Virus record (IMG/VR): IMGVR_UViG_3300020229_000001
Location: 30,386 to 94,385 of that record
Strand: one strand, 5' to 3'
Length of the DNA stretch: 64,000 nucleotides
Origin: a virus
The position numbers were made by a program, and so were the translations under genes. Under the pieces are notes generated by a model. That model was given only the letters and a program-made list of their open reading frames with translations, ran no database searches and was not told the DNA's origin. Positions 1-64,000 of the stretch are shown here, one piece after another (the stretch's first letter is position 1; the number at the start of each line of letters is the position of its first letter).

Positions 1-205
1 TCGGACCGGGATTGCCGCTCATTCTAGCGCAGAATGAAGCCTTTCTGCCAGCGTCGGCCTTGGTCTTTGGGTGCGGCGCAGGCGCCTTCAAGTTGCTGCC
101 AGTTGCCGCGTTGATTTTGGCTCGGCCCTTGGCTGTTAGCCCGGCGCCCCGGGAAACAGGAAGCTTATCTCCCTTCGATACAGATAGTTTTGGTGTTTTT
201 GGCAT
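1..205 (-). CDS. Small basic phage protein, DUF6321-like; truncated by the window edge
   Basis: Not in the ORF track. Manual translation from ATG at 205: MPKTPKLSVSKGDKLPVSRGAGLTAKGRAKINAATGSNLKAPAPHPKTKADAGRKASFCARMSGNPGP. The GLTAKGRAK..NLKAP..SFCARM pattern is typical of this family. Confidence 0.75.
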   Translation of the reverse strand, partial: MPKTPKLSVSKGDKLPVSRGAGLTAKGRAKINAATGSNLKAPAPHPKTKADAGRKASFCARMSGNPGP

Positions 206-1477
206 ATTATTCTTCGTCTTCTCCTTCAGCTTCTTTTCGCAGTTTTTCTGCCGCTTTGATTGCTTTTTCTTTTTCCATCAATTGCTTCATTAGCCCCTTA
301 TTGGGAGACTTAACGCCAGTGAGGTTTGCCTCATCGGCCTCGGACAAGAGTCGCACTGTTTCCCCTTTACGATCCACTTGGAACAAACCTCCAGCTTGGA
401 TGATGTCCAAAGAAAACTTGGCGGCGTCAGCGTAGTCCGCTGGCTCTGCTCCGCTCGTTGCCGCCCCGTACTTGCCAAACAATTCCTTCTCGTTAAACCA
501 CAGGGCAGCCTGCATATCGGCAATGGTAACAACAATCCCGGCTTGAGCAAGCCTAGCCTGAGCCTGCTCCATCGTTGTCTGCTGAAACGCCCGCTCGTTA
601 CTGGCCCGAGGTGCGCCAAGCGGCGTTGTGCGATCCTGCACCCAATTCTTGGCGGCTCTTCGTAATTCGGTTTTTCCCTTGAAGCTGCCAGTTCTGAATA
701 CTTTTTCAAGGTGCTCCGCAAACTCAAGCATCGCGCCGCTGTCTTCTAGTAATTTGTGGAATTCTTTTTTCGACCATCTGGGCGCGTCTTCTCCGTAAAG
801 GTAGGGCTCTTCAACTCCTTTTTTAATGAGCACTCGGTCGGTATATTCCTTGCCTTTTTTGAGCGCCTGATTTCTGTTGTATTCCTCAATCAACGAGTCT
901 TGAAACCGCTCAAATTGATGCCCTTCCTTGAGAGGATCATACTTAAATGAGCGACCAAGAATTCGATTCCACGTTCTGGTATACCAAAGGTCGGCGGTTA
1001 GCGTTGAGTAGTCGCCGTGGAGGTTATTAATGAAAGATCCGATCTTTGGCCCAAAGACCATAAACCCGGTCACCATTTGATTTTTGCCGCCCTCAACAGA
1101 CAGCGGCTCCCCGTTGTAATACAGGGAGGTGTCTTGCTTCAGATTCTTGTTCCAATTTGCAACAGTGTCCGTTTTGAACAAAAGGGCTCGGAGCTGACTT
1201 GGGGTATGCCTTGTCAGCAACTCGTGCAATTTCAGTATGTTGTTTTCAATCGCGGCAGTTTTATCGCCGAATGTGCCATGCAGTGCGGTGACAATTTCTG
1301 GAAGGGTTTTGCCATTTTCTAACATTAGCGTTACCCGAGTTGCCATTTTGCCATTCTCGAAGACGTCGTTGCCCTGAGACGCAATCCCGAGAACCGCATC
1401 GAAAACAAGGCTCTTGTCTGCGTCGTGCTGGGGAGACCCAACCTCGAGCCACGGAAAGAGTTGCGAGTACATTCCCT
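196..1477. repeat. Copy 1 of a ~1.28 kb imperfect direct repeat (copy 2 at ~62719-64000)
   Basis: Same sequence at offset 62,523; 13 aa differences over the 421 aa compared, plus many synonymous changes. Confidence 0.95.
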
Positions 1478-4400
1478 TCATCCGCTTCAGGGCCGCGTCG
1501 TACCATCCAATTGCGTTTGGAGACTTTGGATTCAGCGCGGCCCTCGCCATGTGCTGCTGAACCTCGTCGGCCACAACTGACGAAATGATATCCATCGCCC
1601 TCGGGCTATAGTCTCCGGGCAGGATTACCCCATCACTGGCCGCTCGATTCTGCAACGCATGAATCATGTCCGGGACGGCTGTCTCCCGCTTGCCTGCAAG
1701 CGTGTACGTTGACCTCACGGGCAGGATTTCGGTTCCTGCCAACAGCGGACTGGCGCTCCGGGCCATTGGGTCTACCGGGTACAGCTTGTCCTTTATGTAC
1801 TTGGCGTCGGAGTCACTGAGTCCGTACCGCTTGGCGTAGAGGGCTGGGTCGAAGATGTAGCCTTGCGCGGCTGCTGCCTTGGCGTAGTCGATAAGAAGGC
1901 TATCGATACTTCGTTGTAGTAAGGACTGTCCACCGGAAGTGGCTTGAAGCCAAACCGGGAGAACTCTCTGGTTGTCTCTTCCCTTGAATATTTTTTCAGT
2001 TTCATAAAGCTCTGAGGCTACAATTGTTTCGTATGATTGATCGATTGATGCTGATTTTTGGATTTCACTGAGCTTGCTGGCAAAGTCCTCGGTCCCAAAG
2101 TTGAGTGCCTTGATGCCCTTGCCGTCCGTTGTCGTAGAAACGTCTACGCCAACTTCTCTCGCTTTGTCAAAAGCCAACTTCAACTGGTCGTCGGTGAGCT
2201 TTGTAGAATGGATCAGGTATGCTGCCTGAGTGCCTTCTTTAAGGTCAATTGACGGCTTGTAGGTGATGCCAGCGTCTTGAGCAAAAGCAAGAGTTAGAAG
2301 CTGAGTGATTTGCTTTGCCTTGTCAAACGTAAGTTCAGGATGAACCAAATCAAAAGATGGTTCTACCTTCCCCTGCCACGTTCCTGCAATCGGCCTAATC
2401 TCCAGACCATCAAGGCCAAAGAAGTCTTTTAGTATCCCGTTGAAGCCATCGGATTTCAGAATGTCATGCACTGAGTCTCCAAGCTCTGCCATGCTGCGAA
2501 TTCCAAGCGGATTGGCGGTGAATGGAGCAGGGGTTGCCTTTAGCGACACCTCTTCAAACGACCTGTTTAGCTTTTTGACTTGAGCTTTCCACGCGGCGTC
2601 TTCCGGGCTCATGTTCTGCATCTTTTCCGGGAACTGCGAGCGCATCTCTTCGATCTGGGTGTCGAGCGCGGCAACCTTTTCCGCATAGGCGGCCTTCTTT
2701 GCTTCAAATTCCGCCGTTTTTTCAGGCTTCTTTGCGTTCTTAGCCGCCTCGTCTGCCTTGGCAAGCAACTCAAGTTGGCGTTGTTTTTTAAGCTGCAATT
2801 CGCCCCATGTTTCAACTGCTGCCTTTTGGCCGGAAACCGTTTTAAGCTGATCTCTTAGCTCGGATGCCGTTCTGTAGGTGTAACCGTGCTCACCGGGCTT
2901 GGCTCCAATCACAACGCTGAACATCCCGCGTTCATCAGTGATGGTTTTGGGAAGCGGAGCAATTGACGCAAGAGCAGGCAGACGCTCTTCCTCTTTTGGC
3001 TCTATTTTTATGCCTTCCAGCGCCCCGGGAATATTTTCGTTGTCCGGCATAAACCGCACCTGAGCACCTTCAAGGGCTCCCGAGGCGCTGGGGTCGGTTA
3101 GGAATGGTTTAATTTCGTCGTATTTTTCACGACTGATGGAGCCATTCACCATTTTAGTAAACAGCTTTCGATTAAACGCCTTGATGTCATTGGCATCCGA
3201 TGCATTTGCATAACGCATTGGCACATCGATGACAAAAATGGCCTCCTTTCCATCGGGGCCAAGCCCCGAAACCACATTTCCTTCGTGGGCATCTCGCAAA
3301 AATGTTTTTGCCTTTGGATTGTAGAATTCAAAAAGATTGCCTCTTACTATCCTGAAAAAGTTTCTTTGATTTAAATATGAATCAATTTGGTTAATTGATA
3401 ACGGGTCTAAAATTTTGACGTAAGGCTGCTCCGTGACAACATACGCACCGGGATCAGATCCCGTTACCCTTCCAGTAACAAGGTCTGAAAAATTTCCCTG
3501 AACATTGGCTTCCGATTCCTTTGCTTGATCGTGGATTCCCTTAACGGTGATTTTTGTTTCAGGGAAAAACTCATTGTGCAGTCGAATTCGGTCGAAATAA
3601 TCACCCCAGTTTTCTTCAAACATGGGAATATTTGTCCGCTTTTCAACTTTGCCATTTTCATTTCCAAGAATGACTTGATGCTCGGCCCCTGATTTATACC
3701 CCGACGCCCTCCACCTCTCGAGAAAGTCCCGATGATCCAAAAGCGCCCCGTGCTGGCGTGCTGCATCAACTAGACGGGTGTCTTGCGCTCGCTTTGCTGC
3801 CTCTGACGCACGGCGACTTTCAGTTTCTCCTCGAACCTGTTCTGATTCTGAATCCTTTCCTCTAACGGAACGCTCGAAAACACTTCCGAGATTCTCACTA
3901 GGTGCTCTCGACCCTTGTTTGTTTTGGCTGCTTCCTGCTCTACTAACCTCTCCCTCTCTGCTCTGTCTGGAATTAAGTATTCGTTCATATTCTTCTTTTT
4001 CGGCAAAATCGCCAGATTCTTTAGGATTACCATCAGGCATAAATCGAGCCTGACCGCCTTCCACAGAGGAGCGCATCTCGGGAGTAATGGCGACTTTCCA
4101 GATTTTGGGATTTTCTCCAATCTCTACAACTTCTCCACCTTCTCCGCGTCCCCGGTTGTTAAGCGCAACAACTGCGTGAGAACGGTTGGTGAACGTCATT
4201 GTTGGAGCGATATTTGGATTTCCTTGAATGACGTACTCTTTCTTGCCTTCAACCTCACCCGTTTCAACTTTAGCACCCCATTGCTTGACGTACTTGCCAA
4301 TTTCATTTGGTAGGATTTTGTCGTAAAAGCCTGTCATGCCTTCGCCGCCAATATCAAGGTCTAATCCGTCAGCTTTTGCGTATGCCGTAACCGGATCTGA

Positions 4401-7400
4401 TTGAGAATTGAGGTCAGCAATAAGCTTTTCTGCAAGTGGCTTCCCTATTGTGTCAGCTACCTCCTGAGCAGACAGTCCGGGTTTATTTATTACTGATACA
4501 GGAAGGTTTGATCCATCTGTGTTTTGGTATGCACTGACATGATACTTTCCGTCACCGTCATTTATTAGGTCAATGGCTGAGACATGTTTACTTAGGGAAT
4601 ACCGATCAGCTTGCGCTTCTCCTCCGGTCCAGCCAATCCAATTCTTGCCGTCAGCAACAGCTTTTTGAAGTGCGTGCTTGAATAGTTGAATGGGCCAATC
4701 TTTGCGGAATGGTGCGTCGGCAACGCCGTCTTGACGCATTGCTCCTGCGTTCATTAAGGCTGTCCATTCCTTGCGCTCTTCAGGTGTTGCCGCTTGCCCT
4801 TTTGCTTCAATTTCACGCACCCTATTATAATCGCGAAGTTGTTCATTTTTGTACCCTCTTTTCCTAGCCGCCTGATGCAGATCAGATTGCAACTCTTCAA
4901 TCAGCCTGCCAGTTCCAAAGTCTTGAGTGCGCATATGCGCAACATAGTTTGGAACGTCTGGAAAGTGGCTTGAGCGAAACTCTCCAACTCCAACAACATC
5001 GCTTTCTCCCCTGCCATCAATTCTGGCTTGATCTAATGTGTCATAAGTGCCTTGTTCTCCATCAATAAATTCAACATCAAAAGATCCATCGTTTAATTTT
5101 TTAAATGAAGCAATTGGGTCAATTTCTGTTTTAGACGGCATTCTAAGAACAACCTCTTCGTAGTTTGTGCCGCCGGGAAGCTTGTATTTGGAGTATTGCG
5201 TCTCGTCTTCTCCGTACTCAGAATCGATTTGGTTGGTCTCAGAAACGAACTCTTCCGCTTCTGGTCTACTCATCCCAAACATTTCCATTGCAGATTTCTC
5301 TGCTTCCTCAATTGTGTTAAATTTTGCAGCGCCTCCCCACTCTTCAGCTTCAGAGTAGAACTCGCCTTCAAAGGACTTTGCTTCTCGCATCCTCTGCGTC
5401 TCAAACTTTGCAACGTAACCGTCTTTCAAGAACTGCTTAACGTCATCTTTCGTGACATATCCTTTCTCCGCCTGCGCTGCGTCAATAAACTGATTGATGC
5501 CGCTCCATTTCATTTCGTCAGGCTTCACGCCACTACCCTTCTGCGGGTCCAGAATGCCCCTTATTTGCTCCGCACTGGCCCGATTAGGCATCTTGTTTAA
5601 TAGAACCCGTCCAGCCTTGCTGTAGAACCCGGGGGCGACCTTTGTAGGGTCTTCCTCACGCTCTGGCATGAAGCGAATGCCTGACGGGATTTTGCTAGAT
5701 GCCCACATGCTCCCGCCTTGCGGATCTGGTCTGCCAGTTTCCGTATCAAATAATTTTTCTCTTCGTAATGTAGCCTGTTTTGATATTGGCTCTCCGTATA
5801 GTTTTGTTGCACCAATGCTTTGAGCATATTTTGCAATTTCTCGGTACAAAGCTTCTCCGTATCCTTGTTTTTCAAACCCGGAAGAATTGGCAGACAGCAC
5901 CACCTTCAGGAGCTCTGGGTCATACGGATCTCTAGTGACAGTTGCGCTAGCCGCAACCTTGTTAGACATTTCCGGGTAAATGTAAATGTGCGTGTCTGGG
6001 TCTTCTTCAATTTCCTCAACTCTAGATTTGTATTTTGGCAACCTTGCCTTCATTACGTTCAGCTCTTCTTGAGTTGGTACGCGACGGTATTCATCTTCCA
6101 ATTTCTCAGGTATAAACCGGACCTGCGCTTCTGCTGGCTGAACCGTTGCCTTGATTTCACCAGTGCCTTTTGGGTCGTACTTAGCAGAGACTGATCCCAA
6201 ACCTTTTAGGATACTACCACCGAGCGCAGGACGCTGTTCTTCTTTAGCCTCCTGTTCGGGCATAAACCGGGCCTTGTACGGGATCGGGTACTTATACTCC
6301 GTGTTTGCGTTCTCTTCGGCAGCAGTGTGCGAATCAAGGCGGAATGATTTGATGATCTGGTCAAAGCTAGACTGTTTATCGAGCTTGCGTTCGGATCGGC
6401 TAAACTTGTTCCGGTCTAGGTCTGGAATAGACTCAACGTCGGGCACATTTGGATTTGGTGCGCCGAGCATCTTTTCGTAAATGGTTCGCTTGAGCTTTGC
6501 AACATTTGGGTCTGCATCGAGTCCCTGCCAGCCCGGGACACTTGCGTCGGGGTTCGCAAGGTTCGGAAGCAGCACCGTTCTAAACTCGTTCCAAAATTTT
6601 TGTGTGTCGCCGCCCCAAGGCTCAAACACTCCCTTGGCATATTTCTCATAAAGCCCAACCTTCCTACGAAGGTCGCTAATATCCCAAGCAGTTGTGTAAA
6701 AATTGCCAGCCTTTGAGAGGTGCAATTGCAATGGGACGATCTGCCGAATCTTTGGAGAAAACGCCTGATAGTTGCCTTTGTCATTCAACCGGGAGGCGTA
6801 ATCGATATCAAGCACCGTCCCGTCGCCCCGAGTCATTAGGTCGTCGTACTTAAACAACAGTTCCTTCATTGAGGCTGGAACAATACTTTCAGGAAGTGCA
6901 GCAATTGCCGCACGCTGCGCTGGAGTCATTTTTCCAGTGTAGTGCAGGTCTTCATCATCTTTTCCCTGCCCGCCTTTGATCGCCCGGAACCGTCCCAGCT
7001 CAGATGGATCTCCAGCGTTATCGATGGCATCACGGACCATTTGCACCCGGCGCTTAATATGCGCTACGGTTTCCTTGTTTTTGCGTTCTTTTGGCTTCCC
7101 GGTGGCCTCGTCGTAAGCAATCTGACGTTCTACTTGTACTCGCCCACCGACCGGGACTTCGAGTCCAACTAATTCAGGATGTAATTCTCCAAATCCCCGT
7201 TCCTTGTTTGGAACATTATCCCCAGTCGTATCGTCTTGGTGATAAATCCAACTACCTTCAGATGCGTTGTTGTCAGTTAGGTTAACCGTCTGCACTACCT
7301 TACCATCTGCGTCCGTAACTACAGCCACTGGAATCGTCTCAAATTTCCCTGTGTCCTTAAAATACTTGTTAAGCAACTCTTTTGAGTTTTTTACGTCTTT

Positions 7401-10400
7401 TGGCGTAATGGGCGCAGCCACCGCTTCTCCCGGCTCTGCGTCAGTAAAGTCGCCGTCGTACTTCTTCATCTCCCGCTCGACGTTGCGTATCGCACGCATT
7501 ACCTCAGGGCTGTACGTTGCGCCAACAAGCCCAGAAGTCCACTGTTTGTACACCGCTGGCCCTGCAATTGCGTACAAGTGATTCAACGCAGATTTGACGT
7601 TGTTGCTACTGACACGAGAAGCCAACCAGTTAATTCCTCGCTGCGCTGGAGACTCTGGGTCGCCAAAGAACCTTCCTGCGTGAGCTTCTGCGAGAGTTTC
7701 CTCCCGCATCAATTCAACAATCTTGTTCTTGTTAAAGTCGTTTGCCGCTTCATCCCAAACTCCAGCGGCTTCAGCGTAATCCTGAACTTGTTCTGCTGTC
7801 TTTCCTTCTAAATATTTTTTGTAAAATTTGCCAAACAGATCATCCCGGGACATTCCGGGCTCCGCAGGAGTGATTTGTCGCACATTGCCATTTTCATCAA
7901 CAGCCTCTGTGCCGAATATTTTGTTGAACAAAGGTGCGATCCGCTTGCGGTATTCGTCCTTGCCAAACAAGCCGTGCCCAACAACTTCGTGAGCAAGGAC
8001 GTTTGAGATAGCCTCCCCAGAAAGCTCTGCCTTTTTTAAAGCGTTTTCAACATTCACAAACACCGTATCTTTGGCAGGGTCCATCGTAAACCCGTCCTTG
8101 GCGGTGCCTTTCCCAATCATAATGCCGTCAGCGGTTGGATTCTTTTCTAACGCCTGCTCAATAGTCATTGGTGCTCCAACCCCATTGAAATTAGGGTTTT
8201 CCGTAATCATCTTGTCGATAATTTGGCTAGATGTAAGCAACTCAATGTTCATGTTGCTGTTAGGAGTCAGCACCCCGTTTATGAGGTTTGACACTTTCCC
8301 TAGCGACAATTTAATGCCATCCTCGAACGCTTGCCGGGCTTCCGGGGGCGCAACTATGTTTTCCTGATGGAGTCGATAAGCAAACTCGTAATCTGCTTTG
8401 GCCTTAGCCGCTTCAGGTGTATTTGCCCCGTTCACCATTTCGGCAAAATGCGTTTTCTGAGCCCGATCAAGGCGTTTTTCAGACTGCTTGATGACCTTGT
8501 CCCAGTTCAAATTTGTGACATTTTCTCGAGATTCTGGGCTTAACCCAAGCATAACCCTTTGAGCCTGTCGCATCTCTGCGTCTCGGTTCATTTTGTTGCG
8601 AATCGGATCATTCCCTACTAATCCTCCGAGAACCTGCCCGTGAATAAATCCATAGGTCGCAAACTCAGCCCACATTTGTGCAAACTCTTGAGCGTCCTTG
8701 TCTTCAAGTACTCCCATTGCAACCATCATTGGCAGCATTGACACGTTGTGTTGCACAAAGACGTTTGCGTTTTTTTCAATAAAATCCAACGCTTTGCCGC
8801 CACCAGCTTTTTGCGACCAGTTCAAAAATCGTTGCACCTCAGGAGATGCTGATTCCATTTTTTCTAACGCCTCAAAGCGGCCCAATTCAGCGCCGGATAA
8901 CCTTCCAGCTTTAAGTAGCTGCTGCCCAAGGCGAGGCGCAGCCGCAATCGCCTTACCAGCAAGCTGAATTCCAAGCCCAGTTCCTGCGCCTTTTAACGCC
9001 CCGGCCAGCGGATCATCAGACGCCAATGCACCAGCGCCAGCGCCAAGTAGAGTCGACCCGGCATATTTTACAGGTTTTGGAAGGCTTTCAAAGGCTGTTT
9101 TAGACCGATCAATGGTGTCTGCAATGTTGCCAAGTGGCTTTTCGAGCCACCCGGGCTGCTCTCGGGCAATTGCCTCCGCTTCACGCTGCGCTTGCAGTGC
9201 CGCGCTATCAGCGGCGTACATAACATTGCGAGCCTCACCAGTCTTTCCAGCCGCTCTCAACCCTCGACCTATTTGCTGACCTAACATGCTCAAATCTCGC
9301 ACAACTGCCCCGCCCAACCCAAACACGTTTAATGGCGATGTCATGGCAATTGCGCCAACTTGTTCAGGGTCTTCCCGTAGACGATTGGCTTCTTTTATTT
9401 GAGCTTGCACCCCAGTTTCAGCGGCTGCTTCTGCTTGCAATCGACGGTTAGCCCTCGCTGCTTCAATATTGCCTCCAAATCCAAAAACAGCGTCTTCTGC
9501 TGGGGGCATCAACTTTTCAACAACATCAACCCAGTATTTTTTAACGGCAGGATCTTGCCACAGGTCATCAATTGTTCTGGCCAAAACAGCGGGATTTTTT
9601 TCCCTCTGCATGTGGTCGATATACTTTGCATTCATCCGAGTTGCAAAGTTCTTCCTAGCTTGATCCATTGCTGGAGCAGCCGCAGCTTCACGCAATGCAG
9701 CTTCTTGCTCCATAGAGATGGCAGGAGCAATTGATGGGTCTGCTAGAGTCCCTTCCGCAGTGGCTTTAGCAATGCCAACCTTAGCCTTGTCCCAAAGCAT
9801 AGCTCTACCTTCAGAAAAATCCTTTGTTGCCTTTAAAAGGTCTTCTCTAGCCATCAAAAGGGCATCGCCAAACACCCGAGCGGACCGATACGTTTTGTCT
9901 CGGAGCGACAATTCAGCGTCTCGGATTTGCTGTTCGTTTAGTCCCTTTTTTTGCTCTTCAGTGAGCGTTTTGCCTTTCCCGAAATCTTCAGGGCTACCGA
10001 CATACACTGCGCCTGTAAGAGCATCCTTTGCTAGCCTGCCAGCGCCAGCAGCAAGAGGAGGCAAAGACGCCAACATTCCAACCCCGGCCTTCCCTGCGTC
10101 TGCAATTAAATCAAACGCACTTGTATCCTTGTTCCACCTGTAATCGAACAGAGACTGCAACTGCACAGGGTTTTCGGCCATGTTGTACCAAGGAACTGTC
10201 TTGTGTAGCTCCTCAAGGTCGTGCGGGTCGGTGATTCCTTTGAACACCGTTTCCGTAATCCCCTTGCGGGTGTTAGGATCAGTGATTCCAGCGTATGCAT
10301 TAAACTTGCCTGTTGGGCCAACCGGGACTGGGGCAAACTGCCCAGAGCCGAGTGCTCCGCTGCCAATCAACGAAGACTGTTCTGGAGGCGCAGTGCTGCC

Positions 10401-10613
10401 GACCATTTCGGGACGAAACATCTCGCCGCCACCAGACAGCGTGCCACCAGAAGTCTGCATTCCGGGGGATTCCCCCTTGAATGCAGCTAGAATTTCTTCA
10501 TCAGAAATGCCTTTTGCCTCTTCCTTGCTGTAAATAGGCTGACTGACAGATGGCTGTTCTCCCTTAAACGCAGCCAGAATTTCTTCGTCTGAAATCTTTG
10601 GAGTTTCAGCCAT
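207..10613 (-). CDS. Giant (3468 aa) polyvalent virion/ejection protein
   Basis: Last gene of the ejection cluster. Contains zincin HEVVGH (7974-7991) plus EETLAE, a GNAT-like QGYGEALY, an EELQSD-type polyvalent-protein domain, a Kinase-PolyVal-like domain (GAEHQV..RIRLHNEFFPET..EQPYV..DAHEGNVV..FVID) and a C-terminal GPKIGSFINN..TADLWYTR..DMQAALW domain. Confidence 0.85.
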   Translation of the reverse strand: MAETPKISDEEILAAFKGEQPSVSQPIYSKEEAKGISDEEILAAFKGESPGMQTSGGTLSGGGEMFRPEMVGSTAPPEQSSLIGSGALGSGQFAPVPVGPTGKFNAYAGITDPNTRKGITETVFKGITDPHDLEELHKTVPWYNMAENPVQLQSLFDYRWNKDTSAFDLIADAGKAGVGMLASLPPLAAGAGRLAKDALTGAVYVGSPEDFGKGKTLTEEQKKGLNEQQIRDAELSLRDKTYRSARVFGDALLMAREDLLKATKDFSEGRAMLWDKAKVGIAKATAEGTLADPSIAPAISMEQEAALREAAAAPAMDQARKNFATRMNAKYIDHMQREKNPAVLARTIDDLWQDPAVKKYWVDVVEKLMPPAEDAVFGFGGNIEAARANRRLQAEAAAETGVQAQIKEANRLREDPEQVGAIAMTSPLNVFGLGGAVVRDLSMLGQQIGRGLRAAGKTGEARNVMYAADSAALQAQREAEAIAREQPGWLEKPLGNIADTIDRSKTAFESLPKPVKYAGSTLLGAGAGALASDDPLAGALKGAGTGLGIQLAGKAIAAAPRLGQQLLKAGRLSGAELGRFEALEKMESASPEVQRFLNWSQKAGGGKALDFIEKNANVFVQHNVSMLPMMVAMGVLEDKDAQEFAQMWAEFATYGFIHGQVLGGLVGNDPIRNKMNRDAEMRQAQRVMLGLSPESRENVTNLNWDKVIKQSEKRLDRAQKTHFAEMVNGANTPEAAKAKADYEFAYRLHQENIVAPPEARQAFEDGIKLSLGKVSNLINGVLTPNSNMNIELLTSSQIIDKMITENPNFNGVGAPMTIEQALEKNPTADGIMIGKGTAKDGFTMDPAKDTVFVNVENALKKAELSGEAISNVLAHEVVGHGLFGKDEYRKRIAPLFNKIFGTEAVDENGNVRQITPAEPGMSRDDLFGKFYKKYLEGKTAEQVQDYAEAAGVWDEAANDFNKNKIVELMREETLAEAHAGRFFGDPESPAQRGINWLASRVSSNNVKSALNHLYAIAGPAVYKQWTSGLVGATYSPEVMRAIRNVEREMKKYDGDFTDAEPGEAVAAPITPKDVKNSKELLNKYFKDTGKFETIPVAVVTDADGKVVQTVNLTDNNASEGSWIYHQDDTTGDNVPNKERGFGELHPELVGLEVPVGGRVQVERQIAYDEATGKPKERKNKETVAHIKRRVQMVRDAIDNAGDPSELGRFRAIKGGQGKDDEDLHYTGKMTPAQRAAIAALPESIVPASMKELLFKYDDLMTRGDGTVLDIDYASRLNDKGNYQAFSPKIRQIVPLQLHLSKAGNFYTTAWDISDLRRKVGLYEKYAKGVFEPWGGDTQKFWNEFRTVLLPNLANPDASVPGWQGLDADPNVAKLKRTIYEKMLGAPNPNVPDVESIPDLDRNKFSRSERKLDKQSSFDQIIKSFRLDSHTAAEENANTEYKYPIPYKARFMPEQEAKEEQRPALGGSILKGLGSVSAKYDPKGTGEIKATVQPAEAQVRFIPEKLEDEYRRVPTQEELNVMKARLPKYKSRVEEIEEDPDTHIYIYPEMSNKVAASATVTRDPYDPELLKVVLSANSSGFEKQGYGEALYREIAKYAQSIGATKLYGEPISKQATLRREKLFDTETGRPDPQGGSMWASSKIPSGIRFMPEREEDPTKVAPGFYSKAGRVLLNKMPNRASAEQIRGILDPQKGSGVKPDEMKWSGINQFIDAAQAEKGYVTKDDVKQFLKDGYVAKFETQRMREAKSFEGEFYSEAEEWGGAAKFNTIEEAEKSAMEMFGMSRPEAEEFVSETNQIDSEYGEDETQYSKYKLPGGTNYEEVVLRMPSKTEIDPIASFKKLNDGSFDVEFIDGEQGTYDTLDQARIDGRGESDVVGVGEFRSSHFPDVPNYVAHMRTQDFGTGRLIEELQSDLHQAARKRGYKNEQLRDYNRVREIEAKGQAATPEERKEWTALMNAGAMRQDGVADAPFRKDWPIQLFKHALQKAVADGKNWIGWTGGEAQADRYSLSKHVSAIDLINDGDGKYHVSAYQNTDGSNLPVSVINKPGLSAQEVADTIGKPLAEKLIADLNSQSDPVTAYAKADGLDLDIGGEGMTGFYDKILPNEIGKYVKQWGAKVETGEVEGKKEYVIQGNPNIAPTMTFTNRSHAVVALNNRGRGEGGEVVEIGENPKIWKVAITPEMRSSVEGGQARFMPDGNPKESGDFAEKEEYERILNSRQSREGEVSRAGSSQNKQGSRAPSENLGSVFERSVRGKDSESEQVRGETESRRASEAAKRAQDTRLVDAARQHGALLDHRDFLERWRASGYKSGAEHQVILGNENGKVEKRTNIPMFEENWGDYFDRIRLHNEFFPETKITVKGIHDQAKESEANVQGNFSDLVTGRVTGSDPGAYVVTEQPYVKILDPLSINQIDSYLNQRNFFRIVRGNLFEFYNPKAKTFLRDAHEGNVVSGLGPDGKEAIFVIDVPMRYANASDANDIKAFNRKLFTKMVNGSISREKYDEIKPFLTDPSASGALEGAQVRFMPDNENIPGALEGIKIEPKEEERLPALASIAPLPKTITDERGMFSVVIGAKPGEHGYTYRTASELRDQLKTVSGQKAAVETWGELQLKKQRQLELLAKADEAAKNAKKPEKTAEFEAKKAAYAEKVAALDTQIEEMRSQFPEKMQNMSPEDAAWKAQVKKLNRSFEEVSLKATPAPFTANPLGIRSMAELGDSVHDILKSDGFNGILKDFFGLDGLEIRPIAGTWQGKVEPSFDLVHPELTFDKAKQITQLLTLAFAQDAGITYKPSIDLKEGTQAAYLIHSTKLTDDQLKLAFDKAREVGVDVSTTTDGKGIKALNFGTEDFASKLSEIQKSASIDQSYETIVASELYETEKIFKGRDNQRVLPVWLQATSGGQSLLQRSIDSLLIDYAKAAAAQGYIFDPALYAKRYGLSDSDAKYIKDKLYPVDPMARSASPLLAGTEILPVRSTYTLAGKRETAVPDMIHALQNRAASDGVILPGDYSPRAMDIISSVVADEVQQHMARAALNPKSPNAIGWYDAALKRMKGMYSQLFPWLEVGSPQHDADKSLVFDAVLGIASQGNDVFENGKMATRVTLMLENGKTLPEIVTALHGTFGDKTAAIENNILKLHELLTRHTPSQLRALLFKTDTVANWNKNLKQDTSLYYNGEPLSVEGGKNQMVTGFMVFGPKIGSFINNLHGDYSTLTADLWYTRTWNRILGRSFKYDPLKEGHQFERFQDSLIEEYNRNQALKKGKEYTDRVLIKKGVEEPYLYGEDAPRWSKKEFHKLLEDSGAMLEFAEHLEKVFRTGSFKGKTELRRAAKNWVQDRTTPLGAPRASNERAFQQTTMEQAQARLAQAGIVVTIADMQAALWFNEKELFGKYGAATSGAEPADYADAAKFSLDIIQAGGLFQVDRKGETVRLLSEADEANLTGVKSPNKGLMKQLMEKEKAIKAAEKLRKEAEGEDEE

Positions 10614-10616
10614 AAA

Positions 10617-12689
10617 TTACTCTTTTGAGGAAGTATTCCATCCGCCATCAGCGTTCCATCCGTTCTCAAACTGTGATGGCGCAGGTGCAGAGAAATACGA
10701 AGCGTGAAACCCGGGCACTTTGAAGTATGTCAGGGATCCAAAAGCTTCCTTTTTGGGGTGTTTTAACTCATCAAGGTTCGGAGGGATAAAGCTGTTGTTT
10801 TTCAACGCAATGTAATCTTTAACAATCGGGTTTAGTTTCAAAAATTGCTCACGTTTATCTTTGGGCATTTCCCCCTTTAAAGTGCCAGTTGCGTCATCAA
10901 AATACTCACCTTTCAATTTTGCGTGCTCAATCAATGCTTGCTCTAGATCTTTCCCTCCGAGTTGCTCTTTCAAGAACTCCTTTGTCTTCAGTAGCGGATA
11001 TTTTACAGGCAACTTGATAGGCGAAATGTTTGGGTTTTCGCTTTTCAAAATAGACTCAATATTTGTCAACTGAGCGTTCACCTGATCCGCAGACGTGTTG
11101 TAAGTGTTAAGCATCAAATCTTGCATTGTGCGGACATCACGTTCATCAAGCGTAGCCCCAGAGTTCCAAAATTGCACTTTTTTGGCAATGCTCTGCCATC
11201 CGCTCAAACCTGAAAATGCGTGTTTTGTTTCTTTGAATTGGGCTTCGGTAGGAGCTTTTCCAGAAGCAAATTGAGCAAACAAATCCATCATTTCTTGATG
11301 GACTGCCCCCAATGATGCTTCAGCATTATTTTTACGAGCAATTTTATCTTCCGCCACGGCTGTAAGCATGCGCTGCATTGCGTCTTTACGAGTGTCCATC
11401 AACTTTGATGTCGGATGCCTTTCGTAATTATTTGCCATTGCCGTCACTTTGGCTTCTCGGGAAATATCAAGGCGCTGCTGTTTCAATCCTTGAGTTGCAG
11501 CATGTTCTTCAACGGTGCGAATTTCGGCCCTGCGTTCTTTTGTCACATCTATGTAATCAACGTGAAAATAAGGAACTTGCGTGGTCGGATCTTTGGACAC
11601 CGCCATAACCTCTCCAAAAGGATATTTCCTGTTGAATGTAAGCGCCTGAAGATTTGCTAAATCTTTTCTTTCTGGATAACGAGTCAGCATGTCTCGCTGA
11701 TTAACTTTTTGAATGTCTGGTACTCTAGCCAAGGCCCCTTTTGGTTTTGAGTCTTCAGGCTGAAGTGATGGCTCTCCTAACATTCCCAATGCAGGCAGAT
11801 ATTTAACGGCATCAGTCTGGGAATTGTCTTTTTCCCCGGCAGGAGTTCCAAGTGCAGGAAGCTCTTCTTTTTTTGATTCTTCTTTTGGTTTTGGAGGTTC
11901 AAAAGTTGGTAGTGGCAAGCTTGAAAGCCTTCCCTTTTTGATAATTTCAGCCTCTTGCTCTGCTGGCGTTAATTCAACAGGAACCGCAATAGGAGCCGCC
12001 ACAGGAATAACTTTAGGCGGAGCCGCTGTGGAAGCCACAGGAACAACCTTAGGTGGAGCGGCGATAGGAGCAACTGAAAGCGACATTGCAGGCCCACCCG
12101 TTGGGGCTCCGTTTAATGTCATTGTTGGCATGCTTGGAATAAGAGGAGAAGCAGTGGCAATGCCTTGCAGTGCTCCAACTTGGTCAGTAGAAGATGCCTG
12201 CGGGAGCGGGAGCGGGTCAAGTGTGGGGGCAATGCGTGTGTTGGTTGCTCCAGTTGATGCATCACCTTGATCGCCTTCATCACCCCCAGCCCCAATAACC
12301 GGGTCTAAAGAAAACTGTTGCTTTCCTTTCCCAGAAGAAACAGCGTCCACCCGGGCCATCGCCTCTTTGTGCATGTCCTCGTTTCGCTTTTCTTGAGCCG
12401 CCTGTTTCTGCTCTTGTAAAGCTTGCTGTCTCTCAGCTAACGCTGTCCTTTTGGCGTCTTTCTCTGCCGCATATCTGGCGCTGATTCCAGCCCCAATGGA
12501 CTTGATTGCGCTCTCGATCCCTTGAGCAATGTAAGGCTTGCCTTCAGGAACCACCCATTGAGCACCTGCACTAATTTGAATTGGATTCTGACCAAATGAC
12601 AACGGACGAATACCTGCCAGCGCATTATAATTAATGTTTGGCGTGGCTAATTGAATTGGAATTCCAGCGGTGTCGTAAAACAAAGGCAT
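10617..12689 (-). CDS. Internal virion/ejection protein (~690 aa)
   Basis: Lies directly before the giant gene; coiled-coil and Pro/Ala-rich linker. Start set at MPLFY, just after the upstream stop. Confidence 0.65.
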   Translation of the reverse strand: MPLFYDTAGIPIQLATPNINYNALAGIRPLSFGQNPIQISAGAQWVVPEGKPYIAQGIESAIKSIGAGISARYAAEKDAKRTALAERQQALQEQKQAAQEKRNEDMHKEAMARVDAVSSGKGKQQFSLDPVIGAGGDEGDQGDASTGATNTRIAPTLDPLPLPQASSTDQVGALQGIATASPLIPSMPTMTLNGAPTGGPAMSLSVAPIAAPPKVVPVASTAAPPKVIPVAAPIAVPVELTPAEQEAEIIKKGRLSSLPLPTFEPPKPKEESKKEELPALGTPAGEKDNSQTDAVKYLPALGMLGEPSLQPEDSKPKGALARVPDIQKVNQRDMLTRYPERKDLANLQALTFNRKYPFGEVMAVSKDPTTQVPYFHVDYIDVTKERRAEIRTVEEHAATQGLKQQRLDISREAKVTAMANNYERHPTSKLMDTRKDAMQRMLTAVAEDKIARKNNAEASLGAVHQEMMDLFAQFASGKAPTEAQFKETKHAFSGLSGWQSIAKKVQFWNSGATLDERDVRTMQDLMLNTYNTSADQVNAQLTNIESILKSENPNISPIKLPVKYPLLKTKEFLKEQLGGKDLEQALIEHAKLKGEYFDDATGTLKGEMPKDKREQFLKLNPIVKDYIALKNNSFIPPNLDELKHPKKEAFGSLTYFKVPGFHASYFSAPAPSQFENGWNADGGWNTSSKE

Positions 12690-12690
12690 A

Positions 12691-13203
12691 CTAAGAGCCC
12701 CCAAAGGAGATTTGACCTAAATTCGGGACTTGAAATTGTTTCACCTCGGGCGGGGTTGCCGTCATTTGGTTTGCCGCCCGGGCAGCTTGTGGGCCTTGAG
12801 ACACTTGAGCTGCTTGCGGTGACATTCTTGGCGATTGGGTTGTAGCAGCGGGGGAAACGGGCGCTGCTGCCGCTCCGGGTGCTTTAAGCACGCTCGCGTT
12901 GGTTATGCCCTGAGGGGCAGAATATGCCGTTGGCTGCTGCACTGCTGGTGTTACTGAAGCGGAAGTAGAAGGTGATGCAGATGGCGCTGGAAGCCCTTGT
13001 GCAGGCTCTGTCTTTACTGGGTGAGCATCTCCATACGCTTTGGTGAAATCACCGTAGCTCTGTCCTTTTGCGGGGGGAGGAGCGTCAGAGTGAGCCGCAG
13101 CAAACTCACGATTTTTTGTAAAATCCGAGCCAAAAGTAGCATTTAAAAAGTTGGTTCCACCTATTTTTTCAATAAAGTCAGGGTTTTTAAATTTTCCGCC
13201 CAT
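12691..13203 (-). CDS. Low-complexity putative internal virion protein (MGG start, C-terminal QFQVPNLGQISFGGS)
   Basis: Ala/Pro/Gln-rich; ejection-cluster position; shares its C-terminal motif with the two adjacent genes. Confidence 0.7.
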   Translation of the reverse strand: MGGKFKNPDFIEKIGGTNFLNATFGSDFTKNREFAAAHSDAPPPAKGQSYGDFTKAYGDAHPVKTEPAQGLPAPSASPSTSASVTPAVQQPTAYSAPQGITNASVLKAPGAAAAPVSPAATTQSPRMSPQAAQVSQGPQAARAANQMTATPPEVKQFQVPNLGQISFGGS

Positions 13204-13205
13204 AA

Positions 13206-13763
13206 TTAAGATCCTCCAAAGGTTAAGCCCGAAATGCTCGGGAGACGAAAGTTGCTCTGCTCTTGCGCTTGTTGTGTAAGAAAAGCTCCACCGCCACCCG
13301 GCTTATTATAAACTGGAGCATTTTTTACTGCTTTTGTCATGGAAGTTGGTGCGCTAAAATTAGTTGGCGACCCATCGCTCGTAGACATTGGTCCCACAGC
13401 TTGCATTGGTCCCACAGCTTGACTAGCTGTTGTATCTGGAGCAGTTGCCGTAACTGGTCCGCCAAGGGTAGCCTGCCCAACAATGTTTGGATGCTGAATG
13501 TCATAAAGTTTTTTTGCCTGAACGTCAGAGGCTGCTTTTGCTTGAGCATCCGCATTAGCTGCGGCCAAGCTATTTGCCTTCATTAAGTTAAGCCCTACGC
13601 CCGCAGAAACAAGTCCAATTGGCCCCATGAACGGGGCAGTGGCAACCAGTACTGGAGCAAGTTCTTTTGGAACCGCTTTAGTAAATTCTTTTGGAACAGC
13701 CTTGGCTATTTCATTGGGAATCATTTTTGCAACGGCACGAAATCCAGATGACAACCAGCTCAT
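13206..13763 (-). CDS. Putative internal virion protein (C-terminal NFRLPSISGLTFGGS)
   Basis: Amphipathic N-terminus with KAVPKE repeats and a hydrophobic segment; shared C-terminal motif. Start set at MSWLSSG. Confidence 0.7.
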   Translation of the reverse strand: MSWLSSGFRAVAKMIPNEIAKAVPKEFTKAVPKELAPVLVATAPFMGPIGLVSAGVGLNLMKANSLAAANADAQAKAASDVQAKKLYDIQHPNIVGQATLGGPVTATAPDTTASQAVGPMQAVGPMSTSDGSPTNFSAPTSMTKAVKNAPVYNKPGGGGAFLTQQAQEQSNFRLPSISGLTFGGS

Positions 13764-13764
13764 A

Positions 13765-14247
13765 TTATATTCCTCCAAAAGTTACTCCAGTCGTGCGGGG
13801 CATCTGGAATTGTGATTGCTTAGAATTGGGCATAGCTGGGTTTACTGGGCTCAAGTTGCTTCCAGCAAGATTGGCCGCAGTCCGGGGTAGATAGTATGCC
13901 GCTGCGCTTAAATTAGATAGCTTGGCTTGATTTAAGGCATTAACGTCAATTGCGCCACCAGTAATGGCGGACCCAGCCATTCCCGCCTGAGCTGCCGCCG
14001 CCTGTGAGGCAGTAGAATCTTTTGCCTTCTGATAAGCCTGCGCTCGAAGGAGGCTTTGTTGCGCCTGAGAATTACTCTGGTTCATGCCTAGCTGCGCTGC
14101 GTTATTTTGAGCGTCAATCATGGCTCTGCGCTGGGCTTCCGCTGCATCCTGCGCTGCTGCCCCCTGTTGTTGGCGCATCAATTCAATCTGCGCGATCATC
14201 GGAGTGTAATCAGGAGGTGGTGGTGCTGAGTAATGTGATCCGCCCAT
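13765..14247 (-). CDS. Putative internal virion protein (MGGSHYSAPPPPDY start, C-terminal QFQMPRTTGVTFGGI)
   Basis: An MGG..APPPPDY N-terminus is typical of podovirus ejection/pilot proteins; Gln/Ala-rich helices. Confidence 0.7.
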   Translation of the reverse strand: MGGSHYSAPPPPDYTPMIAQIELMRQQQGAAAQDAAEAQRRAMIDAQNNAAQLGMNQSNSQAQQSLLRAQAYQKAKDSTASQAAAAQAGMAGSAITGGAIDVNALNQAKLSNLSAAAYYLPRTAANLAGSNLSPVNPAMPNSKQSQFQMPRTTGVTFGGI

Positions 14248-14253
14248 AATTTG

Positions 14254-15087
14254 TTATTTCTTAAATAGCCCGGGATTGCCAGCAAATCCTCCTGCAATTG
14301 ACCCTGCCGCGCCAATACCAGCCCCAACAAGAGCATTGCTTTGATCTGCGTTATGCTGCGCCCCTTGGAGCATAGCCTGTTGGTAGTTCTGCCAGTCTTT
14401 TTTGTTAGCTTCCGCCGCTTGATTGGTAGAAGACATCATCTGATTAATCCAGTCTGTCGTTGTCTGAGCAGCGCCTTGCGTGCGCCCCAGCATCGCTTCT
14501 TGAAATCCAGCCCGCTGTTGCATTCCCTGAGCTTTAGCGGCCTGCTGTGCGCCCAGAATCGAACCAACATCAATGCCTGCGGTGGGTGCTGGATTGCCAC
14601 CAAGATAAGCTTGCGCCCGATCTAGATTTGCCCGTCGCATTGCCATCCCTTCGAGCGTTCCAGCGTCGTAGAGCGCCGACTTGCCAACCGTGGAATCAGC
14701 CATCCCAGAACCAAGATATTTGGCTAACCCCGCACGTTTTGCCCATTGATCCATTTGTTTCTGCCAGTTCCCGGGCGAGAGGTCTTCCTGCATTGCGGCT
14801 GGCAGTGACTGGCGCAACGCTGCCATTTCTGGGTTGGTCTGCTTTTCAAGCTCCTTCGACTTAAAGGAGTTAATTGCAGCAATTTCGCCAGCTTGCGTTG
14901 ACATGCCATCCTGCCCCCAGATGTCAGGAGTCCAGCTTTCCAAAGGCATGTTAGCAGCAAAGCCAAGCAGCCTGTTTTGTTGGGCCATCTGTTGGGTGCC
15001 CAGAGCCGACTGCATGCCAAGTTGCGCCGCCGAAAGGGCAGGATCTGGGCGAGTGATAAAAGCTGAAGGGTCAACGGAAGATCCCAT
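14254..15087 (-). CDS. Putative ejection (DNA pilot-like) protein
   Basis: Gln/Ala/Met-rich helical protein with a C-terminal Gly-rich hydrophobic segment (ALVGAGIGAAGSIAGGF). Confidence 0.65.
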   Translation of the reverse strand: MGSSVDPSAFITRPDPALSAAQLGMQSALGTQQMAQQNRLLGFAANMPLESWTPDIWGQDGMSTQAGEIAAINSFKSKELEKQTNPEMAALRQSLPAAMQEDLSPGNWQKQMDQWAKRAGLAKYLGSGMADSTVGKSALYDAGTLEGMAMRRANLDRAQAYLGGNPAPTAGIDVGSILGAQQAAKAQGMQQRAGFQEAMLGRTQGAAQTTTDWINQMMSSTNQAAEANKKDWQNYQQAMLQGAQHNADQSNALVGAGIGAAGSIAGGFAGNPGLFKK

Positions 15088-15091
15088 AGTT

Positions 15092-15481
15092 TTAAAAGGT
15101 AGGATAGTACAATTCTCTGTTAAGTCTAGTTAATCCAAGTTTTTTCATTATGTCTTCTGAAAAATTGCCGATTCCATTGTTGTTGTTGGACGGAACTGCA
15201 ATGTAGCCCGGATTGCCTGATAGTTGAGAGTGTGTTTTCCAGTCATTCATCACCTGAACAACGTCCCTTGGCTTAGTGTGTTCAGGGTGGAACGCTGGGT
15301 ATGCTGTTGGGATAAAGACCTGATCAATGTATCCAAACAAGCGCCCATTTTTGTAATTTGCATAAACCACAATGTTTGGATGTGGCGTTATGACGTGGTT
15401 AAACGATTTTGCAAACTCTTGAAGTTCAGAGAATTCAGGAGTTCCGTCTTGTGTTTTTCTGTAATGGATGGAATTTATCAT
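15092..15481 (-). CDS. Putative GNAT-fold virion assembly protein (T7 gp13/P22 gp14 position)
   Basis: Sits between the nozzle and ejection genes; NGRLFGY strand and MKKLGLT helix-turn resemble GNAT motifs. Confidence 0.45.
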   Translation of the reverse strand: MINSIHYRKTQDGTPEFSELQEFAKSFNHVITPHPNIVVYANYKNGRLFGYIDQVFIPTAYPAFHPEHTKPRDVVQVMNDWKTHSQLSGNPGYIAVPSNNNNGIGNFSEDIMKKLGLTRLNRELYYPTF

Positions 15482-15482
15482 T

Positions 15483-15728
15483 TTATGGGAATAATTGAAC
15501 ACTTACCGTTTCGTCAGCGATAGAAATGTTCTTGGTTGCTTCGTAAGCTATGACTTGCGCCCGTTGTGTGGAATTTCCGCAAACTACGCACGGGACACAC
15601 CCAGAGCCAACGCCACTTATTAGCGGAATACTGGAATACAAGGGGATAATTCCATCATTGCCATATGGAGAGACAAATTTGTTTGGAAAAACCGAAACCG
15701 CCGTTGATGCCGATTTAATGGATGGCAT
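15483..15728 (-). CDS. Small Cys-containing (CVPCVVC) putative tail protein
   Basis: ATG at 15728 follows the stop of the 713-aa gene; 81 aa. Confidence 0.55.
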   Translation of the reverse strand: MPSIKSASTAVSVFPNKFVSPYGNDGIIPLYSSIPLISGVGSGCVPCVVCGNSTQRAQVIAYEATKNISIADETVSVQLFP

Positions 15729-15729
15729 A

Positions 15730-17871
15730 TTATGCGATTGGAGGGTGAAGCGCCCTATATTGTTGCGCAGCCAACTGCGCTTCTGCTGTTGCTTTTGCAA
15801 GCGCAATAGCGTCAGCGTCAGCCTGTGAAATGTACGACGTTGCTGTAGCGGTGGCTGTGGCAACGGCATTTCCGCGCCTCCCCGAAATGGCACCGACTTG
15901 AACGGAGGCTGTTTTTGTAGCGGTCCAAACCATCCTTTGGCTGTTTGGATTTTCTTGCGGGGCAGGAGCCAGTGAAACCAGTGTTGTTGCCCCCGTTTCG
16001 CCTAAAACACAGAATTGCGTCTCGTTGAAAGTTACCTGACCAGTAGAGCGGTCTTGGAACGGATCTTGATACATGCGAAGGGCCTCGACACCAAGGCCGC
16101 CGCACCACTCGATTAAAAGCGAAAACGCCTTGTCAATATTAAGCAAAAAGTTGCTTTCGCAGCTCTTTTCCGTTGAATTTGGTTGCACGGATTCCGTGAT
16201 AAGCCTGCGGTGTTGAGTTTGAAGAAACCCAAATTTATCAATGTTATTTGATTCGTAGCTTGTCTCGTACTCGTAACCTTCCGTGGCGGCTAAGATGCGA
16301 GTGCTTAAAATAGGTTGGTAAGTACCCTTGCTGCCTCTGTAACTAATCTTAACGTCAACAGTCCCTGCAATTTGACCGCAATCAACTTCAGCGTAGGCCA
16401 ACTGCTTTAAGTCCATGCTGTCTCCGAGCAGCGCTGTTTCCATCTGGCAGTAAATTCGATTCACCAAAGTGGTTGTGCTGCCATCCTCGTTGATATTTAG
16501 GTAAGTGTCATACCTTTCTGGCACAAATGCTTCCCAAAGGTGGATGTGCGAGCCGTCGTTTGTACGCCCGTAATCTACCGAAAACGCAAAGATCCTCGGC
16601 GCACTCGTGACAACCCCAGAAACCCACTCAATAGGGCGAATCCCTGTCCAGACTCCGGCCCAAGCAGGGTTCCTAGCTTGGTTCCACTCGGCGGCGGCGG
16701 CATAATCGAGCATCATCGTTACCGAGTTGACGGGCTCAAGGTAAGGTATTGAGCAAAGTAGGTAATTTTCAAACGAGGCAGAACAAATGCCAGACAAGTT
16801 GGACGACATAAGCCGTTTGGCCTTTGCCATCTCCACATCCTTGTACAGCACCTGCGACGAAAGATAACTGCTAGCGGCAACGTCCGCGCTTACAAGCCCA
16901 CCTTGCGAGTACCACCACATCATCCCGGCTTGGAACGCAATGCTTTTCCCAGCAATGCACCCCACAGTGGGGTAGAGGACGTTCTGAAAGTTCGCGGTAG
17001 TCGCCCACTGCGCTCGGTCAAGAATCCCAGACGCTAGCGAATAGGTTGAACGGTCAGTCCAGACGTAGAGTCGAGAGTCGTTATTCTGCCCGACATAGTC
17101 CTGCATGGCGGTAATTCTACGCGGGACCGAAAAATCACCTCTACCCGATCCAATCGTGCGTTCAATCCAACTGAGGGGATCGCCAAGATCTGACGCTGAA
17201 ATAATATTTCCAGACGCAACCCAAAGGCGGTTTCCGGAAAATGCCATCCAATAGCCGATTGGAATGTCTTTTAATTGCGTTCCAGTTTGGTCTGAGCCAT
17301 CCCAAACACCAGCATATCGCACTCCATCTTGAACAACGATAATTCGATGCGCGGGCGTGATTGAGAAGTCGCCGCCAGACGAGATGGTTGCTGTCTTGGT
17401 AGCAGTTACGAAATTGACCCGTTCAACATTAGGGTCTAAAGAGATGCCTGCCAGCAGGTAGTCGTTCCAGTTCTTGGGCTGAACCAGCGGGAATGGGCAG
17501 TAATAAACCTTGCCATCGACGGAAAACACAATGTAGGGCAACTCGGACTCCTCAGACTGACCACCTTCAGGCGTGTAGATTGTAGCGACCTGCGAAATCT
17601 CTACACCATAAAGATTTGTGTACGTTGAACTCGCCTTGTACTGCTTGTTGGAATTAAAAAGTATTCCGCCTTGGAAGTTGCCACTTGGAAGCGAAAGCCG
17701 CATGGCAAACCCCGGGCGAGTTTGAACAATACCTCCGCGAACGGTAACATTTTGCCCCCATTTAAACTGGTCCTCTGGCAGGGTCCACGGGTTGCGAACT
17801 GAGTTAACTCCATGCGTCCACCCAGCGGAAACCTTATTGAGCCGCCCAGAAGTAATATTTGGGCTTTTCAT
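15730..17871 (-). CDS. Tail nozzle / tail tubular protein B-like (P22 gp10/T7 gp12-type)
   Basis: 713 aa beta-rich; NVTVRGGIVQTRPG near the N-terminus and MAFSGNRLWVASGN..ASDLGDP propeller-like motifs; synteny. Confidence 0.7.
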   Translation of the reverse strand: MKSPNITSGRLNKVSAGWTHGVNSVRNPWTLPEDQFKWGQNVTVRGGIVQTRPGFAMRLSLPSGNFQGGILFNSNKQYKASSTYTNLYGVEISQVATIYTPEGGQSEESELPYIVFSVDGKVYYCPFPLVQPKNWNDYLLAGISLDPNVERVNFVTATKTATISSGGDFSITPAHRIIVVQDGVRYAGVWDGSDQTGTQLKDIPIGYWMAFSGNRLWVASGNIISASDLGDPLSWIERTIGSGRGDFSVPRRITAMQDYVGQNNDSRLYVWTDRSTYSLASGILDRAQWATTANFQNVLYPTVGCIAGKSIAFQAGMMWWYSQGGLVSADVAASSYLSSQVLYKDVEMAKAKRLMSSNLSGICSASFENYLLCSIPYLEPVNSVTMMLDYAAAAEWNQARNPAWAGVWTGIRPIEWVSGVVTSAPRIFAFSVDYGRTNDGSHIHLWEAFVPERYDTYLNINEDGSTTTLVNRIYCQMETALLGDSMDLKQLAYAEVDCGQIAGTVDVKISYRGSKGTYQPILSTRILAATEGYEYETSYESNNIDKFGFLQTQHRRLITESVQPNSTEKSCESNFLLNIDKAFSLLIEWCGGLGVEALRMYQDPFQDRSTGQVTFNETQFCVLGETGATTLVSLAPAPQENPNSQRMVWTATKTASVQVGAISGRRGNAVATATATATSYISQADADAIALAKATAEAQLAAQQYRALHPPIA

Positions 17872-17872
17872 A

Positions 17873-20800
17873 CTAGAACATTACGCAATCGGTTCCATCT
17901 CCGTATGTTATGTTGTTTATCTGCGGAGGTTGCATGGCATGCCCGTCCATTGAATCGCTTTCGCTGCGCAAATACATAACGGATGCCTGCCAATACTTTT
18001 GCGCTTGATCAAGAAAGTCTTTGTCTTCCAAATCAACCGCATGAACGCCAGCAATAATTGCGCGGGCGTTTTCAAGCGGAATGTAGTCGTAAACACTCGT
18101 GATTTCAGGGCACTTTACGCGATAAATCAAGCGAACCCACGCGGATTGCTGGCCAATGCGAATGCGCCGATACTTTGGGTTGGTCTCGGACGGGTGATAC
18201 TGCCCGATCAGCGCCATATCGTTTGAGCGCCCATAATCAAAAGCGTAGAGCGAAACATAGCCAATCGTTAGTGGCTTTTCAATGTGTTGCACTGACTTCA
18301 CTAAAATTGGATCAAGGATGGAATCGATGTAGAAAATGGAATCGATAGTGTCCCCAGTGCTCAGAAAGTCTATTCTTCCAGTGATGCTGGATGTTGTGGT
18401 TGCATGTGGCTTGGTGTCATACAGCTCCACAAAATTATCTCCAATAGCCCGGGCGTAATAAGTCGAAGAGTCAGACAATGGAACGGGAAGCGTGTCGCCC
18501 TGATTTGCCCGAACCAGAACTTGATCCCCCGTGTTTAAAATAGAATTTCCTGCAATTACTGCCGTGGATGGCTCGACTGTAAAATCGCGAGAAATATCAA
18601 GCGACAAATACCCCTCGCCAAGATTAGTAAAAACAATCGGCGTTCCGTTTTGTAAGGTTATTGAAACTTTTCCCTTTATTACAGACAACAAGTATACAGT
18701 CGATGCACTCAAAGGCGCAGGCAATACTCCCGTGGTTGAAGAAAACTTCACCCTCATGCCCGATAACAGGTAAGTCAAGTACGATGGGATAATTTCGTTG
18801 TTTGCAACTATTCCACCACTGCGAGCGCCATAAGCGTAATACGCTTGCCCAGCTCCAAGTTCTTGGACTTGCAATAAGACAGTGGCACCAGAATCCGTGT
18901 AAACTCCTGCGCTAAAATTACTTACTGCCTTTAGGTAATACGTTTGCGCTACACTTGATGGTGGTGAAGTTATTGGCAACTCGTAATCTGTTTGCAACCT
19001 TACTGGAAGGACAGTGGTGATTGCAGAAAAGTCTCCATTCCAATAATTAGTAAATCCAATCGCGAATGTTCTGGAAATAACCAAGTACAAAGTGCCACTT
19101 CCAGTTGACGTTACGTTTACGTCCGTAAAATCAGCATTTTTGACGGTGAACGAGTTTCCAGAAGACGGATTTTCAGCCCGATACGACTGCCCCTGCACGA
19201 GAGGAATCGGAAGCGTTCCAGTGGACGAGAATTGAATAAAAACACCAGTGGACGGCAACACGGAAACCGTAGGCGCTGTAGTATATCCTGTGCCTTCAGT
19301 AACGACATTTACATTTGTCACAACGCCAGTGTATTCAAACGAGAATGTTGCCCCTCCTCCCCCTGCGGGAGAGAAAGAAATTTGCGGGTTACTGTAGCCG
19401 TATCCGTAATTAGTGATTGTTATTCCCGTGATCTTTCCAGCGGAGACGGCGACTGACGCAGTTGCGCCAGTTCCAGTTCCGCTAGATCCGTCCGTGATGA
19501 GAGCGGTCAAAGAAGACGAATATCCAGAACCCTGCGTAAGTACGTTAATTTTACCGATCCCAAATTGATCCAGCACCGCAGTTGCGCTAGCGCCTGTTCC
19601 GCCTCCGCCAGAGATGTTGACGGCAGGGACGTTCTGGTATCCAGATCCGCCATTTTCAACAACGTACTCGGATACAAATGACGTTGTGATGGTGCTAGAT
19701 GCCGTTGCCGTTTTAGGAAGGCTGCTTGAGAACGTAATTGCGGGCGTTGAGCCTCCTGTCATCACGCTAATCGACGTTATTGTCACCCCCGTTGGAGGCG
19801 TAATTACAATTGTATCGTTGGATGTTGGAGAAACGGCGGCGGAATAACCTCCAACCGTAATTAAAGGAGCCAAACCAGCGGCAACTGTGGAAACGGACGG
19901 GGCAGCGGGGGTATTGGTAAATGTAGCAGACAACAAATTTGTAGCTAACCCATTGACTGTAAGTGAAGTTACGGTTGCGTTTTGTACGCCCGGGCTAGCA
20001 ATTGTGAGCTGCGGCTTTAGCTGCTGCGGGGCGCTAATGGTCACTCGTGGCGGATACAGGTAGCCCTGTCCTGACGAAGTGATGTTAATCCCGTTTACAG
20101 AACCCGTAATAGAGTTTACGGACAAAGAAGCCGCTGCATCCGATCCATATGGCAAAAGTGTAACTCCAGTGATTGTGCCGCTTCCATTGAGAACCAAGGA
20201 CGCTTTTGCGTGGAATCCGCCAGTCGAAAGACCACCAATAAAAACAACCTTTGGTAAATTTGCGACCGTGTAGCCCAATCCGCCGCTGTTAATTTGTATT
20301 GAAGCCACATAACTAAATCCAGTGGCTACGTCAGTGCCAAGGATTGCTTGGAGCGATGCCGCTGTCGTATATGTGCCGCCCACAAGAGACAAATTTGGAG
20401 CGGCTGCGTACTTGTATCCTCCAATGTCTGAAATTGTGGCCGTTGCCGTTGTGTAGCCTGCGCCCCCAGTCACCAACGTCATCAACGTGATTGGCCCGGA
20501 AACGCGAGCTGTGATAAGAGCACCTGACCCAGTTGCAGGCGGAAGCGTCAAACCAGAAACGGAAATGTTATTTTTAGTTCCGGGCGATGCTGTTGCCGTT
20601 AAAAGTTTAGCAATACTGTTCTGGCCAGACCCCGCCGTAGTCAACGCAATTGGGCTAGACCCACTCAGTGCATCCGAGTAACTGTTATGTAATGTAACCG
20701 CTGGAAGTAATTCATCTGGCAACACATACACATAATAATTCTGGCCAATAATTAACGGCTGAGGAAGGGTGCCTCCAGCAGTATTTGCTTGAACTATGTC

Positions 20801-21931
20801 CCCAGAGGAGTAATTTGGGTCGGACGTAAAAACCAATTTAGTTTGAGGACTAAATGGCTTGCGAATGTAAGTCGTCAAGTCGCTCGATGAGCCAGATAAA
20901 TAAATTGGATTTGTAGAATTTTGAGCATCACGGAGCGAAGCGTAAACCTGCAAATTTACAACAGCACTTGATCCAGAGTCAACTTGCTGGGCAAAATAAG
21001 TTGTATTTATTTGCAATGGAACTGGAAGCGGATTTGCCCCACGAATTGCAAATGTAACTTCGTTGGGAGAGTCAATCGGCACTGGAGGAACGCCATCTTT
21101 TAGCGTGACAACCGTAGAAAGCTGGGTTGGACGAGAGTCCGTAAGGTTTATCCCAGTTGAGCCAACAATAGACGACATCTTGTACGGGTTTGTCCCGTAT
21201 TGAGCGTCCAACTCGTTGTCGTAAAGCTCAACTTCAGTGCTGGATATCACTCCAGTGTAGTACTTTTGCTTGTCCTCAAGGCCCGCTGGCATTGTGCCTG
21301 TAGCAGTTAGCTGAACAGACTGCCCAGAGGATAGCTGGTGCGGGGTGCTGGAAAGTAGCGTGGTAATTGGATCAACAGCAACTGACCGAGTTGTGATCGT
21401 CACGCCATCGGGCTGGATTGTCCCGTAAGGAAAGTCGCTTTGCGCCCGGACGGTGACCAACAGTCCGTCAACGGTTGTCCCGTCTCCTAATTGCGCCCGC
21501 AATTCGCGGTTGTTGCCGTCGGTTCCAATTACCCGGATAACTTTCCCTGCATCGGCTTCATGTTCAGCAACCGCAACAAGCTGGGACGGCTGACGAATAT
21601 CCATTTGAGTCGCCACCATCCCCCGGTCGTCCCATGCCCACCCGACAGGGTTGTACATGCCCCCTTTGTTGATATTGTACTGAAAAAGCCGCCCCCTAAA
21701 GTACATTGGAGACCCATCAACATTGACTGCCAGAGGTACTTCTATGCCTCTTGGCAGGGTTATTGTCTGCCCGTCCCATCCTGAACATACATCGACCTCA
21801 GCGTTCGTATGAAAATAGTGCCCACTCTGCATGAGCACCTGAACAGCTTGCGTCAATTTCCGGAAAGCCTTGGGTTTGTCTGTGGTCCCGAGGATCTCAA
21901 GAATTTCGTCGATGATTTGGGAGACAAACAT
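17873..21931 (-). CDS. Head-tail adaptor-like protein with a ~1000-aa insertion of beta-rich repeats
   Basis: Helical N- and C-termini flank H.L.SGQ.V...GTLP.PL...YY repeats and A(T/S)A.V..G.ITGI.IT..G.GY repeats; precedes the nozzle gene. Confidence 0.6.
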   Translation of the reverse strand: MFVSQIIDEILEILGTTDKPKAFRKLTQAVQVLMQSGHYFHTNAEVDVCSGWDGQTITLPRGIEVPLAVNVDGSPMYFRGRLFQYNINKGGMYNPVGWAWDDRGMVATQMDIRQPSQLVAVAEHEADAGKVIRVIGTDGNNRELRAQLGDGTTVDGLLVTVRAQSDFPYGTIQPDGVTITTRSVAVDPITTLLSSTPHQLSSGQSVQLTATGTMPAGLEDKQKYYTGVISSTEVELYDNELDAQYGTNPYKMSSIVGSTGINLTDSRPTQLSTVVTLKDGVPPVPIDSPNEVTFAIRGANPLPVPLQINTTYFAQQVDSGSSAVVNLQVYASLRDAQNSTNPIYLSGSSSDLTTYIRKPFSPQTKLVFTSDPNYSSGDIVQANTAGGTLPQPLIIGQNYYVYVLPDELLPAVTLHNSYSDALSGSSPIALTTAGSGQNSIAKLLTATASPGTKNNISVSGLTLPPATGSGALITARVSGPITLMTLVTGGAGYTTATATISDIGGYKYAAAPNLSLVGGTYTTAASLQAILGTDVATGFSYVASIQINSGGLGYTVANLPKVVFIGGLSTGGFHAKASLVLNGSGTITGVTLLPYGSDAAASLSVNSITGSVNGINITSSGQGYLYPPRVTISAPQQLKPQLTIASPGVQNATVTSLTVNGLATNLLSATFTNTPAAPSVSTVAAGLAPLITVGGYSAAVSPTSNDTIVITPPTGVTITSISVMTGGSTPAITFSSSLPKTATASSTITTSFVSEYVVENGGSGYQNVPAVNISGGGGTGASATAVLDQFGIGKINVLTQGSGYSSSLTALITDGSSGTGTGATASVAVSAGKITGITITNYGYGYSNPQISFSPAGGGGATFSFEYTGVVTNVNVVTEGTGYTTAPTVSVLPSTGVFIQFSSTGTLPIPLVQGQSYRAENPSSGNSFTVKNADFTDVNVTSTGSGTLYLVISRTFAIGFTNYWNGDFSAITTVLPVRLQTDYELPITSPPSSVAQTYYLKAVSNFSAGVYTDSGATVLLQVQELGAGQAYYAYGARSGGIVANNEIIPSYLTYLLSGMRVKFSSTTGVLPAPLSASTVYLLSVIKGKVSITLQNGTPIVFTNLGEGYLSLDISRDFTVEPSTAVIAGNSILNTGDQVLVRANQGDTLPVPLSDSSTYYARAIGDNFVELYDTKPHATTTSSITGRIDFLSTGDTIDSIFYIDSILDPILVKSVQHIEKPLTIGYVSLYAFDYGRSNDMALIGQYHPSETNPKYRRIRIGQQSAWVRLIYRVKCPEITSVYDYIPLENARAIIAGVHAVDLEDKDFLDQAQKYWQASVMYLRSESDSMDGHAMQPPQINNITYGDGTDCVMF

Positions 21932-21937
21932 GGGCGA

Positions 21938-22300
21938 TTATCGGGACTTCAAGTTGCCTTCTTCCATCATTGAGCGCAGAAAATCTTCATCTTCGGGAGC
22001 CGCTCCACCGGGAGGCATTTCTCCGCCCATGTCGCCGCCCATGTCAGGAGGCATTTCTCCACCCCCGGGAGGCGCTCCTGCGGCCTGTTGGTTGACCTCT
22101 TTGGCAAGCTGATCGAGGCCGCTGGCCAACTGCATCACAATTTGATGCATGGTATCAAAGGCGGCTTTTGGGAGATTGATCATTACATCCCCGCCGGGTC
22201 CGCCGGGTCCGCCGGGAGGCATTGAGGGATCGCCGCCTCCGTAAGAAGGTGATGGCATGGAGCTTGGGTCGTTAGGAGGCATTGTTTTGTCGGTGGCCAT
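21938..22300 (-). CDS. Pro/Gly/Met-rich hypothetical protein
   Basis: Tightly packed ORF with GG(D/E)M(P/G) repeats around one central helix. Confidence 0.6.
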   Translation of the reverse strand: MATDKTMPPNDPSSMPSPSYGGGDPSMPPGGPGGPGGDVMINLPKAAFDTMHQIVMQLASGLDQLAKEVNQQAAGAPPGGGEMPPDMGGDMGGEMPPGGAAPEDEDFLRSMMEEGNLKSR

Positions 22301-22338
22301 AATGGTTGTGTGTAAAAGTCAAAATTTTCCTAAAAAAA

Positions 22339-23049
22339 TTACCATTGAAGTGGCGTCATGTACAACCAATTCATTCTGGTACATCTGCCCTCGTGCCGAA
22401 TGTAATCTAAGACGTAATCAGGCAACACTATGCCTTCCGGGAGCCTTGGAATTGTCTTATTCCAGTCGTCTACAATGTTGATGATCCTGTGGGTTCGCTG
22501 AAATCTAGCTATCAGCTCGTTTGTGACGCCCATCCTAAAACAATCGTGCATTTCTACAGTGATTGTAGCCCTCGATAAGTCCGGGGCTTCTGCCGGGTTT
22601 AGTAAGTCAGCCTCAGCTCCTTCTATATCCACAAAGACCCAAGGGTTATTGCTCCCGGCAAGAGCCGCCTGAAGGCTCTGATTATTGAACTCGTTCCGAA
22701 ACGTGTAATCTGAAATCCCATTCAAGTTACACGACAGCTTGACCTGTTCCAAGCAGGCGGAATCGATGTCCACCATGAGCAAGTTTGTGCTTGGGCTTCT
22801 GAGTTTCACCCCGACTCCATAATAGCCGTCCCCACAACCAATATTGATAAAAAGGTCGTGGTTTTTAGCCAGTTCGGAATTAATGCTTCTGTGGATTGGC
22901 TGCTCAAATGTCCCCAAAAGTTTCACAACGGAATGACCAACTCCGAAATGAGCAATGTCACTCATCTGCATCCCCATAAATGGCCCAGAGATTGCCTTTC
23001 CAAGGCAGGCGGCGTGAATCTTGCGCTCAATGTCTTCCATATTATTCAA
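22339..23049 (-). CDS. Class I SAM-dependent methyltransferase (FkbM-like, probably sugar O-methyltransferase)
   Basis: INIGCGDGYY motif I, MVDID, and an FkbM-like VDIEGAE..VEMHD; adjacent to two glycosyltransferases. Confidence 0.75.
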   Translation of the reverse strand: MNNMEDIERKIHAACLGKAISGPFMGMQMSDIAHFGVGHSVVKLLGTFEQPIHRSINSELAKNHDLFINIGCGDGYYGVGVKLRSPSTNLLMVDIDSACLEQVKLSCNLNGISDYTFRNEFNNQSLQAALAGSNNPWVFVDIEGAEADLLNPAEAPDLSRATITVEMHDCFRMGVTNELIARFQRTHRIINIVDDWNKTIPRLPEGIVLPDYVLDYIRHEGRCTRMNWLYMTPLQW

Positions 23050-23935
23050 TTAATTTTACCCAAGGTTCGATGCGGTTACTCCAGTCAAAATTTTCCCTAG
23101 CGTACTGCTGAGACCGCTCGCAGGTTTCTTTGTAGATTATCGGGTCTTGGTGCGCCAGCAAAGCAGCTCTAGCGTCTTTTACCCACTCATCTTCCGGGAG
23201 ACGGCAATTGATGCCAAAATTCCCGTCAAAGTAGCCAACCCCGGCGGAGCACAAAACCAATCGGCCAGCAGCCGCCGCTTCCATCATGGGCAGTCCGCAG
23301 GCTTCATAGCTAGAGGGCAACAAAAGAGCGTCTATCGTCTGGTAGAACGAAGCCATGCACAAATGATGCATGAAATTGTGGTCTTTAAACTCAAGCGGCA
23401 ACCCATCCAGCACCCTTGGGATAAGTTCTTTTCGTTTGCAGTCAACTCCATCAGGACGGTTATGGAACAGCGCCCCGGCGTACCCGGCAATCTTCACTGC
23501 ATTGCCTATAGGCGAGTAGAAAAAGTCAAAATCAATGCCGTTGAGTACGACATCTGGAATTCGCGTCAGCCCAAACTGCTGACTAGACGATACCAGCGAC
23601 TCGTGGACAGCTCCGTAGGCTTTCAGGCCGTCAAACATCTCAGGACCAGCAGCCATGACTGCTTTGTGGATGTCGTCGTCGGCGTGAGCAACCGTAATGA
23701 TCCGCTCTTTTGGAATTCCAAAAGTCTGCATCAAAACAGGAACCTGCGGAGGGTTTGTGTACCAGTACTCAAACTTTTGCCGCAAGTACTCTATCTCAAG
23801 AGCACTGTAGCTCAGATTCCAGTCGAGAATGTGAGAGTAAATACCATGCTCCCACAGCCTTTTAATGAGGGCATTGTGGATTGTTCCAAACGCCCAAGCG
23901 TTCCGCGTAAAAAACAGGACAGAACGGCTATACAT
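23042..23935 (-). CDS. Glycosyltransferase, GT-B (GT4-like)
   Basis: VLNGIDFDFF and FYQTIDALLLPSSYEACGLPMMEAAAAGR (E-x7-E) motifs. Confidence 0.85.
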   Translation of the reverse strand: MYSRSVLFFTRNAWAFGTIHNALIKRLWEHGIYSHILDWNLSYSALEIEYLRQKFEYWYTNPPQVPVLMQTFGIPKERIITVAHADDDIHKAVMAAGPEMFDGLKAYGAVHESLVSSSQQFGLTRIPDVVLNGIDFDFFYSPIGNAVKIAGYAGALFHNRPDGVDCKRKELIPRVLDGLPLEFKDHNFMHHLCMASFYQTIDALLLPSSYEACGLPMMEAAAAGRLVLCSAGVGYFDGNFGINCRLPEDEWVKDARAALLAHQDPIIYKETCERSQQYARENFDWSNRIEPWVKLIE

Positions 23936-25070
23936 ACAGGCTCTTGTAATCCAACCCGAGCGAAGTCAATGGTCTGTCGTGCAACTCGTACCAGCCTTTG
24001 CCGTGCATTACGTCCGAGAAATCGGCAAACGCCCGTTCAAACTTGGGGCGCACCGCATCGAGCGAGAAATTGTCCTGAGCAAAACGAATCATTCGGTCCC
24101 GGTTAATAGTTGGAACAAGCCTAATGGCCCGGAGGATATCTCCCATTGTGTTGCACCTAAATCCATTCACGCCATCAACGATATATTCTGTCATTGCCCC
24201 CGAGTCAGTACAGACCGGGACACAGCCCGACAGCATTGATTCAACGGCAGTTCCGCCAAACGGCTCCCAGTATGTTGAGAGGAGGAATGAAAACGATGCC
24301 TCCCCTAGTAGGCGCTTTCGCGTCTCAAGGTCTGCGTATCCAATGTACTCGACGTGATCTGGCCATTTCTCGTACCCCACGTCCCGTGGGCCTCCCTGCC
24401 CGGCCACGACCAGTTTAATGCCAGCCCGGAACGAAGCCTCAATTGCGATATCAACGCCTTTATTTGGGCCGATGCGGCCCAGCGCAACGGCATAAGGCTG
24501 ACGCTCGCTTTTTGCCTCAAAGTCTCGAAGATCAAAATAGTTTGGGACAACACGTCCATACCATTCTGGGTTGCAATAAGCGACAGTTTGCGTCCCGGCA
24601 AAAGCCGCCTTGAGCGGATAGGACTCGTAGCATCTAAATTGAGCAAAAGCGTACCCAGAGCCAATCCCGGGTTCCACGATGATCAGATCGCCGTCTTTGT
24701 TTGCGTCATGCGCGGACTGAGCCGTGCCGCCCCAAAAGCACAAAACAAAGTCTCCCCGTTGCTTTCGAGCGTAGATCTCTTTACCAGCGTTTTCGTTAAA
24801 CGTCTTGTGGGCGTGGTCGTCGATTGAATGTTTAAACAACCCCTTTTTCCAATCGTACCCCCCGTAAGCCTTTTTGAGAGTTTCGTTGTCGGTGACCGTC
24901 ACCTGCTCGTCGGCATCCGTCACAGAGTCTTTGTGGCCGTAGTGAATTGTCTTATAGCCACGTCCCTTGAACATGGTCAGAAACTTACGCACCTTTTGGG
25001 TAAAGGCGCACGCTACATAGTCAGCGTTGGAAATTGTATGTGGAAGTCCAAGGCAATGTATCTGAGTCAT
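23928..25070 (-). CDS. Glycosyltransferase, GT-B (GT4 family)
   Basis: LGRIGPNKGVDIAI and WEPFGGTAVESMLSGCVPVCTDSGAMTEYIVDGVNGF motifs. Confidence 0.9.
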   Translation of the reverse strand: MTQIHCLGLPHTISNADYVACAFTQKVRKFLTMFKGRGYKTIHYGHKDSVTDADEQVTVTDNETLKKAYGGYDWKKGLFKHSIDDHAHKTFNENAGKEIYARKQRGDFVLCFWGGTAQSAHDANKDGDLIIVEPGIGSGYAFAQFRCYESYPLKAAFAGTQTVAYCNPEWYGRVVPNYFDLRDFEAKSERQPYAVALGRIGPNKGVDIAIEASFRAGIKLVVAGQGGPRDVGYEKWPDHVEYIGYADLETRKRLLGEASFSFLLSTYWEPFGGTAVESMLSGCVPVCTDSGAMTEYIVDGVNGFRCNTMGDILRAIRLVPTINRDRMIRFAQDNFSLDAVRPKFERAFADFSDVMHGKGWYELHDRPLTSLGLDYKSLYV

Positions 25071-25333
25071 TTAATAATGTTTACAATCCGGCTGTTGGGT
25101 TCGAGAGCTATGAACTCATGCTCTTGATTGGCTGGAAGATCAATAACTTTACCACACTCTACATCGTCTGTCCAGTTTCCTGCTGTGACTCGTATTTTGC
25201 CCTTAGCCACAATCGTGATGTGAGCAGTTGCGTCATCATGCCTGTGCATGGGAAGAACGTCCCCTACCTCAGGAAAATCGTAAATAGCCCCTTTTAATTT
25301 CCCAAACGCAATTGGGATTGAAGTCACTATCAT
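25067..25333 (-). CDS. Small cupin-fold protein
   Basis: LPMHRH..HITIVAKG..LPANQEHEFIALE cupin pattern. Confidence 0.75.
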   Translation of the reverse strand: MIVTSIPIAFGKLKGAIYDFPEVGDVLPMHRHDDATAHITIVAKGKIRVTAGNWTDDVECGKVIDLPANQEHEFIALEPNSRIVNIIK

Positions 25334-25554
25334 ACCACCGTAGGAGTTGCATCAGTATTAACTGGAGGCTCAACAGGTGGTGCTGGTGGGATTTCAACAA
25401 ATTGAGTGCCATCCCATGTGTGCGTTGATGGAGACACTCCTGCGGGACAATTCACCCAAAAAAACTCAGGTTCCGTAACTGGAAACTGCGCCTCGGATGT
25501 TTGTAAAAAACAATACGGTTGTTCTGCGTATATTGTGGAGATTAATGCGAACAT
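25330..25554 (-). CDS. Small tail-fibre-associated/assembly protein
   Basis: Follows the adhesin; WVNCP..HTWDGTQF..PP pattern is common in such proteins. Confidence 0.5.
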   Translation of the reverse strand: MFALISTIYAEQPYCFLQTSEAQFPVTEPEFFWVNCPAGVSPSTHTWDGTQFVEIPPAPPVEPPVNTDATPTVV

Positions 25555-25559
25555 AATTT

Positions 25560-26600
25560 TTACCATTGAACGATAACTGCACCTTTACCCGCACCGCTGC
25601 CAGCCGCACCAACAGTCACAGAGTTTGAGTAAGTATTGCCTGACGTGACGGCAATCGTATAGGTTGCGTACCCACCTCCTCCACCATCACTCCCTGCACC
25701 GAACTGGGTGGTATCACCAGAACCACCAAATCCAGCTCCTCTACCCGGGAGTGCTATAGGACTATTGGCAATAACGACCATACTTCCATATCCGCCTCCT
25801 CCAATACCACACCCCCCGCCAATATACCCTGATCCCGGGTAACACCCACCCCAAGAGCCATATCCATTACCCCCGCCGCCATACCCGCCGCTTGTACCAG
25901 TGCCATTTGTTTGGGAAACGGTGCCAGAGGATGATCCTGTACCTCCCGTACCAGCCCCCAACCCAACCCCAGCCACAGCAGCCACAGAACCACCGCTTCC
26001 TGTTCCGCCACCGCTAATCCCGCCACCCGCAGTTATTGTAGTTCCCCCGATGGAGCAAGTGGATGCGCCCCCGTTGGTAGACCCACCGCCACCGCCGATC
26101 ACTGTTATCTGGACGCTTGTGACCCCAGTAGGGACAGTCCAAGATTGGTTTGCACCTACCGTATCAAAAATTTTGATCCCGCCGCCGCCGCCGCCGCCGC
26201 TTGCCGAGGAGTTAATCGTGATTGCTCCAGCCCCATTGGTGATCGTTACGTTCGTTCCTGCCGTAATGGTAGCAAGAGTGTATCCAGTGGCGTTACCGAT
26301 TGGGATCTGCCCATTAGCCGGTGTGGCAGTAAGGCCAGTGCCGCCTTTACCAACCGTCACGGTAGCAAGCGTTGCGGCAATCGTTCCACCTTGGGCTTCA
26401 CTCGTAGCGGTCGCAGTAGATCCGGTAACGTCACCGGTCAATATGACGCGAGCGGGATCTTGCACCGCAGCAGACTCCGTTTTAACGTAAAGCCGTCCGG
26501 TGAATTTGTTTTCGGCAAGTTCACCAGCAACCAGTGCCGACGCAAGCGGCGCGGTGGCCGACCCAGCAGTTGAATTTGTTTTTGGAATAAGCGCGGCCAT
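25560..26600 (-). CDS. Gly-rich receptor-binding adhesin / fibre tip
   Basis: N-terminal LVAGELAENKFTGRLYVK (Mtd_N-like adapter) and SWTVPTGVTSVQITVIGGGGG..GAVIVQW Gly-rich domain. Confidence 0.75.
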   Translation of the reverse strand: MAALIPKTNSTAGSATAPLASALVAGELAENKFTGRLYVKTESAAVQDPARVILTGDVTGSTATATSEAQGGTIAATLATVTVGKGGTGLTATPANGQIPIGNATGYTLATITAGTNVTITNGAGAITINSSASGGGGGGGIKIFDTVGANQSWTVPTGVTSVQITVIGGGGGSTNGGASTCSIGGTTITAGGGISGGGTGSGGSVAAVAGVGLGAGTGGTGSSSGTVSQTNGTGTSGGYGGGGNGYGSWGGCYPGSGYIGGGCGIGGGGYGSMVVIANSPIALPGRGAGFGGSGDTTQFGAGSDGGGGGYATYTIAVTSGNTYSNSVTVGAAGSGAGKGAVIVQW

Positions 26601-26602
26601 AA

Positions 26603-27817
26603 TTAGTAAGTCCCAAATGCGGTTTGAGTGAGTACGTTATCACGAACAGACACAGACGTTGTCAAATACAAAGTATTCCCGTCCCATTCTGCGGCGTTGG
26701 CTTGAGGAGAAGCCATCAAAGTTGCAGGCGTTTGAAAATAAAACGGAGCTTGGTTGGCAGAAGCGCCATTTGCCCTAAATGTCTGCGGGCCTGTATATGT
26801 ATTTGCCCCAAGGCTTTGAACTCCTGTCGCTCCATTATAACCTGTCCCGCCTTGATACCCGGTTGCCCCCAGCCCGGTAGCTCCCTGAAAACCCGTCGCG
26901 CCCAGCCCGGTCGCCCCTTGAAAACCCTGAGTCCCAATACCCGTGCTTCCTTGAAGGCCCGTCGCGCCCAGCCCAGTCGCTCCTTGAAAACCCTGAGTCC
27001 CAATACCCGTGCTTCCTTGAAGGCCCGTCGCGCCCAGCCCAGTCGCTCCTTGAAATCCAGCACCTGTACTGCCTTGGTATCCTGTCGCGCCCGGTGATCC
27101 AATTCCAGTAGCGCCCGTAGCCCCAGCGGGTCCGTTGGCTGGCCCTGTGGCCCCTTGATAACCCGTAGCGCCCTGAAATCCAGAGCCTGTACTTCCCTGC
27201 AATCCTACCCCAGTTGCGCCTTGATAACCAGTTGCACCGACTCCAGTTGCGCCAATTCCAGTGCTGCCGCGAAGCCCAGTACTGCCTTGATACCCCGTAC
27301 TTCCGTCGTTGCCAGCAACTCCAATACCTGTGCTGCCCTGATACCCGGTGCTGCCTTGATAACCTGTTGCTCCAGCGCCAGTTGCGCCAATTCCTGTACT
27401 TCCTTGCAACCCTGTACTGCCTTGATACCCGGTACTTCCGTTGTAACCAGTTGCGCCTGACCCAGTTGAGCCACGAAGCCCAACCCCGGTCGCCCCTTGG
27501 TAGCCTGTACTCCCCTGATACCCAGTCGCCCCGATGATGCTTGAAGCTTGAAGCGCCCTGATAAAGTAGCACATCAAGCCCTCGCCTTCATTTCGAGGAA
27601 CCCCAAAAACTGTTGCGCTTTGAGTGGGATCGCAAGTAGTCCAGACCACCTTTCCGCTCACTACGGATTTTTGCACCGTCCCGTACAGTGCCTGCGTTAA
27701 ATTTGAGATCAGGCTCGGGACAGATTCTGCCGATACGCTCGGGTATGGAACCTCCGGGGCGCAGGCGGCGTAGTATGCGGAATTTTGCCCAAATGGACTA
27801 TTGCAATCGCAGCTCAT
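26603..27817 (-). CDS. Collagen-like tail fibre (404 aa)
   Basis: Cys-containing N-terminal anchor, GAT/GST/GYQ repeats (~26820-27535), C-terminus EWDGNT..FGTY. Confidence 0.8.
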
Positions 27818-27818
27818 G

Positions 27819-28082
27819 TTAATGGTTCTCTCTTTGTTTAAGGGCAGAAACCGCAGTTATGGCGTCTTGCTCGCATGCAGCGTAACGAGCCGCAGAATGC
27901 CATGTCTCATTGCCCGCTGCTGTGTACGTCTGGCCCGGGGACAGCCTCAAGATTCCGCTGGGCGGAAACACTGAGTCCCGAGGAACTGAGGAAACGCTGG
28001 TGCAGGAGGTCTGCGCGACCGTCATCGCCAGCAGAGCGAGCCTTGAGGATTTGATTCTGAACGTCGTCACAATAATTTTCAA
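27819..28082 (-). CDS. Putative o-spanin (Rz1-like lipoprotein)
   Basis: Overlaps the upstream gene in another frame; hydrophobic stretch ending in a Cys ([13 protein letters not shown]). Start uncertain. Confidence 0.45.
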
Positions 28083-28173
28083 TGTCTCGTTCCAGCTCCC
28101 ATTTGGCCCGGACCGATTTGATGTTTAGGAAAGCCTCAAGAGACTTTAGGATCGACAGGAGCAGCGGTAGCAT
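27907..28173 (-). CDS. Putative i-spanin (Rz-like)
   Basis: N-terminal hydrophobic helix followed by a coiled coil; directly after the holin. Confidence 0.45.
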   Translation of the reverse strand: MLPLLLSILKSLEAFLNIKSVRAKWELERDIENYCDDVQNQILKARSAGDDGRADLLHQRFLSSSGLSVSAQRNLEAVPGPDVHSSGQ

Positions 28174-28342
28174 TGGTCTTTTCCTTGCGAACGACGTTAA
28201 TGACGCCCATTAGCGCCAACCCGGCAGAAATGATGGACTCCGCGAGGTCTGGGCGTAACTTAACTCCGAGACCAGTGATTAGAGAGATGACTCCACGCCA
28301 AGTGGATGGCTCGTTAAGTCGTTCAGTGATGTATTGAATCAT
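28136..28342 (-). CDS. Holin
   Basis: 68 aa, RLNEPSTWRG motif, two TM segments, basic C-terminus, next to the endolysin. Confidence 0.8.
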   Translation of the reverse strand: MIQYITERLNEPSTWRGVISLITGLGVKLRPDLAESIISAGLALMGVINVVRKEKTNATAAPVDPKVS

Positions 28343-28860
28343 ACAATTATGGTTTTTTTGAGGTCAGAAACTCGGTTTAGCCATCCGTTTTTGGCGTAGT
28401 TATATTCAGGCTTTGCCTTGCAAAGCGCAACGTAGAACTGTTCTTTCTTTTGGCAGTATGCTAATGCCACCTCTGTGGGCGTTTTGAGCGTGCAGGCCGT
28501 AATTGCAGCTCCAATGGTAGCAGGACCAATGATGCCGTCATCTTTGGCTCCTACGGTGCGTTGGAGCAGTAAAACACCTTGATGCACCCCGGAATTAACG
28601 CAGGCGTCAAAATATGCAAGCGACAATGGCCAAGGTAGCTTGTCGGCCTTGCAGTCGAGCCATTCCTGCCAGTAAATTGCGGTCGCCATCTCCTCGTTGA
28701 GGTTTTCCACGTCCACCCCCTTATGGCTACGGGCATCAATCCCGTATTTCGTGAGGCCACCCGGGTCCCGGGGGTCATGCTCACTGAGCACCTTGCCACG
28801 AGACATCACGTTCTCGTGTTCAAAGATGAACTTCATGGCATTTTTAAAATCATTTGTCAT
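28339..28860 (-). CDS. Endolysin, glycoside hydrolase family 108 with PG-binding C-terminus
   Basis: HE..DPRDPGGLTKYGI, FDACVNSG, LQRTVGAKDDGIIGPAT and GWLNRV motifs. Confidence 0.9.
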   Translation of the reverse strand: MTNDFKNAMKFIFEHENVMSRGKVLSEHDPRDPGGLTKYGIDARSHKGVDVENLNEEMATAIYWQEWLDCKADKLPWPLSLAYFDACVNSGVHQGVLLLQRTVGAKDDGIIGPATIGAAITACTLKTPTEVALAYCQKKEQFYVALCKAKPEYNYAKNGWLNRVSDLKKTIIV

Positions 28861-29096
28861 TGTGCGCTCCTTCCAAGAACTTTTGCCCATAACTCTTTGC
28901 GGTCTCGCTCGCACTCAAGAATTGCTTCTTTAAGGTCGTTAATTTGATCGCCGAGAGCCTTCATATGCTGATTTCGCTCTTCGTTTAGCCTTGTGATTAA
29001 CCCTTTATTCATTTGCTGGATAAAGCCAATCGCGACGCAGGCCATTAAAAACGGAAGCCCTTGGTTTTTTGACGCTTCTATGAGTAATTCGTTCAT
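28857..29096 (-). CDS. Small membrane protein with coiled coil (holin/antiholin-like)
   Basis: One TM helix plus a coiled coil, directly upstream of the endolysin. Confidence 0.5.
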   Translation of the reverse strand: MNELLIEASKNQGLPFLMACVAIGFIQQMNKGLITRLNEERNQHMKALGDQINDLKEAILECERDRKELWAKVLGRSAQ

Positions 29097-29098
29097 AA

Positions 29099-32000
29099 TT
29101 AATACGTTCCGAATGATGCTGCTGTTAAAATTGCGTCTCTGTTGGCTATAGTAAACGAAGTGGCAGTTGCTGCTGCGTTTGTTGGGTTAGCTCCAACAGT
29201 AAACGTCGTGAGGCTGTTGATTGCAGTCACATACAATTGTGCCGCCCCAGTGATCCCAGACGCAATTGCCGCCCCGACAACGAGGCCAGACGTTGTCCCA
29301 GTTGTTAGCGTAATAAGCGCACTTCCCGTTGTCCAAGTGCCAGCCAATGAGACAAGTGCCGTCAGGTATTCAGTGTTTCCATCCCATTCTACGGAATGCA
29401 CTACTGGCGTTGTTTGAACTACCCCAGCTTGAAACTTTGTTGGGGCACTCGTAAGCGTTCCTGCTGCAAAATTTTGCGTTGAACTTGCGGTAAAAGTATT
29501 ACTTGCTAAAACTGCGTTAGTGTTTCCCCTTGAAGCAACAAGGCTAACGGTTAACGAGTCAACGCCAATTTGCGTTCCAGTTGCGCCTGCCACTAAACTC
29601 ACTGTCAAAATAGCCCCTTGGTTGCCTGTACCAGAGGTAATTGTGACTAAAAGAGGCGCAGTTATATTTCCTGTAAACCAGCTTGGACGAACAAGAGAAA
29701 CTCCAGTGCCAATGCTACTTACAACCCAAGGACCACTTTGCGCCAACGCCGTTTGACTCAAAAAAACAGTATCTCCAGTTGCAAGGGTTTTACCATCAAC
29801 TGTCAAAAGAGATGCCGTAACAAGCGTTGTAGGCGTTGAGTTGTAAAGTATTAGAGCCCCAGATCCAGTTGCCCCAGCACCACTGCTCATCGTGATCTGC
29901 GTCGCGCTATCAACTGTTTTAATAACGCCCGCAGCCACCCCCAAATTGATGCTCATCCCAACAACCGGAGTTATTGAGGAGGTTGCAAAAGTAATAACAC
30001 CAGAGTTTTGAGTCCAACTTGCTCCTGCAATCGTTCCGGCAGTTGCGGGAATTACGTTTGACGTTTGCCTGACTGTAACTAATTGCGGCCCTCCAACAAC
30101 GGCCCTTGCGTCTCCTGCGGTTGTAGAAGCAGTCCCACCATTTGCAATCGAAACAGGCGTTGCAATTGCTGGACCTGTAGCTCCAGTGGCTCCTAGCGTG
30201 CCAATTCCTGTGGCCCCGGTAGCTCCGACAGACCCAATCCCGGTTGCTCCAGTCGCTCCAATACTTCCAATACCCGTAGCTCCCGTAGCCCCAGCGGACC
30301 CAATGCCCGTGGCCCCCGTGGCCCCGATTGTGCCGATCCCTGTGGCCCCAGTCGCGCCAATGCTTCCAATTCCCGTTGCGCCCGTCGCGCCTTGCGTTCC
30401 AATTCCCGTGGCTCCTTGAATACCAATGCCCGTAGCTCCCGTTGACCCCTGTGTGCCAACGCCTGTGGCTCCTTGGAACCCTGTAGCGCCCAACCCTGTA
30501 GCACCTTGAAGTCCTTGCGTTCCGACTCCTGTGCTTCCCTGAGTTCCGACCCCCGTGCTCCCCTGAAAGCCCGTCGCACCAAGCCCGGTTGCCCCTTGCA
30601 AACCTTGAGTTCCAAGCCCGGTTGCTCCTTGCAATCCCTGAGTGCCGACGCCAGTAGAACCCTGATAACCAGTGGCCCCCAATCCAGTTGCTCCTTGTAA
30701 ACCTTGAGTTCCAAGACCCGTCGCCCCTTGTAAGCCTTGAGTTCCAAGACCCGTCGCCCCCGTCGCCCCAATGGCTCCGATGCCAGTAGCCCCAGTAGAT
30801 CCAATATTTCCAATCCCGGTTGCTCCTTGCGTCCCGATGCCTGTAGCCCCCGTGGACCCCTGAGTTCCGATCCCGGTTGCGCCCTGATAACCAGTTGCGC
30901 CCTGCCCGGTTGCGCCCTGTACCCCGGTAGACCCAATGCCAGTCGCCCCTTGTAGTCCTTGTGATCCTATGCCTGTGCTGCCTTGATAACCAGTTGCGCC
31001 AACGCCAGTTGCACCTTGGGACCCAATTCCTGTCGCTCCCTGATACCCAGTGCTTCCTTGATAACCCGTTGATCCAATTCCAGTTGCGCCTTGATAGCCC
31101 GTGCTTCCCTGTAATCCAGACGTAACAATAGCCCAAATCAACTGATGGTTATTGGCAAAATTCGTTGTACCGCTGCCGCCAGAAGTTTGAAGCGTTACAG
31201 GAATTACAATGTAAGAATTGTCGCCAATTGTGGGAGTGCCATTAATTTTCCAACTTTGATAATTATCGGAATTGTTTTGATCTTGAATAACAAACGTGTC
31301 CCCATTTTTATAAAGCGGGAAAAATACATCAATGTCATTTCCATTGCCGTCAATGTGCGAGAATGCAATATTTGCGGAAAGTCGCTGTGTAGCGTTGTCC
31401 CATAAAATGTGCCCATTGGTAATTGGCCCAGTAGGAGGCAGAACTTGAGTAGACGTGTCCGCTTGGTAATTAAAGAATGAGGCCGACTGCCCGTTTGCCC
31501 CCGTCAACCCGGTCGCGCCCTGATACCCGGTACTCCCAATCCCAGTCGCCCCTTGATTTCCTACACCAGTGCTGCCCTGATACCCGGTGCTGCCCTGATC
31601 CCCGGTTGATCCGATTCCAGTAGCCCCTTGATATCCAGTTGAGCCAATCCCAGTGCTACCTTGATACCCGGTCGAGCCGATGCCAGTTGCCCCCTGTAAC
31701 CCTTGAGATCCAATCCCGGTGCTGCCCTGATAACCAGTGGCTCCGATGCCCGTAGCTCCCGTGTCTCCTTGAGTTCCGACCCCGGTTGCGCCCTGCGTTC
31801 CAACGCCCGTACTGCCTTGCAATCCAGTTGCGCCGACGCCTGTAGCCCCTTGAATTCCAACGCCAGTACTGCCCTGCAATCCCTGAGTGCCAACGCCAGT
31901 GGCCCCTTGGAACCCCGTTGCGCCCAACCCCGTTGCGCCCTGAGATCCCTGCGTGCCGATGCCAGTCGCACCCTGCAAGCCCTGAGTGCCGATTCCAGTA

Positions 32001-33016
32001 GAACCCTGAAATCCCGTCGCACCAAGACCAGTTGCGCCCTGAATGCCCTGAGTTCCAACCCCCGTTGCCCCCTGCAAGCCAACTCCTGTTGCCCCTTGCG
32101 TGCCGATACCCGTGGCTCCGACGATTCCGATGCCTGTCGCGCCCTGCAATCCAATCCCGGTGCTGCCCTGATAACCCGTGGCTCCGACGCCCGTGGCTCC
32201 CGTGTCTCCTTGAGCGCCTTGCGTGCCGACTCCTGTGCTACCCTGATACCCGGTCGAGCCGATGCCCGTGGCTCCCGTGTCTCCTTGAGCGCCAATCCCA
32301 GTGCTACCTTGATAACCCGTGGCTCCGACGCCTGTAGCTCCTTGAACCCCTTGCGTGCCGACTCCTGTGCTCCCTTGAGTTCCAACCCCCGTGCTCCCCT
32401 GAAAGCCCGTCGCACCAACCCCGGTAGCGCCTTGCAAGCCCGTGCTGCCTTGATTTCCAACTCCTGTTGCCCCCTGAAGACCAACACCAGTGCTGCCTTG
32501 ATAACCCGTGGCTCCGACAGTTCCGATGCCTGTCGCGCCCTGCAATCCGATGCCTGTGCTGCCTTGATATCCAGTTGCCCCGGCCAAACCAGCCCCTGTT
32601 GAACCTTGAGTTCCAACCCCGGTTGCCCCCTGCGTGCCGATACCCGTACTGCCCTGATAGCCCGTGGCTCCAACGGTTCCGATGCCCGTGCTGCCTTGAG
32701 TTCCAACCCCGGTTGCCCCTTGGAAGCCAACACCAGTGCTGCCCTGATAGCCTGTAGCCCCGAACCCCGTAGCCCCAACCAATCCAGCTCCTGTTGAACC
32801 CTGATACCCGGTCGCCCCCTGATACCCGGTCGCGCCGATACCGCTGCCGCCACCCCCGCCATGAGTAGCAATGTATTCCAGCAACGACAGGACGTATTGC
32901 CTGTAAACCGCTGTAGACAAATTGCTGTGAATGCCCACAATTCCAGATGCTCCGGCAATCTGCTGGAGCAAAGTGAGTGCGTATTGCTGAAAAACTGCGG
33001 TAGACAAATTAGACAT
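29099..33016 (-). CDS. Large collagen-like fibre (1305 aa), probably a head fibre
   Basis: Directly follows the capsid gene; duplicated N-terminal helix SNLSTAVxxQYxLxLLxxIA; two GAT/GST repeat blocks split by a globular domain; C-terminus EWDGNT..FGTY. Confidence 0.8.
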
Positions 33017-33036
33017 AACCTTGCGTAAGCTAATCA

Positions 33037-33069
33037 GAAGGGGCTGGCAATCTAACCAACCCCCTCTTC
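33037..33069 (-). terminator. Stem-loop after the capsid gene (probably a leaky terminator)
   Basis: Minus-strand GGGGTTGGT/GCCAGCCCC stem followed by a weak U tract. Confidence 0.5.
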
Positions 33070-33086
33070 ATTAACTCACGTTAAGA

Positions 33087-34301
33087 TTAAAGCCCAGTTG
33101 CTGCTGTGCTGCAAGGCAACGGCTGACCGTCAAACGGGCAACGCTTGTACAGAATTGGCATGACATTTTGCGGACGAATTGGCTGAATTGCACGGCTGAT
33201 TTGGTAGATGTGCTGACCAAAGTCGCCGTACAAGTTACAGTCATTGTCGCGGAAGTAAGTCCATTCCAGTTCGCCCATTGCAAGCTGCGGGGCAAATTTA
33301 AACGTGCCTTCTCCAGCGTAATTTTCTGGAACCAAACGCTTGAATGCGTCTCCTGCAACAACAAAGCCTACTTCGTAAGGAGCAGAGACCCAATCAGGGT
33401 TCCGGCGCTGGGCAAACCCGTTCGTGACAGCAGTGCTGATGATAGGATTTACAAGCACCAGATTGCCGTTGGAATCAAACCCCGTGGATCGAAGCGGTTG
33501 CTGGTCAATCCCGAACGCAAAGCCACGATAGCCTTGGAACTGGTATCCAGAAATCGAGTCTTCACCGAGTTTGAAGCTGCCAGCGGTTAGGTAGAGCAAG
33601 TCTTCCTTCACGTCAGCGTCGTTGCGAATGTTTTCAATCGCATCGGCAGAGAGCATTACTTGGAAAAACTCACCTTCCTTAGCTGCAAACGGTTCTGCGA
33701 GCATTTCTTCACGCAGGAACGTGCCAGCCCGGTACAACGTCTTGAAGTTCAGCGGACCGTCAGGAAGGGTCTGCGCGAACTTCGTGTTGATGTTCTGCAT
33801 GTCGCCCGTCAAATTGCTCGTGAACGACGCAGTGGTATTCACGACATACTTGACCCCGGACTGGATGAGGTACTGGTAACGGATGTCGGCGTTGATGATC
33901 TGAAGAATGGTCTTCTCCAAGCTGACCTGCGCCTGCAAGTACGAACCCTTGAACGCCGTCCGGGCCTGCTTAACACAGACGCGAGGGCCAGCGCCACGAA
34001 GCGTCTGGAGGCTGAACTGGTACTCCGTAGAACCCACTTGGTCGGGAGTAGCGCCGACGCCGCAAAGCGTGGTGTCCTCGACAAACGTGGGGCTTGCCAA
34101 AGAAGCAGCCGGGACGGCCATTTCTTCGACTACGGAACGCACAACATCAGAGACGTTAGGAAGAGTTCCCCCGTCTATGCTGTTTATGTATGGTGACTTA
34201 CGAGCCAAGACCTTTGCGATCTGGCCGATGATCCTGTTAACATCCTTGGATGCAAAGTTTTGGATCGTTGCGAGTGGGATACAATTGTTTGTGTCTGCCA
34301 T
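33087..34301 (-). CDS. Major capsid protein
   Basis: 404 aa, downstream of portal and scaffold; codon usage appears strongly biased; A/C-rich leader; followed by a stem-loop. Confidence 0.75.
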   Translation of the reverse strand: MADTNNCIPLATIQNFASKDVNRIIGQIAKVLARKSPYINSIDGGTLPNVSDVVRSVVEEMAVPAASLASPTFVEDTTLCGVGATPDQVGSTEYQFSLQTLRGAGPRVCVKQARTAFKGSYLQAQVSLEKTILQIINADIRYQYLIQSGVKYVVNTTASFTSNLTGDMQNINTKFAQTLPDGPLNFKTLYRAGTFLREEMLAEPFAAKEGEFFQVMLSADAIENIRNDADVKEDLLYLTAGSFKLGEDSISGYQFQGYRGFAFGIDQQPLRSTGFDSNGNLVLVNPIISTAVTNGFAQRRNPDWVSAPYEVGFVVAGDAFKRLVPENYAGEGTFKFAPQLAMGELEWTYFRDNDCNLYGDFGQHIYQISRAIQPIRPQNVMPILYKRCPFDGQPLPCSTAATGL

Positions 34302-34362
34302 AACAGTAGGTATTTAAGGTTTTTATCTAGGGTTGGTTTGGTTGGTTTGGTTTTGAGTTGTG

Positions 34363-35346
34363 TTAGTTTGTGAAGACACGGAACCCAAAGCCTGCTTCTT
34401 GACGAGCCGGGTCGGAATAGCTGCGGATCATCGTGCGCTGCGAATTTGCGTCTTGTAACCAACAGCCGCCACGGACTCGGCGACCGTAAATAGGAGCGGC
34501 GTCGTCAAAGCACCATTCGTTGACATTTCCGCCCATATCGTAGAGCGATAACTCATTTGGCGTTTTGCCACGCACTGCTTGAGCGCCTTGGCCATAGGTC
34601 AAGTTGTCTCGAGACCATGCAACAGCAGTTGACGTGTTTGACCCCGGATAGGTGTACGTTCCGCTGGAAACCCCGCCGAACGCCGCCCACTCCCATTCTT
34701 TTTCACCCGGGAGACGATAGCCAGTAGCGGCTGCGTCCACGGAAGGAACAACATCTCCGACGGTGTAAATCACCTTGGCCGTGAGTGTGCCTGTCGCCGT
34801 TGCCGTCCCGCTTACAACCGTCCTGTATGTGAACGCCGTTGGGCTAGTAACGGTGACGCTACGGACTAGGTTGTACCCAGCCGGGGTTGCGCCTGCGACC
34901 TGCACCCAGTTACCCGTGGAAAGCTTGTGCCCTAGTGGGACAATAGCGGTTGCAACAGTGCCTGTGCTCGTTAGTGACCCAACACTCAGGATGGTGGTGT
35001 AATAAACCGGGGTGAGTGTTCCTTGATTTAATGTAGCGGCATTGCACCATTTCAAGGCGTCGTACCAGTTTAGCGTTTCAACCGGGGCAGTGGCAGAATT
35101 GCCAGACCCGGAAAGCTGAAGGTCAAAGCCGTTGGCGTTAGCAAACGTCCGTTGAGCCTGAAACTCAGTCCAGTTCACTTCGGTTTCGCCAGCCTTAAAA
35201 GCAGTTACAGCCTGCCCCTTAAAATTAGTGGCGGCACTCATCGAACTAGTCCCGGTGACGGTGACCAGCGTATTCCAAACAGCTTCGCTCGTGGTAACGC
35301 CAAGAGCGGAGATTGCAACGATCAGAATTCCCTTTAGGAACTTCAT
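34363..35346 (-). CDS. Secreted FGE-sulfatase (C-type lectin fold) domain protein
   Basis: Signal peptide MKFLKGILIVAISALGVTTSEA; motifs PVETLNWYDALKWCN, YRLPGEKEWEWAA, PNELSLYDMGGNVNEWC, RGGCW, GFR. Confidence 0.85.
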   Translation of the reverse strand: MKFLKGILIVAISALGVTTSEAVWNTLVTVTGTSSMSAATNFKGQAVTAFKAGETEVNWTEFQAQRTFANANGFDLQLSGSGNSATAPVETLNWYDALKWCNAATLNQGTLTPVYYTTILSVGSLTSTGTVATAIVPLGHKLSTGNWVQVAGATPAGYNLVRSVTVTSPTAFTYRTVVSGTATATGTLTAKVIYTVGDVVPSVDAAATGYRLPGEKEWEWAAFGGVSSGTYTYPGSNTSTAVAWSRDNLTYGQGAQAVRGKTPNELSLYDMGGNVNEWCFDDAAPIYGRRVRGGCWLQDANSQRTMIRSYSDPARQEAGFGFRVFTN

Positions 35347-35349
35347 AGG

Positions 35350-35535
35350 TGTGTTTTCTAGTGGTTGAGTTTGTTCTGCCTGAACAATAACCAGTTAGAA
35401 AACTAGGCTACGTCCAAGCGTGCGGCTTCCTGTGCGGAAACGCAAAAGTCTTGTTTGTAGCCCCCGTCGTCTGGGCGGATGTTACGACCGTTTGCAGGTT
35501 TAGGTCCTGCAACCAGCTTCATACGGAGAAGCCAT
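35350..35535 (-). ncRNA. Candidate structured 5' leader RNA of the FGE/capsid transcript
   Basis: Non-coding; stems at 35516-20/35528-32, 35492-98/35506-12, 35466-70/35484-88, 35406-11/35457-62 and 35353-60/35396-403. Confidence 0.5.
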
Positions 35536-35546
35536 ACCGTGACTTG

Positions 35547-35575
35547 CTTATACCTCGCCCAATACGCTTAAGCAA
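35547..35575 (-). promoter_or_regulatory. Sigma70-like promoter for the capsid region
   Basis: TTGCTT-17 nt-TATAAG with an A-rich upstream tract. Confidence 0.55.
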
Positions 35576-35604
35576 ACTATTTTTATAACAAGGTGAAAGA
35601 TATT

Positions 35605-36192
35605 TCAGCTCGCTTTTTGCATGCTAAACATTTCCTGCATTATTGCTGATCTCTTCTTGTCGCCGCTGCTTTTTATATGTGCCACTCGCTCAAGTAATAA
35701 ACCAAATCCCGGATCGCACCCAAGGATGTCTATTTCCGGACAAACAATTTCATTTTTGCTCAACTCTTCGGAAATAAATTTACGAATTGCGCCAAGGCAA
35801 TGATCCGGCGAGGCGTAAAATAAATACGCAGGACCTTCATTCAGCATAAGCGTGTTTGTTGTTTCGCTTTTTGCAATCTGCGGAGTCAAATCTAGATTAA
35901 GGACATCGTAATCGGACATCCAACCTCCTCCAGCGGCATGCAGGGCGCACCAACGAGTGAACCGAAATTGAAACCATGCAGCGCGGGCCACAAGCCCGTT
36001 GTTCTTATTAAGCTCTTGGGCCAATTTTTGCTGTAACTTATTGTACAATGGACTTCCCTGTGCGTGAGATCGGTTGAGCATCACGGGATTCCACCCGTTA
36101 GCCGTCCACGATGTCTTCCACCAGTTGGCGCAGGCAAATTCCTCGGGCTGATCTGCGGTCGGAATTGATTGATAAAATGCGTAAATATTCAT
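35605..36192 (-). CDS. Putative GT-A glycosyltransferase (DxD type)
   Basis: SWTANGW, RWCAL..GGWMSDYDV pattern. Start MNIYAFY overlaps the upstream stop (TGATG). Confidence 0.6.
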   Translation of the reverse strand: MNIYAFYQSIPTADQPEEFACANWWKTSWTANGWNPVMLNRSHAQGSPLYNKLQQKLAQELNKNNGLVARAAWFQFRFTRWCALHAAGGGWMSDYDVLNLDLTPQIAKSETTNTLMLNEGPAYLFYASPDHCLGAIRKFISEELSKNEIVCPEIDILGCDPGFGLLLERVAHIKSSGDKKRSAIMQEMFSMQKAS

Positions 36193-37205
36193 CAGTACGT
36201 TTTGTAACCGAGGTGCTTTACAGGAATTCCAAGGTCGATATGGCATTGATGCCCCGCCTTTTTTGCTCGTCTGCAAAAAGCAACATCCTCACTGGCTCCC
36301 GTTGTTGGTAAAAAGTAATCGCCTTTCACTTCTGGTTGCGTGGCGGCAATGTCTTCAAACACTTTTCGGTGGATCATAATACAACCAGCGCCGATCCAGT
36401 CTACAGCAGCCACTTTGTCGGCAAACGCCCGGGCGTCAGCCACAAGCGACTGGTCGCTGCACATCAGCCGTGCGCCTTCCTGCCTGCCAAAGTAAGCGGC
36501 CCCGACAAGTTGCTTGCCCGCGCCCATAAGGCGGTGCAGAACGTGTCGCAGCAGCGGCTGATCCAGCATGCTGCGAGTTGACTCTACCCAGCTCTTGTAC
36601 CAAGCCGCTCGGCCAATACTCGGGATGATGTCGTGGTCCAACATGAACAGCCACTTGGCGTCTGTTTCAAGGAACTTTTGAGCAATCATATTTCGGGCAA
36701 CATGGATCTCTGTGTTAATCACGCAATCAAACCGAATGCGGTCTTTCCCAAAATCCAGCGCCATTGCCAAAAGCGCCATCGTCGTTACTGGGTTGCTTGT
36801 TCCATACCAAGGCAAACCAACAAATATATCCCGCCCGGCAAACTCGCAGCGGTACGAAGGCATTCCGTTTTGATCGTGGGACTCTGTGATTGGATTGGTG
36901 AACAATTCCTCTACGGTTTCTGGTCCTTGCGCAGAAACCGTAACGTCAGCAGGCTCTAGCTCCTTGATTTCTTCAAGAACGGCCTTGGGGCGTCGGCGCC
37001 TGCGCTCCTTACTTTCAATGGCAATGTCAATCAAATCGTCGCCTTCTATATCCCGTTGCGTAATTGGATCTTGGTCCGGATCAGGCATCCTTGCGGCAGG
37101 GCGACCACCCAACGTCTGCGGCGGGCGCACCGGGGTTGAAAACGGGTTAGCGGAATCTAGCGCCGAAAGAGTACGACGCTCCATTGGAGAGATTTTTTGC
37201 TCCAT
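36192..37205 (-). CDS. GT2-like glycosyltransferase with an N-terminal disordered extension
   Basis: ARNMIA, WLFMLDHDI, IGAGCIMIHRKVFE, SEDVAFCRRA, VKHLG motifs. Confidence 0.85.
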   Translation of the reverse strand: MEQKISPMERRTLSALDSANPFSTPVRPPQTLGGRPAARMPDPDQDPITQRDIEGDDLIDIAIESKERRRRRPKAVLEEIKELEPADVTVSAQGPETVEELFTNPITESHDQNGMPSYRCEFAGRDIFVGLPWYGTSNPVTTMALLAMALDFGKDRIRFDCVINTEIHVARNMIAQKFLETDAKWLFMLDHDIIPSIGRAAWYKSWVESTRSMLDQPLLRHVLHRLMGAGKQLVGAAYFGRQEGARLMCSDQSLVADARAFADKVAAVDWIGAGCIMIHRKVFEDIAATQPEVKGDYFLPTTGASEDVAFCRRAKKAGHQCHIDLGIPVKHLGYKTY

Positions 37206-37207
37206 AA

Positions 37208-38473
37208 TTAAGCTCCAGCCTCATCCAGCCCCATGTCAATTGCGTCCGATGCCGACATCTTAATGCGGTCATTAACATTCCCGCTTTTTGATGACGTTTG
37301 GCCTGAAACGGAATTGCGCGGCATTTTCCCAGATGCCTTAATTGAATTCAATTCTTTGGTTAGCTGCGCAATCTGTTGCTGAAGCTTTGCTCCGTTGGAC
37401 TGCTCGTAACGGAGTTGGTTTGTCACCACATGGCTTAAAGTGGCGGCTGCTGCAATTGCAGCTCGCTCACTAGAGCTTTTTGGATACAATGCCGAGTTAA
37501 ACTTAGATTCTAAATCCTTCACTCCCTCATTGTGGGCCTGAATGCGTTGCATTTGCTCTGTGGTAGCTCCGGGCGGGATCTCTTGGTAGCGAGCCCACGG
37601 AACATCTTTTGTTAGGTTTTGGACGTAACCGTGAACCTGTTGAGACTCCTGCTGATGCATCTCCTGCTGCTCGGCCTGACGCTGTTGCATCCACACCTCT
37701 TGATTTTGGGACGCCGATTCAAGATCTTGCTCACGAGCCAATTCAATGTCATCGATTTGAAGTAATGCATTTTCAAGCCTGCGAGCGTCAACATACCCGT
37801 CATCAGTTGCGGCCAGACGGTCTATGGCATTCTTTTTCCACCATGCTTTACTGACTTTTCCGGGACCTCCAGCCTCCTCAATAGACTTGATGACGTCTTC
37901 CCCAGCTTGGTGTTTTCGGAGGAGCCAATATATGTTCTCGGTGCTTTGCTTTAGAGGGGCTTCGTATTTTTGCTTAAAACTAGGGTCATTTTTAAGATCA
38001 AACGTAGCTCGAAATTTACGAAGCTCCTCGTAGTCTGGGGGCGTTTGCTGCGACGTTTCTGCGAGTTTTTGCCGTAAAATTTCAGTCTCTGCTGCTTGCT
38101 TTTTGGCGAGGCTGGCACTTTCTGTCAGTTTACGCCAATTGCTTTGCTGCTTCTCTGACATGTTTGGCGGCATCGGGATTGCCGCAATGTCGGGGTCAAT
38201 TTCGGGCTGTTGTTTCCCAAAATTTGTCTGGAAATTTGCCCCAAACGGATTTTGTACATCCTGTTTTACCTCAGGTGTTTCTGTTTGGACGCTTCTCTTG
38301 TATGTGGATGTATTGTCCGGAGAATTGTCCGGAGAATTGGTTTCGGCTGCGTCCAATGCGGAATCGATTGAATCGCTGAGTGACTGGCTGATTGGGTCAG
38401 CATCTAGCCGCGCCGCTCCTCCGTCAGGATTTGCTGCCGTGATTTCTGGTACTGTGTCTTCGGTGTCGATCAT
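37208..38473 (-). CDS. Capsid scaffolding protein
   Basis: Acidic disordered N-terminus, long coiled coils, between portal and capsid genes. Confidence 0.7.
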   Translation of the reverse strand: MIDTEDTVPEITAANPDGGAARLDADPISQSLSDSIDSALDAAETNSPDNSPDNTSTYKRSVQTETPEVKQDVQNPFGANFQTNFGKQQPEIDPDIAAIPMPPNMSEKQQSNWRKLTESASLAKKQAAETEILRQKLAETSQQTPPDYEELRKFRATFDLKNDPSFKQKYEAPLKQSTENIYWLLRKHQAGEDVIKSIEEAGGPGKVSKAWWKKNAIDRLAATDDGYVDARRLENALLQIDDIELAREQDLESASQNQEVWMQQRQAEQQEMHQQESQQVHGYVQNLTKDVPWARYQEIPPGATTEQMQRIQAHNEGVKDLESKFNSALYPKSSSERAAIAAAATLSHVVTNQLRYEQSNGAKLQQQIAQLTKELNSIKASGKMPRNSVSGQTSSKSGNVNDRIKMSASDAIDMGLDEAGA

Positions 38474-38478
38474 ATAAA

Positions 38479-38718
38479 CTACATTGTGGTGTGACTGCCA
38501 GACGCTGAATCGTCTGCTTGCGGAACGTCCGCTAAGATGTTTTCAATTGCGCGAACGATACGTTCGCACCCTTCCTTGTGCTTTGCCTCTAAGGCAACAG
38601 ACTCAATTGTTGTTCCAAGCAGCGGCGGAATTTGGTCCCGCAGATACTTGAGAAGCTTGCCCCCAGTCTGCTGGTGATATTGTCGAAATCTGGCACTGTC
38701 GGATTGATTCCACGTCAT
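38479..38718 (-). CDS. Small head-module protein
   Basis: 79 aa helical ORF between portal and scaffold. Confidence 0.55.
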   Translation of the reverse strand: MTWNQSDSARFRQYHQQTGGKLLKYLRDQIPPLLGTTIESVALEAKHKEGCERIVRAIENILADVPQADDSASGSHTTM

Positions 38719-38719
38719 A

Positions 38720-39184
38720 CTATTTATTTTGTGCGTTATTTAATCCCGCTTCAATTGCATCTAAGTCTCTAACAACAGGCTTTGGCTCAACAAACCTTGG
38801 CTTAGTATTTGGTGATTCTTCAGGCAAAGCAAACACAGGCTTTCCTTCTTGCTCGCGTTGAATTGCGTGCCCAATTGCCTTGTGAATGATTCCCTTAAAA
38901 ACTTCTGGGTCAGCCTGCTCGTGCTGCTCAACCGGGACATTAAGCAAGTAGTCCCGTTCTGCGTCACTTAAAGTTGGAACCATTAACGGAATGTCTGTTT
39001 GTTTCCCTCTATTCAAATCATCAACTTGAAATCCCATAGACAACTCGCTGGATTTTTTCCCAGACCCGTCGCCTCGGTCATACAATCCCAAAAAGCCGTG
39101 CCCTTTTTGCGAACCGTCAGCCCGTTTCCAGTCTGCTCCTTGTTCTTCTGTTGGTGGCTTTACGCCTAAGTTTACTCCTCCCAT
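38720..39184 (-). CDS. Phage hypothetical protein
   Basis: RADGSQKGHGFLG..ELSM..IPLMVPTL..HAIQR..GKPVF pattern recalled from other phage proteins; tightly packed. Confidence 0.6.
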   Translation of the reverse strand: MGGVNLGVKPPTEEQGADWKRADGSQKGHGFLGLYDRGDGSGKKSSELSMGFQVDDLNRGKQTDIPLMVPTLSDAERDYLLNVPVEQHEQADPEVFKGIIHKAIGHAIQREQEGKPVFALPEESPNTKPRFVEPKPVVRDLDAIEAGLNNAQNK

Positions 39185-39185
39185 A

Positions 39186-41585
39186 TTAAGCTGCTGTTGG
39201 TGGTCTTGGTGGTGTTGCTACGCCCGAAATCATTGCGTTCTGGTTTGGTGTTTGCTGCGTATAAACTTCGCCCATTTGTTTTTGTGCAGCCGCCGTTTGT
39301 TGCGGCCTTCCGCCTTGATGCGCGGCTGCGGGCGTAAGATCTGGAGGAGGCGGAGTATTGTGCCCTTTGGTAAGATGGTCGTGCGCTTGCCTGTACATCT
39401 GTTTGTATTTTCCAACAGCGTCCGAAGGCATTCCTTTGGCTTCCGCTGCTTGAATGTGCATGCCAAAATGCTCCATCGCTTTTGTGAGCATCATAACAAA
39501 TTCAGGCGTCAATCCTCCCGCAGGAACGCCCTGAACAGCAGGCATTAACTTTTGAACCATCGTGTCCAGATGCACTTGATCGTTGTCACGAGGGGAAACA
39601 GGGATGTCCTGACCAGCAATAATAGACTGAAGCTCAATAATTTGCTGGCGGGTAGCCTCAATGGCCATTGCCTCCACTTGATCCTTTGGTAGAATCACTT
39701 CATTGGCCGTTGTCTCCCCTAACTTCTTGACCCAATCCATTTTCATCAAGGCGTCTTGATTAATGTTTGGGTTGCCCATGTATCGCTGCACCATAACATC
39801 CAAGATCTGGTTGTCTTGCGCCGAATTGTCGGGAATCAACTCACTAGCAGGGCTGTAAGCCATCAGCAAGATATCTGCTGGAGAGATGTTTTTTTCAATC
39901 ATCTCAAGGCAGCAATTGATTGCATCCTCGTCCAAGTGTTCAGGGATTTCAAATGGGATAAGGAACGGCGGAAGTTCGAGCATTGAGCGGTCAAATGCAT
40001 CAACTACTTCACGACGAGCCCAGATTGCAAATTTTTCTACCTGCCGAGCAAGGTCTAGTTTTCCCTTCAGATCGGCGGCTGCCTTGAGATGCTCTGGATG
40101 ACAGATGCCACGTTGCATGCGCTCAACCCCGTGGGAAAATTGGCGAGAGAAGCGCATGAGAACGCCTTGTCTAAGTTGGTTCTCGATAGCTGCAACTCGG
40201 TTTACTTCCGATGCTGTCTTCTTTCCTTGCGTCTCCACCGGGCTTCCGGGAAGAAATGTCCCAACCTGAATTTCTGCAAGCTGAGAAACGAATCGGTCGA
40301 GTTGCAAAAAGTCCTCCACATTAGCTGGCAGGCCCTGCGGCACAACATCGTACCCTTCGGACACAAACGCAACAGGATGATGCACTGTTAAAGGAGCCAT
40401 GTTTGGCTTTGCTGTTGGACCCTTTTTGAGCAGTAGCAACCCCTTAATGTAGCTGTTGTCTACCACAAGGTTTCGAGCCTTGTCCACAGCGACGTGGGTG
40501 TTGTAAAGGTCACGGCCAGCGCCGCGACTAGACATTAAGTTCCCCGATCCGATTTCAATGGCAAAGAGCGCAAGTGTCTCTGACATGCGGTTATAGCGAT
40601 CAACCTGCGTACAAATTTCGTCTCCGCTTTTGTCGTCGAAAAGGAAGCGGGATATTTTTCCATGCGGTTCTTTGACCAAGATTTCACCCAGTTCCACATA
40701 CTTTGCATCGTTCTCATAGCTGGCCCCATAGGACCCTTCTCGCTGCCAGTCTTCGTACCTGCGAGCGTCGTCATCTGCATCAAGCGTGCGCCCAGCAGGG
40801 ATGGCGTTGTTGATAGCCTTAACTAGGTTTTTGATGTGCCACCCGGCCAGAATGGACATCTGTTCGTTTTCGAGGATCGGTAAAAGCTCGGCGATTTGAT
40901 ATCGACGTTTCCTTGCCCAGATTGGAGTTGCGTCAGAAAGCATCGGAGTTTCAATGCTAAAAAACGTATAATCTTGCCTGAGAAACTCAGGCTTCCAATC
41001 TCGGGTGTCGTCCCAACACCAGCCGCAATATCCGAACGTCGTATTTTCATGCACTGTTTGGGCGACAAGATCATCAAACCCGTTCCAACCCCGGATGCAC
41101 TTGGTAATCGCATTCCGAAAGACTTTCGTCTTGTGTTCGGTGTCAATGCCGTCCACCGGGTACTTTGCAAATGTAAGTGTCGCAGCCTGTTCTATGACTT
41201 CTCTAAACGGCGGCTGAATACGAGACACCATAGTAGAAAGGAAGCCAGTAGGGCGATTGGAGCGCCAATTTTGACCCATTGATTCGAGCTTTTTTGGCTG
41301 GTACGGTGGTTCATTATTTAATTTTTTTTGAATTAATTGATTCTTCCGATTGCGTTCGACGTTTTGCTGTTTAAGACGGCGGTACGCACTGTGAGCTTGC
41401 TGTGCGTCCTTGAACGTGCGCCGAACTTTAAGCGTGTCTGGATCTACGGTATCAGTGTTTCCTACGTCCGGGTCCGTTACGTCCAACCCAAGAATCCGTG
41501 GCTTATCGTGATGATCACTTACTCGGGGGGCTTTGTCGGCAAACTTGTCAGTGATCCGAGGGTCAAGAGGCTTTATGTTTGCCAT
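39186..41585 (-). CDS. Portal protein
   Basis: 799 aa helical protein downstream of TerL; KTASEVN motif typical of podovirus portals; Pro/Gln-rich tail. Confidence 0.75.
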   Translation of the reverse strand: MANIKPLDPRITDKFADKAPRVSDHHDKPRILGLDVTDPDVGNTDTVDPDTLKVRRTFKDAQQAHSAYRRLKQQNVERNRKNQLIQKKLNNEPPYQPKKLESMGQNWRSNRPTGFLSTMVSRIQPPFREVIEQAATLTFAKYPVDGIDTEHKTKVFRNAITKCIRGWNGFDDLVAQTVHENTTFGYCGWCWDDTRDWKPEFLRQDYTFFSIETPMLSDATPIWARKRRYQIAELLPILENEQMSILAGWHIKNLVKAINNAIPAGRTLDADDDARRYEDWQREGSYGASYENDAKYVELGEILVKEPHGKISRFLFDDKSGDEICTQVDRYNRMSETLALFAIEIGSGNLMSSRGAGRDLYNTHVAVDKARNLVVDNSYIKGLLLLKKGPTAKPNMAPLTVHHPVAFVSEGYDVVPQGLPANVEDFLQLDRFVSQLAEIQVGTFLPGSPVETQGKKTASEVNRVAAIENQLRQGVLMRFSRQFSHGVERMQRGICHPEHLKAAADLKGKLDLARQVEKFAIWARREVVDAFDRSMLELPPFLIPFEIPEHLDEDAINCCLEMIEKNISPADILLMAYSPASELIPDNSAQDNQILDVMVQRYMGNPNINQDALMKMDWVKKLGETTANEVILPKDQVEAMAIEATRQQIIELQSIIAGQDIPVSPRDNDQVHLDTMVQKLMPAVQGVPAGGLTPEFVMMLTKAMEHFGMHIQAAEAKGMPSDAVGKYKQMYRQAHDHLTKGHNTPPPPDLTPAAAHQGGRPQQTAAAQKQMGEVYTQQTPNQNAMISGVATPPRPPTAA

Positions 41586-41588
41586 ATG

Positions 41589-42167
41589 CTATAATGTAAC
41601 CCAGCAGGCGCTAGGAAGGTTTGTTGCTCGTTGAAGGACCGAGCGGTCCATGAAGATTGCAGCCCTGTTGTCGTGGCGCATCAGTGTGCAGCCCCCGAGA
41701 ACGGCGGAAGATTTGGTGTCACGGGCTTGCCGAACCGAGGCGCACAGCCTGTCTGTGGATGCGATACATGAATTGCAGCCGCCCCTCCAATTGACGTTGT
41801 TTGGGCAGGCCCGGCAAATCTGCGCTCGGGTCTCTGCGAGGTCCTCAGACACGAGAGGATGCGGTTCGTTTGAGTGCAGGATTCCCTTGGCCCACGTCCC
41901 AATGTCGTTCATCAGTTCGCCAGTTGCGGTTGTAGCGTTCACGCTTGTGATCGAAACCATGTCTACACCGTGGCAAAAGTTGGGCCAGTTCGAGCATATG
42001 TAGCTCGCCACGTCCCCTTCGATGTCGCCCCCGGGCAGGTGATTCTCGGCTCGGTACGTCTCCACGGCCTTGAGCAAGTCTGCATGACTATACCCTGCCA
42101 GCTTCACGTCGCTCTGGTAGTAGTGCCATCCCCCGGGAGGGACCATGCCTATGATTGGTTTTGCCAT
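41589..42167 (-). CDS. Cys-rich hypothetical protein (9 Cys)
   Basis: RAQICRACPNN, GCNSC and further Cys; tightly packed upstream of the portal gene. Confidence 0.65.
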   Translation of the reverse strand: MAKPIIGMVPPGGWHYYQSDVKLAGYSHADLLKAVETYRAENHLPGGDIEGDVASYICSNWPNFCHGVDMVSITSVNATTATGELMNDIGTWAKGILHSNEPHPLVSEDLAETRAQICRACPNNVNWRGGCNSCIASTDRLCASVRQARDTKSSAVLGGCTLMRHDNRAAIFMDRSVLQRATNLPSACWVTL

Positions 42168-42170
42168 AGA

Positions 42171-42686
42171 CTACAGAACAAACTCGTGGTGACACTTTGG
42201 ACAGATTGTAGTGTCTGAGGGCTCTTTTTGCGGTTTTTCCGCAGAAACAGGCTCAATATCTGGAGAACCGAGGAGTTCATCCAATTCTTCCTTACTGAAC
42301 CCCAGCGCACTCACGTCAAAGTCTTCTTCCCGGAGAGCGTCAACCTCTGCGGCCAGCACGTCGTAATCCCACGCAGCCATCGTTGCCAGTTGATTGTCTG
42401 CAATGGTGTAAGCCCTAACCATTGCGTCATCAAGGTGCGCCAACACGATGCAGGGGATCTGCTCGAGCCCTGCTTTCTTTGCTGCCAACACCCGTCCATG
42501 CCCGGCGATGATGCGCCCAGAGGAGTGGATGAGCACAGGGTTCGTAAACCCAAAAGTCTTGAGCGAGTCAGCCAGTGCCTCCACCTGTGCGTCAGAATGC
42601 ACCCGGGCGTTCTGTGCGTATGGTTCCAGCTCACCAACCGAGCGCATGACTACTTCAAGTCGTTCTTTTTTAATGGCGCTTTTCAT
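42171..42686 (-). CDS. ParB/Srx-like N-terminal domain protein with C-terminal CxxC
   Basis: PYAQNARVH, FGFTNPVLI, IIAGHGRVLAA, YTIADNQL, CPKCHHEF. Confidence 0.9.
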   Translation of the reverse strand: MKSAIKKERLEVVMRSVGELEPYAQNARVHSDAQVEALADSLKTFGFTNPVLIHSSGRIIAGHGRVLAAKKAGLEQIPCIVLAHLDDAMVRAYTIADNQLATMAAWDYDVLAAEVDALREEDFDVSALGFSKEELDELLGSPDIEPVSAEKPQKEPSDTTICPKCHHEFVL

Positions 42687-42864
42687 GGCTGGGACAGAGA
42701 TAAACCTTCATGCCGTTCTCTAATGTGACCTGCTTAGATGTGAGTGTTCCGCATTTATCGTATTCCATGCCACTGGGGCCTTTGCGTGAGTCAATATGAC
42801 CGCACTCGTACAGTTTACGAATTTGGGGTTCCTTTTTGGCTTTAGTTGGCTTGTAATCTCTCAC
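42670..42864 (-). CDS. Small Cys/His hypothetical protein
   Basis: Overlapping packing with neighbours. Confidence 0.45.
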   Translation of the reverse strand: MRDYKPTKAKKEPQIRKLYECGHIDSRKGPSGMEYDKCGTLTSKQVTLENGMKVYLCPSHEKRH

Positions 42865-43310
42865 GATTTATTTATGACAGTATTCTGATTTCTTTTAGAT
42901 TTCAACTGAATGACCACGGTGTCTTTCCCAAGGCACTCCTTACAGTCTTCAGCCTCGTCAATGTAAATGATAGACCGGGCGTTCACCCCAGCTGCGTGGC
43001 CGCATTTTGAACAATGCTTTTCATTGTCCCGGACAAACACCTTGCGCTGTTCTCGTTTAAGTCGTGTCATGGTTCGTGGAAGCACTTCAGGGACGTTTAC
43101 TGGGCCAAACCAAACAAGGCAGTCTTCGCTGAGTAGAAACTCTTCCGCCAAATTGTGCCTGACATTCTTGAGCACATAAGACTGTTGATCTTCCACTCCT
43201 TGCTGTGCGTTTTCTTCAGCATAGTACAAGAATCCAATATAATAGATCCCCGGCTTATCGGGTCTTTTTGTCGCGTAAAGAGTCCAGCTTTTCTTGCCTC
43301 TGTTTTGCAT
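42861..43310 (-). CDS. Hypothetical protein with a Zn-ribbon
   Basis: CSKC...CKEC. Confidence 0.6.
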   Translation of the reverse strand: MQNRGKKSWTLYATKRPDKPGIYYIGFLYYAEENAQQGVEDQQSYVLKNVRHNLAEEFLLSEDCLVWFGPVNVPEVLPRTMTRLKREQRKVFVRDNEKHCSKCGHAAGVNARSIIYIDEAEDCKECLGKDTVVIQLKSKRNQNTVINKS

Positions 43311-43623
43311 ATATTGATTTTCTAACTGGCTTTTTTGTTGGCGTTTTGTGATTAAGTGTCTGCATGAAATAACTTATCCACAAGAAATTAAGCGATACTC
43401 CAACATTTAAAAGCACCTCGCTCCATGTTGGCGTGGATAACGTCGCAACATTTGCAACTGCTCCGCAGAATGTGACGGAAGCAGCGGCTTTGCAAGCATA
43501 CGCACCCCATTTATTTGCATACACAGGACTGCGTGGGTTTCCAAACACCCTGACAATAAGGTGTAGCATGGACCCCATGCAAATAATGTTAGCGACGACG
43601 TTGATTGCGGTTAATTGGCTCAT
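43255..43623 (-). CDS. Membrane protein (3 TM)
   Basis: Three hydrophobic segments and a basic tail. Confidence 0.6.
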   Translation of the reverse strand: MSQLTAINVVANIICMGSMLHLIVRVFGNPRSPVYANKWGAYACKAAASVTFCGAVANVATLSTPTWSEVLLNVGVSLNFLWISYFMQTLNHKTPTKKPVRKSIYAKQRQEKLDSLRDKKTR

Positions 43624-43903
43624 CTTGAGTTGGAGTAAATATCTTGTTGCTTATGGTTTCAACCGCTCTAAGACCGCAAAAACCAAGAAGAAAAGCAGCA
43701 GCATAACCATAGTGTGGATCTGAGTCTAAGTGTGAAATCTTGAGCAATAACGGAGTCACATAGTTGGCCGACGCAGCGCCTCCTACAAGCGAAGCAATCG
43801 TGGCAATAAGGCTTTGCCCAGAAGTCTTGCTGCTCATCAGTACACTTCCAAACAAACCCGCAATCGCGAGTCCAATATCAATTCCTTCTTCCTTTAAGTT
43901 CAT
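43589..43903 (-). CDS. Holin-like membrane protein (3 TM)
   Basis: AGLFGS..SLVGGAASANYVTP..AAAFLLGFCGL pattern. Confidence 0.55.
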   Translation of the reverse strand: MNLKEEGIDIGLAIAGLFGSVLMSSKTSGQSLIATIASLVGGAASANYVTPLLLKISHLDSDPHYGYAAAFLLGFCGLRAVETISNKIFTPTQDEPINRNQRRR

Positions 43904-43971
43904 AACATAAGAGGGGGGCCGTCGCCCTCGGGGGGATAATATCATAAACCCCCTGTGGGGGCGTATTTTTT

Positions 43972-45846
43972 TTATTCAGAGAAATCCACAAAGCTCACAG
44001 CCGAATCCACCAAGGACACTAGTTCCTTTCCAACAGGCTCTGGCTTTTGCTCACTCATAGTAGCCACGTTCCCGCCCCTCTGCCTCATCAAATGCACAAG
44101 CATCGAAAGAGAATCCAGCGCATCGGGCGACCCCAGCCGAGTTCTCTTAATGTAATCCTTCTTGCTCTCCACCCGGACCATGCCCTGCCCCTTTTGCATG
44201 TATCGCCGAGAGATAGCCTGCTTGGTCAGATCCTCATTCCGAAACCCCGGGCTGATCTTGAGCCACTCAAACTCAAGGTACTTACCCAGCGCAAACAGTA
44301 GCTCAGTCACCAGCCCGTTATACAGCTCGCTTGCCTTCTGGCTGTCGTCTCCCATCACAGGCGTGTCCGTCGCCGCCCAGCTATAGTTCAAGCCCATCAC
44401 CTCGCTGCCAAACGTCGAGCACAGCACATCGTGAATCCCCGCGCCGTTCCCGGTTCGGTCCACGCACAGCCAACGGGGGCTGATCTTCATCTGCTTGCAG
44501 AACTTCGCGATGGCCTGCGCCTGCTCAAGCGTAGCCGCCTTAGGAAAGGGCATCTGACTGTCGAGCTGCATCATCGTCCGAGGGCGTTTGAAGTCGTGGA
44601 ACTTCCCAGAGCGGTCGGTCCAGCCGTCGCTCAATCCAAACCGTCCGTAGCTGCACAACACTTGGTCAACGCCTTCTAGGGCAAGATCGAACGAAGCCAA
44701 CGGTACAACCGGACCTATGAACCTCACGATGCCCTGTGCGTTGTCCATCATCGCTGGACTGATAATGCCCATGCTGATGCCTTCGTCAGGGAACCAGCCG
44801 CGAGCCATTGTCGATGCCTCTGCCGTGCGTCCCTTGCTCACGTAGGCCATGTAGCCTTCGTACGTCTGAAGCCCGTGGAACACCACCCGGCGTTCCTTCA
44901 CGTTCTCGGAGTCTGCTCCGTCCAGCCGGATCACCTGCCAGTCGTCTCGGCTTCGCCAGTCCCTGTCCAACTCCATGTCTATGCTGCCCCATCCAAACTT
45001 CGGTTCGCACCGCTGGCCGAACTGGCTTGTCCTGTCTCGAGGGTTCGACGCAGCAAACACCTTGATCCGTCCCGGGGTGCTCGAGTCCGCTGCCGTCAGA
45101 CAGTTCATGACGCCAGCCCAGACGCCGTCCGGGACCTCCTCAGCCTCATCCAACACTATGTGCGTCCGGGACACCTTGCCCCACCGGGGGTGCGCCGGGC
45201 CAAACCGGGGCGACGGGTGGAACCCACGCAGGCTCCCGTGGCCGCTCTCCCCCTTTGGTATGGCGACCAAATGGATGCCTTGCTTGCTGTCGGTCGTGGA
45301 TTGGATGCTCGTGGCGAGGTCGTCGTCCATGCCCCCGGGGCGGACCAGCGCCGTCCGATGGAATGTCTTGATCGAGGCGAAGATGTTTCGCGTAGCGTGA
45401 GCAGCCGTCAGCGAGACGACCTTGATGCACGTCCAGTCCGGGTCCCTGTACCAGTCAAGGTAGAACCATGCCGCTGCCCCGTAGCTCTTGCCCATCGACC
45501 CGGCTCCCTGCACCAACAGCTTGTCCGTGCCCATCAGGCCCTCCCATACCCGGCGGCAGCTCTCGGGCCTCCAGTCGAACGCCCCGGGTCCCCACAGCAG
45601 GATGGCCGCAGGCTCGAACAGGTCAGCGTCGAGCAGGTGCTGAACGTAGCTGCGAACGATCCGTTCCGCCATTGCCTCGGTGAGGGCTAGCTTGCCTCGG
45701 TGCTGGAGTGCCGCTGAAGCAATGTAGGCCGCGCAACGGATTAGCCCGCGCTCCTCACTAGAGTCAGCCAGCTCCCGGGCCTCGGTAGCGATGCGGATCG
45801 CCCGGGCTACCGGGGGTGGCAGTGTGGTGAGGAGGTCGTCGCTCAT
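43972..45846 (-). CDS. terL: Terminase large subunit
   Basis: Walker A GAGSMGKS, Walker B IVLDEAEE, ASNP coupling motif; RNase H-like nuclease motifs FDLA, VDRTGNGAG, SPDALDS. Confidence 0.92.
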   Translation of the reverse strand: MSDDLLTTLPPPVARAIRIATEARELADSSEERGLIRCAAYIASAALQHRGKLALTEAMAERIVRSYVQHLLDADLFEPAAILLWGPGAFDWRPESCRRVWEGLMGTDKLLVQGAGSMGKSYGAAAWFYLDWYRDPDWTCIKVVSLTAAHATRNIFASIKTFHRTALVRPGGMDDDLATSIQSTTDSKQGIHLVAIPKGESGHGSLRGFHPSPRFGPAHPRWGKVSRTHIVLDEAEEVPDGVWAGVMNCLTAADSSTPGRIKVFAASNPRDRTSQFGQRCEPKFGWGSIDMELDRDWRSRDDWQVIRLDGADSENVKERRVVFHGLQTYEGYMAYVSKGRTAEASTMARGWFPDEGISMGIISPAMMDNAQGIVRFIGPVVPLASFDLALEGVDQVLCSYGRFGLSDGWTDRSGKFHDFKRPRTMMQLDSQMPFPKAATLEQAQAIAKFCKQMKISPRWLCVDRTGNGAGIHDVLCSTFGSEVMGLNYSWAATDTPVMGDDSQKASELYNGLVTELLFALGKYLEFEWLKISPGFRNEDLTKQAISRRYMQKGQGMVRVESKKDYIKRTRLGSPDALDSLSMLVHLMRQRGGNVATMSEQKPEPVGKELVSLVDSAVSFVDFSE

Positions 45847-46256
45847 AGTAGCTTGAATTCAGCGATGGGGATGTGCGCCATCGACTCGATATCTTGTGCG
45901 TCTGCCCTGTCCCGCCTGCCGCCCGAACGCACTTCGTATCGCTCGGGTTGCACCCATCCAAGGCAGTCCGTCCACTGCACCACCAACATAAACGGCAGGT
46001 TAGTCTGTTCAGCAAGGGCGCGACCCGCCAGCATCTTTGCCTCGGACACTGCGTAGGTGTCGTACTGCGATTGAGGGTTGCTGCGGCACTTGATCTCGAC
46101 CCACGCCATCAGCCTGCCGTTGCGATACAGGGCATAGTCCACCCCGCATAGCTTCGGCATCCGCAACCCCTGACATCGCCACCGCTCAAACAGTGTCTCC
46201 ATCACTGCCGCCTCGTTGGCTCGGTCCGCCTCTGTCTCGTAGATGGGTCGGCTCAT
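45843..46256 (-). CDS. PD-(D/E)XK nuclease
   Basis: VDYAL..WVEIKCR motif. Confidence 0.75.
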   Translation of the reverse strand: MSRPIYETEADRANEAAVMETLFERWRCQGLRMPKLCGVDYALYRNGRLMAWVEIKCRSNPQSQYDTYAVSEAKMLAGRALAEQTNLPFMLVVQWTDCLGWVQPERYEVRSGGRRDRADAQDIESMAHIPIAEFKLL

Positions 46257-46363
46257 CGCCACGGGTTTGCCCAGCGCCACATGTACGCCAGCGCCCCCAG
46301 CGACACCATCCCGTAGAGGATGCCGATGAAGTCGCCGACACGGATGTCTACTCCGATGATCAT
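46253..46363 (-). CDS. 36-aa membrane peptide
   Basis: Manual translation MIIGVDIRVGDFIGILYGMVSLGALAYMWRWANPWR; ATGA overlap with the next gene. Confidence 0.45.
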   Translation of the reverse strand: MIIGVDIRVGDFIGILYGMVSLGALAYMWRWANPWR

Positions 46364-46367
46364 GCGG

Positions 46368-46670
46368 TCACGGACGAAGGATGATGCGGCCATTGCTGCG
46401 ACCCAGTGGCTGTACGAACAGTCCCGTGGCATCCCGGCGGACCCGAAGACGCTGTGTCTGGCCGAGCAGCCAGCCGGGGTTGGCCGTGGGACCGCTGCCT
46501 GTGGGCTGTGTGCGCTTGAAGACAGCGAACGTCTTGGAGACGGCCACGCACAGGAACGTCAAGTCAGGCATGACTGCGGCCTCGGCGTTGTTCTGCTCGT
46601 CGTAGGGGCGCAGTCCGTAGTTAGTCAGTGAGTTGGTGTAGGTGTTACCCTCGGTGAAGTAAGTTGCCAT
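46368..46670 (-). CDS. Hypothetical protein
   Basis: 100-aa ORF with an A/C-rich leader like other genes of this phage. Confidence 0.55.
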   Translation of the reverse strand: MATYFTEGNTYTNSLTNYGLRPYDEQNNAEAAVMPDLTFLCVAVSKTFAVFKRTQPTGSGPTANPGWLLGQTQRLRVRRDATGLFVQPLGRSNGRIILRP

Positions 46671-46784
46671 AATAGGTGTAGGTTGCTGATTGGTTGATGT
46701 TTACGAGCTAAAAGCAGTGGGGTTTTCCACTCCATATGACTTATGTTGTACGGGGTTATGGGTAAGTTGTTGAGTTTTAGATGC

Positions 46785-47333
46785 TTACAAGGGTGCTGTT
46801 GTAGCGTGCTTTAGAACCTCGTCTAACCCGGGCTGATTCATCGGTGCAGACTGATACATCAGCTCTGCTGCCTCAGGGGCGACAATGACGGCCTCCATCC
46901 ATTCCCGGGGTGGGTTGGGATGGTTGCGATGGTAGACCTCGAAGGTCAGCTTAATGTCACCACCAGTGTCCAGCGTCACATTGTCAGCCAGTTCCCCAGC
47001 GAGCTTAGCGTCGGCCATCAGAGCGCCCAGACGGTCAAAGGTCGCCTCGATCTTCCCGTCGGTCTTCTTGACGACCCGGGTTGGCACGGTCCCCTCGATC
47101 ATTTGCCGCAGCAGGTCCCGCTTGTTGTCGATGGCCATGAGGGACCGACAGTTGACCTCGGTCTGGATTTCCGCGATGCGGGCCTTGATGTCAACCTTCT
47201 TGTAGAGCTGGTAGCCGATCTGCCCGGGATTGTTGGCATGCGGGGCAAGCTGGGTGTAAGCCGACTTGCGGTCCAGTCCTTCGGCGACAAGCCAGCAGAA
47301 TCGCTCGTGCAGTCTGTTGGTCAAACGAGGCAT
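46785..47333 (-). CDS. terS: Terminase small subunit
   Basis: N-terminal HTH (HERFCWLVAEG..SAY..IKARIAEIQ); upstream of TerL. Confidence 0.75.
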   Translation of the reverse strand: MPRLTNRLHERFCWLVAEGLDRKSAYTQLAPHANNPGQIGYQLYKKVDIKARIAEIQTEVNCRSLMAIDNKRDLLRQMIEGTVPTRVVKKTDGKIEATFDRLGALMADAKLAGELADNVTLDTGGDIKLTFEVYHRNHPNPPREWMEAVIVAPEAAELMYQSAPMNQPGLDEVLKHATTAPL

Positions 47334-47420
47334 GATCAGCGGGTTAGAACAGAGACGGCAGAAAAGGGGGCGCGACCCACAGTGTTGGAGTTTGTTGTCA
47401 TTGTAGTGCTTTTGGGTTGG

Positions 47421-47449
47421 ATAATGCCTGTTTACATCATTGAGGTCAA
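47421..47449 (-). promoter_or_regulatory. Sigma70-like promoter upstream of terS
   Basis: TTGACC-17 nt-CATTAT. Confidence 0.5.
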
Positions 47450-47493
47450 ACGGATGATTTTGGGCGTTGTAGTCAGAATTGTTAAAATATACG

Positions 47494-47532
47494 AAAAAAC
47501 CGTCAAACCACTTGATTTGGCTTGACGGTTTT
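47494..47532 (-). terminator. Intrinsic terminator ending the early region
   Basis: AAAACCGTCAA/TTGACGGTTTT inverted repeat with a U6 tract. Confidence 0.7.
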
Positions 47533-47554
47533 GATTACCCTTATTTCCGACAGG

Positions 47555-47860
47555 CTATCGATGGACTGAGGATAGAGCGGCGGCTAAGGCGGCTGCGACG
47601 GGATTGATGGGTGCGACCTTATGACCTTGGGTTTGCTTGTAGCTGGCGGCTGATCGATTGATGTTTTCGACCCGATGAATAGCCTTGATGGCCTTAGCAG
47701 CCTCAGCCTGCTGGTGTTTAGCGATGACGACTGGCGGCGATTCGTGGGTGAGGTCGCCGTTGGTTAGCTCTTCGTAGACTGGGCAGATGTCCCGGTGGAA
47801 GTCGGTTAGTTCAGCCCCGCAGGAACAGGCGACGGTGCGGTTGTGGAATCGTTTACTCAT
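47555..47860 (-). CDS. Hypothetical protein (CSC..H..C)
   Basis: Packed ORF ending before the terminator. Confidence 0.5.
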   Translation of the reverse strand: MSKRFHNRTVACSCGAELTDFHRDICPVYEELTNGDLTHESPPVVIAKHQQAEAAKAIKAIHRVENINRSAASYKQTQGHKVAPINPVAAALAAALSSVHR

Positions 47861-48197
47861 AACATTGCTTGGATTTTTCTGCATCCTCCCATTTACCCAA
47901 CGCCCGCAGGAAAGCCTCTGCACGTTGGCGGGCGGTGGCATTCCAGACGTACCGCGATGCTGGATGATTTTCTAAACGCTCGCGCAGGTGTTTTCTGATG
48001 AAAACACATTGTTCATCCGTCAGCACCTTCTCCGCCTCATGCATGGCGTTGAGGTCGTTACAGTAGTCCTCAATTCCAGTCCGGCCCCCGTCGTGCGTTT
48101 TCGAATTAACCCCCATCAACCCAAACTCTGGGTGCTCAATGATGTCAGTCCACCCGCACGCCTCGGCTATCGCCGTGTTGATCTGTTGGTCGTTCAT
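47853..48197 (-). CDS. NinX/ABA-sandwich-like phage protein
   Basis: INTAIAEACGW..DYCNDLNAMHEAE..ATARQRAEAFL pattern. Confidence 0.6.
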   Translation of the reverse strand: MNDQQINTAIAEACGWTDIIEHPEFGLMGVNSKTHDGGRTGIEDYCNDLNAMHEAEKVLTDEQCVFIRKHLRERLENHPASRYVWNATARQRAEAFLRALGKWEDAEKSKQCYE

Positions 48198-48520
48198 TTC
48201 CCCTCCTTTGCTGCCGCGATAAGTTCGTCCGCTTCGTCTAATGCCATATCTGCCCCGTAGCACCAATCTTGCGCCAAGAACATCGCCGCAATCTCCAGCC
48301 GCGAGGGTTCTGGGCGGGTGTGCGCGGTCTCTGCAAGGGCTTTCTCAAGCTTTTCCAGTTCGTGTCCTCTGCTGACTCGCCGGGCGTTTGCTTGGCCCTC
48401 GAGCAGCTCGGCCCGCTCGGAGTCGACGATGACTGTGACGTGGGGGTGACGGTTGTCTGCGAGCCACTGCATGAGTGGCATGGCTGCTTCCCGGAAGGCC
48501 TTGAATTCTTGTTCGATCAT
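48194..48520 (-). CDS. Hypothetical protein
   Basis: PLMQWL..HPHVTVIVDS..AELLEG plus EPSRLEIAA..ADELIAA. Confidence 0.6.
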   Translation of the reverse strand: MIEQEFKAFREAAMPLMQWLADNRHPHVTVIVDSERAELLEGQANARRVSRGHELEKLEKALAETAHTRPEPSRLEIAAMFLAQDWCYGADMALDEADELIAAAKEGK

Positions 48521-48650
48521 GGTGTTTTGGTTTGATGAATGATTGTGATGTTTTAGAGTGACGGCCTAACCAAACGCTGGGCGGCGTTGGTGACGTGGAC
48601 AGGAAAGCCCCGGCCCGTCATGTGACGGTGTCCGGGGCAATCTGTTGTGG

Positions 48651-49196
48651 TTATATGGTTGCGGCCATGCGTGCGCCGATATCTTTGGCCCGTTTGATGA
48701 TGAGGTCGATGTCGTCTTTGTGGCCTGCGAGCAGCCTGTTGGCTGATATGAGGTCTGCCCGGAGTAGGAGGCTATTGAGCACCGTGTTGGCGTGGAGCTC
48801 GGCTTTGGATAGCATGGGCATGACTGGTTGCGCTGGCTGTTTGCGGTATGGAGGCGCAAAACTTCTAAGTTGATGTTGGTCATGCAAGGCTTCGGCCATT
48901 CTTACTGTGGCCTGCTCGCATTCATGCTTCCACTTGTCGCGATCTTCCCGGGTCTTCTCAAGCTCGGCATTCGTTTTGACGCAAGATTGTTTCCATTCAT
49001 CCCGGGCTGATTTCAGAGCTTCGATCTGAATATCCCGGAAGGTGACCTTGCTTTGCAGTTCGCTGATACGCTGGGCGACTATAGGCTTGGGTTCTTGTTT
49101 AAGCTTTTCCAGCTCGGTCATTACTTTCCCGTGTTCAGCCTGCCACCAGTCCCGGTTATCGATGATTTCCTGTATGTCTTTAATGGTCTGGTTCAT
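48651..49196 (-). CDS. Coiled-coil hypothetical protein
   Basis: Repeated RD.WK coiled-coil units; ATGA overlap at the start. Confidence 0.55.
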   Translation of the reverse strand: MNQTIKDIQEIIDNRDWWQAEHGKVMTELEKLKQEPKPIVAQRISELQSKVTFRDIQIEALKSARDEWKQSCVKTNAELEKTREDRDKWKHECEQATVRMAEALHDQHQLRSFAPPYRKQPAQPVMPMLSKAELHANTVLNSLLLRADLISANRLLAGHKDDIDLIIKRAKDIGARMAATI

Positions 49197-49636
49197 AATG
49201 TTTTGATGGCTTGATCTACTAATATGTCGATGATTTCTCCTGCGAGTTGTTTTGCTGTTGTTTTTTCTGCTCCGGAATCTGAAATGAATCCGATGAATTG
49301 CTTTTGATTGTGAGCGAGAAACGAGATGAGTAGGTCTAGGTGTAACCAATTGAGCTGATCACTGTAGTGTAGCAAAAACGCGGGGGTGCGTTCGCCAACG
49401 TGGGCTCCCGCGATGTTGAAGTCGAAGAATTCCTCCGCGTCTTCAAGGTCTACCCCTGCGCCTTCCTTGATGCCTTGTATGGTGCGTTCTTGGTCGTACA
49501 CCGCAATGGCAGTGTGGTTAATGAATGCAACTCCGACGAACGCATGATCATGGCCGTCCGCGAACAGAATGGGCTCTTCTGGGGCGGCAGCCTCGCACCA
49601 TTGCTCAATGTTCCTTCTCTGAGCGCAAGATGGCAT
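49193..49636 (-). CDS. Phage hypothetical protein
   Basis: LFADGHDHAFVG..VYD..AEEFFDFNIAGAHVGERTP pattern; start uncertain. Confidence 0.6.
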   Translation of the reverse strand: MPSCAQRRNIEQWCEAAAPEEPILFADGHDHAFVGVAFINHTAIAVYDQERTIQGIKEGAGVDLEDAEEFFDFNIAGAHVGERTPAFLLHYSDQLNWLHLDLLISFLAHNQKQFIGFISDSGAEKTTAKQLAGEIIDILVDQAIKTL

Positions 49637-49802
49637 TAACGGCCTCGAGAGCTTTTTGGCCTTCTGTGTACGGGCTCCAACCTGAGGCTTGGAGGATGCC
49701 TTGGATGTTGATGGCTGCGGCTTTCCAGAGGTCTCTGGAATAGGTGAGACCGTCGATTTTGGCTTTAAGGGCTTGGATGGTTTTTTCATGGCTATTCTTC
49801 AT
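49605..49802 (-). CDS. Hypothetical protein
   Basis: 65 aa, packed between neighbours. Confidence 0.4.
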   Translation of the reverse strand: MKNSHEKTIQALKAKIDGLTYSRDLWKAAAINIQGILQASGWSPYTEGQKALEAVNAILRSEKEH

Positions 49803-50178
49803 CGGTTTCTATGCTGTTGCTTTTAAGGTATTCCAGATCTGGAAAATAGGAGTCAACTTGTGATTTTTTGAGGACAAATACGCCCCTGAGATCCGGGTGA
49901 TCCCGGAGAATAAAGCGGACGTACACGGCTGCGAGCGGATCGCTTATCTTGAAGCCCTCGGTCTTGACGGTCTCGACGTTAATCTTCCATCGTAAGACTT
50001 CAAACAACATGTTGATGCCGATGTTTCTCTGTCCTGACCGTGAGACCTCGTAGGCCATGTTTACCAAGAGGGGCATGACATGAGGATTGGCCTTGTGATA
50101 AACGTGAAACCGCTCCCACAGGGTTTTCTTCAGCTTCTTTGGCTTCTCATCGAAGTCAAACTCGGGATGCTCATTCAT
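49792..50178 (-). CDS. Phage hypothetical protein
   Basis: F..YH..NPHV..FEVLRW..FKI..YVR..HP pattern recalled from phage early proteins. Confidence 0.65.
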   Translation of the reverse strand: MNEHPEFDFDEKPKKLKKTLWERFHVYHKANPHVMPLLVNMAYEVSRSGQRNIGINMLFEVLRWKINVETVKTEGFKISDPLAAVYVRFILRDHPDLRGVFVLKKSQVDSYFPDLEYLKSNSIETDEE

Positions 50179-50488
50179 GTTCTATTTGTTTAAAGAAAAT
50201 GAGGTTGCGAACCGCATGAACAAATTCCACGTCGCCAAAGTAAATATCAAAGACGGCCAGCCAATGCTGTTCATCCACTGATGCCTGCCCGGTTTCCCCT
50301 TTCTTTTTAATTTGGGCAAGCGAATCACAGAACGCTGCTATCATTAGGTTTGCAGCTCTATATGAACTGATTTCTCCTTTGATCGGAAAAGCGCCGATAG
50401 AAGTGCCGAGGCCAGTGATCTTCTGCCCAATGATTACCAATGCCTCGCTGGCGTTTTTTGGAACTTCAAATATGTGTCGTTCGTTCAT
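50171..50488 (-). CDS. Hypothetical protein
   Basis: Packed ORF with an ATGA overlap. Confidence 0.5.
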   Translation of the reverse strand: MNERHIFEVPKNASEALVIIGQKITGLGTSIGAFPIKGEISSYRAANLMIAAFCDSLAQIKKKGETGQASVDEQHWLAVFDIYFGDVEFVHAVRNLIFFKQIEHE

Positions 50489-50739
50489 AGCTTTCCTGCT
50501 TTGCAAAGGTTGAGTGTTTCGAGCCATTCAAGGCACTTGTTCCCGCTGTGCTGCACGACTGTTGGCCGGGCGGCATCGCAAAGCGCCGTGAGCGCCTTGA
50601 CTGTGGCTTTTAAACGCCGAATCTCGGCCTCGGCCAATTCGAGGGCGTGGTCTTCATCCATGATGGGAGGTGGCTCGCCTTGACCGTATCCAGACCACTC
50701 TACGTGGCGGACAAATGTGGGATCGTTTTTGCTTCTCAT
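50485..50739 (-). CDS. Hypothetical protein
   Basis: Packed ORF. Confidence 0.5.
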   Translation of the reverse strand: MRSKNDPTFVRHVEWSGYGQGEPPPIMDEDHALELAEAEIRRLKATVKALTALCDAARPTVVQHSGNKCLEWLETLNLCKAGKL

Positions 50740-50740
50740 G

Positions 50741-51196
50741 TTAAGCTAGTTTGATGATGGTTTCTGCAACCGCGTCTAAAGTCCCAGCTTTTTTAAGAAC
50801 AGAAATGCGTTCGCATAATTCCACGAACTCTCGCAATCTCGCAATTTCTCGGTCGTGTTCAGCGCCAACAAAAAAAGTGCGAATGTCCTGAAGTTCTTTT
50901 TTAATAGTATTAATTTCAGCAACGTAGGCTATTTTAAACCCCTTGATTGCAGAGATGTTGTTTTTCATGTTTTCCCGGTGGCGATCCATGTCACCGCCTA
51001 TGCCTCTGTACAGTTCGTCAATGATTGATCGTGCGTCCTGAGCTGCCAGCACCATAGGTCTGGTTTCTCTTGGCATTTTCCCTATCTGCTCCGCGATTAA
51101 GACAGCTAAGTCGTCGAAGGAATAGCATTCCTCGCCTCTGAACATTTGCGTTCTGATTTTGCTGTCGCTGTCTGTGCTGCTTTTGATTTCGGACAT
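50741..51196 (-). CDS. Helical hypothetical protein
   Basis: 151-aa ORF, visibly AT-richer than its neighbours. Confidence 0.6.
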   Translation of the reverse strand: MSEIKSSTDSDSKIRTQMFRGEECYSFDDLAVLIAEQIGKMPRETRPMVLAAQDARSIIDELYRGIGGDMDRHRENMKNNISAIKGFKIAYVAEINTIKKELQDIRTFFVGAEHDREIARLREFVELCERISVLKKAGTLDAVAETIIKLA

Positions 51197-51217
51197 AATT
51201 TATCTATTTATTTTTAG

Positions 51218-51553
51218 TTACAGGCTTTTGATTTTGAACACTCTCGCCAACACTTCCCTGCTGGTCTGCGGGATGGATAGCGTCGTGGGGCCTTCGTCCG
51301 GGGTGTTGTAGCTGACGACCTCTACGCCGTTCTGAAGCAGCACAGCAATAGCCTGACGCTCAAAGTCGCAGATGTTTGTGTCGTATGGGATTGTCAGGCT
51401 GCGCCCCCGGGCTCGGTAACTAAGTTTGACCCGGTCGCCACGCTTGGCTGTGGATGGCAGGTAACGCACTTCGATTTCGTCGTGCTTAGGTGTTTTGGAA
51501 GCGACCTGTATTGTGAGTTCGCCTGTTGTTTTGGTGTTTATGGCTTCTAGCAT
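51218..51553 (-). CDS. Early hypothetical protein
   Basis: IEVRYLPSTAKRGDRVK..SLTIPYD pattern typical of small phage early proteins. Confidence 0.6.
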   Translation of the reverse strand: MLEAINTKTTGELTIQVASKTPKHDEIEVRYLPSTAKRGDRVKLSYRARGRSLTIPYDTNICDFERQAIAVLLQNGVEVVSYNTPDEGPTTLSIPQTSREVLARVFKIKSL

Positions 51554-51647
51554 ATATATGTGTTTGGTTTAATGGGGCTTGATTGCCCCCTGCTACCTAC
51601 GGTTTGTGCCCGGGGACAGAAACCGTAGGCAGACGGGGACACTCACG

Positions 51648-51893
51648 CTAGTTTAGCGACATGATGACGGTTGGCGCACAGCCCTCTGGAACGTCTTCCA
51701 GAACTTCACGAACGGCCCGGAGGTGAGCTTTGATGGCACTTTCCTTGTTCCCGGTGTAGACGGCCTCGCCAATCTGGTCGCAATTGGAATTTTTGATCTG
51801 CGTGAGGTAACTGCGCTCTTGTCGAAGATACCAAGTTTCGACGAACCGGGCGTCGTGGGCAGGCGTGGCCTTGATGTAGTCGTGGAGGTGCAT
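51648..51893 (-). CDS. Early hypothetical protein
   Basis: 81 aa, behind a candidate promoter. Confidence 0.55.
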   Translation of the reverse strand: MHLHDYIKATPAHDARFVETWYLRQERSYLTQIKNSNCDQIGEAVYTGNKESAIKAHLRAVREVLEDVPEGCAPTVIMSLN

Positions 51894-52032
51894 TAGGCGA
51901 GGGAAGCTGTGATGTCTTTGGTTGGGATGTCCCAGAGCGCACTGGCGTCGATGTATGGTTGAAATTGACTGACAGGTGAAGCGATACCCGAATCAAATTT
52001 CCCGGGCAAGCAATTTTGTAAAAACAATTCAA

Positions 52033-52084
52033 ACAAAGCCGCAAGCTGCTGTTTTGTAGCAACTTGCGGCTTGTTGTTTTTTTT
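52033..52084. terminator. Inverted repeat / possible bidirectional terminator
   Basis: AAGCCGCAAG/CTTGCGGCTT stem flanked by A and T tracts. Confidence 0.6.
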
Positions 52085-52349
52085 AAAATAAAACTGTTTT
52101 TGTGGCTATAGCGACCCGTTCGTACACATCGTCGTCCGAGTACGCCTGAAATACTATCCCGCCTCCGTACTGCTTGTTGTGGAAGCGTTTACCTCCAAGT
52201 TTGCGGGCTTTCTTTAGCGCAAACTCGTACAAGTCTACAAGAGTAAGCGCGGAGCGTTCTTCGGGCGTAATGAATGCGAGGAAATGGATGACCCGGCGCG
52301 GGTTGCCATTAATGTCGTTCTTGATGCGAGTGATGCTGTAGTCGTTCAT
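52083..52349 (-). CDS. Early phage protein
   Basis: RIKNDINGNPRRVIHF..LGGKRFHNKQYGGGIVFQ pattern; start set at MNDYS. Confidence 0.65.
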   Translation of the reverse strand: MNDYSITRIKNDINGNPRRVIHFLAFITPEERSALTLVDLYEFALKKARKLGGKRFHNKQYGGGIVFQAYSDDDVYERVAIATKTVLF

Positions 52350-52356
52350 AAAATAA

Positions 52357-52875
52357 TTAAGCCAAAAGTTCTGATGCGTAGCCTCCAAAGTATTTTCCTC
52401 GGGCGTTGCCAAGCAGGTCGGCAAAGTTATCAAACTCAAATTGGGAGGGATTATCCCGAATGTATTTGATGCGTTCTGATGCCGAATAGCAGTCCGCCCA
52501 AACCCTGTGCGCCTCTTCATACTCGCGCCGGGACAAGTCCTCGTCATCAAGCACGGGGTAGTCCTCGAGGGACAGGTGGATATCAAGAGCGATCTCGTAA
52601 TCGGTCGTCCCTTCCCGGACTGCGAGGTACTCGATCCAGCCACAGGCCCAGTGCCCGATGCGGACAACCTCTACGTTCTCGCCCTCACCTCCGAGTTGCT
52701 CGAGGGCTACCTCGAAGTTGGAGTTTGCGAGCAGGTCAGAGTCACGGTTGCGGGCGACCACAACGCCCCATCCATCGTCCGGGAGTTGCCCGGCATAGTT
52801 GGACAGCGAATCGAGGCCAGTAGGGCTAGAAACAGCCTTTCTGAGCGAAGGCAGGGAGAATTCAGTTTTGTTCAT
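52357..52875 (-). CDS. Acidic early hypothetical protein
   Basis: RDSDLLANSNF..GHWACGWIEYL..LEDYPVLDDEDLS pattern. Confidence 0.65.
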   Translation of the reverse strand: MNKTEFSLPSLRKAVSSPTGLDSLSNYAGQLPDDGWGVVVARNRDSDLLANSNFEVALEQLGGEGENVEVVRIGHWACGWIEYLAVREGTTDYEIALDIHLSLEDYPVLDDEDLSRREYEEAHRVWADCYSASERIKYIRDNPSQFEFDNFADLLGNARGKYFGGYASELLA

Positions 52876-53011
52876 AAATGTACAGTGTTTGAGTTAGATG
52901 GTTGCTTGCTGACTGAGGACATCCAACCATACCACTCGTTGTCTGGCAACTTAATTTGCATTCTTTTTTTAAGCTGCCCGCAAGTGACGCAAGCCCAGCG
53001 TTTTACGGAAC

Positions 53012-53050
53012 AAAAAAAAGCACCAACGAACTTAACCGTTGGCGTTTTTT
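53012..53050 (-). terminator. Intrinsic terminator after the replication operon
   Basis: CGCCAACG/CGTTGGTG stem followed by U8. Confidence 0.65.
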
Positions 53051-53060
53051 TACATTTTCA

Positions 53061-53228
53061 TCACCAGTTTTTGTCCTCTGGCTCGCCATCTGGCTCAAAT
53101 ATCTCTCCGCAATCTAAGCATTTGGCTGAATCTGTGCCGTTTGGGACGACAACGCCGTTGCATTTAGGGCATTCTGATTCTTCTTCGTCTCGGTCGTCGA
53201 AATCTCCCGGAAATCCTGTGCAAGTCAT
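53061..53228 (-). CDS. 55-aa acidic Zn-ribbon protein
   Basis: Manual translation MTCTGFPGDFDDRDEEESECPKCNGVVVPNGTDSAKCLDCGEIFEPDGEPEDKNW; ATGA overlap. Confidence 0.6.
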   Translation of the reverse strand: MTCTGFPGDFDDRDEEESECPKCNGVVVPNGTDSAKCLDCGEIFEPDGEPEDKNW

Positions 53229-53521
53229 TGTTTTTGTTTGGTTAAGAATTCGAGTTTCACTTGCAATACGGCTCTCGCCTTTGCCGACGCCAACTGAAGG
53301 CGCTGGTAGTCGATTAGCCTGACAACACGGCCAACAAGGGAATCTTCAAGGTGCATTGGCTCATACACTTCCAGATCGTCGCACCCTTTTTCAATTGCAT
53401 CAAATTCCTTTAACATCTTTGCTACCTTTTCTTTAAGGGCGTCACGTTCAATCCGCAGCAACGTAAACTGCTGGGATTCCGAGAGGATAATTCGTTCGTC
53501 TGTTTGTATTGTGTTTTCCAT
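53225..53521 (-). CDS. Coiled-coil hypothetical protein
   Basis: Start MENTIQ just after the loader stop. Confidence 0.5.
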   Translation of the reverse strand: MENTIQTDERIILSESQQFTLLRIERDALKEKVAKMLKEFDAIEKGCDDLEVYEPMHLEDSLVGRVVRLIDYQRLQLASAKARAVLQVKLEFLTKQKQ

Positions 53522-53522
53522 G

Positions 53523-54188
53523 TTAAACTGTTCTGTATGAGGGCCAATCGCACACTGCAACGCCCCCGGTTTCAAGTATGCGGCTAGATATGCTTTCGCC
53601 AACGGATTGAAGAAATGTTTCCTTGGTCTGATTTGAGATAAGGAGCGTATCTCTTTCGGACTGATAGCGTCTATCGATTAGGTGGGTAAGTAGGCGATCC
53701 TCCCAAGCTGTTTCTCCTCGTTCCTGCATTTCGTCGAGCACCAAGTAGGCGGGGGCGCAGTAACGCTCGATCACATCTTTCTCAGATCCGCCCTTGTCCC
53801 TAAAGGACTCTTTGATGTCTATAAAGAACCCCATCGCCGTTGCGTACAATGGGCGTTTCCCGGCGTTTGCAATCATCTTGGCTATCTGCACCGCCATTTG
53901 AGTCTTCCCGGTGCCCCTGCGCCCTACCAGCGCAATAATGAATCCAGTGCCAAGTCGCTTCTCCACCCGAGCCTGAACTTTCAGCCAATGCCCCCCTTGC
54001 AGGTCAACGGAAGTAACATTGCGGTGCCGTGGCGGGATGTTCGCTTTCGCGAGGTACTCGATGCCCTTTTCACGGAGCATCCGAGTCTCCTGCTCTTTCT
54101 CGCGTTGCTGGATCTCGTCCTTAGACAAGGTCAGGAACCTCGATTGTTTCAACAAACTCTCTGCTACGTTTTTCGCTTCGGTGATCAT
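53523..54188 (-). CDS. DnaC/IstB-like helicase loader ATPase
   Basis: Walker A GRRGTGKT, LVLDEM, LIDRRY, LISN, ISSRI. Confidence 0.9.
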   Translation of the reverse strand: MITEAKNVAESLLKQSRFLTLSKDEIQQREKEQETRMLREKGIEYLAKANIPPRHRNVTSVDLQGGHWLKVQARVEKRLGTGFIIALVGRRGTGKTQMAVQIAKMIANAGKRPLYATAMGFFIDIKESFRDKGGSEKDVIERYCAPAYLVLDEMQERGETAWEDRLLTHLIDRRYQSERDTLLISNQTKETFLQSVGESISSRILETGGVAVCDWPSYRTV

Positions 54189-54915
54189 GGTTGATTTTTG
54201 ACTTTTCCTGCTGTTCGTAAAACTGACTGTACCCGGCTGCCATTGCCGCCCTGAGCGCTGGAATGGCTTTCTCTAGCCCTAGATCCTCGGCTCTCAGCAA
54301 AGCATTGCGAAGTGCCGTTGGGGTCATGGGCTTTTTGATCTCGACTCTGTGCTGCTGAAATTCCGCAAAAACAGATTTAAATTCAACAGTATCGAACCCC
54401 GCAGGGTAATCAATTTCCCCCGCAGGGGGATTAAGGGGGGTGCTCTTTAATTTGGTTCTTGGTTTATGGTTCTTGGTTCTTGGTTCTTGGTTCTTGGTTG
54501 GTATACCAGTGTCCGTATACGGCGACTGGTATACCGTGGGTATGTTTTCTGATACCGTCGGTATGTTTTCCGATACCGCCGGTATACCGTCGGTATTTTT
54601 AGACCACCGCTTGGAAACTCTGGCCCTCTGTTGTTCTGAGAGTGATTGATACTTTTCCAGCTCTTTGTCGGCTCGCTTATGCGACCAAACGCCGTTGCAG
54701 TGAGAAAAGAACTCCCGCAAAACTCGTTCCACGGCTTCGCGTTCGTCCTGTGCCCGGGCGGACAGCTTTCGGATCAGGTCGTCAACAGTGAGTTGAAGCG
54801 GTCCGTTGTTAAGGTAGTAGAGATCGAGCAGGCGGCTGTAAACGCCGTGCTCAAGTAGGGACAGGTGACCTGTGTCACGCAGGTAGTCCCCAATGTGTCG
54901 AGGGTAATGGTTCAT
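54121..54915 (-). CDS. Replication initiator, YdaU/DUF1376 family
   Basis: MNHYPRHIGDYLRDTGHLSLLEHGVYSRLLDLYY N-terminus; internal repeats; upstream of the loader. Confidence 0.85.
   Translation of the reverse strand: MNHYPRHIGDYLRDTGHLSLLEHGVYSRLLDLYYLNNGPLQLTVDDLIRKLSARAQDEREAVERVLREFFSHCNGVWSHKRADKELEKYQSLSEQQRARVSKRWSKNTDGIPAVSENIPTVSENIPTVYQSPYTDTGIPTKNQEPRTKNHKPRTKLKSTPLNPPAGEIDYPAGFDTVEFKSVFAEFQQHRVEIKKPMTPTALRNALLRAEDLGLEKAIPALRAAMAAGYSQFYEQQEKSKINHDHRSEKRSREFVETIEVPDLV
54452..54596. repeat. Putative replication origin: iterons plus heptamer tandem
   Basis: ATACCG(T/C)(G/C)GGTAT at 54531, 54552, 54573 and 54584; seven TTGGTTC-like units at 54452-54500. Confidence 0.7.
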
Positions 54916-55330
54916 CGATTGAATAAATTGATAGATTGATGGATGGGGACTCCCCCTTGGCAGCGTAGACCTTTTCAACGGTCGCCCGGACGATCTGCCC
55001 GTCGTCCTCCCAAAAGCCCTCCAAGGCATCTTGCGTGCCTTTGCAGAGGTTGTCCCAGTCGGGGCGAGCGTCCATCCACATGCGCCCCTCTGGGTCTTTT
55101 TTCCGCTGTAGCCGCTGCGGGCGGGCCATCACAAATAACACTTCAATTCCCATCGGCCCGGTGATGGCGGCTACGGGCCGATGTTGGTTTGCAAACAGGC
55201 GTATCGCGTCCAGATACCTCGTCGTGCGCTTGTCCTTGAAGAAGACTGGCTTGCCTCCTTTAATAAACATTCGCTTGCCCCCGGTCTGAACTGGGATGGC
55301 CTCAACGGGTATCTGGAACGTGACCCTCAT
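54875..55330 (-). CDS. rusA: RusA-family Holliday junction resolvase
   Basis: RPDWDNLCKGTQDAL..WEDDGQIV..EKVYA. Confidence 0.9.
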   Translation of the reverse strand: MRVTFQIPVEAIPVQTGGKRMFIKGGKPVFFKDKRTTRYLDAIRLFANQHRPVAAITGPMGIEVLFVMARPQRLQRKKDPEGRMWMDARPDWDNLCKGTQDALEGFWEDDGQIVRATVEKVYAAKGESPSINLSIYSIDEPLPSTHWGLPA

Positions 55331-55332
55331 GC

Positions 55333-55932
55333 CTAGAACGGGATGTCGTCGTCGGTCAGATCAATCGGGTCCGATGCGTACACCGTGCGCTGCGGAGTTG
55401 CCGGGCGGGACGCTGGAGCGGCTGCTGGAGCTGCCCCGGTCTCGGCCTGAATGGACTTCGCCACGGCTTGCAGCTTCCGGGACAACGCCGACATTTTGGT
55501 GCGGTCGAGCGGTGTTCCCGCCGGGCGGGCGTCGGGATCGTTGAGCCACGTCGCTTCATACATAGGCTCGCCCTTTTTTGTGTACGCTAGCTCCCGGCCT
55601 CCATTCTGGCCAGCCTTGGTCCGCTGCTCGATTGTCACGAGCACTGCCCGGCCTTCGAGGAACCCGTCGCCTTGAGCCAGTAGGTCAAACCAGTTTGCCG
55701 GGGCCTTGAGAGCCTCAAGAAGCATGCGAGACGTGCGTGCTATTGATTTATCGGACGAGATATACCCCTCCCAGATGATAGTGCATCCGCCCTGCGCGGG
55801 ATCTTCTGGATCGATGACAAGAGGTATGCGGACAAACTCCGCTCCGTTGTCGGTTTCTGACAACCAACCCCCGGTCGTGGGGCGCTGGACATATGCCCGG
55901 AAACGTCCGGGTTGCGTGATGTATTTGCTCAT
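55333..55932 (-). CDS. Single-stranded DNA-binding protein-like
   Basis: OB-like N-terminus, Ala/Pro linker, acidic tail DDDIPF. Confidence 0.75.
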   Translation of the reverse strand: MSKYITQPGRFRAYVQRPTTGGWLSETDNGAEFVRIPLVIDPEDPAQGGCTIIWEGYISSDKSIARTSRMLLEALKAPANWFDLLAQGDGFLEGRAVLVTIEQRTKAGQNGGRELAYTKKGEPMYEATWLNDPDARPAGTPLDRTKMSALSRKLQAVAKSIQAETGAAPAAAPASRPATPQRTVYASDPIDLTDDDIPF

Positions 55933-55934
55933 GG

Positions 55935-56813
55935 TTATTGTAGTGACTGAAGTTTAACTATCCCTGCCTTAATGCGGTCAGCTGGAAGGGTTTCAATTGG
56001 GGTTTTGGTATACGCAACCTTCTGCTCTTTTGTGAGCGTTGAGGTGGTGAGTAGTGCAGTGAATTCCTGACGCAACTTTGCTGGAGAATTGGCGTCAACT
56101 GCGGCTGCAAACTCTTCGTAAGACAGGTTCAACGTCTCTGGCAGTGAGAGGCGATTCTTGGCATCCCAGCCCGGGCTCCAACAAGTCTGAATGATGCGGC
56201 CTCCACCGATAGTCTTGTCTGGCTTGCCCCCAGCGGACTTAGTTTTGAACACCTCGTACACGGCGAACAGGCAAGCGTCTGGCCATTCCCGGAGAATCCC
56301 GGTGAATCCCTTGTGCCCCTTCATCTCGTAACGGTCCCACTGCTCGCCCCCGGGCTGAGTAAAGGTCTTAATCTGGACGTGGCTGAGAAGAATGATGCCA
56401 AACTTCTGGCGTTCTCGGAGCGTGTCGAGTTTGTTGAGCAGTGCAGACAGCTCGAACTCGGCAACCTTGTAGCCTTTGCCAAAGCCGTAGCTTTCAATGT
56501 TAGTCTGGCCATCTCTTTTACAGACGTACCCGTGGATAGACCGCTCCAAGGAGTCTGTGGTGTCAACTACGAGGGTTTTGAAATCCCCGGGATTGGTGGT
56601 CAACTCATCGACTGTGGCCAGCGTGTCACCAAACGAGTCAGGGGTGATGCGGGCGACATGATCGAGCCCAGTGAGCCCTTGCTCTTGGCTGATAAACAAC
56701 GGCGATGGCGCTGCTGCTCCAAATGTTGACTTACCGATGCCTTCTGGACCGGAAAGAAGGATGCGTGGGGGGAGGGATTCTCCGCCTCGTTTAATTTTTG
56801 CTAGTATGCTCAT
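55935..56813 (-). CDS. Sak4-like AAA ATPase (single-strand annealing)
   Basis: GPEGIGKST, TLVVDTTDSLE, YGFGKGY, ILLSH, WDAKNR. Confidence 0.88.
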   Translation of the reverse strand: MSILAKIKRGGESLPPRILLSGPEGIGKSTFGAAAPSPLFISQEQGLTGLDHVARITPDSFGDTLATVDELTTNPGDFKTLVVDTTDSLERSIHGYVCKRDGQTNIESYGFGKGYKVAEFELSALLNKLDTLRERQKFGIILLSHVQIKTFTQPGGEQWDRYEMKGHKGFTGILREWPDACLFAVYEVFKTKSAGGKPDKTIGGGRIIQTCWSPGWDAKNRLSLPETLNLSYEEFAAAVDANSPAKLRQEFTALLTTSTLTKEQKVAYTKTPIETLPADRIKAGIVKLQSLQ

Positions 56814-56823
56814 ATGTATCGAT

Positions 56824-57879
56824 TTACTGGTTAACTACGAAGTGCCGCAGAAACTCTTCTGCCGCGTTGTGGAAGCCTGTGCCAAGAGCAAGGGCTTCGT
56901 CAATCTCTCCCAGCCTTTTTGTTGGCTGTTCGTAACGGAGAAAGTGATACCTGCTGCACTTGCGAAGTGCCGTCAGGCGCGAGTTGGTCAGGAGCTGTTT
57001 TTCTCCTTCCTTGAGGGTCAGCTCTGCGTGTTTTGTCGCAGGTCCGAATCGGATGTTGTCCACGGTCGCCCGGCCTGCGCACAGGTCGTAGAACTCGCAG
57101 GTTCCGTACTGCGTGCACGCTCCCGGGTTTCGTGGCCATAGGTTGCGATTGCGGAAATACAGAAGTTGCTGGGACATGGCCCACGCATCCCCCATGTACT
57201 CAAGCAGGTCGTTGTCGGTGCGTCCGACTTCCTTTACAGCAAAGTAAGAATCCCGCTTTTCATTGATCTCACCAAGCGTCCGGGCGGATAACTCCTCGAG
57301 GGTCTCTGGCCGGGTTTGTAAGACGTACCCGGCGTCAGTGTCCGCCGTCTGTCTCCACTTTTTTCCGTCCTTTGTGCGTACCCGCTCCCCGGCTGCGTCG
57401 AGGACGATCTTGACGCCCTCCTCGTCCAGCAACGGAATGTTGCCAAGCTTATACCCGGGCTTGCGGACAACGTCGTACACGACCGTGTTGGCGTCGATGC
57501 CCCGGGAGCGCAGGCTTAGGATGTACTTGCTGATCTGGGTGTCCATTGTGAGACGCCCCCAATACATCGAGTCGGCGTCGATTGAGTCGCTGGTCGTTTT
57601 GTGCTCGAGGACCTTGAGCACCCCGGTCTGCTTGTGACGCAGGACCCCGTCGATCTTCCCGGCTTCGAGGAAAGACCGAGAGGGAGCCTCGGTCTCCGGG
57701 TTTAGCAGTGGGAACGTGAATTCCGACTCCACTTCAAGAACGTCGTGCGCCTCGAGCACCGGGATGAATGACTCCACCCAGCCCATGAATAGGCCCCGGG
57801 CTTTGGCCAGCGCCACGTCGGTTGCCGGGACCCGGGAAAGACCGCCAGTGACTGCGGTACGATAGATTGATGTGTCCAT
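56824..57879 (-). CDS. Cas4/AddB-like PD-(D/E)XK exonuclease, circularly permuted
   Basis: VESEF, GKIDG, EHKT, QISKY, C-x5-C-x5-C; the normally N-terminal NSRL..CSR..GTGFH segment is at the C-terminus. Confidence 0.85.
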   Translation of the reverse strand: MDTSIYRTAVTGGLSRVPATDVALAKARGLFMGWVESFIPVLEAHDVLEVESEFTFPLLNPETEAPSRSFLEAGKIDGVLRHKQTGVLKVLEHKTTSDSIDADSMYWGRLTMDTQISKYILSLRSRGIDANTVVYDVVRKPGYKLGNIPLLDEEGVKIVLDAAGERVRTKDGKKWRQTADTDAGYVLQTRPETLEELSARTLGEINEKRDSYFAVKEVGRTDNDLLEYMGDAWAMSQQLLYFRNRNLWPRNPGACTQYGTCEFYDLCAGRATVDNIRFGPATKHAELTLKEGEKQLLTNSRLTALRKCSRYHFLRYEQPTKRLGEIDEALALGTGFHNAAEEFLRHFVVNQ

Positions 57880-57880
57880 G

Positions 57881-58498
57881 TTAGATTTCGGTTTCTGCTT
57901 CTTCTGTTTCGATTAATTCGTCGTCTCCGTCAACCCGGCGATTGGCAACAAGCTCTGGGTAGCCGCAAGTGATTAGGTTTCTACGGAGCGTTGTGCTGCT
58001 CAACAACTGGTTGTTTTTAAAACCAACGACCCACTGGTCAAACTTGGAAAACTGGCCCTTCTCCCCGGCAATAGTGTCGCCCACGATGTCCCACCAGATA
58101 ACGCAAGCTGTGTGCGCTCGTTCTGGCTCTGGAAGAAAGCCGACTTGCCATACCCATTCCTGCACCTTTCTGCCTTTTTTTAGGACACTGAACTCTTGAG
58201 TGGCATAATAAAGCGCCTCCTCTTCCAATGTGTAAGGTCTCCACGAGTTTTCATAAATTGAGTCACAGACTCGATAAAGCGCTAAAAACTGACTTGGACT
58301 TAATTTAAGTTCCGCTACTTCGGCATCCCGATTTTTAGGCTCCATGCGATTGATAAGCACAACCCTTCTTAACATTGAGGTGGCGCTGAAGTTCCCGGCA
58401 ACCGCTTTGAGCATTGAGACCTGTTTTGCATCGGACCCGGTGACGGCCTGTAGCAGACCTCGGGCAATTTTGCTGTCCCACTTTTTGAGTGTTTTCAT
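57881..58498 (-). CDS. Hypothetical protein
   Basis: 205-aa packed ORF. Confidence 0.6.
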   Translation of the reverse strand: MKTLKKWDSKIARGLLQAVTGSDAKQVSMLKAVAGNFSATSMLRRVVLINRMEPKNRDAEVAELKLSPSQFLALYRVCDSIYENSWRPYTLEEEALYYATQEFSVLKKGRKVQEWVWQVGFLPEPERAHTACVIWWDIVGDTIAGEKGQFSKFDQWVVGFKNNQLLSSTTLRRNLITCGYPELVANRRVDGDDELIETEEAETEI

Positions 58499-58713
58499 TA
58501 TTCAAGACGTGAAAGGGTTTCGATTGCTGTGAAGAAGGTGATGGCGAGAAGCGCCAGAATGGCGAGGAACTCGTATGGGGTTTGCGCCAGCCTGTAGAGC
58601 CAGTACACGTCTGCTGCGCCAAGGACGAGCAGCGCCACAACAAAGGGCAGTGGGCGCTCTGGAGCCCGGTCTGCGGGGCTGCTGGGGAGGAGAATGCGAG
58701 GTGGTTTAGACAT
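58498..58713 (-). CDS. Small 2-TM membrane protein
   Basis: Two hydrophobic helices; TAATG overlap with the next gene. Confidence 0.6.
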   Translation of the reverse strand: MSKPPRILLPSSPADRAPERPLPFVVALLVLGAADVYWLYRLAQTPYEFLAILALLAITFFTAIETLSRLE

Positions 58714-58746
58714 ATGATCGATTAATTTTAATTATTACACTCTGAC

Positions 58747-58797
58747 GGCCTCGTCAGCGCCCGCATTACGGGTCGGACCCCCGGAGGGGTTTCGGCC
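58747..58797 (-). ncRNA. Type II hammerhead ribozyme
   Basis: Minus strand: GGCC GAAA CCCC-UCCG-GGGG UC^ CG-A-CCCGU-AAU-GCGGG-CG CUGACGA GGCC. All core nucleotides and three stems are present; predicted cleavage between 58776 and 58775. Confidence 0.88.
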
Positions 58798-58970
58798 TAG
58801 GCTTTACGCACACTGTAGTCAATACCTTCTAGCCCCCCGTTTTCACTAAGGTGCTGGCGGGCCAACTTCCTTGCGTCCTCGGAAGTTACGGCCTCAACTG
58901 TGAAACTGCCATTACAAGAGGAAGGATAGTAGCGGCAAGAATAAGAGCAGATGAAGGATGCGGCGTTCAT
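58797..58970 (-). CDS. 57-aa early protein
   Basis: Manual translation MNAASFICSYSCRYYPSSCNGSFTVEAVTSEDARKLARQHLSENGGLEGIDYSVRKA; A-rich leader. Confidence 0.55.
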   Translation of the reverse strand: MNAASFICSYSCRYYPSSCNGSFTVEAVTSEDARKLARQHLSENGGLEGIDYSVRKA

Positions 58971-59102
58971 TGGATTAGTTTATTTTTAAGGTTCACTGCG
59001 ACCGACGAAATGAACTTATTCCACATCCATTTTACTGGCGAGCAATTTGTGAATTTATTTTCAGATCTTTTCCACAAAAACACACAAGTGGCTAGTTTTA
59101 AA

Positions 59103-59276
59103 CTAGTAGCGATAGGTGGTTTTTGCCCCTTTTTTCTTTATTGGTGTTCCCAAAACAGGCCCGCGACCTTGAATTTTGTCAAAATTGGCGCGAAACTTTA
59201 CGCGGTCTACCGGGCGAGCTTCATCTCCTTTTCCTGCGCCGTGTCCAAACTGGTTAGATGCAATTGGTTGCGACAT
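59103..59276 (-). CDS. 57-aa basic protein (GAGKGD..RPVD..F..NFDKI type)
   Basis: Manual translation; pattern recalled from small phage proteins. Confidence 0.6.
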   Translation of the reverse strand: MSQPIASNQFGHGAGKGDEARPVDRVKFRANFDKIQGRGPVLGTPIKKKGAKTTYRY

Positions 59277-59463
59277 GCGGATCGATGTTAAATGTGATGT
59301 TTTTTTCTATCAATAGCTGATCAGAACGAAAGTGCCGAATGCGCCCGTCATGCAGCGCAACGGCCCAAACGTCGTTTGCAAAAGTCCCTGATTCAGAGAC
59401 ATATATTGCCATGCCGTCGCCTAGATCCGTTTTCACCGGGATGGGGCGTCTGAATTCAAGCAT
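59254..59463 (-). CDS. Small hypothetical protein
   Basis: PIPVKTDLGDGMAI..NDVWAV..GRIRHF; TAATG overlap. Confidence 0.6.
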   Translation of the reverse strand: MLEFRRPIPVKTDLGDGMAIYVSESGTFANDVWAVALHDGRIRHFRSDQLLIEKNITFNIDPHVATNCI

Positions 59464-59630
59464 TACTTACAGCAGTTTTTTGTGGGGATGCCCTGCATTC
59501 CCTTTTTGAGACCGCCAATCTTGCCGTTTAACTTTTTCTTTGTCTTCGGACTTAATCTGCTGTTCATCAACTCGTTTTGAGTCTCTGTGATTTCGATATG
59601 GCGCTTGAGGTGCGGATTTTTGTGGGTCAT
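59463..59630 (-). CDS. 55-aa Lys-rich protein
   Basis: Manual translation MTHKNPHLKRHIEITETQNELMNSRLSPKTKKKLNGKIGGLKKGMQGIPTKNCCK; coupled by ATGA and TAATG overlaps. Confidence 0.55.
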   Translation of the reverse strand: MTHKNPHLKRHIEITETQNELMNSRLSPKTKKKLNGKIGGLKKGMQGIPTKNCCK

Positions 59631-59815
59631 AACGTGGGATCTTTGCGGGAGGAAAGCGCATGCCTGCGCAGCAAGTCTGTGCGTTTTGGTCTAGTCTCTT
59701 TGCTCCCGCCAGTTTCAGACACGGCGATTGCGTGAGCGTGACTGCGAGGAGCCATCGCTTGTTCCGCGCCTTTAATTGGCTTATGCGCTCGAGTGAATTG
59801 ACTTTTAGATTTCAT
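59627..59815 (-). CDS. Small basic protein
   Basis: 62 aa, Arg/Lys/His-rich. Confidence 0.5.
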   Translation of the reverse strand: MKSKSQFTRAHKPIKGAEQAMAPRSHAHAIAVSETGGSKETRPKRTDLLRRHALSSRKDPTL

Positions 59816-59842
59816 GTCACAAGACAGCAACTTTAGCAGGAG

Positions 59843-60049
59843 TTAAGGCGCAGCCGAAAGAGCAGCGGCAAGCTGTTCTTGCTGTTCTTTTGGATGTTGA
59901 ATTATATCTAGAAGCGTAGACGCAAGTGCCATCCGGAAAGCAAATTGCCCAGATTGTTCAATGACATCTTTTAAGATTTCTTCGGCGGTTACTTTGGAGA
60001 GATCAATGTTTTTTATGGCCTCAAGGATAGGATCAGTTTTATCGGACAT
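59843..60049 (-). CDS. Small acidic helical protein
   Basis: 68 aa, TAATG overlap. Confidence 0.55.
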   Translation of the reverse strand: MSDKTDPILEAIKNIDLSKVTAEEILKDVIEQSGQFAFRMALASTLLDIIQHPKEQQEQLAAALSAAP

Positions 60050-60276
60050 TATTTTCTTCTTTTAGGGAGTCGCTTTGCGGGGTTTTTTTCTTTGCGGTCA
60101 AGAGGTTTGGAATCTGATGCGCCGGGCATTATCATCTTTTTGTTTTTTGGCATACTCTCCACAGGAGCAGCCATAGGCATGGATTTCTTTTTAGAGCCTC
60201 TCACAGCATCCAGCCCAATGTTAATTTCGGGAGATGCAAACTTTAGCGTAGCAGCAGATGATGATGGTGATTTCAT
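60049..60276 (-). CDS. Small Lys-rich protein
   Basis: 75 aa, ATGA overlap. Confidence 0.55.
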   Translation of the reverse strand: MKSPSSSAATLKFASPEINIGLDAVRGSKKKSMPMAAPVESMPKNKKMIMPGASDSKPLDRKEKNPAKRLPKRRK

Positions 60277-60500
60277 TGGAAAATCTCTTTGTAGAACTCG
60301 TCTGCCAAATCAAACGCAAGCGGAATTCGGTCTTCGATGTCGGTGGTAAGGTCCGGGTTGTTGATCAGGGCGTGAAATATAAGAAGCGCAGCAAGCTCTC
60401 TGATCCCCACTCCGGAATTGGCTTTCTGGGGAGGATTTACGGCATCCCCGGGATATGGCGCAACTGGCATTACTGGAAAGTTTTTTGGAATGTATGACAT
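60273..60500 (-). CDS. Small hypothetical protein
   Basis: G.GIRELAA..AL..NP..AFDLAD pattern. Confidence 0.6.
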   Translation of the reverse strand: MSYIPKNFPVMPVAPYPGDAVNPPQKANSGVGIRELAALLIFHALINNPDLTTDIEDRIPLAFDLADEFYKEIFQ

Positions 60501-60503
60501 AAA

Positions 60504-61214
60504 TTAGAACGTCCTAGTCTCCCACAACTTCCGAGCGCCCGCAACATCAATGCTTGACTTCCCGATGCGGTCATTCACTGCGTTATGCAGACAAACTCCC
60601 CACGCAAAGAATTCACCAAAGTCAGCAGGGTTAAGTGCCATCCATTCTTTAAGGTGTGCCTCGCACGGGCAACCGTCAAACGGGAGAGAAGCCACCCAAG
60701 CCTCAAGCCAGTATCGCATGTCACCAAACGGGATGCATGTGGCATCAGCCCGGAGGCTATAGAGGTGCAGCTCCGCCCAGTACCGGGCTCCCTGCATAAG
60801 AATGCGGCTCTTTTGAAGTTCGCTACGCTGCTCAATCCGTTCAACCTCATTGCCGACATCAAACACCCATTTGTCGTGCGTTTCCCAGTCCGTGGACGTG
60901 GCTATTGCGGCTTCCCGCTCCAATGCCATTGCTACGACGTGCTGACGGTGATACGGGGCAGCAGGGTCGTCCCCGGGCTCCTCGAGCTTGGGGTTGTCGG
61001 TGTCAAACTTGGTCACCTGCTCATCGGTAATGCCGTCGCGTTTGCACAAAAACGCTTCGACCATCTCGTGGATTGCCACGAGCAGGACCGAAACGTCCCG
61101 GCCACCGTACTCTGGGACCTTGAGCATTAGTGCTCCATCGGCCAACCATTCCCAGTCGCCAGCCGTTGGGTAACGCATTGCGCTGGGGTCTACAGTCTTA
61201 ATTTCAATCCTCAT
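60504..61214 (-). CDS. Fusion: zincin-like domain plus Erv1/Alr-like sulfhydryl oxidase domain
   Basis: N-half AIHEMVE..EPGDDP.APYH.QH..E; C-half YWAELH..LPFDGCPCEAH..FAW..LHNAVNDRIGK. Confidence 0.7.
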   Translation of the reverse strand: MRIEIKTVDPSAMRYPTAGDWEWLADGALMLKVPEYGGRDVSVLLVAIHEMVEAFLCKRDGITDEQVTKFDTDNPKLEEPGDDPAAPYHRQHVVAMALEREAAIATSTDWETHDKWVFDVGNEVERIEQRSELQKSRILMQGARYWAELHLYSLRADATCIPFGDMRYWLEAWVASLPFDGCPCEAHLKEWMALNPADFGEFFAWGVCLHNAVNDRIGKSSIDVAGARKLWETRTF

Positions 61215-62475
61215 CGAATGTTGATAGCCCGATTTCTTTCATCTTATCAATTTGCTCACGCACCTGCTCAATCGCCCCGGTCTTTCCCTCGAGGTAGTAC
61301 CCCTCGACAAGCTCGGCGTTCTCGAGCGCATGATCAAAAGCTTCTTCTAGCGTGTTTCCAAGTCCAACAACTGCGCCAATTTCCGGGAGTCCGCAGGATT
61401 GTGGAATAACAAAGTACCCACGGTCATCTTTGTAAATATTCCGCAATTTAACGTAATCTCGGATCTCTTCAGGAAACCGCAGCGGTTGCCAATTCTTGTC
61501 TGCAAAGCTGCTATGAAGCATGATCTCCGCCCCGTACTTAGCAACGGGCTCCGGGTTGATCACAACTCCGTTTGCCCCGGCCCAGATACACTCGGCCAAA
61601 TTTTTGTACTGTTCTTGGTAAAGCTCATTCGGAGGACTAGGAGCCCGAGCGCAGAAATCGATCATGTACGGCTTGTGGTCAGCCCCAATGCGGATCTCGG
61701 ACGAGAAAAAACCACGATAGCCGTAAGCCTGAAACACCGGGACCATGCGGTCGTTGAATCGGCGAAGAGGTTCCGGGATGTCAGCGTAATTCTTGAATAC
61801 TGATGCAAATCCGCAGTCTTTAACTTCAATGCCGCTAATCAGCGTCTTGGGAAATTGGCCGTCAATTGTCCAAGCATCGGTTCCAAATTCAATCTTATCG
61901 TCGAGAGCCTCTTCGACCGTGAATTCGATGATGTCTTTGAACCTACCAAGACCCCACTCAACCTCGTCGAGTTTAGGCTCCACAAGGTCGTAGGAGAGGC
62001 TGTGGAACGTTTCAAACGTCCCACGGTACTTGTCAGTCTTGACGTAGACATTGGGGTGGTCTTTAAGGAACTCTCGAAGATCCGCCATGCCCTTGACGTG
62101 AGTGTATTGACCCACAGGCATGTCTATCGCCTTGAGGATCTCTTTCATGCCCTCCCGGTTTAACTCGAGGCATTCCCCGGTCCGAGACCCCCAGACAACC
62201 TTGCCCATTTTGAGCAAGTGTTCCTGTTCCCATCCAAAATAGATGTCCGGGAAGCAGAACAGGTCAATCTCGTCAAAGTGTGGGCCGTAGATTGAATCTA
62301 CAAGCTCCAGCTCTTCAATGCCTGTGCCGATTTTGGCGAGGTTTAGCCTCGGAAAAGCAGACTCCCACGGGACGTAGTAGTACACTTTCTTGTACGTCTT
62401 CGCGAGCTTGATTGCCAACTCGCAGAACAACCCGTTATCAACAACGAGGCAAACTACGTCTTTAGGGTCTTTCAT
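61204..62475 (-). CDS. PurD-like ATP-grasp ligase
   Basis: VWGS..LELNR..K..DMP, VYVK, VEEAL..IE, GYRGFFS..YMIDFCARAPSP align with GAR synthetase motifs, but the GPNTGGMG loop is missing. Confidence 0.8.
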   Translation of the reverse strand: MKDPKDVVCLVVDNGLFCELAIKLAKTYKKVYYYVPWESAFPRLNLAKIGTGIEELELVDSIYGPHFDEIDLFCFPDIYFGWEQEHLLKMGKVVWGSRTGECLELNREGMKEILKAIDMPVGQYTHVKGMADLREFLKDHPNVYVKTDKYRGTFETFHSLSYDLVEPKLDEVEWGLGRFKDIIEFTVEEALDDKIEFGTDAWTIDGQFPKTLISGIEVKDCGFASVFKNYADIPEPLRRFNDRMVPVFQAYGYRGFFSSEIRIGADHKPYMIDFCARAPSPPNELYQEQYKNLAECIWAGANGVVINPEPVAKYGAEIMLHSSFADKNWQPLRFPEEIRDYVKLRNIYKDDRGYFVIPQSCGLPEIGAVVGLGNTLEEAFDHALENAELVEGYYLEGKTGAIEQVREQIDKMKEIGLSTFDED

Positions 62476-62675
62476 TTTTTCTTTTTTACAGGCTTTTTCA
62501 TTTTTGCCAAAGTCCCCATTTTTGCTGGTTTGGCGGGGTTTGCTGTCTTTGCAGACTGCTTGAATGCCTTTGATGTTGGAGCACCCTTGGCTCCGGGCTT
62601 ACGCATCTTTTCGCCGCTACCAGCAGCAATGCGTTTCCGTTTAGCGTTTACGTTAGCGTAGAGTCCTTCTTTCAT
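62472..62675 (-). CDS. Small basic phage protein (GLYAN.NAKRKRI.AGSGEKMRKPG type)
   Basis: Recognisable Lys-rich small-protein pattern; ATGA overlaps at both ends. Confidence 0.75.
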   Translation of the reverse strand: MKEGLYANVNAKRKRIAAGSGEKMRKPGAKGAPTSKAFKQSAKTANPAKPAKMGTLAKMKKPVKKKK

Positions 62676-62728
62676 TTGCAGTTCCAACGTTTGAGTGATG
62701 CGGCCTTCCGAGTTACGTTTTTTGGCAT
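62672..62728 (-). pseudogene. Internally deleted 18-aa remnant of the DUF6321-like gene
   Basis: MPKNVTRKAASLKRWNCK occupies the same position as the gene at 1-205, with the same MPK start joined to a DUF6321-like C-terminus. Confidence 0.6.
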
Positions 62729-62729
62729 A

Positions 62730-64000
62730 TTATTCTTCGTCTTCTCCTTCAGCTTCTTTTCGCAGTTTTTCTGCCGCTTTGATTGCTTTTTCTTTTTCCA
62801 TCAATTGCTTCAAAAGTCCTTTATTTGGTGACTTTACGCCAGTCAATTGAGCCTCATCGGCCTCGGACAAGAGTCGCACTGTTTTCCCTTTACGATCCAC
62901 TTGGAACAAACCTCCAGCTTGGATGATGTCCAAAGAAAACTTGGCGGCGTCAGCGTAGTCCGCTGGTTCTGCTCCGCTGGTGGCCGCGCCGTACTTCCCA
63001 AACAGCTCCTTCTCATTAAACCACAAGGCGGCTTGCATGTCAGCAATCGAAACATTAATCCCGGCCTGAGCGAGCCTAGCCTGAGCCTGTTCCATTGTCG
63101 TCTGTTGAAAAGCACGCTCATTACTTGCCCGGGGGGCGGCAAGCGGCGTCGTTCGATCTTGAACCCAATTCTTGGCGGCTCTTCGTAATTCGGTTTTTCC
63201 CTTGAAGCTGCCAGTTCTGAACACTTTTTCGAGGTGCTCCGCAAACTGAAGCAGTGCGCCACTATCTTCCAATAATTTGTGAAACTCTTTTTTGGAGCCT
63301 TTAGGGGCGTCCTCGCCGTAGAGGTAAGGCTCTTCGACTCCTTTTTTAATAAGCACTCGGTCGGTGTACTCTTTGCCTTTTTTGATGGCTTGATTCCGAT
63401 TGTATTCCTCAATCAACGAGTCTTGGAACCGCTCAAATTGATGCCCCTCCTTGAGAGGATCATACTTAAATGAGCGACCAAGAATTCGATTCCACGTTCG
63501 GGTATACCAAAGGTCGGCGGTGAGGGTCGAGTAGTCGCCATGAAGGTTATTAATAAACGATCCGATTTTTGGCCCAAAGACCATAAACCCGGTCACCATT
63601 TGATTTTTACCGCCCTCAACAGACAGCGGCTCCCCGTTGTAATACAGGGAAGTGTCTTGCTTCAGATTCTTGTTCCAATTTGCAACAGTGTCCGTTTTGA
63701 ACAAAAGGGTTCGGAGCTGGCTTGGGGTATGTCTTGTCAGCAACTCGTGCAATTTTAATATGTTGTTTTCAATCGCGGCAGTCTTGTCGCCAAACGTGCC
63801 ATGCAGTGCGGTGACAATCTCTGGAAGAGTTTTGCCCTGCTCCAGCATTAGAGTCACCCGAGTTGCCATCTTTCCATTCTCGAAGACGTCGTTGCCCTGA
63901 GACGCAATCCCGAGAACCGCATCGAAAACAAGGCTCTTGTCTGCGTCGTGCTGGGGAGACCCAACCTCGAGCCACGGAAAGAGTTGCGAGTACATTCCCT
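62730..64000 (-). CDS. 3' end of a second, diverged copy of the giant polyvalent gene; truncated by the window edge
   Basis: 408/421 aa identical to the C-terminus of the 3468-aa protein. Confidence 0.9.
   Translation of the reverse strand, partial: GMYSQLFPWLEVGSPQHDADKSLVFDAVLGIASQGNDVFENGKMATRVTLMLEQGKTLPEIVTALHGTFGDKTAAIENNILKLHELLTRHTPSQLRTLLFKTDTVANWNKNLKQDTSLYYNGEPLSVEGGKNQMVTGFMVFGPKIGSFINNLHGDYSTLTADLWYTRTWNRILGRSFKYDPLKEGHQFERFQDSLIEEYNRNQAIKKGKEYTDRVLIKKGVEEPYLYGEDAPKGSKKEFHKLLEDSGALLQFAEHLEKVFRTGSFKGKTELRRAAKNWVQDRTTPLAAPRASNERAFQQTTMEQAQARLAQAGINVSIADMQAALWFNEKELFGKYGAATSGAEPADYADAAKFSLDIIQAGGLFQVDRKGKTVRLLSEADEAQLTGVKSPNKGLLKQLMEKEKAIKAAEKLRKEAEGEDEE

Follow-up and report, generated by a model that had tools for sequence, protein, structure and literature searches.

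A short peptide, RFMP or RFIP, stands at every module boundary of a 3468-aa protein (P0001) that is encoded on the minus strand at 207-10613 of the window, the 64,000-nt stretch analysed here from the 94,385-bp record of an uncultured lake-water phage. The peptide is confined to these giant proteins, is kept by selection acting on the protein, and marks the sites at which related phages differ by gain, loss or reordering of cassettes. A structural model puts it in flexible, exposed linkers. Our best inference, whose chances we regard as evenly balanced, is that the peptide is a putative cleavage site for a zincin-like peptidase in the same chain.

A giant polyvalent protein and its joints

P0001 is a phage-type polyvalent protein in the sense of Iyer et al. 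2017 (PMC5512222). Unrelated enzymes or effectors are combined in one chain (Kinase-PolyVal, a GNAT fold, a zincin-like motif and the EELQSD domain), and families of the PolyVal/PBECR/LPD type are present, PF18762 in P0001 and PF18760 and PF18814 in the equivalent cassettes of its relatives. No Pfam family, including the LPD families, matched the EELQSD domain or the bulk of the N- and C-modules. The gene lies among the virion/late genes of an IMG/VR virus record, and its upstream neighbours on the same strand are an internal virion protein gene (15730-17871) and tail-fibre genes. A related kind of protein, gp47 of phage phi24B, has been detected in virions by mass spectrometry (bioRxiv 10.64898/2026.04.10.717836). 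By analogy alone with gp47, P0001 might travel in the virion and enter the host along with the DNA.

From the N-terminus, the protein consists of an N-module of ~1450 aa, a 46-aa spacer, a GNAT cassette, an EELQSD cassette of ~540 aa, a Kinase-PolyVal cassette and a C-module, with one motif at each boundary. The features are as follows, in window coordinates; those of the joints cover the four residues RF[MI]P.

207-10613, minus strand: giant ORF P0001, phage-type polyvalent protein, 3468 aa, downstream of a same-strand run of virion genes
6270-10613, minus strand, aa 1-1448: N-module, conserved, without internal RFMP, terminating in YKA right before joint 1
7344-8336, minus strand, aa 760-1090: zincin-like region, AlphaFold2 model with mean pLDDT 71
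7974-7991, minus strand, aa 875-880: HEVVGH, putative zinc-binding and catalytic motif, HExxGH in this clade
6258-6269, minus strand, aa 1449-1452: joint 1, RFMP, context YKA-RFMP-EQ, in coil of pLDDT<50 (model residues 1-86)
6120-6257, minus strand, aa 1453-1498: 46-aa spacer between joints 1 and 2, conserved in several relatives, pLDDT 25-34
6108-6119, minus strand, aa 1499-1502: joint 2, RFIP, context AQV-RFIP-EK
5676-6107, minus strand, aa 1503-1646: GNAT acetyltransferase cassette, weak match to Pfam PF00583 (E 0.016), model residues 87-214 with pLDDT 79-93
5664-5675, minus strand, aa 1647-1650: joint 3, RFMP, context SGI-RFMP-ER, in a segment of pLDDT<50 (model residues 215-234)
4047-5663, minus strand, aa 1651-2189: EELQSD cassette, an unnamed, well conserved domain of ~540 aa
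4035-4046, minus strand, aa 2190-2193: joint 4, RFMP, context GQA-RFMP-DG, where a related population carries a naturally inserted cassette
3057-4034, minus strand, aa 2194-2519: kinase cassette, a disordered lead of ~80 aa followed by Kinase-PolyVal
3045-3056, minus strand, aa 2520-2523: joint 5, RFMP, context AQV-RFMP-DN, in a segment of pLDDT<50 (model residues 1081-1131)
210-3044, minus strand, aa 2524-3468: C-module, 945 aa, swapped as a single unit among relatives with differing N-modules

The initial annotation had listed five RF[MI]P[DE] motifs that bracket a short linker and GNAT-like, EELQSD and kinase domains. All five are in the frame of this one ORF, and the bracketing was borne out by Pfam, Foldseek and alignments. 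Foldseek matched the GNAT cassette to protein acetyltransferases (Rv0998, GCN5 and others; prob 1.0, E 3.5e-5), and Kinase-PolyVal (PF18762, E 3.6e-16) covers aa 2274-2464, window 3222-3794. The EELQSD domain had no named match in Pfam, PHROG, PDB or Atlas; its alignment (A2) contains invariant H, H-x-R and E-x-Q-S-D columns. This domain also exists as a stand-alone protein of 700-755 aa, and none of the stand-alone proteins contains RF.P. The Phe of joint 4, which follows the EELQSD domain, aligns with the conserved Phe of a GQPLF tail in the stand-alone homologues, and thus this joint may in part be a feature of the domain.

Given the composition of P0001, 0.003 copies of RF[MI]P[DE] are expected by chance, and at least two copies were obtained in 0/20,000 shuffles. 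No other long (real) ORF of the 94,385-bp record contains it. When all six frames of the record were searched for RF[MILV]P, nearly all of the other matches were in short frames (18-141 codons) and none was RF[MI]P[DE]; one RFLP match is next to a stop in a 417-codon frame. Among 121 relatives, RFMP is the top recurrent 4-mer and occurs at least twice in 39 proteins. In the related loci there are 34 copies in 132,060 aa of giant ORFs, compared with 0 in 129,383 aa of other ORFs. Between them, 34 RFMP copies make use of all six Arg codons, both Phe codons and all four Pro codons. Since the motif uses all synonymous codons, selection acts at the level of the protein.

The motifs are found strictly between modules, with none inside the N- or C-module, and in the relatives the Pfam domains PBECR5, ART-PolyVal, GNAT and DUF7178 each fall within a single RFMP-bounded segment. 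The AlphaFold2 model places all five motifs in low-confidence coil (pLDDT<50) that separates folded domains; the chance of this is ~0.002, with 30% of the residues scoring that low. Each motif follows the end of the preceding domain by only 5-10 residues. A short conserved site in a predicted exposed linker is therefore present at every module boundary, as would be expected of a self-processing polyprotein.

Cassette exchange at the joints

The N-module is collinear, with 67-80% identity, in five relatives (P0003, P0004, P0007, P0008 and P0015), and these HSPs end at aa 1456-1516. The C-module is 61-95% identical to those of P0009, P0012, P0013, P0019, P0020 and P0024, where similarity begins at aa 2522-2548. 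The proposal that the motifs are junctions for swapping effector cassettes came with a check, namely whether the breakpoints between homologues fall at RFMP, and it passed this check: 41-50% of HSP ends are no more than 15 aa from a motif, versus 4.7% for random positions. The relatives have 82 distinct cassette adjacencies, with cassettes in many orders. In P0011 and P0014, GNAT and ART cassettes form pairs with no motif between the two.

Recent exchanges are also visible. The kinase cassette of P0002 is ~97% identical to that of P0001 and is bounded by the motif at each end. One metagenome contig (X6) matches window 3043-4040 with 13 differences. Another, from a lake metagenome (X7), passes from window 4036 to 4024 through 674 nt of other sequence, which is a net insertion of 221 codons, in frame and exactly at the 4035-4046 joint. 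The break positions of the metagenome contigs are thus 3043, 4036 and 4040. The suggestion that the GNAT and kinase segments are AT-richer than their flanks holds modestly (GC 0.447 and 0.455, versus 0.50-0.51 in the N- and C-modules), but the EELQSD cassette between them is also lower (0.471). GC3 is 0.40 in the kinase segment versus 0.49-0.56 in the N- and C-modules.

Candidate readers of the joint

The HEVVGH reported upstream in the same chain is present as HExxxH, one residue longer than the canonical HExxH. Distant relatives have HExGH, which is HExxH, at the aligned place. H875, E876, H880 and E972 are invariant in an alignment of 31 sequences (A1) that reaches down to 19% identity, and every full-length relative with at least two RFMP copies has HExxH upstream of the first joint. 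Gluzincins carry HExxH on a helix of the zincin fold, which follows a mixed beta-sheet, and have a downstream Glu as the third metal ligand; E972 would be the candidate for it. DPP III (M49) functions with a similar HExxGH, and its equivalence to the HEVVGH of P0001 is a suggestion only. The HExxGH variant is conserved, and as a putative peptidase motif it might be impaired. The best fold matches of the zincin-like region were to zincin-related folds but weak (YbeY/AQ_1354, Z 6.7-7.0; Certhrax/lethal factor, Z 6.2), Foldseek gave no match to it at E <= 0.001, and the zincin fold assignment for aa 760-1090 is weak. Searches of the virus record for S78 and ClpP proteases had no matches.

The joint takes other forms in other lineages (FAGE, FQPA, FSLR and FMAE), each lineage having its own, and these versions are repeated within one protein: [RK]FAGE occurs three times in P0009, FS[LI]R three times in P0017, and [RL]FMAE three times in P0019. 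P0009 has RFAGEP where P0001 has RFMPD, despite 72% identity over aa 1963-3460. In 17 of 35 proteins the joints on the two sides of the EELQSD domain are of the same version, versus 8.3 by permutation, and 0/20,000 permutations reached 17. Besides recurring within proteins, the versions track the N-module clade, a pattern in which shared ancestry may play a part. The repetition of a version within one protein suggests a lineage-specific reader.

Zincins have been predicted to process polyvalent proteins into functional units (Iyer et al. 2017, PMC5512222). The general idea has thus been known since 2017; the joint site is new. We propose, with the balance of probability leaning neither way, that P0001 is a modular virion-delivered polyprotein. 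The conserved N-module of ~1450 aa would supply a zincin-like metallopeptidase, and behind it would lie interchangeable effector cassettes (here GNAT, EELQSD and kinase) and the C-module, with a short exposed x-R-F-M-P as the separator at every boundary. The protein's own zincin would recognise and cut this peptide, releasing the individual enzymes either within the capsid or once the protein has been ejected into the host. The site would co-evolve with its protease, which would account for the other versions at all joints of other lineages. Since cassettes start and end with the same peptide, a cassette brought in by recombination would stay processable, and thus the joints would be tolerated crossover points. 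Self-processing fits the exposed linkers, the protein-level selection, the lineage versions, the invariant zincin residues and the finding of no other protease. Of the two roles offered in the initial annotation, swapping junctions were directly supported, and a self-processing polyprotein is compatible with all observations as a putative reading.

Alternatively, RFMP might be an uncut docking peptide, bound by a phage-encoded partner that organises, packs or threads the whole chain. The partner might be a chaperone, the portal, the inside of the capsid or a pocket of the N-module. In favour of this, copies of the motif recur in exposed positions and their residues are conserved, and lineage-specific versions would suit any co-evolving reader, not a protease alone. 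Moreover, the virion RNA polymerase of phage N4 has a zincin-like domain yet is packaged unprocessed (Iyer et al. 2017, PMC5512222), and thus such a domain need not mean processing. The GQPLF tail retained by stand-alone EELQSD proteins also suits docking. However, the number of motifs equals the number of modules minus one and their position is strictly intermodular, which is the logic of a separator rather than of one tag per domain; stand-alone homologues lack RF.P, and the partner is hypothetical. We consider docking unlikely.

We give less credence to a neutral linker without any reader, in which the peptide is inherited from exchanges at one shared linker and serves as microhomology. Breakpoints do lie inside or adjoining the 12-nt motif, and copies share up to eight contiguous nucleotides (TTYATGCC). 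However, the four residues are constant between diverged flanks, and randomisation at their synonymous sites is complete. The versions also change together within a protein, even beside recently exchanged modules, which descent alone does not explain.

Slightly more doubtful still is a cleavage site for another protease, either a host enzyme or an unrecognised phage one, with the in-cis zincin acting on host targets or the cell wall. Iyer et al. 2017 (PMC5512222) leave room for zincin domains being effectors in their own right, the phi24B authors have proposed a peptidoglycan role for the gp47 peptidase (bioRxiv 10.64898/2026.04.10.717836), and an impaired HExxGH would point the same way. Against this, the record has no S78 or ClpP match, no other ORF contains the motif, not even the candidates for capsid and scaffold proteins, and joint versions that follow the phage protein speak against a conserved host enzyme.

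In its R-x-x-P pattern the joint is similar to the C-terminal core of arrest peptides of the SecM (RAGP) and RAPP types, a family defined by an R-A-[GP]-P core and tunnel-contacting upstream residues. A translational pause signal that slows the ribosome between the domains of a very long chain is nevertheless highly improbable: only the Arg-Pro spacing and contexts such as G-I-R-F-M-P favour it, whereas the core is R-F-M-P with FM, not AG or AP, in the middle, the sequence upstream is unconserved between copies, the FSLRS, FMAE and FAGE versions lack R-x-x-P, and at 5-10 residues past the domain the upstream domain end would still be inside the exit tunnel.

Implications and comparison with known systems

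Few phage proteins are as large or as poorly understood as polyvalent proteins. That a peptidase cuts the chain was suggested in 2017, with no site named since then. The four-residue joint supplies exact residues and exact candidate neo-termini, which makes the hypothesis directly testable. It also accounts for the evolution of these proteins by cassette exchange at the joint, visible within lake populations, and gives a practical rule to delimit effector domains such as the ~540-aa EELQSD. More tentatively, and with somewhat less than an even chance, the joint would be a self-encoded cleavage code: an in-cis zincin would read x-R-F-M-P or its lineage version and free the enzymes of a MARTX-like array, code and protease would co-evolve, and cassettes would be interchangeable within lineages and not across them. 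If so, sequence could show where the mature effectors begin and end in thousands of polyvalent proteins that are still uncharacterised.

P0001 resembles the polyvalent proteins of Iyer et al. 2017 (PMC5512222) in being a giant protein of a late/virion locus with unrelated enzymes, an HExxH-type domain and extensive mosaicism, and in its families (Kinase-PolyVal in P0001; ART-PolyVal, PBECR5 and GNAT in its relatives). That account gives no processing site, whereas the P0001 group has a defined joint peptide, with lineage versions, at module boundaries and exchange breakpoints. The metal motif of the P0001 clade also differs, being HExxGH.

Prohead proteases process packaged phage proteins at short motifs, T4 gp21 at L/I-x-E and phiKZ gp175 at S/A/G-x-E; P1 DdrB is another processed protein. 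P0001 would resemble these systems in that capsid-loaded proteins are trimmed at short repeated motifs. Unlike these systems, the P0001 record has no recognised S78/ClpP protease, and RFMP is not a general head-maturation code because it is absent from every other ORF; we thus rejected P0001 as a prohead-protease substrate.

The effector arrays of Vibrio MARTX toxins are released by a cysteine protease domain within the same chain, which cuts after Leu in the linkers between domains, and the effectors are reshuffled by recombination. There is no homology between MARTX and P0001, in which cleavage is only putative. The candidate protease of P0001 is zincin-like, its site is x-R-F-M-P rather than x-Leu, and the vehicle would be a phage virion rather than secretion. 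Like MARTX, P0001 combines a delivery part, a candidate in-cis protease and a variable effector array, with short sites in unstructured linkers, and strains differ by cassette exchange.

The giant gene and its virus record

Five RF[MI]P[DE] motifs had been noted in the initial annotation, together with an HEVVGH zincin upstream in the same giant protein. All five were present exactly at those coordinates in one 3468-aa ORF (P0001, at aa 1449, 1499, 1647, 2190, and 2520), and HEVVGH was found at aa 875-880. The motifs are called joints 1-5 here. Features in window coordinates are as follows.

15730-17871, minus, internal-virion-protein homologue, upstream of the giant gene
207..10613, minus, giant ORF, 3468 aa
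7974-7991, minus, putative metal motif
6258-6269, minus, joint 1
6120-6257, minus, 46-aa spacer
6108-6119, minus, joint 2 (RFIP)
5664-5675, minus, joint 3
4047-5663, minus, EELQSD domain, ~540 aa
4035-4046, minus, joint 4
3045-3056, minus, joint 5

The window covers bases 30386-94385 of an IMG/VR virus record of 94,385 bp. Also upstream of the giant ORF are tail-fibre genes and a gene for a structural protein of 1352 aa. Since the long ORFs around it are all on the same strand, with virion genes upstream, the giant gene is the end of a virion-gene run. Pfam matched Kinase-PolyVal at aa 2274-2464 (E 3.6e-16) and, weakly, GNAT at aa 1528-1606. Because of these domains, P0001 is one of the "polyvalent proteins", a class described by Iyer et al. 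2017 (PMC5512222). No family was recognised by PHROGs with P0001, and no match was found when aa 701-1100 were searched against PDB sequences or by megablast against the phage collection; tblastn with aa 1400-2600 gave two matches, both distant. At the N-terminus (aa 8-48, window 10470-10592, minus), ISDEEILAAFKGE occurs twice in tandem, 28 residues apart.

The record holds two diverged syntenic ~31-kb copies (record 1-31862 and 63512-94385, which include window 196-1477 and 62719-64000 respectively), offset by ~62.5 kb and 67-91% identical in nucleotides. The second copy includes a cut 3' end of the giant gene at the contig end (ORF 62730..63998, 5' open). An exact 62.5-kb concatemer was rejected because the record has no exact period. 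The record looks like a 1.5-genome concatemer or a chimera assembled from two related phages of ~62.5 kb each, and its CheckV rating of "100% complete" may reflect an over-length record, since relatives are on 60-66-kb contigs.

A peptide joint at module boundaries

The composition of P0001 predicts 0.003 copies of RF[MI]P[DE], and none of 20,000 shuffles reached two. A six-frame scan found no RF[MI]P[DE] elsewhere in the record; matches to RF[MILV]P were nearly all in short frames, and one RFLP lies in a 417-codon frame, adjoining a stop. A literature search for the word "RFMP" returned unrelated abbreviations only. Across 34 RFMP copies, taken from the window and from viral loci related to it, every codon for Arg (six), Phe (two), and Pro (four) occurs, and the flanks differ. 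Since a DNA recombination signal or plain descent would not yield such a pattern, the constraint acts on the peptide.

We modelled aa 1430-2560 with AlphaFold2 (1131 aa, 33-row alignment, mean pLDDT 62.8).

Domains in the AlphaFold2 model
GNAT, model residues 87-214, pLDDT 79-93
EELQSD domain, model residues 235-759, pLDDT mostly 70-94
Kinase, model residues 838-1080, pLDDT 50-80

The GNAT fold was confirmed by Foldseek. All five motifs fell in coil of pLDDT<50 (model residues 1-86, 215-234, 760-780, and 1081-1131), and thus they are not buried in folded domains; burial was what the initial annotation had said would refute its reading. Two other roles were rejected. As a start site for internal translation, the RFMP Met lacks a Shine-Dalgarno-like run within 12 nt before its ATG, and it is replaced by Leu or Ile in 17 of 157 copies. 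The beta-clamp-binding motif is Q-x-x-hydrophobic-hydrophobic; of 157 contexts just 62 have Gln at -2, and that motif does not include the conserved Pro.

A search with aa 1430-2560 gave 194 giant relatives, each with 1.9-6 kb of protein and most of them on contigs of 60-66 kb, and 4-mers were counted in 121 that were retrieved. RFMP was the most recurrent, above low-complexity Ala-rich words, and 39 of the 121 have at least two copies. The fixed residues are R, F, (M), and P alone; roughly half of the copies have Glu or Asp after Pro. BLASTP blocks between P0001 and relatives stop at the motifs (1-1456, 1494-1652, 1646-2194, 2171-2527, 2530-3460), and their order varies: in the homologue P0003, EELQSD precedes GNAT. 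In a set of 28 proteins rich in the motif, internal HSPs started within 15 aa of a motif in 41% of cases and ended there in 50%, compared with 4.7% of random positions, so homologue breakpoints cluster at RFMP.

Cutting 45 proteins at RF.P gave 127 internal segments in 44 clusters.

Cassette clusters
EELQSD, ~540 aa
ART, ~215 aa
GNAT, ~150 aa
PBECR5-bearing, ~523 aa
Unnamed, 190, 235, 250, 300, and 338 aa

The cassettes come after a conserved N-module in variable order, with 82 distinct adjacencies; EELQSD has 8 kinds of neighbour upstream and 12 downstream. The tail of the upstream domain and the head of the downstream domain are each retained, the exact seam being RFMP, and each Pfam domain of the relatives sits in one RF.P-bounded segment. 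RFMP is a joint of the whole family, beyond P0001 alone. The ART-PolyVal cassette tail carries a degenerate SERFNP 9 residues before RFMP, making twin motifs (P0002, P0003, P0005-P0008, P0010). The spacer between joints 1 and 2 (...RPALGGSILKGL...KYDPKGTGE...) is conserved in several relatives.

The EELQSD domain occurs in the 194 giant and 92 shorter relatives, including stand-alone proteins of 700-755 aa. Its invariant His, His-x-Arg, and Glu-x-Gln-Ser-Asp columns suggest an enzyme. No name for it was found in Pfam, PHROG, PDB, or ESM Atlas; ESM Atlas returned unnamed clusters only (scores <=0.85), and GNAT matches dominated the Foldseek list for the 1131-aa model. The stand-alone proteins have no RF.P and share a conserved C-terminal ...GQPLF whose Phe aligns to the joint Phe. 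At the joint after EELQSD, the motif may be partly derived from the domain itself.

Recent cassette exchange

The homologue P0002 shares ~39% identity with P0001 in the backbone and ~97% in the kinase cassette, from RFMP at 2190 to RFM at 2522; similarity is gone one residue outside. Nucleotide breakpoints were read from Logan contigs of lake-water and freshwater metagenomes. X6, a contig of 27.5 kb, aligns to window 3043-4040 only, from joint 5 to joint 4, with 13 differences. A 660-nt contig (X4) departs from the window at 4036, within the Pro codon, into an ART-type head. In a 2009-nt contig (X7), window 4036 is joined to 4024 with 674 other letters replacing 11; the net in-frame gain is 221 codons, and its site coincides exactly with joint 4 (4035-4046). 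The proposal that the motifs are junctions for cassette swapping is thus borne out by the P0002 kinase cassette and these breaks at joints, and the exchange is recent. The accompanying claim of AT-richer cassettes holds, but the difference is modest: the central part has GC 0.447-0.471 and GC3 0.40-0.43, compared with 0.50-0.51 and 0.49-0.56 in the N- and C-modules. Near-identical DNA of the kinase-cassette region occurs in the runs X1-X24, lake-water and freshwater metagenomes that span at least 14 studies and the years 2018-2025, and therefore this phage group is a recurrent freshwater population.

A candidate protease in the same chain

RFMP separates modules, lies exposed, is under selection as a peptide, and marks the seam at which cassettes are exchanged. 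A self-processing polyprotein had also been proposed, and the initial interpretation as a whole is supported in part. In the zincin region (aa 760-1090), 31 aligned sequences, down to 19% identity, keep H875, E876, H880, and E972 invariant, which reads as a gluzincin pattern. P0001's clade has HExxGH, whereas more distant relatives have HExGH (the canonical HExxH). The putative metal motif HE[VAI][VA]GH, one residue longer than HExGH, occurs in at least 15 proteins; DPP III (M49) has the same HExxGH spacing. A model of the region (AF2, pLDDT 71) gave weak matches to zincin-related folds (YbeY/AQ_1354, Z about 7; Certhrax/lethal factor, Z 6.2). An HMM of the region matched 57 of the 121 relatives. 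Nine proteins with at least two RFMP had no match; eight of them have HExxH at aa 560-780, before the first joint, and the ninth is a fragment truncated at the N-terminus.

Iyer et al. 2017 (PMC5512222) proposed zincin processing in general terms and named no site. The reading that we favour, at about even odds, is that the in-cis zincin would process the chain at RFMP. If joints 1 and 2 were both cut, the spacer would become a free peptide. A complex prediction of the zincin region with linker aa 1436-1515 scored 0.00, which counts neither for nor against this. An exposed, constrained peptide might also serve for docking with the chain left uncut, which we consider unlikely.

Relatives without RFMP carry alternative joints, repeated inside one protein.

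Alternative joints
P0009, [RK]FAGE three times
P0017, FS[LI]R three times
P0019, [RL]FMAE three times and RFMSE twice
Others, RFKP, QFKP, FQPA, FQQD, RYMP

A cultured relative, Dolichospermum phage Dfl-JY45, has a 2388-aa EELQSD protein with RFSR, LFAR, and MFYR joints. Joints flanking EELQSD agree in 17 of 35 proteins, compared with 8.3 when permuted (0 of 20,000 permutations reach 17), a figure inflated by shared ancestry. The joint appears to track the protein that contains it rather than the adjoining cassette, most tellingly in P0009, which is 72% identical to P0001 over aa 1963-3460 and 28% in the N-module, with RFAGEP in place of RFMPD. Such tracking would imply a reader specific to each lineage; a joint without any reader is improbable. 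Cutting by some other protease is slightly more improbable: neither S78 nor ClpP proteases were found in the record, and in related loci the ORFs nearby, 129,383 aa in all, contain no RFMP. In an S77 prohead-protease search neither a match nor the control came up, so it carries no weight here. A pause of translation at RFMP is highly improbable.

With RFMP as the putative cleavage site, a long-standing processing prediction becomes an experiment at residue level, which is its main interest. The closest functional analogy to P0001 would be the MARTX effector array, a likeness of arrangement with no homology.

Follow-up and report, generated by a model that had tools for sequence, protein, structure and literature searches.

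A strictly C-terminal peptide on dissimilar small proteins of an uncultured podophage clade and its possible role as a docking tag

Three adjacent genes of an uncultured lake-water phage encode small proteins with dissimilar bodies that end alike, which raises the question of what a common C-terminal peptide might do on otherwise dissimilar proteins. The window analysed here is a stretch of 64,000 nucleotides from this phage (IMG/VR record IMGVR_UViG_3300020229_000001), and counterparts carrying the same tag were found in well over 100 related phage contigs. A sequence-only reading of the window had proposed a modular recognition tag, serving either packaging into the virion or trimming and covalent ligation at its terminal Gly-Gly. 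The first option touches on a wider problem, namely how ejection proteins enter the procapsid of short-tailed phages and in which order, a process that is to our knowledge poorly understood; the cases known to us involve either whole-protein contacts, as in the T7 core and the P22 E-proteins, or the N-terminal, protease-removed signal of T4.

Three tandem genes with one common end

The genes of the module, all on the minus strand, are listed below by their coordinates in the window.

207..10613, minus strand: 3468-aa polyvalent protein (a class described in PMC5512222) in the position of a gp16-type ejection protein, with an HExxH zincin motif and a polyvalent-type kinase
10617..12704, minus strand: protein of ~690 aa in the position of a gp15/gp20-type ejection protein, assigned by position only
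12691..13203, minus strand: tagged protein 3 (ORF call), 170 aa, family F10; its tag, KQFQVPNLGQISFGGS, is encoded at 12694-12741
13206..13778, minus strand: tagged protein 2, family F8, 190 aa from a TTG start or 185 aa from the ATG at 13763; its tag, SNFRLPSISGLTFGGS, is encoded at 13209-13256
13765..14247, minus strand: tagged protein 1 (ORF call), 160 aa, family A/F2; its tag, SQFQMPRTTGVTFGGI, is encoded at 13768-13815, with the stop at 13765-13767
14254..15087, minus strand: untagged Q/A-rich 277-aa protein, family F0, with a Gly-rich hydrophobic C-terminus
15092..15481, minus strand: conserved 129-aa protein F1, with a weakly GNAT-like fold
15730..17871, minus strand: 713-aa tail hub/nozzle-like protein, identified as an atlas look-alike

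The C-terminal ends of tandem proteins 1, 2 and 3 are QFQMPRTTGVTFGGI, NFRLPSISGLTFGGS and QFQVPNLGQISFGGS, respectively, and the spacing F-x2-P-x6-F-G-G-x-stop is the same in all three, exactly as the sequence-only reading had it. Given the composition of these proteins, the chance of one protein ending in F..P......FGG. is approximately 8.5e-7. A tag HMM run against 893 six-frame ORFs matched proteins 1-3 only, and the record (94 kb) holds no further real ORF ending in FGGx. The next gene follows closely, with the likely start of the ~690-aa protein (ATG at 12689) lying one base past the stop of tagged protein 3.

Upstream of the tag, the three proteins have little in common. Pairwise BLASTP produced alignments in the tails only, the tag-less bodies showed no similarity to one another by BLASTP or profile comparison, and hhalign of the family alignments gave probabilities of at most 2.4%. 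The bodies had been described as dissimilar and low-complexity; the dissimilarity is borne out, whereas the second term needs qualification, since the bodies, with 61-68% of residues being A/Q/S/T/P/G/N, are not featureless and each falls into a separate conserved family that has orthologues among related phages. Family A/F2, to which protein 1 belongs, is the near-universal tagged family of the clade. Three [AI]P-x-E-x-x-KA repeats are found in protein 2, in which residues 38-56 form a hydrophobic stretch, and protein 3 carries a conserved DAPPPAKGQ-Y motif. Nearly all tagged proteins begin with M-G-G, proteins 1 and 3 among them. In the AF2 model of protein 1, the one protein folded, helices span residues 15-95 and 102-115 and the last ~45 residues have a pLDDT of about 50, so that the tag closes a disordered tail of low confidence that follows a long helix. 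Searches of Pfam, PHROGs and PDB by sequence and profile with the tagged proteins and their neighbours were uninformative, returning Q/A-repeat noise only, and family and profile searches detected no enzyme domains in the tagged-protein bodies. A resemblance to the tag noticed by eye in the conserved C-terminus of a 1352-aa adaptor-like protein (…PPQINNITYGDG…) was set aside, as the tag HMM gives it no score.

Distribution of the tag and selection on its sequence

Related loci were collected with the 713-aa hub-like gene as anchor, and the tag consensus was taken as N-x-[FY]-x-[ML]-P-x-x-x-G-[LI]-x-F-G-G-x-stop, 14-16 residues in length. No complete module in a large clade of uncultured podophages lacks the tag, which is present in 1-4 copies (3 in the window) and always at the C-terminus; the tagged genes always lie in the interval from the P22 gp10-like tail hub gene to those of the large ejection proteins, with the F0 gene invariably ahead of them. 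Among 20 distinct complete modules, 5 contain one ORF ending in (F/L)GG-x, 5 contain two, 8 contain three and 2 contain four, and exactly one residue follows the GG in 61/64 non-redundant tagged ORFs. Internal copies were absent across 66 loci, and in 11 near-complete genomes (6182 ORFs) the matches of the tag HMM were C-terminal in 26 of 26 cases, with the hub gene 1.5-5 kb away. When 1.84e9 proteins were searched exhaustively with the HMM, 40 small tag-ending proteins and 4 low-complexity false matches were returned, with no tagged enzymes and no large proteins. Additionally, a DNA-pattern scan of IMG/VR yielded at least 119 stretches, with about 105 true tags among the matches listed, whose visible neighbours were always homologues of the hub, 277 and 136 proteins. 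The tag is carried by at least eight body families, unrelated by BLAST. The proposal of a modular, strictly C-terminal element that is kept in homologues and varies in copy number is therefore well founded: the tag is conserved, terminal, confined to this gene module, located in a disordered context and under selection at the protein level. Searches of GenBank phages by blastn and tblastn and of 185,579 species genomes found no relatives, and none in culture, and a literature search for the motif returned nothing relevant.

A common origin of the tagged genes has to be weighed against this modularity. They could be tandem paralogues of one ancestral small ejection protein, the bodies of which drifted beyond recognition while the ends were kept as structured contacts of a single protein, in which case they would constitute a gene family rather than the carriers of a portable tag. 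The tandem layout, the similar sizes, the M-G-G start and C-terminal motif common to the genes, and the differences in copy number among close relatives fit such a descent, low-complexity sequence being known to diverge fast, and among the 1.84e9 proteins no enzyme or other carrier of plainly separate origin was found to bear the tag. However, every body family has conserved motifs and orthologues of its own, the families remain at or below 2.4% in hhalign, and the bodies range from 84 to 408 aa, so that this descent is considered rather unlikely. It concerns origin only and is compatible with a docking function.

The Gly-Gly of the tag is encoded by 14 different codon pairs, with all four Gly codons used at both positions, which indicates selection on the protein. 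The alternative at the RNA level is that GGAGG within TTY-GGA-GGN acts as a ribosome-binding site 8-11 nt upstream of the next ATG, an arrangement that would also fix the one-codon gap before the stop. Consistent with this, GGA is used at the two tag Gly positions in 60% and 56% of cases, as compared with 41% in the bodies, GGAGG is present in 60% of tags, and the next ATG mostly lies 1-4 nt past the stop of the tagged gene. Nevertheless, 40% of tags are without GGAGG, the Shine-Dalgarno motif is nearly absent from the other genes of the genome, neither the reading frame nor the preceding Phe varies, and the remainder of the tag lies too far upstream for a ribosome-binding site. The scarcity of SD motifs would fit an SD-poor host, for which Bacteroidota are no more than a guess. 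A Shine-Dalgarno origin of GG-x-stop was rejected on the codon diversity and the SD-poor rest of the genome, and the RNA-level reading as a whole, largely refuted by the same diversity, is barely credible.

Acidic residues (D or E) are absent from the final six positions of all 119 distinct tags, and the terminal residue itself is S/A/T/V in 71% of them, Q in 5/119 and never E; the lack of acidic residues near the end and the mostly small last residue suggest a pocket that reads the terminus.

The Gly-Gly end and the enzymes encoded nearby

A C-terminal Gly-Gly is characteristic of ubiquitin-like precursors, ThiS/MoaD and Pup, with one dispensable-looking extra residue, and Pup, which ends in GG-Gln/Glu, is ligated through the side chain of that last residue. 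By analogy, (F/L)GG-x might be a processing or modification site at which phage enzymes trim the last residue and then activate the Gly carboxylate or backbone for ligation or thio-modification, with chemistry like that of ubiquitin, ThiS and Pup or like YcaO thioamidation. The invariant GG with exactly one variable residue behind it favours this reading, as do the ATP-dependent carbonyl-activating enzymes encoded near the module in phages of the clade, yet it is judged improbable on the distribution of these enzymes, since none of them is universal whereas the tag is.

A PurD-like ATP-grasp ligase is present in 6/11 near-complete tag-bearing genomes and missing from the other five (G002-G006), one of which is 100% complete with terminal repeats; a link between the tag and this ligase was rejected on that ground, and the co-occurrence with a ligase expected from the sequence-only reading does not hold. 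A PP-loop ATPase with a CxxCxxCC protein was found in 3/11 near-complete genomes and a YcaO with TfuA in 1/11, the best NCBIfam match of the latter, McrA-glycine thioamidation, lying below its cut-off; one or the other pair was recorded within the module of most relatives. The two pairs never occurred together in 182 loci searched, the window's own phage has neither of them within its module, and G003 (98% complete) lacks the PurD-like ligase as well as both pairs. Locus L077 carries the ligase-like gene and the genes of the PP-loop pair, and L071 the ligase-like and the CxxCxxCC gene only, a co-occurrence indicating that these systems are not simple alternatives. Furthermore, the enzyme pairs are accompanied by another small MGG protein, which lacks the tag, ends in ...YGYNY and is a likelier substrate for them than the tagged proteins.

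The likeness to ubiquitin and Pup also fades on closer comparison. Disorder is a trait in common with Pup, but the last residue of the tagged proteins is mostly S/A/T/V rather than Gln/Glu; and although they share the GG with the ubiquitin-like and ThiS/MoaD proteins, which have a beta-grasp fold, the protein folded by AF2 is one long helix with disorder. The family scans found no peptidase and no E1, PafA/Dop or deubiquitinase-type enzyme, and the one ligase encoded nearby is missing from roughly half of the tag-bearing genomes, leaving the idea of ubiquitin- or Pup-like ligation weak. Sortase signals combine LPXTG with a downstream hydrophobic segment and a basic tail, and come with a sortase gene. 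A sortase-like arrangement with the N-terminal Gly-Gly as acceptor was rejected: in place of an exact motif, a loose [LM]P-x-T-x-G is visible in some tags, which end 5 residues later without a hydrophobic tail, and the module has no sortase-like gene.

Combined with the M-G-G starts and with the pairs of peptide-modifying enzymes within modules, the constant end of Gly-Gly plus one residue suggests that these putative virion proteins may be chemically modified, which, if true, would be new for phage ejection proteins. In a stronger version, considered highly unlikely, the N-terminal Gly-Gly and the C-terminal (F/L)-G-G-x would both be chemical handles rather than binding motifs, the last residue being trimmed and the glycine carbonyl or carboxylate activated by whichever of the ATP-grasp, PP-loop or YcaO-TfuA enzymes the lineage has, and Pup- or ThiS-like chemistry would yield cross-linked, concatenated or thio-modified ejection proteins. 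Between the two functions originally proposed for the tag, packaging or docking thus appears better supported than trimming and ligation.

Docking of putative ejection proteins

The order of hub, small proteins, ~690-aa protein and giant protein corresponds to the podovirus gp14/gp15/gp16-like table (PMC8954989), and it is this gene order that would place the tagged proteins in the virion. The 713-aa protein falls in an atlas look-alike cluster with a score of 0.95, of which 17% of members carry PF11134 (P22 gp10), whereas the corresponding Phage_stabilise HMM gave no match in its own genome. For the tagged proteins, the nearest named atlas look-alikes are P22 gp7 (0.80) and T7 gp6.7 (0.77), both below the level of more than a lead; the P22_gp7 HMM (PF25688) found no match in the phage's own genome, Pfam gave no membership in the P22 gp7 (PF25688), T7 gp6.7 (PF17570) or T7 gp14 families, and family searches returned no match for the ~690-aa protein. 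T7 gp14 and gp6.7 and P22 gp7 are, like the tagged proteins, encoded downstream of the tail hub and ahead of the large ejection proteins (PMC11784390, PMC8954989), and they resemble the tagged proteins in size (90-240 aa) and in combining helix with disorder. In position, size and helix content, the tagged proteins agree with the small ejection class of podoviruses, an assignment that is putative and drawn from the genes. The difference lies in number, because podoviruses have a single gene for the small ejection protein where this clade has 1-4 differently bodied genes with one common end. We know of no common terminal tag described for T7 gp14, T7 gp6.7 and P22 gp7.

The preferred reading, quite possible though by no means secure, is that the tag serves small ejection proteins as an address or docking peptide for a common partner inside the particle. 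The three genes would encode small, elongated internal proteins of a P22/T7-style short-tailed phage, in each of which a disordered linker would join a mostly helical or low-complexity body to a terminal peptide of 14-16 residues. This peptide would act as a short linear docking motif, with a core of (F/L)-G-G, one small non-acidic residue and the free carboxylate, and would bind one common site, situated either on the inside of the capsid wall or on a symmetric component of the portal-core-hub axis. Candidate partners include the 799-aa portal candidate, the 713-aa hub, the ~690-aa protein, the giant protein (its N-terminal part), a scaffold-like protein of 421 aa and the capsid protein. Docking could then bring different small proteins into the procapsid and keep them ready for ejection. 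Docking alone does not account for the constancy of the Gly-Gly and of the single residue behind it.

Several known systems offer precedents. One is T7, where gp6.7 and gp14 use short loops to dock onto the portal barrel and gp15 (PMC11784390). In T4, the dissimilar internal proteins IPI, IPII and IPIII are loaded via a common terminal peptide of about 10 residues, the CTS, and there, too, the peptide is kept while the bodies change among related phages and the copy number varies (PMC9026906). The T4 peptide, however, is N-terminal and is removed by the prohead protease gp21 (PMC9026906), whereas the tag is C-terminal, ends in GG-x and is carried by non-enzymatic helical proteins of a short-tailed phage; no prohead protease family was recognised among the head-module ORFs with Pfam and PHROGs. 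Family 1 encapsulins load cargo through peptides (consensus SDGSLGIGSLKRS) that are likewise short, C-terminal, placed behind a flexible linker and borne by different bodies (PMC8346489). These peptides and the tag both alternate small and hydrophobic residues with Gly, but neither SDGSLGIGSLKRS nor TVGSL matches the tag in sequence, and encapsulins enclose enzymes in a portal-less HK97-fold shell, in contrast to a tailed phage with hub and fibre genes and a candidate binding site on the capsid wall. Cargo loading in the sense of T4 or encapsulins is not seen here, because the tag occurs only on non-enzymatic helical or low-complexity proteins. If docking is correct, a portable C-terminal peptide would provide a simple rule of incorporation in a large freshwater phage clade, and the tag could be used as a handle for bringing foreign proteins into podovirus capsids.

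The tag might instead act after ejection rather than in assembly, anchoring the proteins to the hub tip, to the ~690-aa tunnel protein or to a component of the host envelope, while the N-terminal Gly-Gly, with Met removed and possibly acylated, reaches the membrane during formation of the trans-envelope channel. This timing is regarded as unlikely, though it has several observations in its favour. In DNA-ejected T7, short contacts hold gp14 and gp6.7 inside the nozzle (PMC11784390). M-G-G starts are enriched in the module (57/129 ORFs, against 0/152 flanking ORFs), and F1, present in 19/20 related modules compared and in 11/11 near-complete genomes, is weakly GNAT-like; this fold assignment is itself weak, with Z at most 5.3 and two halves that align separately, and the time of action is indistinguishable from sequence. 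Hydrophobic stretches occur in one tagged protein and in the 277-aa F0 protein, which begins with MGS in this phage and with MGG in most of its relatives.

Three proteins with a common C-terminal end

The three adjoining small proteins that carry the tag are encoded in a gene block near the start of the window, which comprises the last 64 kb of an IMG/VR virus record with a total length of 94,385 bp. Every gene in this region lies on the minus strand, and the block is organized as follows.

Genes of the block, in order of transcription
17873-21931, minus: adaptor-like protein, 1352 aa, first in transcription order
15730-17871, minus: 713-aa protein, tail hub candidate
15092-15481, minus: conserved 129-aa protein
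14254-15087, minus: Q/A-rich protein, 277 aa
13765-14247, minus: tagged protein 1, 160 aa, family A
13206-13778/13763, minus: tagged protein 2, 190 aa
12691-13203, minus: tagged protein 3, 170 aa
10617-12689/12704, minus: ~690-aa protein, after the tagged genes
207-10613, minus: polyvalent protein, 3468 aa (HExxH motif; polyvalent-type kinase domain)

The C-termini of the three tagged proteins, QFQMPRTTGVTFGGI, NFRLPSISGLTFGGS and QFQVPNLGQISFGGS, agree exactly with those given in the sequence-only reading, confirming that observation. No other real ORF of the 94,385-bp record ends in FGGx, a tag HMM matched only these three proteins among 893 six-frame ORFs, and, given their amino acid composition, any one such protein would end in this way by chance with a probability of about 8.5e-7.

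BLASTP alignments between the three proteins are confined to their tails. A total of 66 related loci were gathered with the 713-aa protein as query, and the 64 non-redundant tagged proteins taken from them fall into at least eight BLAST clusters once the last 18 residues are cut off, with the three proteins of the window in three separate clusters. The body families possess conserved features of their own, including PPP-DYxPM, a Q/A-rich helix, and GG-x-D-I-N and NPA motifs in family A, DAPPPAKGQ-Y in the 170-aa family, and three [AI]P-x-E-x-x-KA repeats in the 190-aa family. In the 190-aa protein of the window (13206-13778), the repeats take the form [AI]P-x-E-[IF]-x-KA, three in tandem close to the N-terminus, and residues 38-56 behind them are hydrophobic (mean Kyte-Doolittle 1.74) and could be a membrane segment. 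No Pfam or PHROG domain was found on any of the tagged proteins, even the longest ones of up to 408 aa, and profile-profile comparison of tag-less alignments gave probabilities of at most 2.4%. Taken together, the clusters, family motifs and profile probabilities indicate that the shared end is not the remnant of detectable full-length paralogy. The genes may still descend from a tandem duplication so old that their low-complexity sequence has since drifted apart; that the proteins are plain diverged paralogues with no portable tag is improbable.

Conservation of the tag in related loci

The consensus of the tag is N-x-[FY]-[TS]-[ML]-P-[NS]-T-[SQ]-G-[LI]-[TKQ]-F-G-G-x. Because degenerate forms retain [FL]-G-G-x only, and one genome carries about 7 residues between the two halves of the tag, the terminal (F/L)GG-x is its core. 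Exactly one residue follows GG in 61 of the 64 proteins, with none or two in the remainder; among 119 distinct tags, the last residue is S, A, T or V in 71%, and Asp or Glu occurs in the last six residues of none.

All 20 distinct complete ejection-protein gene blocks (modules) contain at least one (F/L)GG-x ORF (one in five modules, two in five, three in eight and four in two), and the tagged ORFs are always directly upstream of a 550-770-aa gene. Across 11 near-complete genomes (6182 ORFs), each of the 26 tag HMM matches is at a C-terminus, at a distance of 1.5-5 kb from the hub gene. A scan of IMG/VR with a degenerate DNA pattern matched at least 119 stretches; among the matches listed, about 105 are true tags, mostly in ORFs of 130-260 aa and flanked, wherever visible, by homologues of the 713-, 277- and 129-aa genes, and about a dozen arose by chance. 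When 1.84 billion representative proteins were searched with a profile of the 36 C-terminal residues (E ≤1e-3), 44 matches resulted, comprising 40 proteins of 69-245 aa with the tag at their end and 4 low-complexity false matches. No cultured relative was found in GenBank phages or among 185,579 species genomes, and a literature search for the C-terminal tag returned no paper describing it.

An explanation at the RNA level was also considered, in which a GGAGG upstream of the next ATG accounts for the arrangement of GG, one codon and stop. Within the codons TTY-GGA-GGN, a GGAGG does stand 8-11 nt before the next ATG, and GGA is overrepresented at the two tag Gly positions (60% and 56%, versus 41% in the bodies). 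However, all four Gly codons are used at both positions, in 14 codon pairs, GGAGG is missing from 40% of tags, and the Shine-Dalgarno motif occurs in almost no other gene of the window's genome. These observations show that selection acts on the amino acids, leaving the RNA-level explanation hardly credible and any role of GGAGG in translational coupling secondary at most.

The putative ejection module and a possible docking function

In an AF2 model of the 160-aa protein (21-sequence alignment), a long helix (15-95) and a short helix (102-115) precede a low-confidence tail of about 45 residues with the tag at its end. The nearest named look-alikes of a tagged protein in the ESM Atlas are P22 gp7 (0.80) and T7 gp6.7 (0.77), which serve as leads only, and the P22_gp7 HMM gave no match. 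For the 713-aa protein, the nearest named Atlas cluster (score 0.95, TM 0.62/0.84) has 17% of members with PF11134, the family of the P22 tail hub gp10; the PF11134 HMM itself was silent. The gene order of hub, small proteins, ~690-aa protein and giant protein resembles the gp14/gp15/gp16-like layout tabulated for T7, P22, epsilon15, SP6 and others (PMC8954989). From this synteny and the look-alikes, we infer that the tagged proteins are virion or ejection proteins.

M-G-G starts are characteristic of the module, being found in 57 of 129 module ORFs versus 0 of 152 ORFs that flank it in those loci; in the window, MGG begins two of the tagged proteins and MGS the 277-aa protein. The 129-aa protein is encoded by 19 of the 20 compared modules and by every one of the 11 near-complete genomes; it shows 65% mean column identity, with H29, Y51, D53, H65, R122 and E123 invariant. 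Matches of its AF2 model (pLDDT 80) in Foldseek and VIA were all GNAT-fold acyltransferases and weak (Foldseek E 1.4e-3 or weaker; VIA Z ≤5.3, halves aligned separately). The protein may acylate the Gly N-termini.

In the predicted architecture, a disordered linker connects a structured or helical body to a short, invariant peptide at the terminus, and this peptide could bring different small proteins to one site. Several unrelated bodies, variable copy number and restriction to the ejection module fit a docking or address peptide of small ejection proteins, a reading that we adopt tentatively, at somewhat less than even probability. Each element of the architecture has a precedent, namely the 10-residue capsid-targeting sequence on dissimilar internal proteins of T4 (PMC9026906), the C-terminal cargo peptides of encapsulin systems (PMC8346489), and, in T7, short gp6.7 and gp14 loops linking gp15 to the portal barrel (PMC11784390). 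That the tag docks the proteins during ejection instead of during assembly is rather unlikely. The tag itself is C-terminal, has a GG-x end and is carried by non-enzymatic candidate ejection proteins of a podophage.

Putative modifying enzymes and other features of the record

The sequence-only reading had proposed a modular recognition tag, serving either packaging into the virion core or trimming and covalent ligation. The modular terminal tag holds, while a link to the PurD-like ligase does not. The gene for this ligase immediately follows the polyvalent gene, a short distance before the window begins, and is present in 6 of the 11 near-complete tag-bearing genomes; it is missing from G002-G006, of which one has terminal repeats and a completeness of 100%. 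Ligation and trimming more generally are likewise unsupported, as no peptidase or E1/PafA-type enzyme common to all was seen, the AF2 model of the tagged protein is not a beta-grasp as in ubiquitin-like modifiers, and the last tag residue is not the Gln/Glu of Pup.

Most relatives carry an enzyme pair inside the module, in the slot between the 277-aa-type gene and the tagged genes (L016:11763-13900; L011:11670-12793; also L006, L021, L033, L038, L040 and many others). One pair consists of a PP-loop ATPase (SGGKDS; 98 loci) and a CxxCxxCC protein (PF03692; 92 loci); the search covered 182 fetched loci, the hub gene being present in 137 of them. The second pair consists of YcaO (PF02624, E 5.5e-55; 8 loci) and TfuA (PF07812, E 3.1e-33; 7 loci), whose best NCBIfam matches are McrA-glycine thioamidation proteins, below curated cut-offs. 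The two pairs share the slot and never occur together in one locus. They suggest that an ejection protein is modified in an ATP-dependent reaction, possibly with insertion of sulfur. They are accompanied by a small M-G-G protein that lacks the tag and ends in ...YGYNY in L007 and L021; this protein is more likely to be the substrate than the tag is. Both pairs are missing from the window's phage, and G003 has none of the three ATP-dependent systems (ligase, PP-loop pair, YcaO-TfuA), so the tag is independent of these enzymes; there is only a small chance that the (F/L)GG-x end is a processing or modification site.

A second ligase copy (61204-62475) reflects the record running about 1.5 times around the genome, consistent with relatives of 58-64 kb. 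Record positions 1-30385 show the same gene order as the final 30 kb of the window (33000-64000), at a nucleotide identity of only 77-90% in a few segments, and the window closes with an ORF (62730-63998) for the C-terminal part of a second polyvalent protein; the 94-kb record is probably an assembly fusing two related strains.

A 154-aa protein (38720-39184) adjoining the 799-aa portal candidate has an MGG start. The 421-aa protein after the portal candidate (37208-38473), highly charged, Q/E-rich and helical-looking, resembles a scaffolding protein and lacks a Pfam or PHROGs match. The next ORF (337 aa, 36192-37205) may be the capsid protein; it has no Pfam match and only weak PHROG matches (an unknown-function family, glycosyltransferases) in its C-terminal part. 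No prohead protease was recognized. Amid the structural genes, a 327-aa protein (34363-35346) carries an FGE-sulfatase domain (PF03781, E 3.4e-21); of 11 related genomes, only 4 have it. Throughout the window, Shine-Dalgarno motifs are nearly absent before genes, upstream regions are A/T-rich, and the only GGAGG before starts are those made by FGG codons; as a guess, the host makes little use of such motifs, as in Bacteroidota.

Follow-up and report, generated by a model that had tools for sequence, protein, structure and literature searches.

A type II hammerhead ribozyme with an apparently core-masking tail between two small genes of a lake-water virus

The ribozyme and its gene neighbourhood

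The stretch of DNA analysed here, referred to as the window, comprises the right-hand 64 kb of a 94,385-bp record from an uncultured lake-water virus, and all of its genes lie on the minus strand. An 83-nt gap between a 57-aa and a 71-aa ORF is occupied by a type II hammerhead motif, which reads from 58799 to 58742 on the minus strand (Table 1). Along this strand, its elements follow one another in the order UAG/GGCC, GAAA, stem III, GUC, stem I, CUGACGA, GGCC and a GUCAG tail; the core, consisting of CUGACGA, GAAA and GUC, is complete and arranged in the correct order for the type II permutation, and fold prediction caps stems I and III with loops, leaving stem II open. The 57-aa ORF terminates with the codon UAG at 58799-58797, the G of which is at the same time the first base of stem II. 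The original prediction of a complete type II hammerhead starting at the stop codon of this ORF is thus borne out in all core bases, in the three helices and in the overlap with the UAG; its coordinates proved to be exact, with the motif on the minus strand, and the 5'-OH end that it placed at 58775 agrees with the cut that we predict between C58776 and C58775.

Table 1. Features of the hammerhead locus, listed from 5' to 3' on the minus strand
Feature	Positions	Strand	Basis or remark
Conserved non-coding block, 130 nt, upstream of the 57-aa ORF	58971..59102	-	Shared with L004, L005 and L008
57-aa ORF, UAG overlapping stem II by one base	58797..58970	-	ORF list; homologues in L141 and L143
Stem II, 5' strand GGCC	58794..58797	-	Partner 58750-58747; 2 of 4 pairs covary, all cells paired (67 copies)
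Core G12 A13 A14 and A15.1 (GAAA)	58790..58793	-	Invariant in 67 copies; aligned to the RF02276 consensus
Stem III: A15.1:U16.1 and four C:G pairs, loop UCCG	58777..58790	-	3 of 5 pairs covary
Predicted cleavage site after C17 (58776), 5'-OH on C58775	58775..58776	-	GUC position in the RF02276 and R1 alignments
Stem I: 6 bp, bulged A58773, pentaloop UAAUG	58758..58775	-	6 of 6 pairs covary; loop fits U-N-A-N-G
Core C3 U4 G5 A6 C7 G8 A9 (CUGACGA)	58751..58757	-	RF02276 and R1 alignments; invariant in 67 copies
Alternative anti-core hairpin CUGACG/CGUCAG, loop AGGC	58742..58757	-	Minimum free energy (MFE) fold; excludes stem II and the folded core
Stem II, 3' strand GGCC; loop and closing pair of the alternative hairpin	58747..58750	-	Folding
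Core-masking tail GUCAG	58742..58746	-	Pairs with C3-C7; first tail base covaries with N7
71-aa membrane-like protein, next gene	58498..58713	-	Conserved in L004, L005, L008 and L191

The start codon of the 71-aa ORF (AUG at 58713) lies 28 nt past the tail and is preceded by an A/U-rich leader without a Shine-Dalgarno-like run. This gene, for a membrane-like protein, is followed by a 205-aa ORF and by genes for an exonuclease, a Sak4-like annealing protein, a DUF1376 protein and an IstB/DnaC-like ATPase. The ribozyme therefore lies upstream of recombination and replication genes, as had been proposed, given that the exonuclease, the Sak4-like protein and the IstB/DnaC-like ATPase are all found downstream. 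The 57-aa ORF was also taken to be the first early gene, a reading that finds no support here, as this strand carries at least ten further ORFs upstream of it, extending to the end of the record. The one hint toward such a reading is the conserved non-coding block in front of the 57-aa ORF (58971-59102); it holds the single-copy motif TCGTCGGTCGCAGTGAA, approximately 25 nt ahead of the start codon of the variable small ORF that comes next, and is a possible candidate for a phage-specific promoter or operator. Scans for sigma-70 promoters and terminators near the site remained at chance level, with no terminator on the minus strand. PHROGs and Pfam returned nothing for the 57-aa and 71-aa ORFs, the 205-aa ORF found no relatives when used as a query in viral contigs, and a megablast search of 56000-62000 against GenBank phages gave no match.

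Two further ORFs on the minus strand of the window deserve mention. The 3468-aa ORF at 207-10613 carries a Kinase-PolyVal domain (Pfam, residues 2274-2464) and probably encodes a giant protein of the polyvalent type found in phages and conjugative elements; since it has this kinase domain only and no PHROG match, we dropped the idea that the stem III hairpin is a promoter for an N4-type virion RNA polymerase. The product of the 236-aa ORF at 60504-61214 ends in a C-terminal Erv1/Alr sulfhydryl-oxidase domain (29.3 bits, just above the cut-off), which is unusual for a bacterial phage. The record of the window itself (G000, 94 kb) is linear and rated complete, as is G002, the record of a relative with a 91% identical exonuclease (L006), which has 60.6 kb and direct terminal repeats; the two are about 34 kb apart in size.

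When relatives were collected via the neighbouring exonuclease, two hammerhead copies were found in L004 and one in L008, and none in L005, L006 and L009. The exonucleases of L005 and L006 are 91-93% identical to that of the window, yet these relatives are without both the 57-aa ORF and the ribozyme, indicating that the ribozyme is dispensable. Homologues of the 57-aa ORF occur in L141 (75% identity) and L143 (62%), directly followed in both cases by a hammerhead with different, compensated stems. These homologues (L141:2843-3010, minus strand; L143:5262-5423, plus strand) lie in contigs that are otherwise unrelated, and both of their hammerheads bear a tail; the joint occurrence of ORF and ribozyme in unrelated contigs indicates that they travel as one cassette. 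The ORF/ribozyme junction, searched for as an exact pattern in metagenome contigs, gave 0 matches. The ORFs located 5' of the hammerheads in the window, in L004 and in L008 encode small proteins that are mutually unrelated and, judged by these neighbours, the ribozyme sits at the boundaries of variable small-gene cassettes.

This setting recurs more widely. Approximately 85% of about 190 distinct type II phage hammerheads (L010-L362) have the stop codon of the preceding ORF at a distance of -1 to +6 nt from stem II, often as a UAG|G overlap, and the next ORF starts at a median of 27-31 nt after the hammerhead core; we did not find this closeness of the stop codon to stem II reported. Two observations in other lake samples concern the integrity of the element itself. 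In X4 and X7, between flanks that are 95-99% identical, 648 nt replace the 35 nt between GAAA and CUGACGA (58757-58793), which is most simply read as two hammerheads flanking an extra cassette, and in this variant the ribozyme halves coincide with the breakpoints of gene-cassette gain or loss. A 469-nt contig from X7 shares stem I, core and tail with the window (58738-58773; 2 differences in 36 nt) and differs in stem III (GCCC...GGGC) and in its flanks. Individual hammerheads thus look mosaic, as if recombined inside the ribozyme.

Conservation of the hammerhead and of its tail

Searches of the whole window with Rfam at gathering thresholds gave no match. At relaxed thresholds, the Hammerhead_II model RF02276 aligned to the site from end to end (per-genome E 3e-4), and the Rfam check that accompanied the original prediction thereby ended below the curated threshold, with 25.2 bits against 37 bits, on account of the short stems and the missing pseudoknot tail. 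The same model produced a second weak match at 43824-43874, which has no GAAA, lies inside a coding region and was set aside as a chance match. We then relied on a covariance model, R1, built from 58 other phage copies with the window copy and its identical twin in L004 excluded. R1 scored the site at 70.7 bits (E 2.8e-16), and this was its sole match in the window and in the entire 94-kb record. A rule-based scan, demanding the core, a stem III of at least 4 bp, a stem I of 5 bp or more in which one bulge was tolerated and a stem II of at least 3 bp, likewise located 1 site in the real window and found the motif in 1 of 400 first-order Markov shuffles (64 kb, both strands).

Pattern scans of IMG/VR uncovered many well-formed type II hammerheads among the matches listed, in many cases two to seven on one contig. 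When 67 copies were aligned, standard pairs made up 98.8% of the cells of the three helices, with changes on both sides in 11 of the 15 helix pairs. The covariation score of the helices amounts to 0.665, compared to 0.139 for shuffled partners, a value that none of 500 shuffles reached, and sliding the helix partners by one to three columns makes the pairing collapse. A corresponding scan of prokaryote genomes returned, among the matches listed, mostly chance hits and well-formed copies at 3 loci (in Nocardioides, in one MAG and in a Polyangiaceae MAG), so that no host was inferred. By its pattern of conservation, the element is a structured RNA with every catalytic base intact, and the segment from 58799 to 58742 is very probably a genuine self-cleaving hammerhead ribozyme.

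Directly after stem II, the window copy continues with a tail complementary to C3-N7(-G8), which places it in a subclass of phage type II hammerheads that we define by 5-7 nt of such complementarity. Together with C58747, the bases GUCAG (58746-58742) pair with core positions C3-G8 (58757-58752) to form a 6-bp hairpin. That this 3' flank forms a hairpin with the core, at the expense of the active fold, had been proposed from the start, and the hairpin is indeed part of the MFE structure. Complementarity of this kind exceeds chance: in a sample drawn blind to the tail, 5 of 33 distinct hammerheads had an anti-core helix of at least 6 bp, compared to 0.5 expected from shuffled tails.

The variable core position N7 offers a more direct view of the tail, as its partner changes along with it. 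Where the facing tail base was left free in the search, copies with U7 carried A in 35 cases, G in 1, and never C or U among the matches listed. C7 copies, to which the window copy itself belongs, carry the facing G in at least 58 distinct cases; the complete IMG/VR census contains 3 well-formed copies, 2 of them distinct, in which C7 faces a base other than G, each time as C7:A. A7 with a matching tail U was absent from the matches listed in the IMG/VR scan with a free facing base. G:U wobbles occur in the anti-core hairpin, 9 at G8 and 1 at N7, and in five further copies (L031, L077, L268, L312 and L349) complementarity is kept in shifted registers or via the stem II strand within the helix. 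Since N7 and the tail covary, the anti-core hairpin has in all likelihood been selected as an RNA structure, and since stem II covaries too, both alternative folds appear to be maintained. Sister hammerheads with the same loop I are often without a masking tail, indicating that the tail is unnecessary for basic function. One lineage with nearly identical stems (L314, L348 and L547/L548) displays the N7/tail pairs U7:G, U7:A and C7:A, which are possible intermediates on a compensatory path from U7:A to C7:G.

Two folds and their possible role

Nearest-neighbour calculations place the two folds of the window copy close together, at -22.9 kcal/mol for the hammerhead and -25.1 kcal/mol for the masked state. 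Over 104 distinct copies, the masked-minus-active difference is -2.6 +/- 1.0 kcal/mol, a narrow range of a size that tertiary contacts outside the model could offset. In the equilibrium ensemble, the masked state accounts for 0.91-0.99 and stem II for at most 0.001; without a tertiary contribution of about 3 kcal/mol, the ribozyme could thus be inactive most or all of the time. When the chain was grown from the stop codon, the hammerhead was the MFE structure for 3' ends from 58748 to 58743, and the masked state took over once G58742 was added. The predicted 3' cleavage product consists of stem I and the masking hairpin, directly adjacent without a linker, with a free energy of -16.4 kcal/mol. 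Adding 30 nt of upstream coding sequence gave a different MFE structure, in which the end of the ORF pairs with stem I; we set this fold aside, because ribosomes would occupy the end of the ORF, and the ensemble still favours the masked hairpin.

As the best overall explanation we favour, with moderate confidence, a genuine hammerhead that bears a selected masking tail and alternates between two states; as for its role, the balance tips slightly toward a tail that serves as an attenuator before the cut and as a product lock after it. For catalysis, kinetic order and biological benefit, we infer the following course of events. The polycistronic message would be cut after C58776, splitting off a small upstream message whose 3' end would be the stem III hairpin carrying a 2',3'-cyclic phosphate; in the message for the membrane protein, exonuclease, Sak4-like and replication proteins, the new 5'-OH end would lie at the foot of the stem I hairpin. 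As the tail is transcribed last, the active fold should form first, remaining the best fold only while the last 5-6 nt are missing; such a head start in transcription is short compared to typical hammerhead rates. Once the tail has emerged, GUCAG and the last C of stem II may pair with C3-G8, dissolving stem II and the catalytic pocket, and this slightly more stable masked hairpin would then compete with the active fold and limit or slow the cutting of the junction. After a cut, the masking hairpin would capture the freed core, preventing the 3' product from re-associating with the 5' product, and the downstream message would begin with a 5'-OH, two stacked hairpins and an A/U-rich leader up to the AUG. 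Regulated self-processing of the message and a protective 5' hairpin on the product, initially presented as alternatives, are both possible.

The hairpin might instead act only after cleavage, as a structured 5'-OH end that resists 5'-end-dependent decay and that also prevents leftover G/C-rich ribozyme sequence from base-pairing with the A/U-rich leader of the gene that follows. Emory, Bouvet and Belasco reportedly described in 1992 that 5'-terminal hairpins stabilise bacterial mRNAs, and the two adjacent hairpins predicted for the 3' product, with the next start codon at a fixed short distance, a median of 31 nt past the core, would suit such a function. The competitor moreover lies 3' of the ribozyme, a placement avoided in engineered designs that need a dependable off state (PMC7192461). 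However, any hairpin would protect an end, and pairing with the catalytic bases would be unneeded; stem II, with 4 bp only, should allow the products to part unaided. In addition, the masked state is predicted to be more stable already in the uncut RNA, which implies interference before cleavage too. We therefore regard a purely post-cleavage function as unlikely.

A second possibility is that translation gates the switch. A ribosome terminating at the UAG would unwind GGCC-GAAA and the 5' half of stem III, leaving the core masked, so that messages with a translated ORF would be spared and idle ones cut; the reverse would apply if 30S binding at the downstream start opened the tail. The geometry is suggestive, with the one-base overlap between stop codon and stem II in the window, the end of the tail 28 nt before the next AUG and, in 92 of 105 tail-bearing hammerheads, an upstream stop within the range of -1 to +6 nt relative to stem II. 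This closeness is equally common without a tail (67 of 83 other hammerheads) and may reflect tight gene packing; it does not, therefore, explain the tail, and no comparative signal ties the tail to translation. Gating by translation thus appears improbable to us.

Still less probable is a chance resemblance, or a defunct relic devoid of cleavage activity. Its score below the Rfam threshold, its single genomic copy, its absence from close relatives and the predicted dominance of the masked state would be in keeping with decay, but the motif arose in only one of the 400 shuffles, the independent class model matched it at E 2.8e-16, the catalytic bases are all intact, and orthologous as well as paralogous copies show compensated stems. 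Lastly, the reading of CTGACG-N4-CGTCAG as a DNA-level or transcription signal, a protein-binding palindrome or a terminator with an incidental overlap of the core, can appeal to a perfect 6-bp inverted repeat and to the fact that a palindrome would likewise make N7 and tail covary, but it is hardly tenable, since the G:U wobbles and the shifts in register and loop size, intolerable for a protein site, favour an RNA helix, no T-run follows the repeat (no U-run in the RNA after 58742) and the terminator scan made no minus-strand call here, and in more than 100 unrelated phage contigs the ribozyme core already dictates one half of the repeat.

Returning to the two-state ribozyme, compensatory changes preserve the masking tail in well over a hundred phage contigs, implying that cutting is not simply constitutive and that an off state is held within about 2-3 kcal/mol of the active fold. 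Phage hammerheads with such a tail would thereby gain a testable control mechanism. More tentatively, the tail could be a one-shot co-transcriptional timer and, in addition, the invariant ribozyme halves perhaps recombination joints for small-gene cassettes. With a timer, cutting of each junction would be confined to the brief time before the tail appears, or to periods in which the tail is held open by a ribosome or 30S subunit; if this were true, polymerase speed and translation would set a processed fraction specific to each junction, and hammerheads in phage operons would obtain a regulatory logic that has long been missing. For the tuning of genetic tools built on ribozymes, the tail would provide a natural part of 5 nt. 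Within the phage of the window, the element is ordinary in kind, a single accessory copy on a variable small ORF.

Comparison with known hammerheads

Hammerheads are known whose cleavage is held back by a competing structure. In viroids and the satellites of plant viruses, the alternative folds are long-range rod or branched structures of circular RNAs, which serve replication and ligation. The device in the window is like them in that a competing structure prevents mistimed cutting, and differs in being a local 5-nt tail in the mRNA of a DNA phage. Alternation between active and inactive folds has been described for satellite hammerheads such as that of satRPV (cited as ref. 84 in PMC6765202).

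Engineered ribozymes provide a second parallel. Burke et al. are said to have presented hammerhead designs with a 3' attenuator, termed 'TRAP', in 2002. In other designs with competing sequences, a short strand is appended to the ribozyme, and how much is cleaved depends on the difference in free energy between the cleavable and the non-cleavable fold (PMC7192461). The window tail resembles both kinds of attenuated hammerhead in that a short strand pairs with bases of the ribozyme; in contrast to them, it is natural, lies 3' of the ribozyme, pairs with the core and uses a strand of stem II as its loop.

The closest relatives are the type II hammerheads that flank single genes in phages and prophages, where they are well established (PMC3088659); three type II hammerheads have been found to cut in vivo in Desulfovibrio (PMC8782182), and the purpose of hammerheads in phage and prophage operons, known since 2011, has been described as unclear (PMC3088659; PMC6765202). 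Compared to the class of Perreault et al. 2011 (PMC3088659; RF02276), the window copy has the same core, the same permutation and the common setting between small phage genes, with several copies per contig in its relatives. Most copies of that class, however, form a pseudoknot between loop I and the 3' tail, which speeds them up. By eye, no such pseudoknot of at least 4 bp adjoins stem II in the window copy, as GUCAGAG has no complement in UAAUG; the bases after stem II pair with the core instead of with loop I, and loop I is a U-N-A-N-G pentaloop. Among type II hammerheads with short loops, this pentaloop has U in 62 of 62, A in 46 of 62 and G in 52 of 62 copies, and the A immediately 5' of stem II is kept in at least 90% of the copies in alignment A1. 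The U-N-A-N-G loop and the conserved A probably form a tertiary contact that replaces the classical pseudoknot. The text of PMC3088659 makes no mention of a core-masking tail or of stop-codon closeness, and we found no description of such a tail in the full-text literature, a search whose coverage lies outside subscription journals. The ribozyme thus belongs to a known class, while the selected, core-masking off hairpin appears to be an undescribed and widespread variant feature of it.

Follow-up and report, generated by a model that had tools for sequence, protein, structure and literature searches.

A PurD-like ATP-grasp ligase and its HExxE-domain partner in a phage genome: a candidate cassette for amide formation on small molecules

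Gene layout at the locus

The window analysed here, a stretch of 64,000 nt, comprises bases 30386–94385 of a 94,385-nt viral record. Two ORFs, 61204–62475 and 60504–61214, both on the minus strand, encode a 423-aa PurD-like ATP-grasp ligase and a 236-aa protein made of two domains, an N-terminal one (residues 1–130, hereafter the N-domain) and an Erv1/ALR domain (residues 136–236) (Table 1). At its stop codon, the ATP-grasp gene overlaps the start of the following gene by 11 nt (ATGAGGATTGA), and the second product carries HEMVE at residues 49–53, in agreement with the initial annotation, which had described an ATP-grasp gene overlapping an HExxE gene. On the other side, an ATGA overlap joins the upstream gene for a 71-aa basic protein to the ATP-grasp start. 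The record re-enters the genome at ~62.5 kb as a diverged allele, and the circular map therefore places the pair after the giant 3468-aa gene, as expected from its earlier placement downstream of the ejection genes.

Scans for promoters and terminators around the gene pair returned only background level, and a PHROGs search gave no match for either the ligase or the 236-aa protein. The 71-aa basic protein was present in the four closest loci only, and the other allele of the record encodes a different, 89-aa basic protein in its place; it is not a conserved partner of the ligase.

Table 1. Features of the locus, in window coordinates
Feature	Position	Strand	Basis
PurD-like ATP-grasp ligase, 423 aa	61204..62475	-	AF2, Foldseek, VIA, profile vs PDB
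N-terminal domain, residues 1-130 of 236-aa protein	60825..61214	-	Alignments A2, A3, A4; no Pfam model
HEMVE motif, residues 49-53 (H49-E53) of 236-aa protein	61056..61070	-	Sequence and conservation
Erv1/ALR-type FAD sulfhydryl oxidase domain (activity predicted), residues 136-236	60507..60809	-	PF04777, PDB 3gwl, VIA
G-C-P-C (C182, C184), at the site of the Erv redox-active CxxC	60663..60674	-	Alignment
71-aa lysine-rich protein, translationally coupled to the ligase via ATGA	62472..62687	-	PHROG 16028
C-terminal part of second copy of giant virion protein gene, cut by record end	62730..63995	-	Context
Three tandem proteins ending FGGS, FGGS, FGGI	12691..14247	-	Proposed substrates; no link to ligase found

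The ligase and its relation to PurD

The AF2 model of the ligase (pLDDT 92.6) matched PurD over its full length in Foldseek (E 1e-18), and VIA aligned it to 13 PurD (GAR synthetase) entries with Z 27–31, over 361–381 residues at 14–18% identity. Other ATP-grasp folds scored lower (PurT 24, PurK 23, biotin carboxylase 22), leaving PurD ahead by 3–7 Z units, and the N, B, A and C domains of PurD (EC 6.3.4.13; PF01071/PF02843, TIGR00877; PDB 2yw2, 1vkz, 3lp8, 1gso) were all present in the same four-domain ATP-grasp architecture. In addition, a profile of the ligase aligned to 1vkz among the PDB sequences, and this placed D273-F-C275-A-R277 opposite E-Y-N-V-R, so that D273-x-C275 occupies the position of PurD's E-x-N Mg-binding motif, just before the catalytic Arg. 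The ligase also lines up with PurD at the ATP lysines, Y-R-G-F, the catalytic Arg and the PPxE/DPE segment. Among 71 diverse family members, the invariant residues include K111, K146, E188, D273 and R277, and C275 is kept in 69 of the 71; the roles of these residues were assigned by alignment to PurD. The superfamily features are thus present (fold, phosphate-binding Lys, hinge Glu, Mg-ligand acid and Arg), and since the ATP-grasp lysines, hinge Glu, Mg-ligand Asp and catalytic Arg are invariant, the ligase is very probably active. The enzyme descends from the PurD lineage.

As the initial annotation had proposed, the protein is PurD-like by fold and yet not the PurD of the purine pathway. PurD is the best structural match, and the deposited Aquificae virus homologs carry purine-enzyme annotations, as would be expected if this were a true PurD, acting as an auxiliary metabolic gene to raise host purine synthesis. 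However, the ligase scored only 15 bits against TIGR00877 (cut-off 288), a Pfam search of the 423-aa protein gave no match, and PF01071 (GARS_A) found nothing anywhere in the record at E<=1, whereas 14 of 14 control genomes matched. The Mg motif E-x-N is replaced by D-x-C, and the DHKR and GPNTGGMG strings are missing, as a string check verified. Furthermore, the PurN, AIRS (PurM/PurL) and PurF-type GATase families (PF00310, PF00551, PF00586) were unmatched in the 94-kb record, with positive controls, which upheld the earlier statement that no other purine gene is present. A role in purine supply is therefore extremely improbable.

The protein search found more than 607 homologs of the ligase, and its ESM Atlas cluster has 1,438 members, 96% of them viral. 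In the phage GenBank collection, there were only three homologs, all from Aquificae virus and 26–28% identical, and none of the 236-aa protein; the genes flanking these three gave no Pfam match and no match to the N-domain or decarboxylase models. BFVD held no close viral structure (best TM-score 0.47). Cellular relatives of the ligase located beside an N-domain matched GARS_A, GARS_C and TIGR00877 weakly, below the equivalog cut-off, and by sequence these members bridge the phage family to PurD. Relatives have been deposited as 'phosphoribosylamine-glycine ligase' or 'PurK', and working out what the family does would guard against this annotation error.

The two domains of the 236-aa protein

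The N-domain occurs in phages, CPR bacteria, Acidobacteria and Thaumarchaeota, with 1,853 clusters (50% identity) matching at E<=0.001. It matched nothing in Pfam or NCBIfam, no PDB sequence and no peptidase family, and its profile returned zero matches against PDB sequences. Alignments A2, A3 and A4 revealed the invariant residues H49, E53, D71, E79, P80, P87, Y88, H92 and E99, a set that suggests a predicted metal site. The former description as a zincin-like peptidase found no support, since the motif H49-E50-x-x-E53 is H-x-x-x-E and not the zincin HExxH, the would-be base residue E50 is Ala or Ser in three of 24 diverse members (L048, L073, L077), and the fold matches are weak. Eight of about ten such matches were zincin-like (Z 4.4–5.4, within the background range of the aligner); the weak matches comprised selecase, abylysin, YbeY, PprI, SPRTN, CapP and BepA. 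When compared at this background-level Z, minigluzincins and other small zincin-like hydrolases (selecase 4qhf, abylysin 4jiu, YbeY 1oz9/1xm5, IrrE/PprI 8sln, SprT/SPRTN 6mdx) would share with the N-domain a three-stranded sheet, then a helix with H-x-x-x-(metal ligand) and a later H/E helix, but differ from it in having HExxH, an essential base Glu and membership of peptidase sequence families. Longer N-domain proteins are HNH-endonuclease fusions or a tandem duplication, uninformative on function.

The C-terminal part of the protein is a confident match to the Erv1/ALR family, for which oxidase activity is predicted. PF04777 scored 29.3 bits on the 236-aa protein (cut-off 27.6) and matched 26 of the 36 alignment members, PDB 3gwl was matched at E 7.5e-7, and VIA gave Z 12–14 to ASFV pB119L, Erv1, Erv2 and mimivirus R596. 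Both the four/five-helix FAD-binding fold and the family HMM are thus present, together with the motifs W..LH and LHNxVNxRIGK. The viral members ASFV pB119L (3gwl), mimivirus R596 (3gwn) and baculovirus P33 (5xki) have the same helical FAD-binding fold, with family alignments covering 97–106 residues at an rmsd of mostly 2.2–2.9 A (5.0 A for Erv1 3w4y), and their W..H and HNxVNxxxxK motifs are kept in the phage domain. In contrast to these proteins, the phage domain has C182-P-C184 in place of CxxC, with C-P-C invariant across all fused homologs, follows an unrelated metal-type domain in the same polypeptide, and comes from a tailed phage. Elsewhere, Erv-type sulfhydryl oxidases are found typically in eukaryotes and the large DNA viruses of eukaryotes, and solving the cassette would test whether such an enzyme works in a tailed phage. 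The initial annotation had not recognised it.

Conserved partners and the proposed function

The ligase and the N-domain are adjacent in 51 of 80 IMG/VR viral loci. Such pairs occur across most of the major branches in the ligase tree, and many loci are close relatives and hence non-independent observations. From the N-domain side, a scan of genome contigs with a degenerate DNA pattern showed that a PurD-like ATP-grasp gene is its commonest neighbour (18 of the 53 bacterial or archaeal contigs, which were chosen via the N-domain and so measure linkage from that side only), with a median gap of 1 nt and the same strand in 16 of 19. Because the genes remain adjacent over the deep divergence of phages, bacteria and archaea, the two are functionally linked, as the initial annotation had supposed, and the N-domain is the ligase's oldest partner. 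Four complete phage genomes (G001, G002, G004, G005) have the ligase without it, so the N-domain is not obligatory.

The linkage bears on whether the Erv fusion and the ligase have unrelated jobs, the former making disulfides in the cytoplasm, on virion proteins that contain cysteine, as in poxviruses and ASFV, and the two lying together through operon packing. The Erv domain is closest to viral sulfhydryl oxidases, and its fusion is restricted to a single subclade within that of the ligase, where it was repeatedly lost, both of which are consistent with this explanation. On the other hand, it was never detached from the N-domain in the 80 loci, the N-domain itself is tightly tied to the ligase across the three groups, and C-P-C stands where the canonical CxxC is expected. 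We thus regard separate functions as unlikely.

The pair had initially been read as a protein-ligation system, in which the N-domain trims FGG-X tags at protein C-termini and the ligase joins the exposed Gly carboxylate to an N-terminal Gly, or to Lys, of virion or basic proteins. The FGG-X tag is indeed real and conserved, the cassette closes the virion operon, and some ATP-grasp enzymes, namely RimK, LysX and TTL, do modify proteins. However, the tag is confined to this phage lineage, and the same four complete genomes that lack the N-domain also lack FGG-X proteins, which speaks against the trim-and-ligate scheme; the ligase occurs independently of its proposed substrates, the very observation that the initial annotation had named as speaking against its proposal. 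In addition, the ligase/N-domain pair lies on CPR and Acidobacteria chromosomes beside a histidine kinase and a transporter, the nearest folds of the ligase are small-molecule enzymes, and the base Glu expected of a zincin is variable. The neighbouring basic protein, suggested as a ligation target, is found only in the closest relatives. Protein ligation is thus quite unlikely, and of the original interpretation the non-purine PurD-like ligase and its linkage to the HExxE domain stood, while the peptidase, the FGG-X processing and the basic target found no support.

A third recurrent partner of the ligase is an AdoMetDC-family pyruvoyl decarboxylase. An AdoMet_dc-family gene directly adjoins the ligase in 24 viral loci, and also in L174 and in the Saccharibacteria locus L121, which has an EamA transporter as well; ligases of loci with the decarboxylase are 43–49% identical to that of the window and nested in the same tree. 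No match to the family was found in the window or in either allele, and it is absent from the window's clade. Since spermidine synthase is absent from five complete phage genomes, the decarboxylase is paired with the ligase and not with SpeE. In phages, homologs of AdoMetDC are known to decarboxylate ornithine or arginine (PMC9992855, PMC10407285). At the position of His68, which is essential in T. maritima AdoMetDC (PMC10407285), the viral decarboxylase-like proteins carry Asp, and they may therefore be inactive. Where the ligase had neither partner (L064, L039, L060), the upstream ORFs gave a pectin-lyase-like match or nothing. The decarboxylase loci resemble the window in showing the D-x-C hallmark, in lying within virion or packaging operons and in often having an HExxE-domain partner; the window's clade differs in carrying the HExxE-Erv fusion instead of the decarboxylase. 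No description of a decarboxylase and PurD-like ligase module was found in the literature searched.

These partners led us to favour, tentatively and at somewhat below an even chance, a small-molecule amine–acid amidoligase cassette, of which the window would hold a decarboxylase-less variant with an oxidase fusion. By analogy with PurD, the ligase would activate a small carboxylate by turning it into an acyl phosphate and hand the acyl group to a primary amine, which in many relatives probably comes from the decarboxylase next door. As the window's phage has no decarboxylase gene, it would draw on an amine from the host, for example a polyamine or agmatine. The N-domain most likely uses H49, E53, H92 and E99 (with D71 and E79) to bind one or two metal ions, and may work on the metabolite of the ligase, its simplest role being that of an amide hydrolase or editing half. 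The fused C-P-C FAD oxidase could point to a thiol-bearing metabolite or to redox control of the pair. From its place at the end of the virion operon, the cassette would probably work late in infection. In favour of the amidoligase, PurD is clearly the nearest fold to the modelled ligase, and the PurD clade acts on small molecules. Against it, the N-domain is missing in four complete phage genomes and the decarboxylase in the window, hydrolase fold support for the N-domain is weak in the models, and the virion/packaging operon position is just as compatible with action on virion proteins or DNA.

Regarding this last point, the cassette might modify phage DNA, nucleotides or a glycan by transferring an acyl or aminoacyl group onto an amine-bearing base or sugar during packaging. 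In relatives, the ligase is flanked by terminase and portal, in either order, the phage has genes for a ParB-like nuclease and for glycosyltransferases as well, and the natural amine substrate of PurD is a ribosylamine. Nevertheless, no hypermodification genes (hydroxymethylase, base-kinase, deazaguanine) were recognised beside the ligase among the ORFs of at least 150 aa scanned, and the CPR and Acidobacteria contexts point to a cellular metabolite, so that this possibility is unlikely. Of the fallback alternatives that the initial annotation had listed, amidation of a metabolite fits better, given the recurrent AdoMetDC-family partner, and a DNA base or glycan ranks lower.

The proposed amidoligase resembles E. 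coli Gss, in which an ATP-dependent carboxylate–amine ligase is combined with a hydrolase for the same amide, with links to polyamines and to thiol/redox chemistry. The likeness of this glutathionylspermidine synthetase/amidase to the cassette is one of logic, an analogy, as Gss belongs to another ligase clade and its amidase is a CHAP cysteine enzyme, not a metal domain. A more specific version, which we consider distinctly improbable, is that the cassette makes and redox-cycles a new low-molecular-weight thiol–amine conjugate, a phage counterpart of glutathionylspermidine/trypanothione: amide formation would fall to the ligase, hydrolysis or editing of the amide to the metal domain, and oxidation of the thiol to a disulfide to the C-P-C flavin oxidase. 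If true, host thiol and polyamine chemistry would be rewired late in infection.

The ligase and N-domain families have no Pfam or NCBIfam model, solved structure or description in the literature searched. The gene set to which the pair belongs is widespread and undescribed there, and most likely joins a small amine and an acid rather than tagging proteins. Solving it would reveal a new auxiliary pathway of phages, probably leading to an amide of a polyamine-type amine, and would assign a function to a large domain family that lacks one. Among phage systems, the LUZ24/HMO-2011-type cassettes, as presented in PMC3890496 (citing Iyer et al. 2009), combine an ATP-grasp with a GS-like amidoligase, a GATase and a gamma-glutamyl cyclotransferase. 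They are similar in that phage ATP-grasp ligases are accompanied by accessory amide-handling enzymes, but differ in their shorter, 291-aa ATP-grasp, in their other partners and in their location in the early region instead of the virion operon (PMC3890496).

The PurD-like ligase and its place in the record

Sequence profiles left the ligase unclassified: it had no match in Pfam or PHROG, the purD model TIGR00877 scored only 15 bits on it, against a cut-off of 288, and GARS_A, for which 14/14 control genomes were positive, did not match the record. Its AF2 model was confident (pLDDT 92.6, pTM 0.91), and the top structural matches were 13 PurD structures, which aligned across the entire chain with Foldseek E-values of ~1e-18 and TM-scores of 0.62-0.76; the VIA Z scores were 27-31 for PurD, 24 for PurT, ~23 for PurK and 22 for biotin carboxylase. 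When a profile of 34 homologs was compared with PDB sequences, the sole near-significant entry was T. maritima PurD (E 0.0026), and the alignment paired Y-R-G-F and D273-F-C275-A-R277...P-P-N-E of the ligase with E-Y-N-V-R...D-P-E-T-E of PurD. Since D273-F-C275-A-R277 is thus aligned with E-Y-N-V-R, the acidic Mg ligand and the Arg are retained, and the Asn is replaced by Cys. C275 is present in 69 of 71 diverse ligases, and the residues invariant in all 71 (G50, D71, G96, E104, R107, K111, K146, R151, E155, G177, E188, E196, D200, E217, D273, R277, P281 and N292) form a pattern that fits an active enzyme. A string check confirmed that the DHKR and GPNTGGMG strings are missing, as the initial annotation had stated, and its claim that the phage carries no further purine genes also held: PurN, AIRS and PurF-type families were not found in the record. 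The ligase is PurD-derived, yet it is not a PurD. Homologs in Aquificae hot-spring viruses (BK013345.1, BK013346.1 and BK013347.1; loci L081 and L082), located between the portal and terminase genes, were deposited as 'phosphoribosylamine-glycine ligase' or 'phosphoribosylaminoimidazole carboxylase', names that are probably wrong.

The minus strand encodes every gene of the window, and the ligase and second-protein ORFs overlap by 11 nt. The window covers bases 30386-94385 of a 94,385-nt viral record. After ~62.5 kb, this record runs through the genome again as a diverged allele, with a second ligase copy, 73% identical to the first, immediately left of the window start; there the ligase directly follows the 3468-aa giant virion gene and a basic gene of 89 aa that differs from the 71-aa one. 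Because the record is a repeated genome with second copies, the pair closes the virion operon on the circular map, in agreement with the position first proposed. The record spans ~1.5 genome lengths, with the giant-gene 3' end near-identical in both copies and the genes after it differing as alleles. This suggests that assembly joined two related phages, or that the record is a heterogeneous concatemer.

Coordinates of the features discussed (window positions unless a genome is named)
Feature	Position	Strand	Size or remark
Ligase ORF	61204-62475	-	423 aa
Second-protein ORF	60504-61214	-	236 aa
Lysine-rich gene	62472-62687	-	71 aa; ATGA overlap with ligase start
Giant virion gene	207-10613	-	3468 aa
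C-terminal end of second giant-gene copy	62730-63995	-	
Near-identical giant-gene 3' ends	62730-64000 and 207-1475		
Allelic genes after giant gene (L084)	whole record (G000) 27559-31824		
Three tandem FGG-X proteins	12691-14247	-	
Glycosyltransferase, kinase-like and ParB-like genes	22339-25070, 34363-35346, 36192-37205, 42171-42686	-	PHROG matches
FGG-X tag in relatives	G011 8818-10416		
FGG-X tag in relatives	G012 26727-28113		
FGG-X tag in relatives	G013 45772-48380		
FGG-X tag in relatives	G015 33769-34305		

The two domains of the second protein

The second protein consists of two domains (AF2 pLDDT 92.6). Residues 136-236 form an Erv1/ALR sulfhydryl oxidase domain, which matches PF04777 above cut-off and ASFV pB119L at E 7.5e-7, with VIA Z scores of 12-14 to pB119L, Erv1, Erv2 and mimivirus R596. 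It keeps the flavin-side motifs W..LH and LHNxVNxRIGK, whereas the redox CxxC of Erv1/ALR oxidases is here C182-P-C184, invariant in all fused homologs. The fusion of the other allele (L084) reads GCPCKAH.

The N-terminal HExxE domain (N-domain, residues 1-130) had no match in Pfam, NCBIfam or PDB sequences, while its own profile retrieved 1,853 clusters at 50% identity, the majority stand-alone proteins of 120-190 aa. H49, E53, D71, E79, P80, P87, Y88, H92 and E99 are invariant in 24 diverse members, and the two His and four acids, as judged from this conservation, suggest a metal site, possibly a binuclear one. Fold matches were weak (Z 4.4-5.4) and mainly to small zincin-like hydrolases, namely selecase, abylysin, YbeY, PprI, SPRTN, CapP and BepA. 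Thus, of the 'zincin-like peptidase' initially proposed, we retain, tentatively, a zincin-like fold and a probable metal site; the assignment as a zincin peptidase is not retained, given the weak Z scores and the variation of E50, the Glu of 'HE', which is Ala or Ser in 3 of the 24 members. Several N-domain proteins (P0259, P0300 and P0339) carry an N-terminal HNH-type homing-endonuclease module, probably derived from endonuclease insertions beside the gene in phages.

Conserved neighbours in viruses and cells

Among 80 IMG/VR loci with the ligase (43-88% identity), the N-domain adjoins it in 51 (~32 Erv-fused, ~19 stand-alone), and an Erv domain without the N-domain occurred in none of the 80. 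At more distant loci, the ligase is flanked by the large terminase and a P22-type portal. Directly upstream of the ligase in 24 loci lies an AdoMet_dc-family pyruvoyl-enzyme homolog (PF02675, E 1e-7); several loci contain all three genes. The ligase and the decarboxylase-like gene are both present in four genomes that are complete, with terminal repeats, and in which the N-domain was found nowhere. Spermidine synthase was found in 0/5 complete genomes.

We also scanned bacterial and archaeal contigs with a degenerate pattern for E-P-G-D...A-P-Y...H, which yielded 53 true N-domain genes. Their commonest conserved neighbour was a PurD-like ATP-grasp gene (18 loci, median gap 1 nt). In CPR bacteria, these neighbours match GARS_A, GARS_C and TIGR00877 at 86-114 bits, far under the equivalog cut-off, and thereby connect the phage ligase family to PurD. 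On a Saccharibacteria contig, a canonical AdoMet_dc gene (E 6e-28) adjoins the N-domain, and both the ligase and an EamA transporter lie nearby. On one phage-like contig, ligase, AdoMet_dc and N-domain are consecutive. In a quick FastTree phylogeny of 87 ligases, many from closely related loci and with the prokaryotic rows picked via the N-domain, N-domain linkage extends across most major branches and decarboxylase linkage over at least three, and the Erv fusion occurs only within a single 31-row subclade, the one that includes the window's ligase. Independent functions of the two genes are unlikely beside this recurrent adjacency.

The PurD-like ligase and the N-domain are the oldest unit; a decarboxylase of an amine-forming family recurs as their third member, and one cellular set also has a transporter. 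Phage homologs of AdoMetDC are known to decarboxylate ornithine or arginine (PMC9992855, PMC10407285). On the simplest model, the gene set would be an amidoligase cassette that handles a small amine. In the window's variant, the decarboxylase is missing and a flavin thiol oxidase domain is added, which, speculatively, might point to a thiol-bearing substrate or redox control. The literature searched gave no account of the ligase, the N-domain or a phage Erv fusion; the LUZ24-type ATP-grasp/amidoligase cassette is the nearest phage precedent, but it differs from the cassette here.

A caution on the amidoligase model comes from alignment A5, in which the ligase-adjacent viral AdoMet_dc-like proteins of six loci (L043, L048, L056, L057, L063 and L077) retain the pyruvoyl-precursor Ser and active-site Cys, and Asp replaces the His of canonical AdoMetDC (T. 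maritima H68), a residue listed as essential (PMC10407285). Cellular and L174 versions keep this His. In ammonia-oxidising archaea (Thaumarchaeota / Nitrososphaerota; L125, L137, L142, L143, L146, L153, L178, L185, L186 and L189), a stand-alone N-domain gene shares its strand with a SelR/MsrB methionine-R-sulfoxide reductase gene (E 3e-52) ~140 nt away. These loci showed no ligase, and MsrB is a second tie of the N-domain to sulfur/redox enzymes, in one lineage only.

Candidate substrates and the FGG-X tag

PHROG matches in the window include two or three glycosyltransferases, a kinase-like protein and a ParB-like nuclease-domain protein. No link of these genes to the ligase was found. DNA or glycan modification by the ligase is quite improbable.

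The initial annotation had envisaged protein tagging, in which the peptidase would trim FGG-X proteins for ligation to MGG/MGS or neighbouring basic proteins. Three tandem proteins do end in FGGS, FGGS and FGGI, as it reported, and four relatives within this phage lineage carry FGG-X-like tags, F..P....[GD]..FGG-X. The proposed coupling was not supported, since the ligase occurs independently, which the initial annotation itself had named as refuting: four complete genomes from the distant group have it and contain no FGG-X proteins. The basic upstream gene, its supposed target, is confined to the four closest loci, and an unrelated basic gene stands at the other allele. Protein tagging is accordingly improbable, and from its phyletic pattern the FGG-X tag is not related to the ligase. 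The tag may serve in sorting or processing. Across this lineage, it reads F-x-x-P-x4-[GD]-x-x-F-G-G-X and is conserved at the C-terminus of 1-3 adjacent virion-module proteins whose bodies differ.
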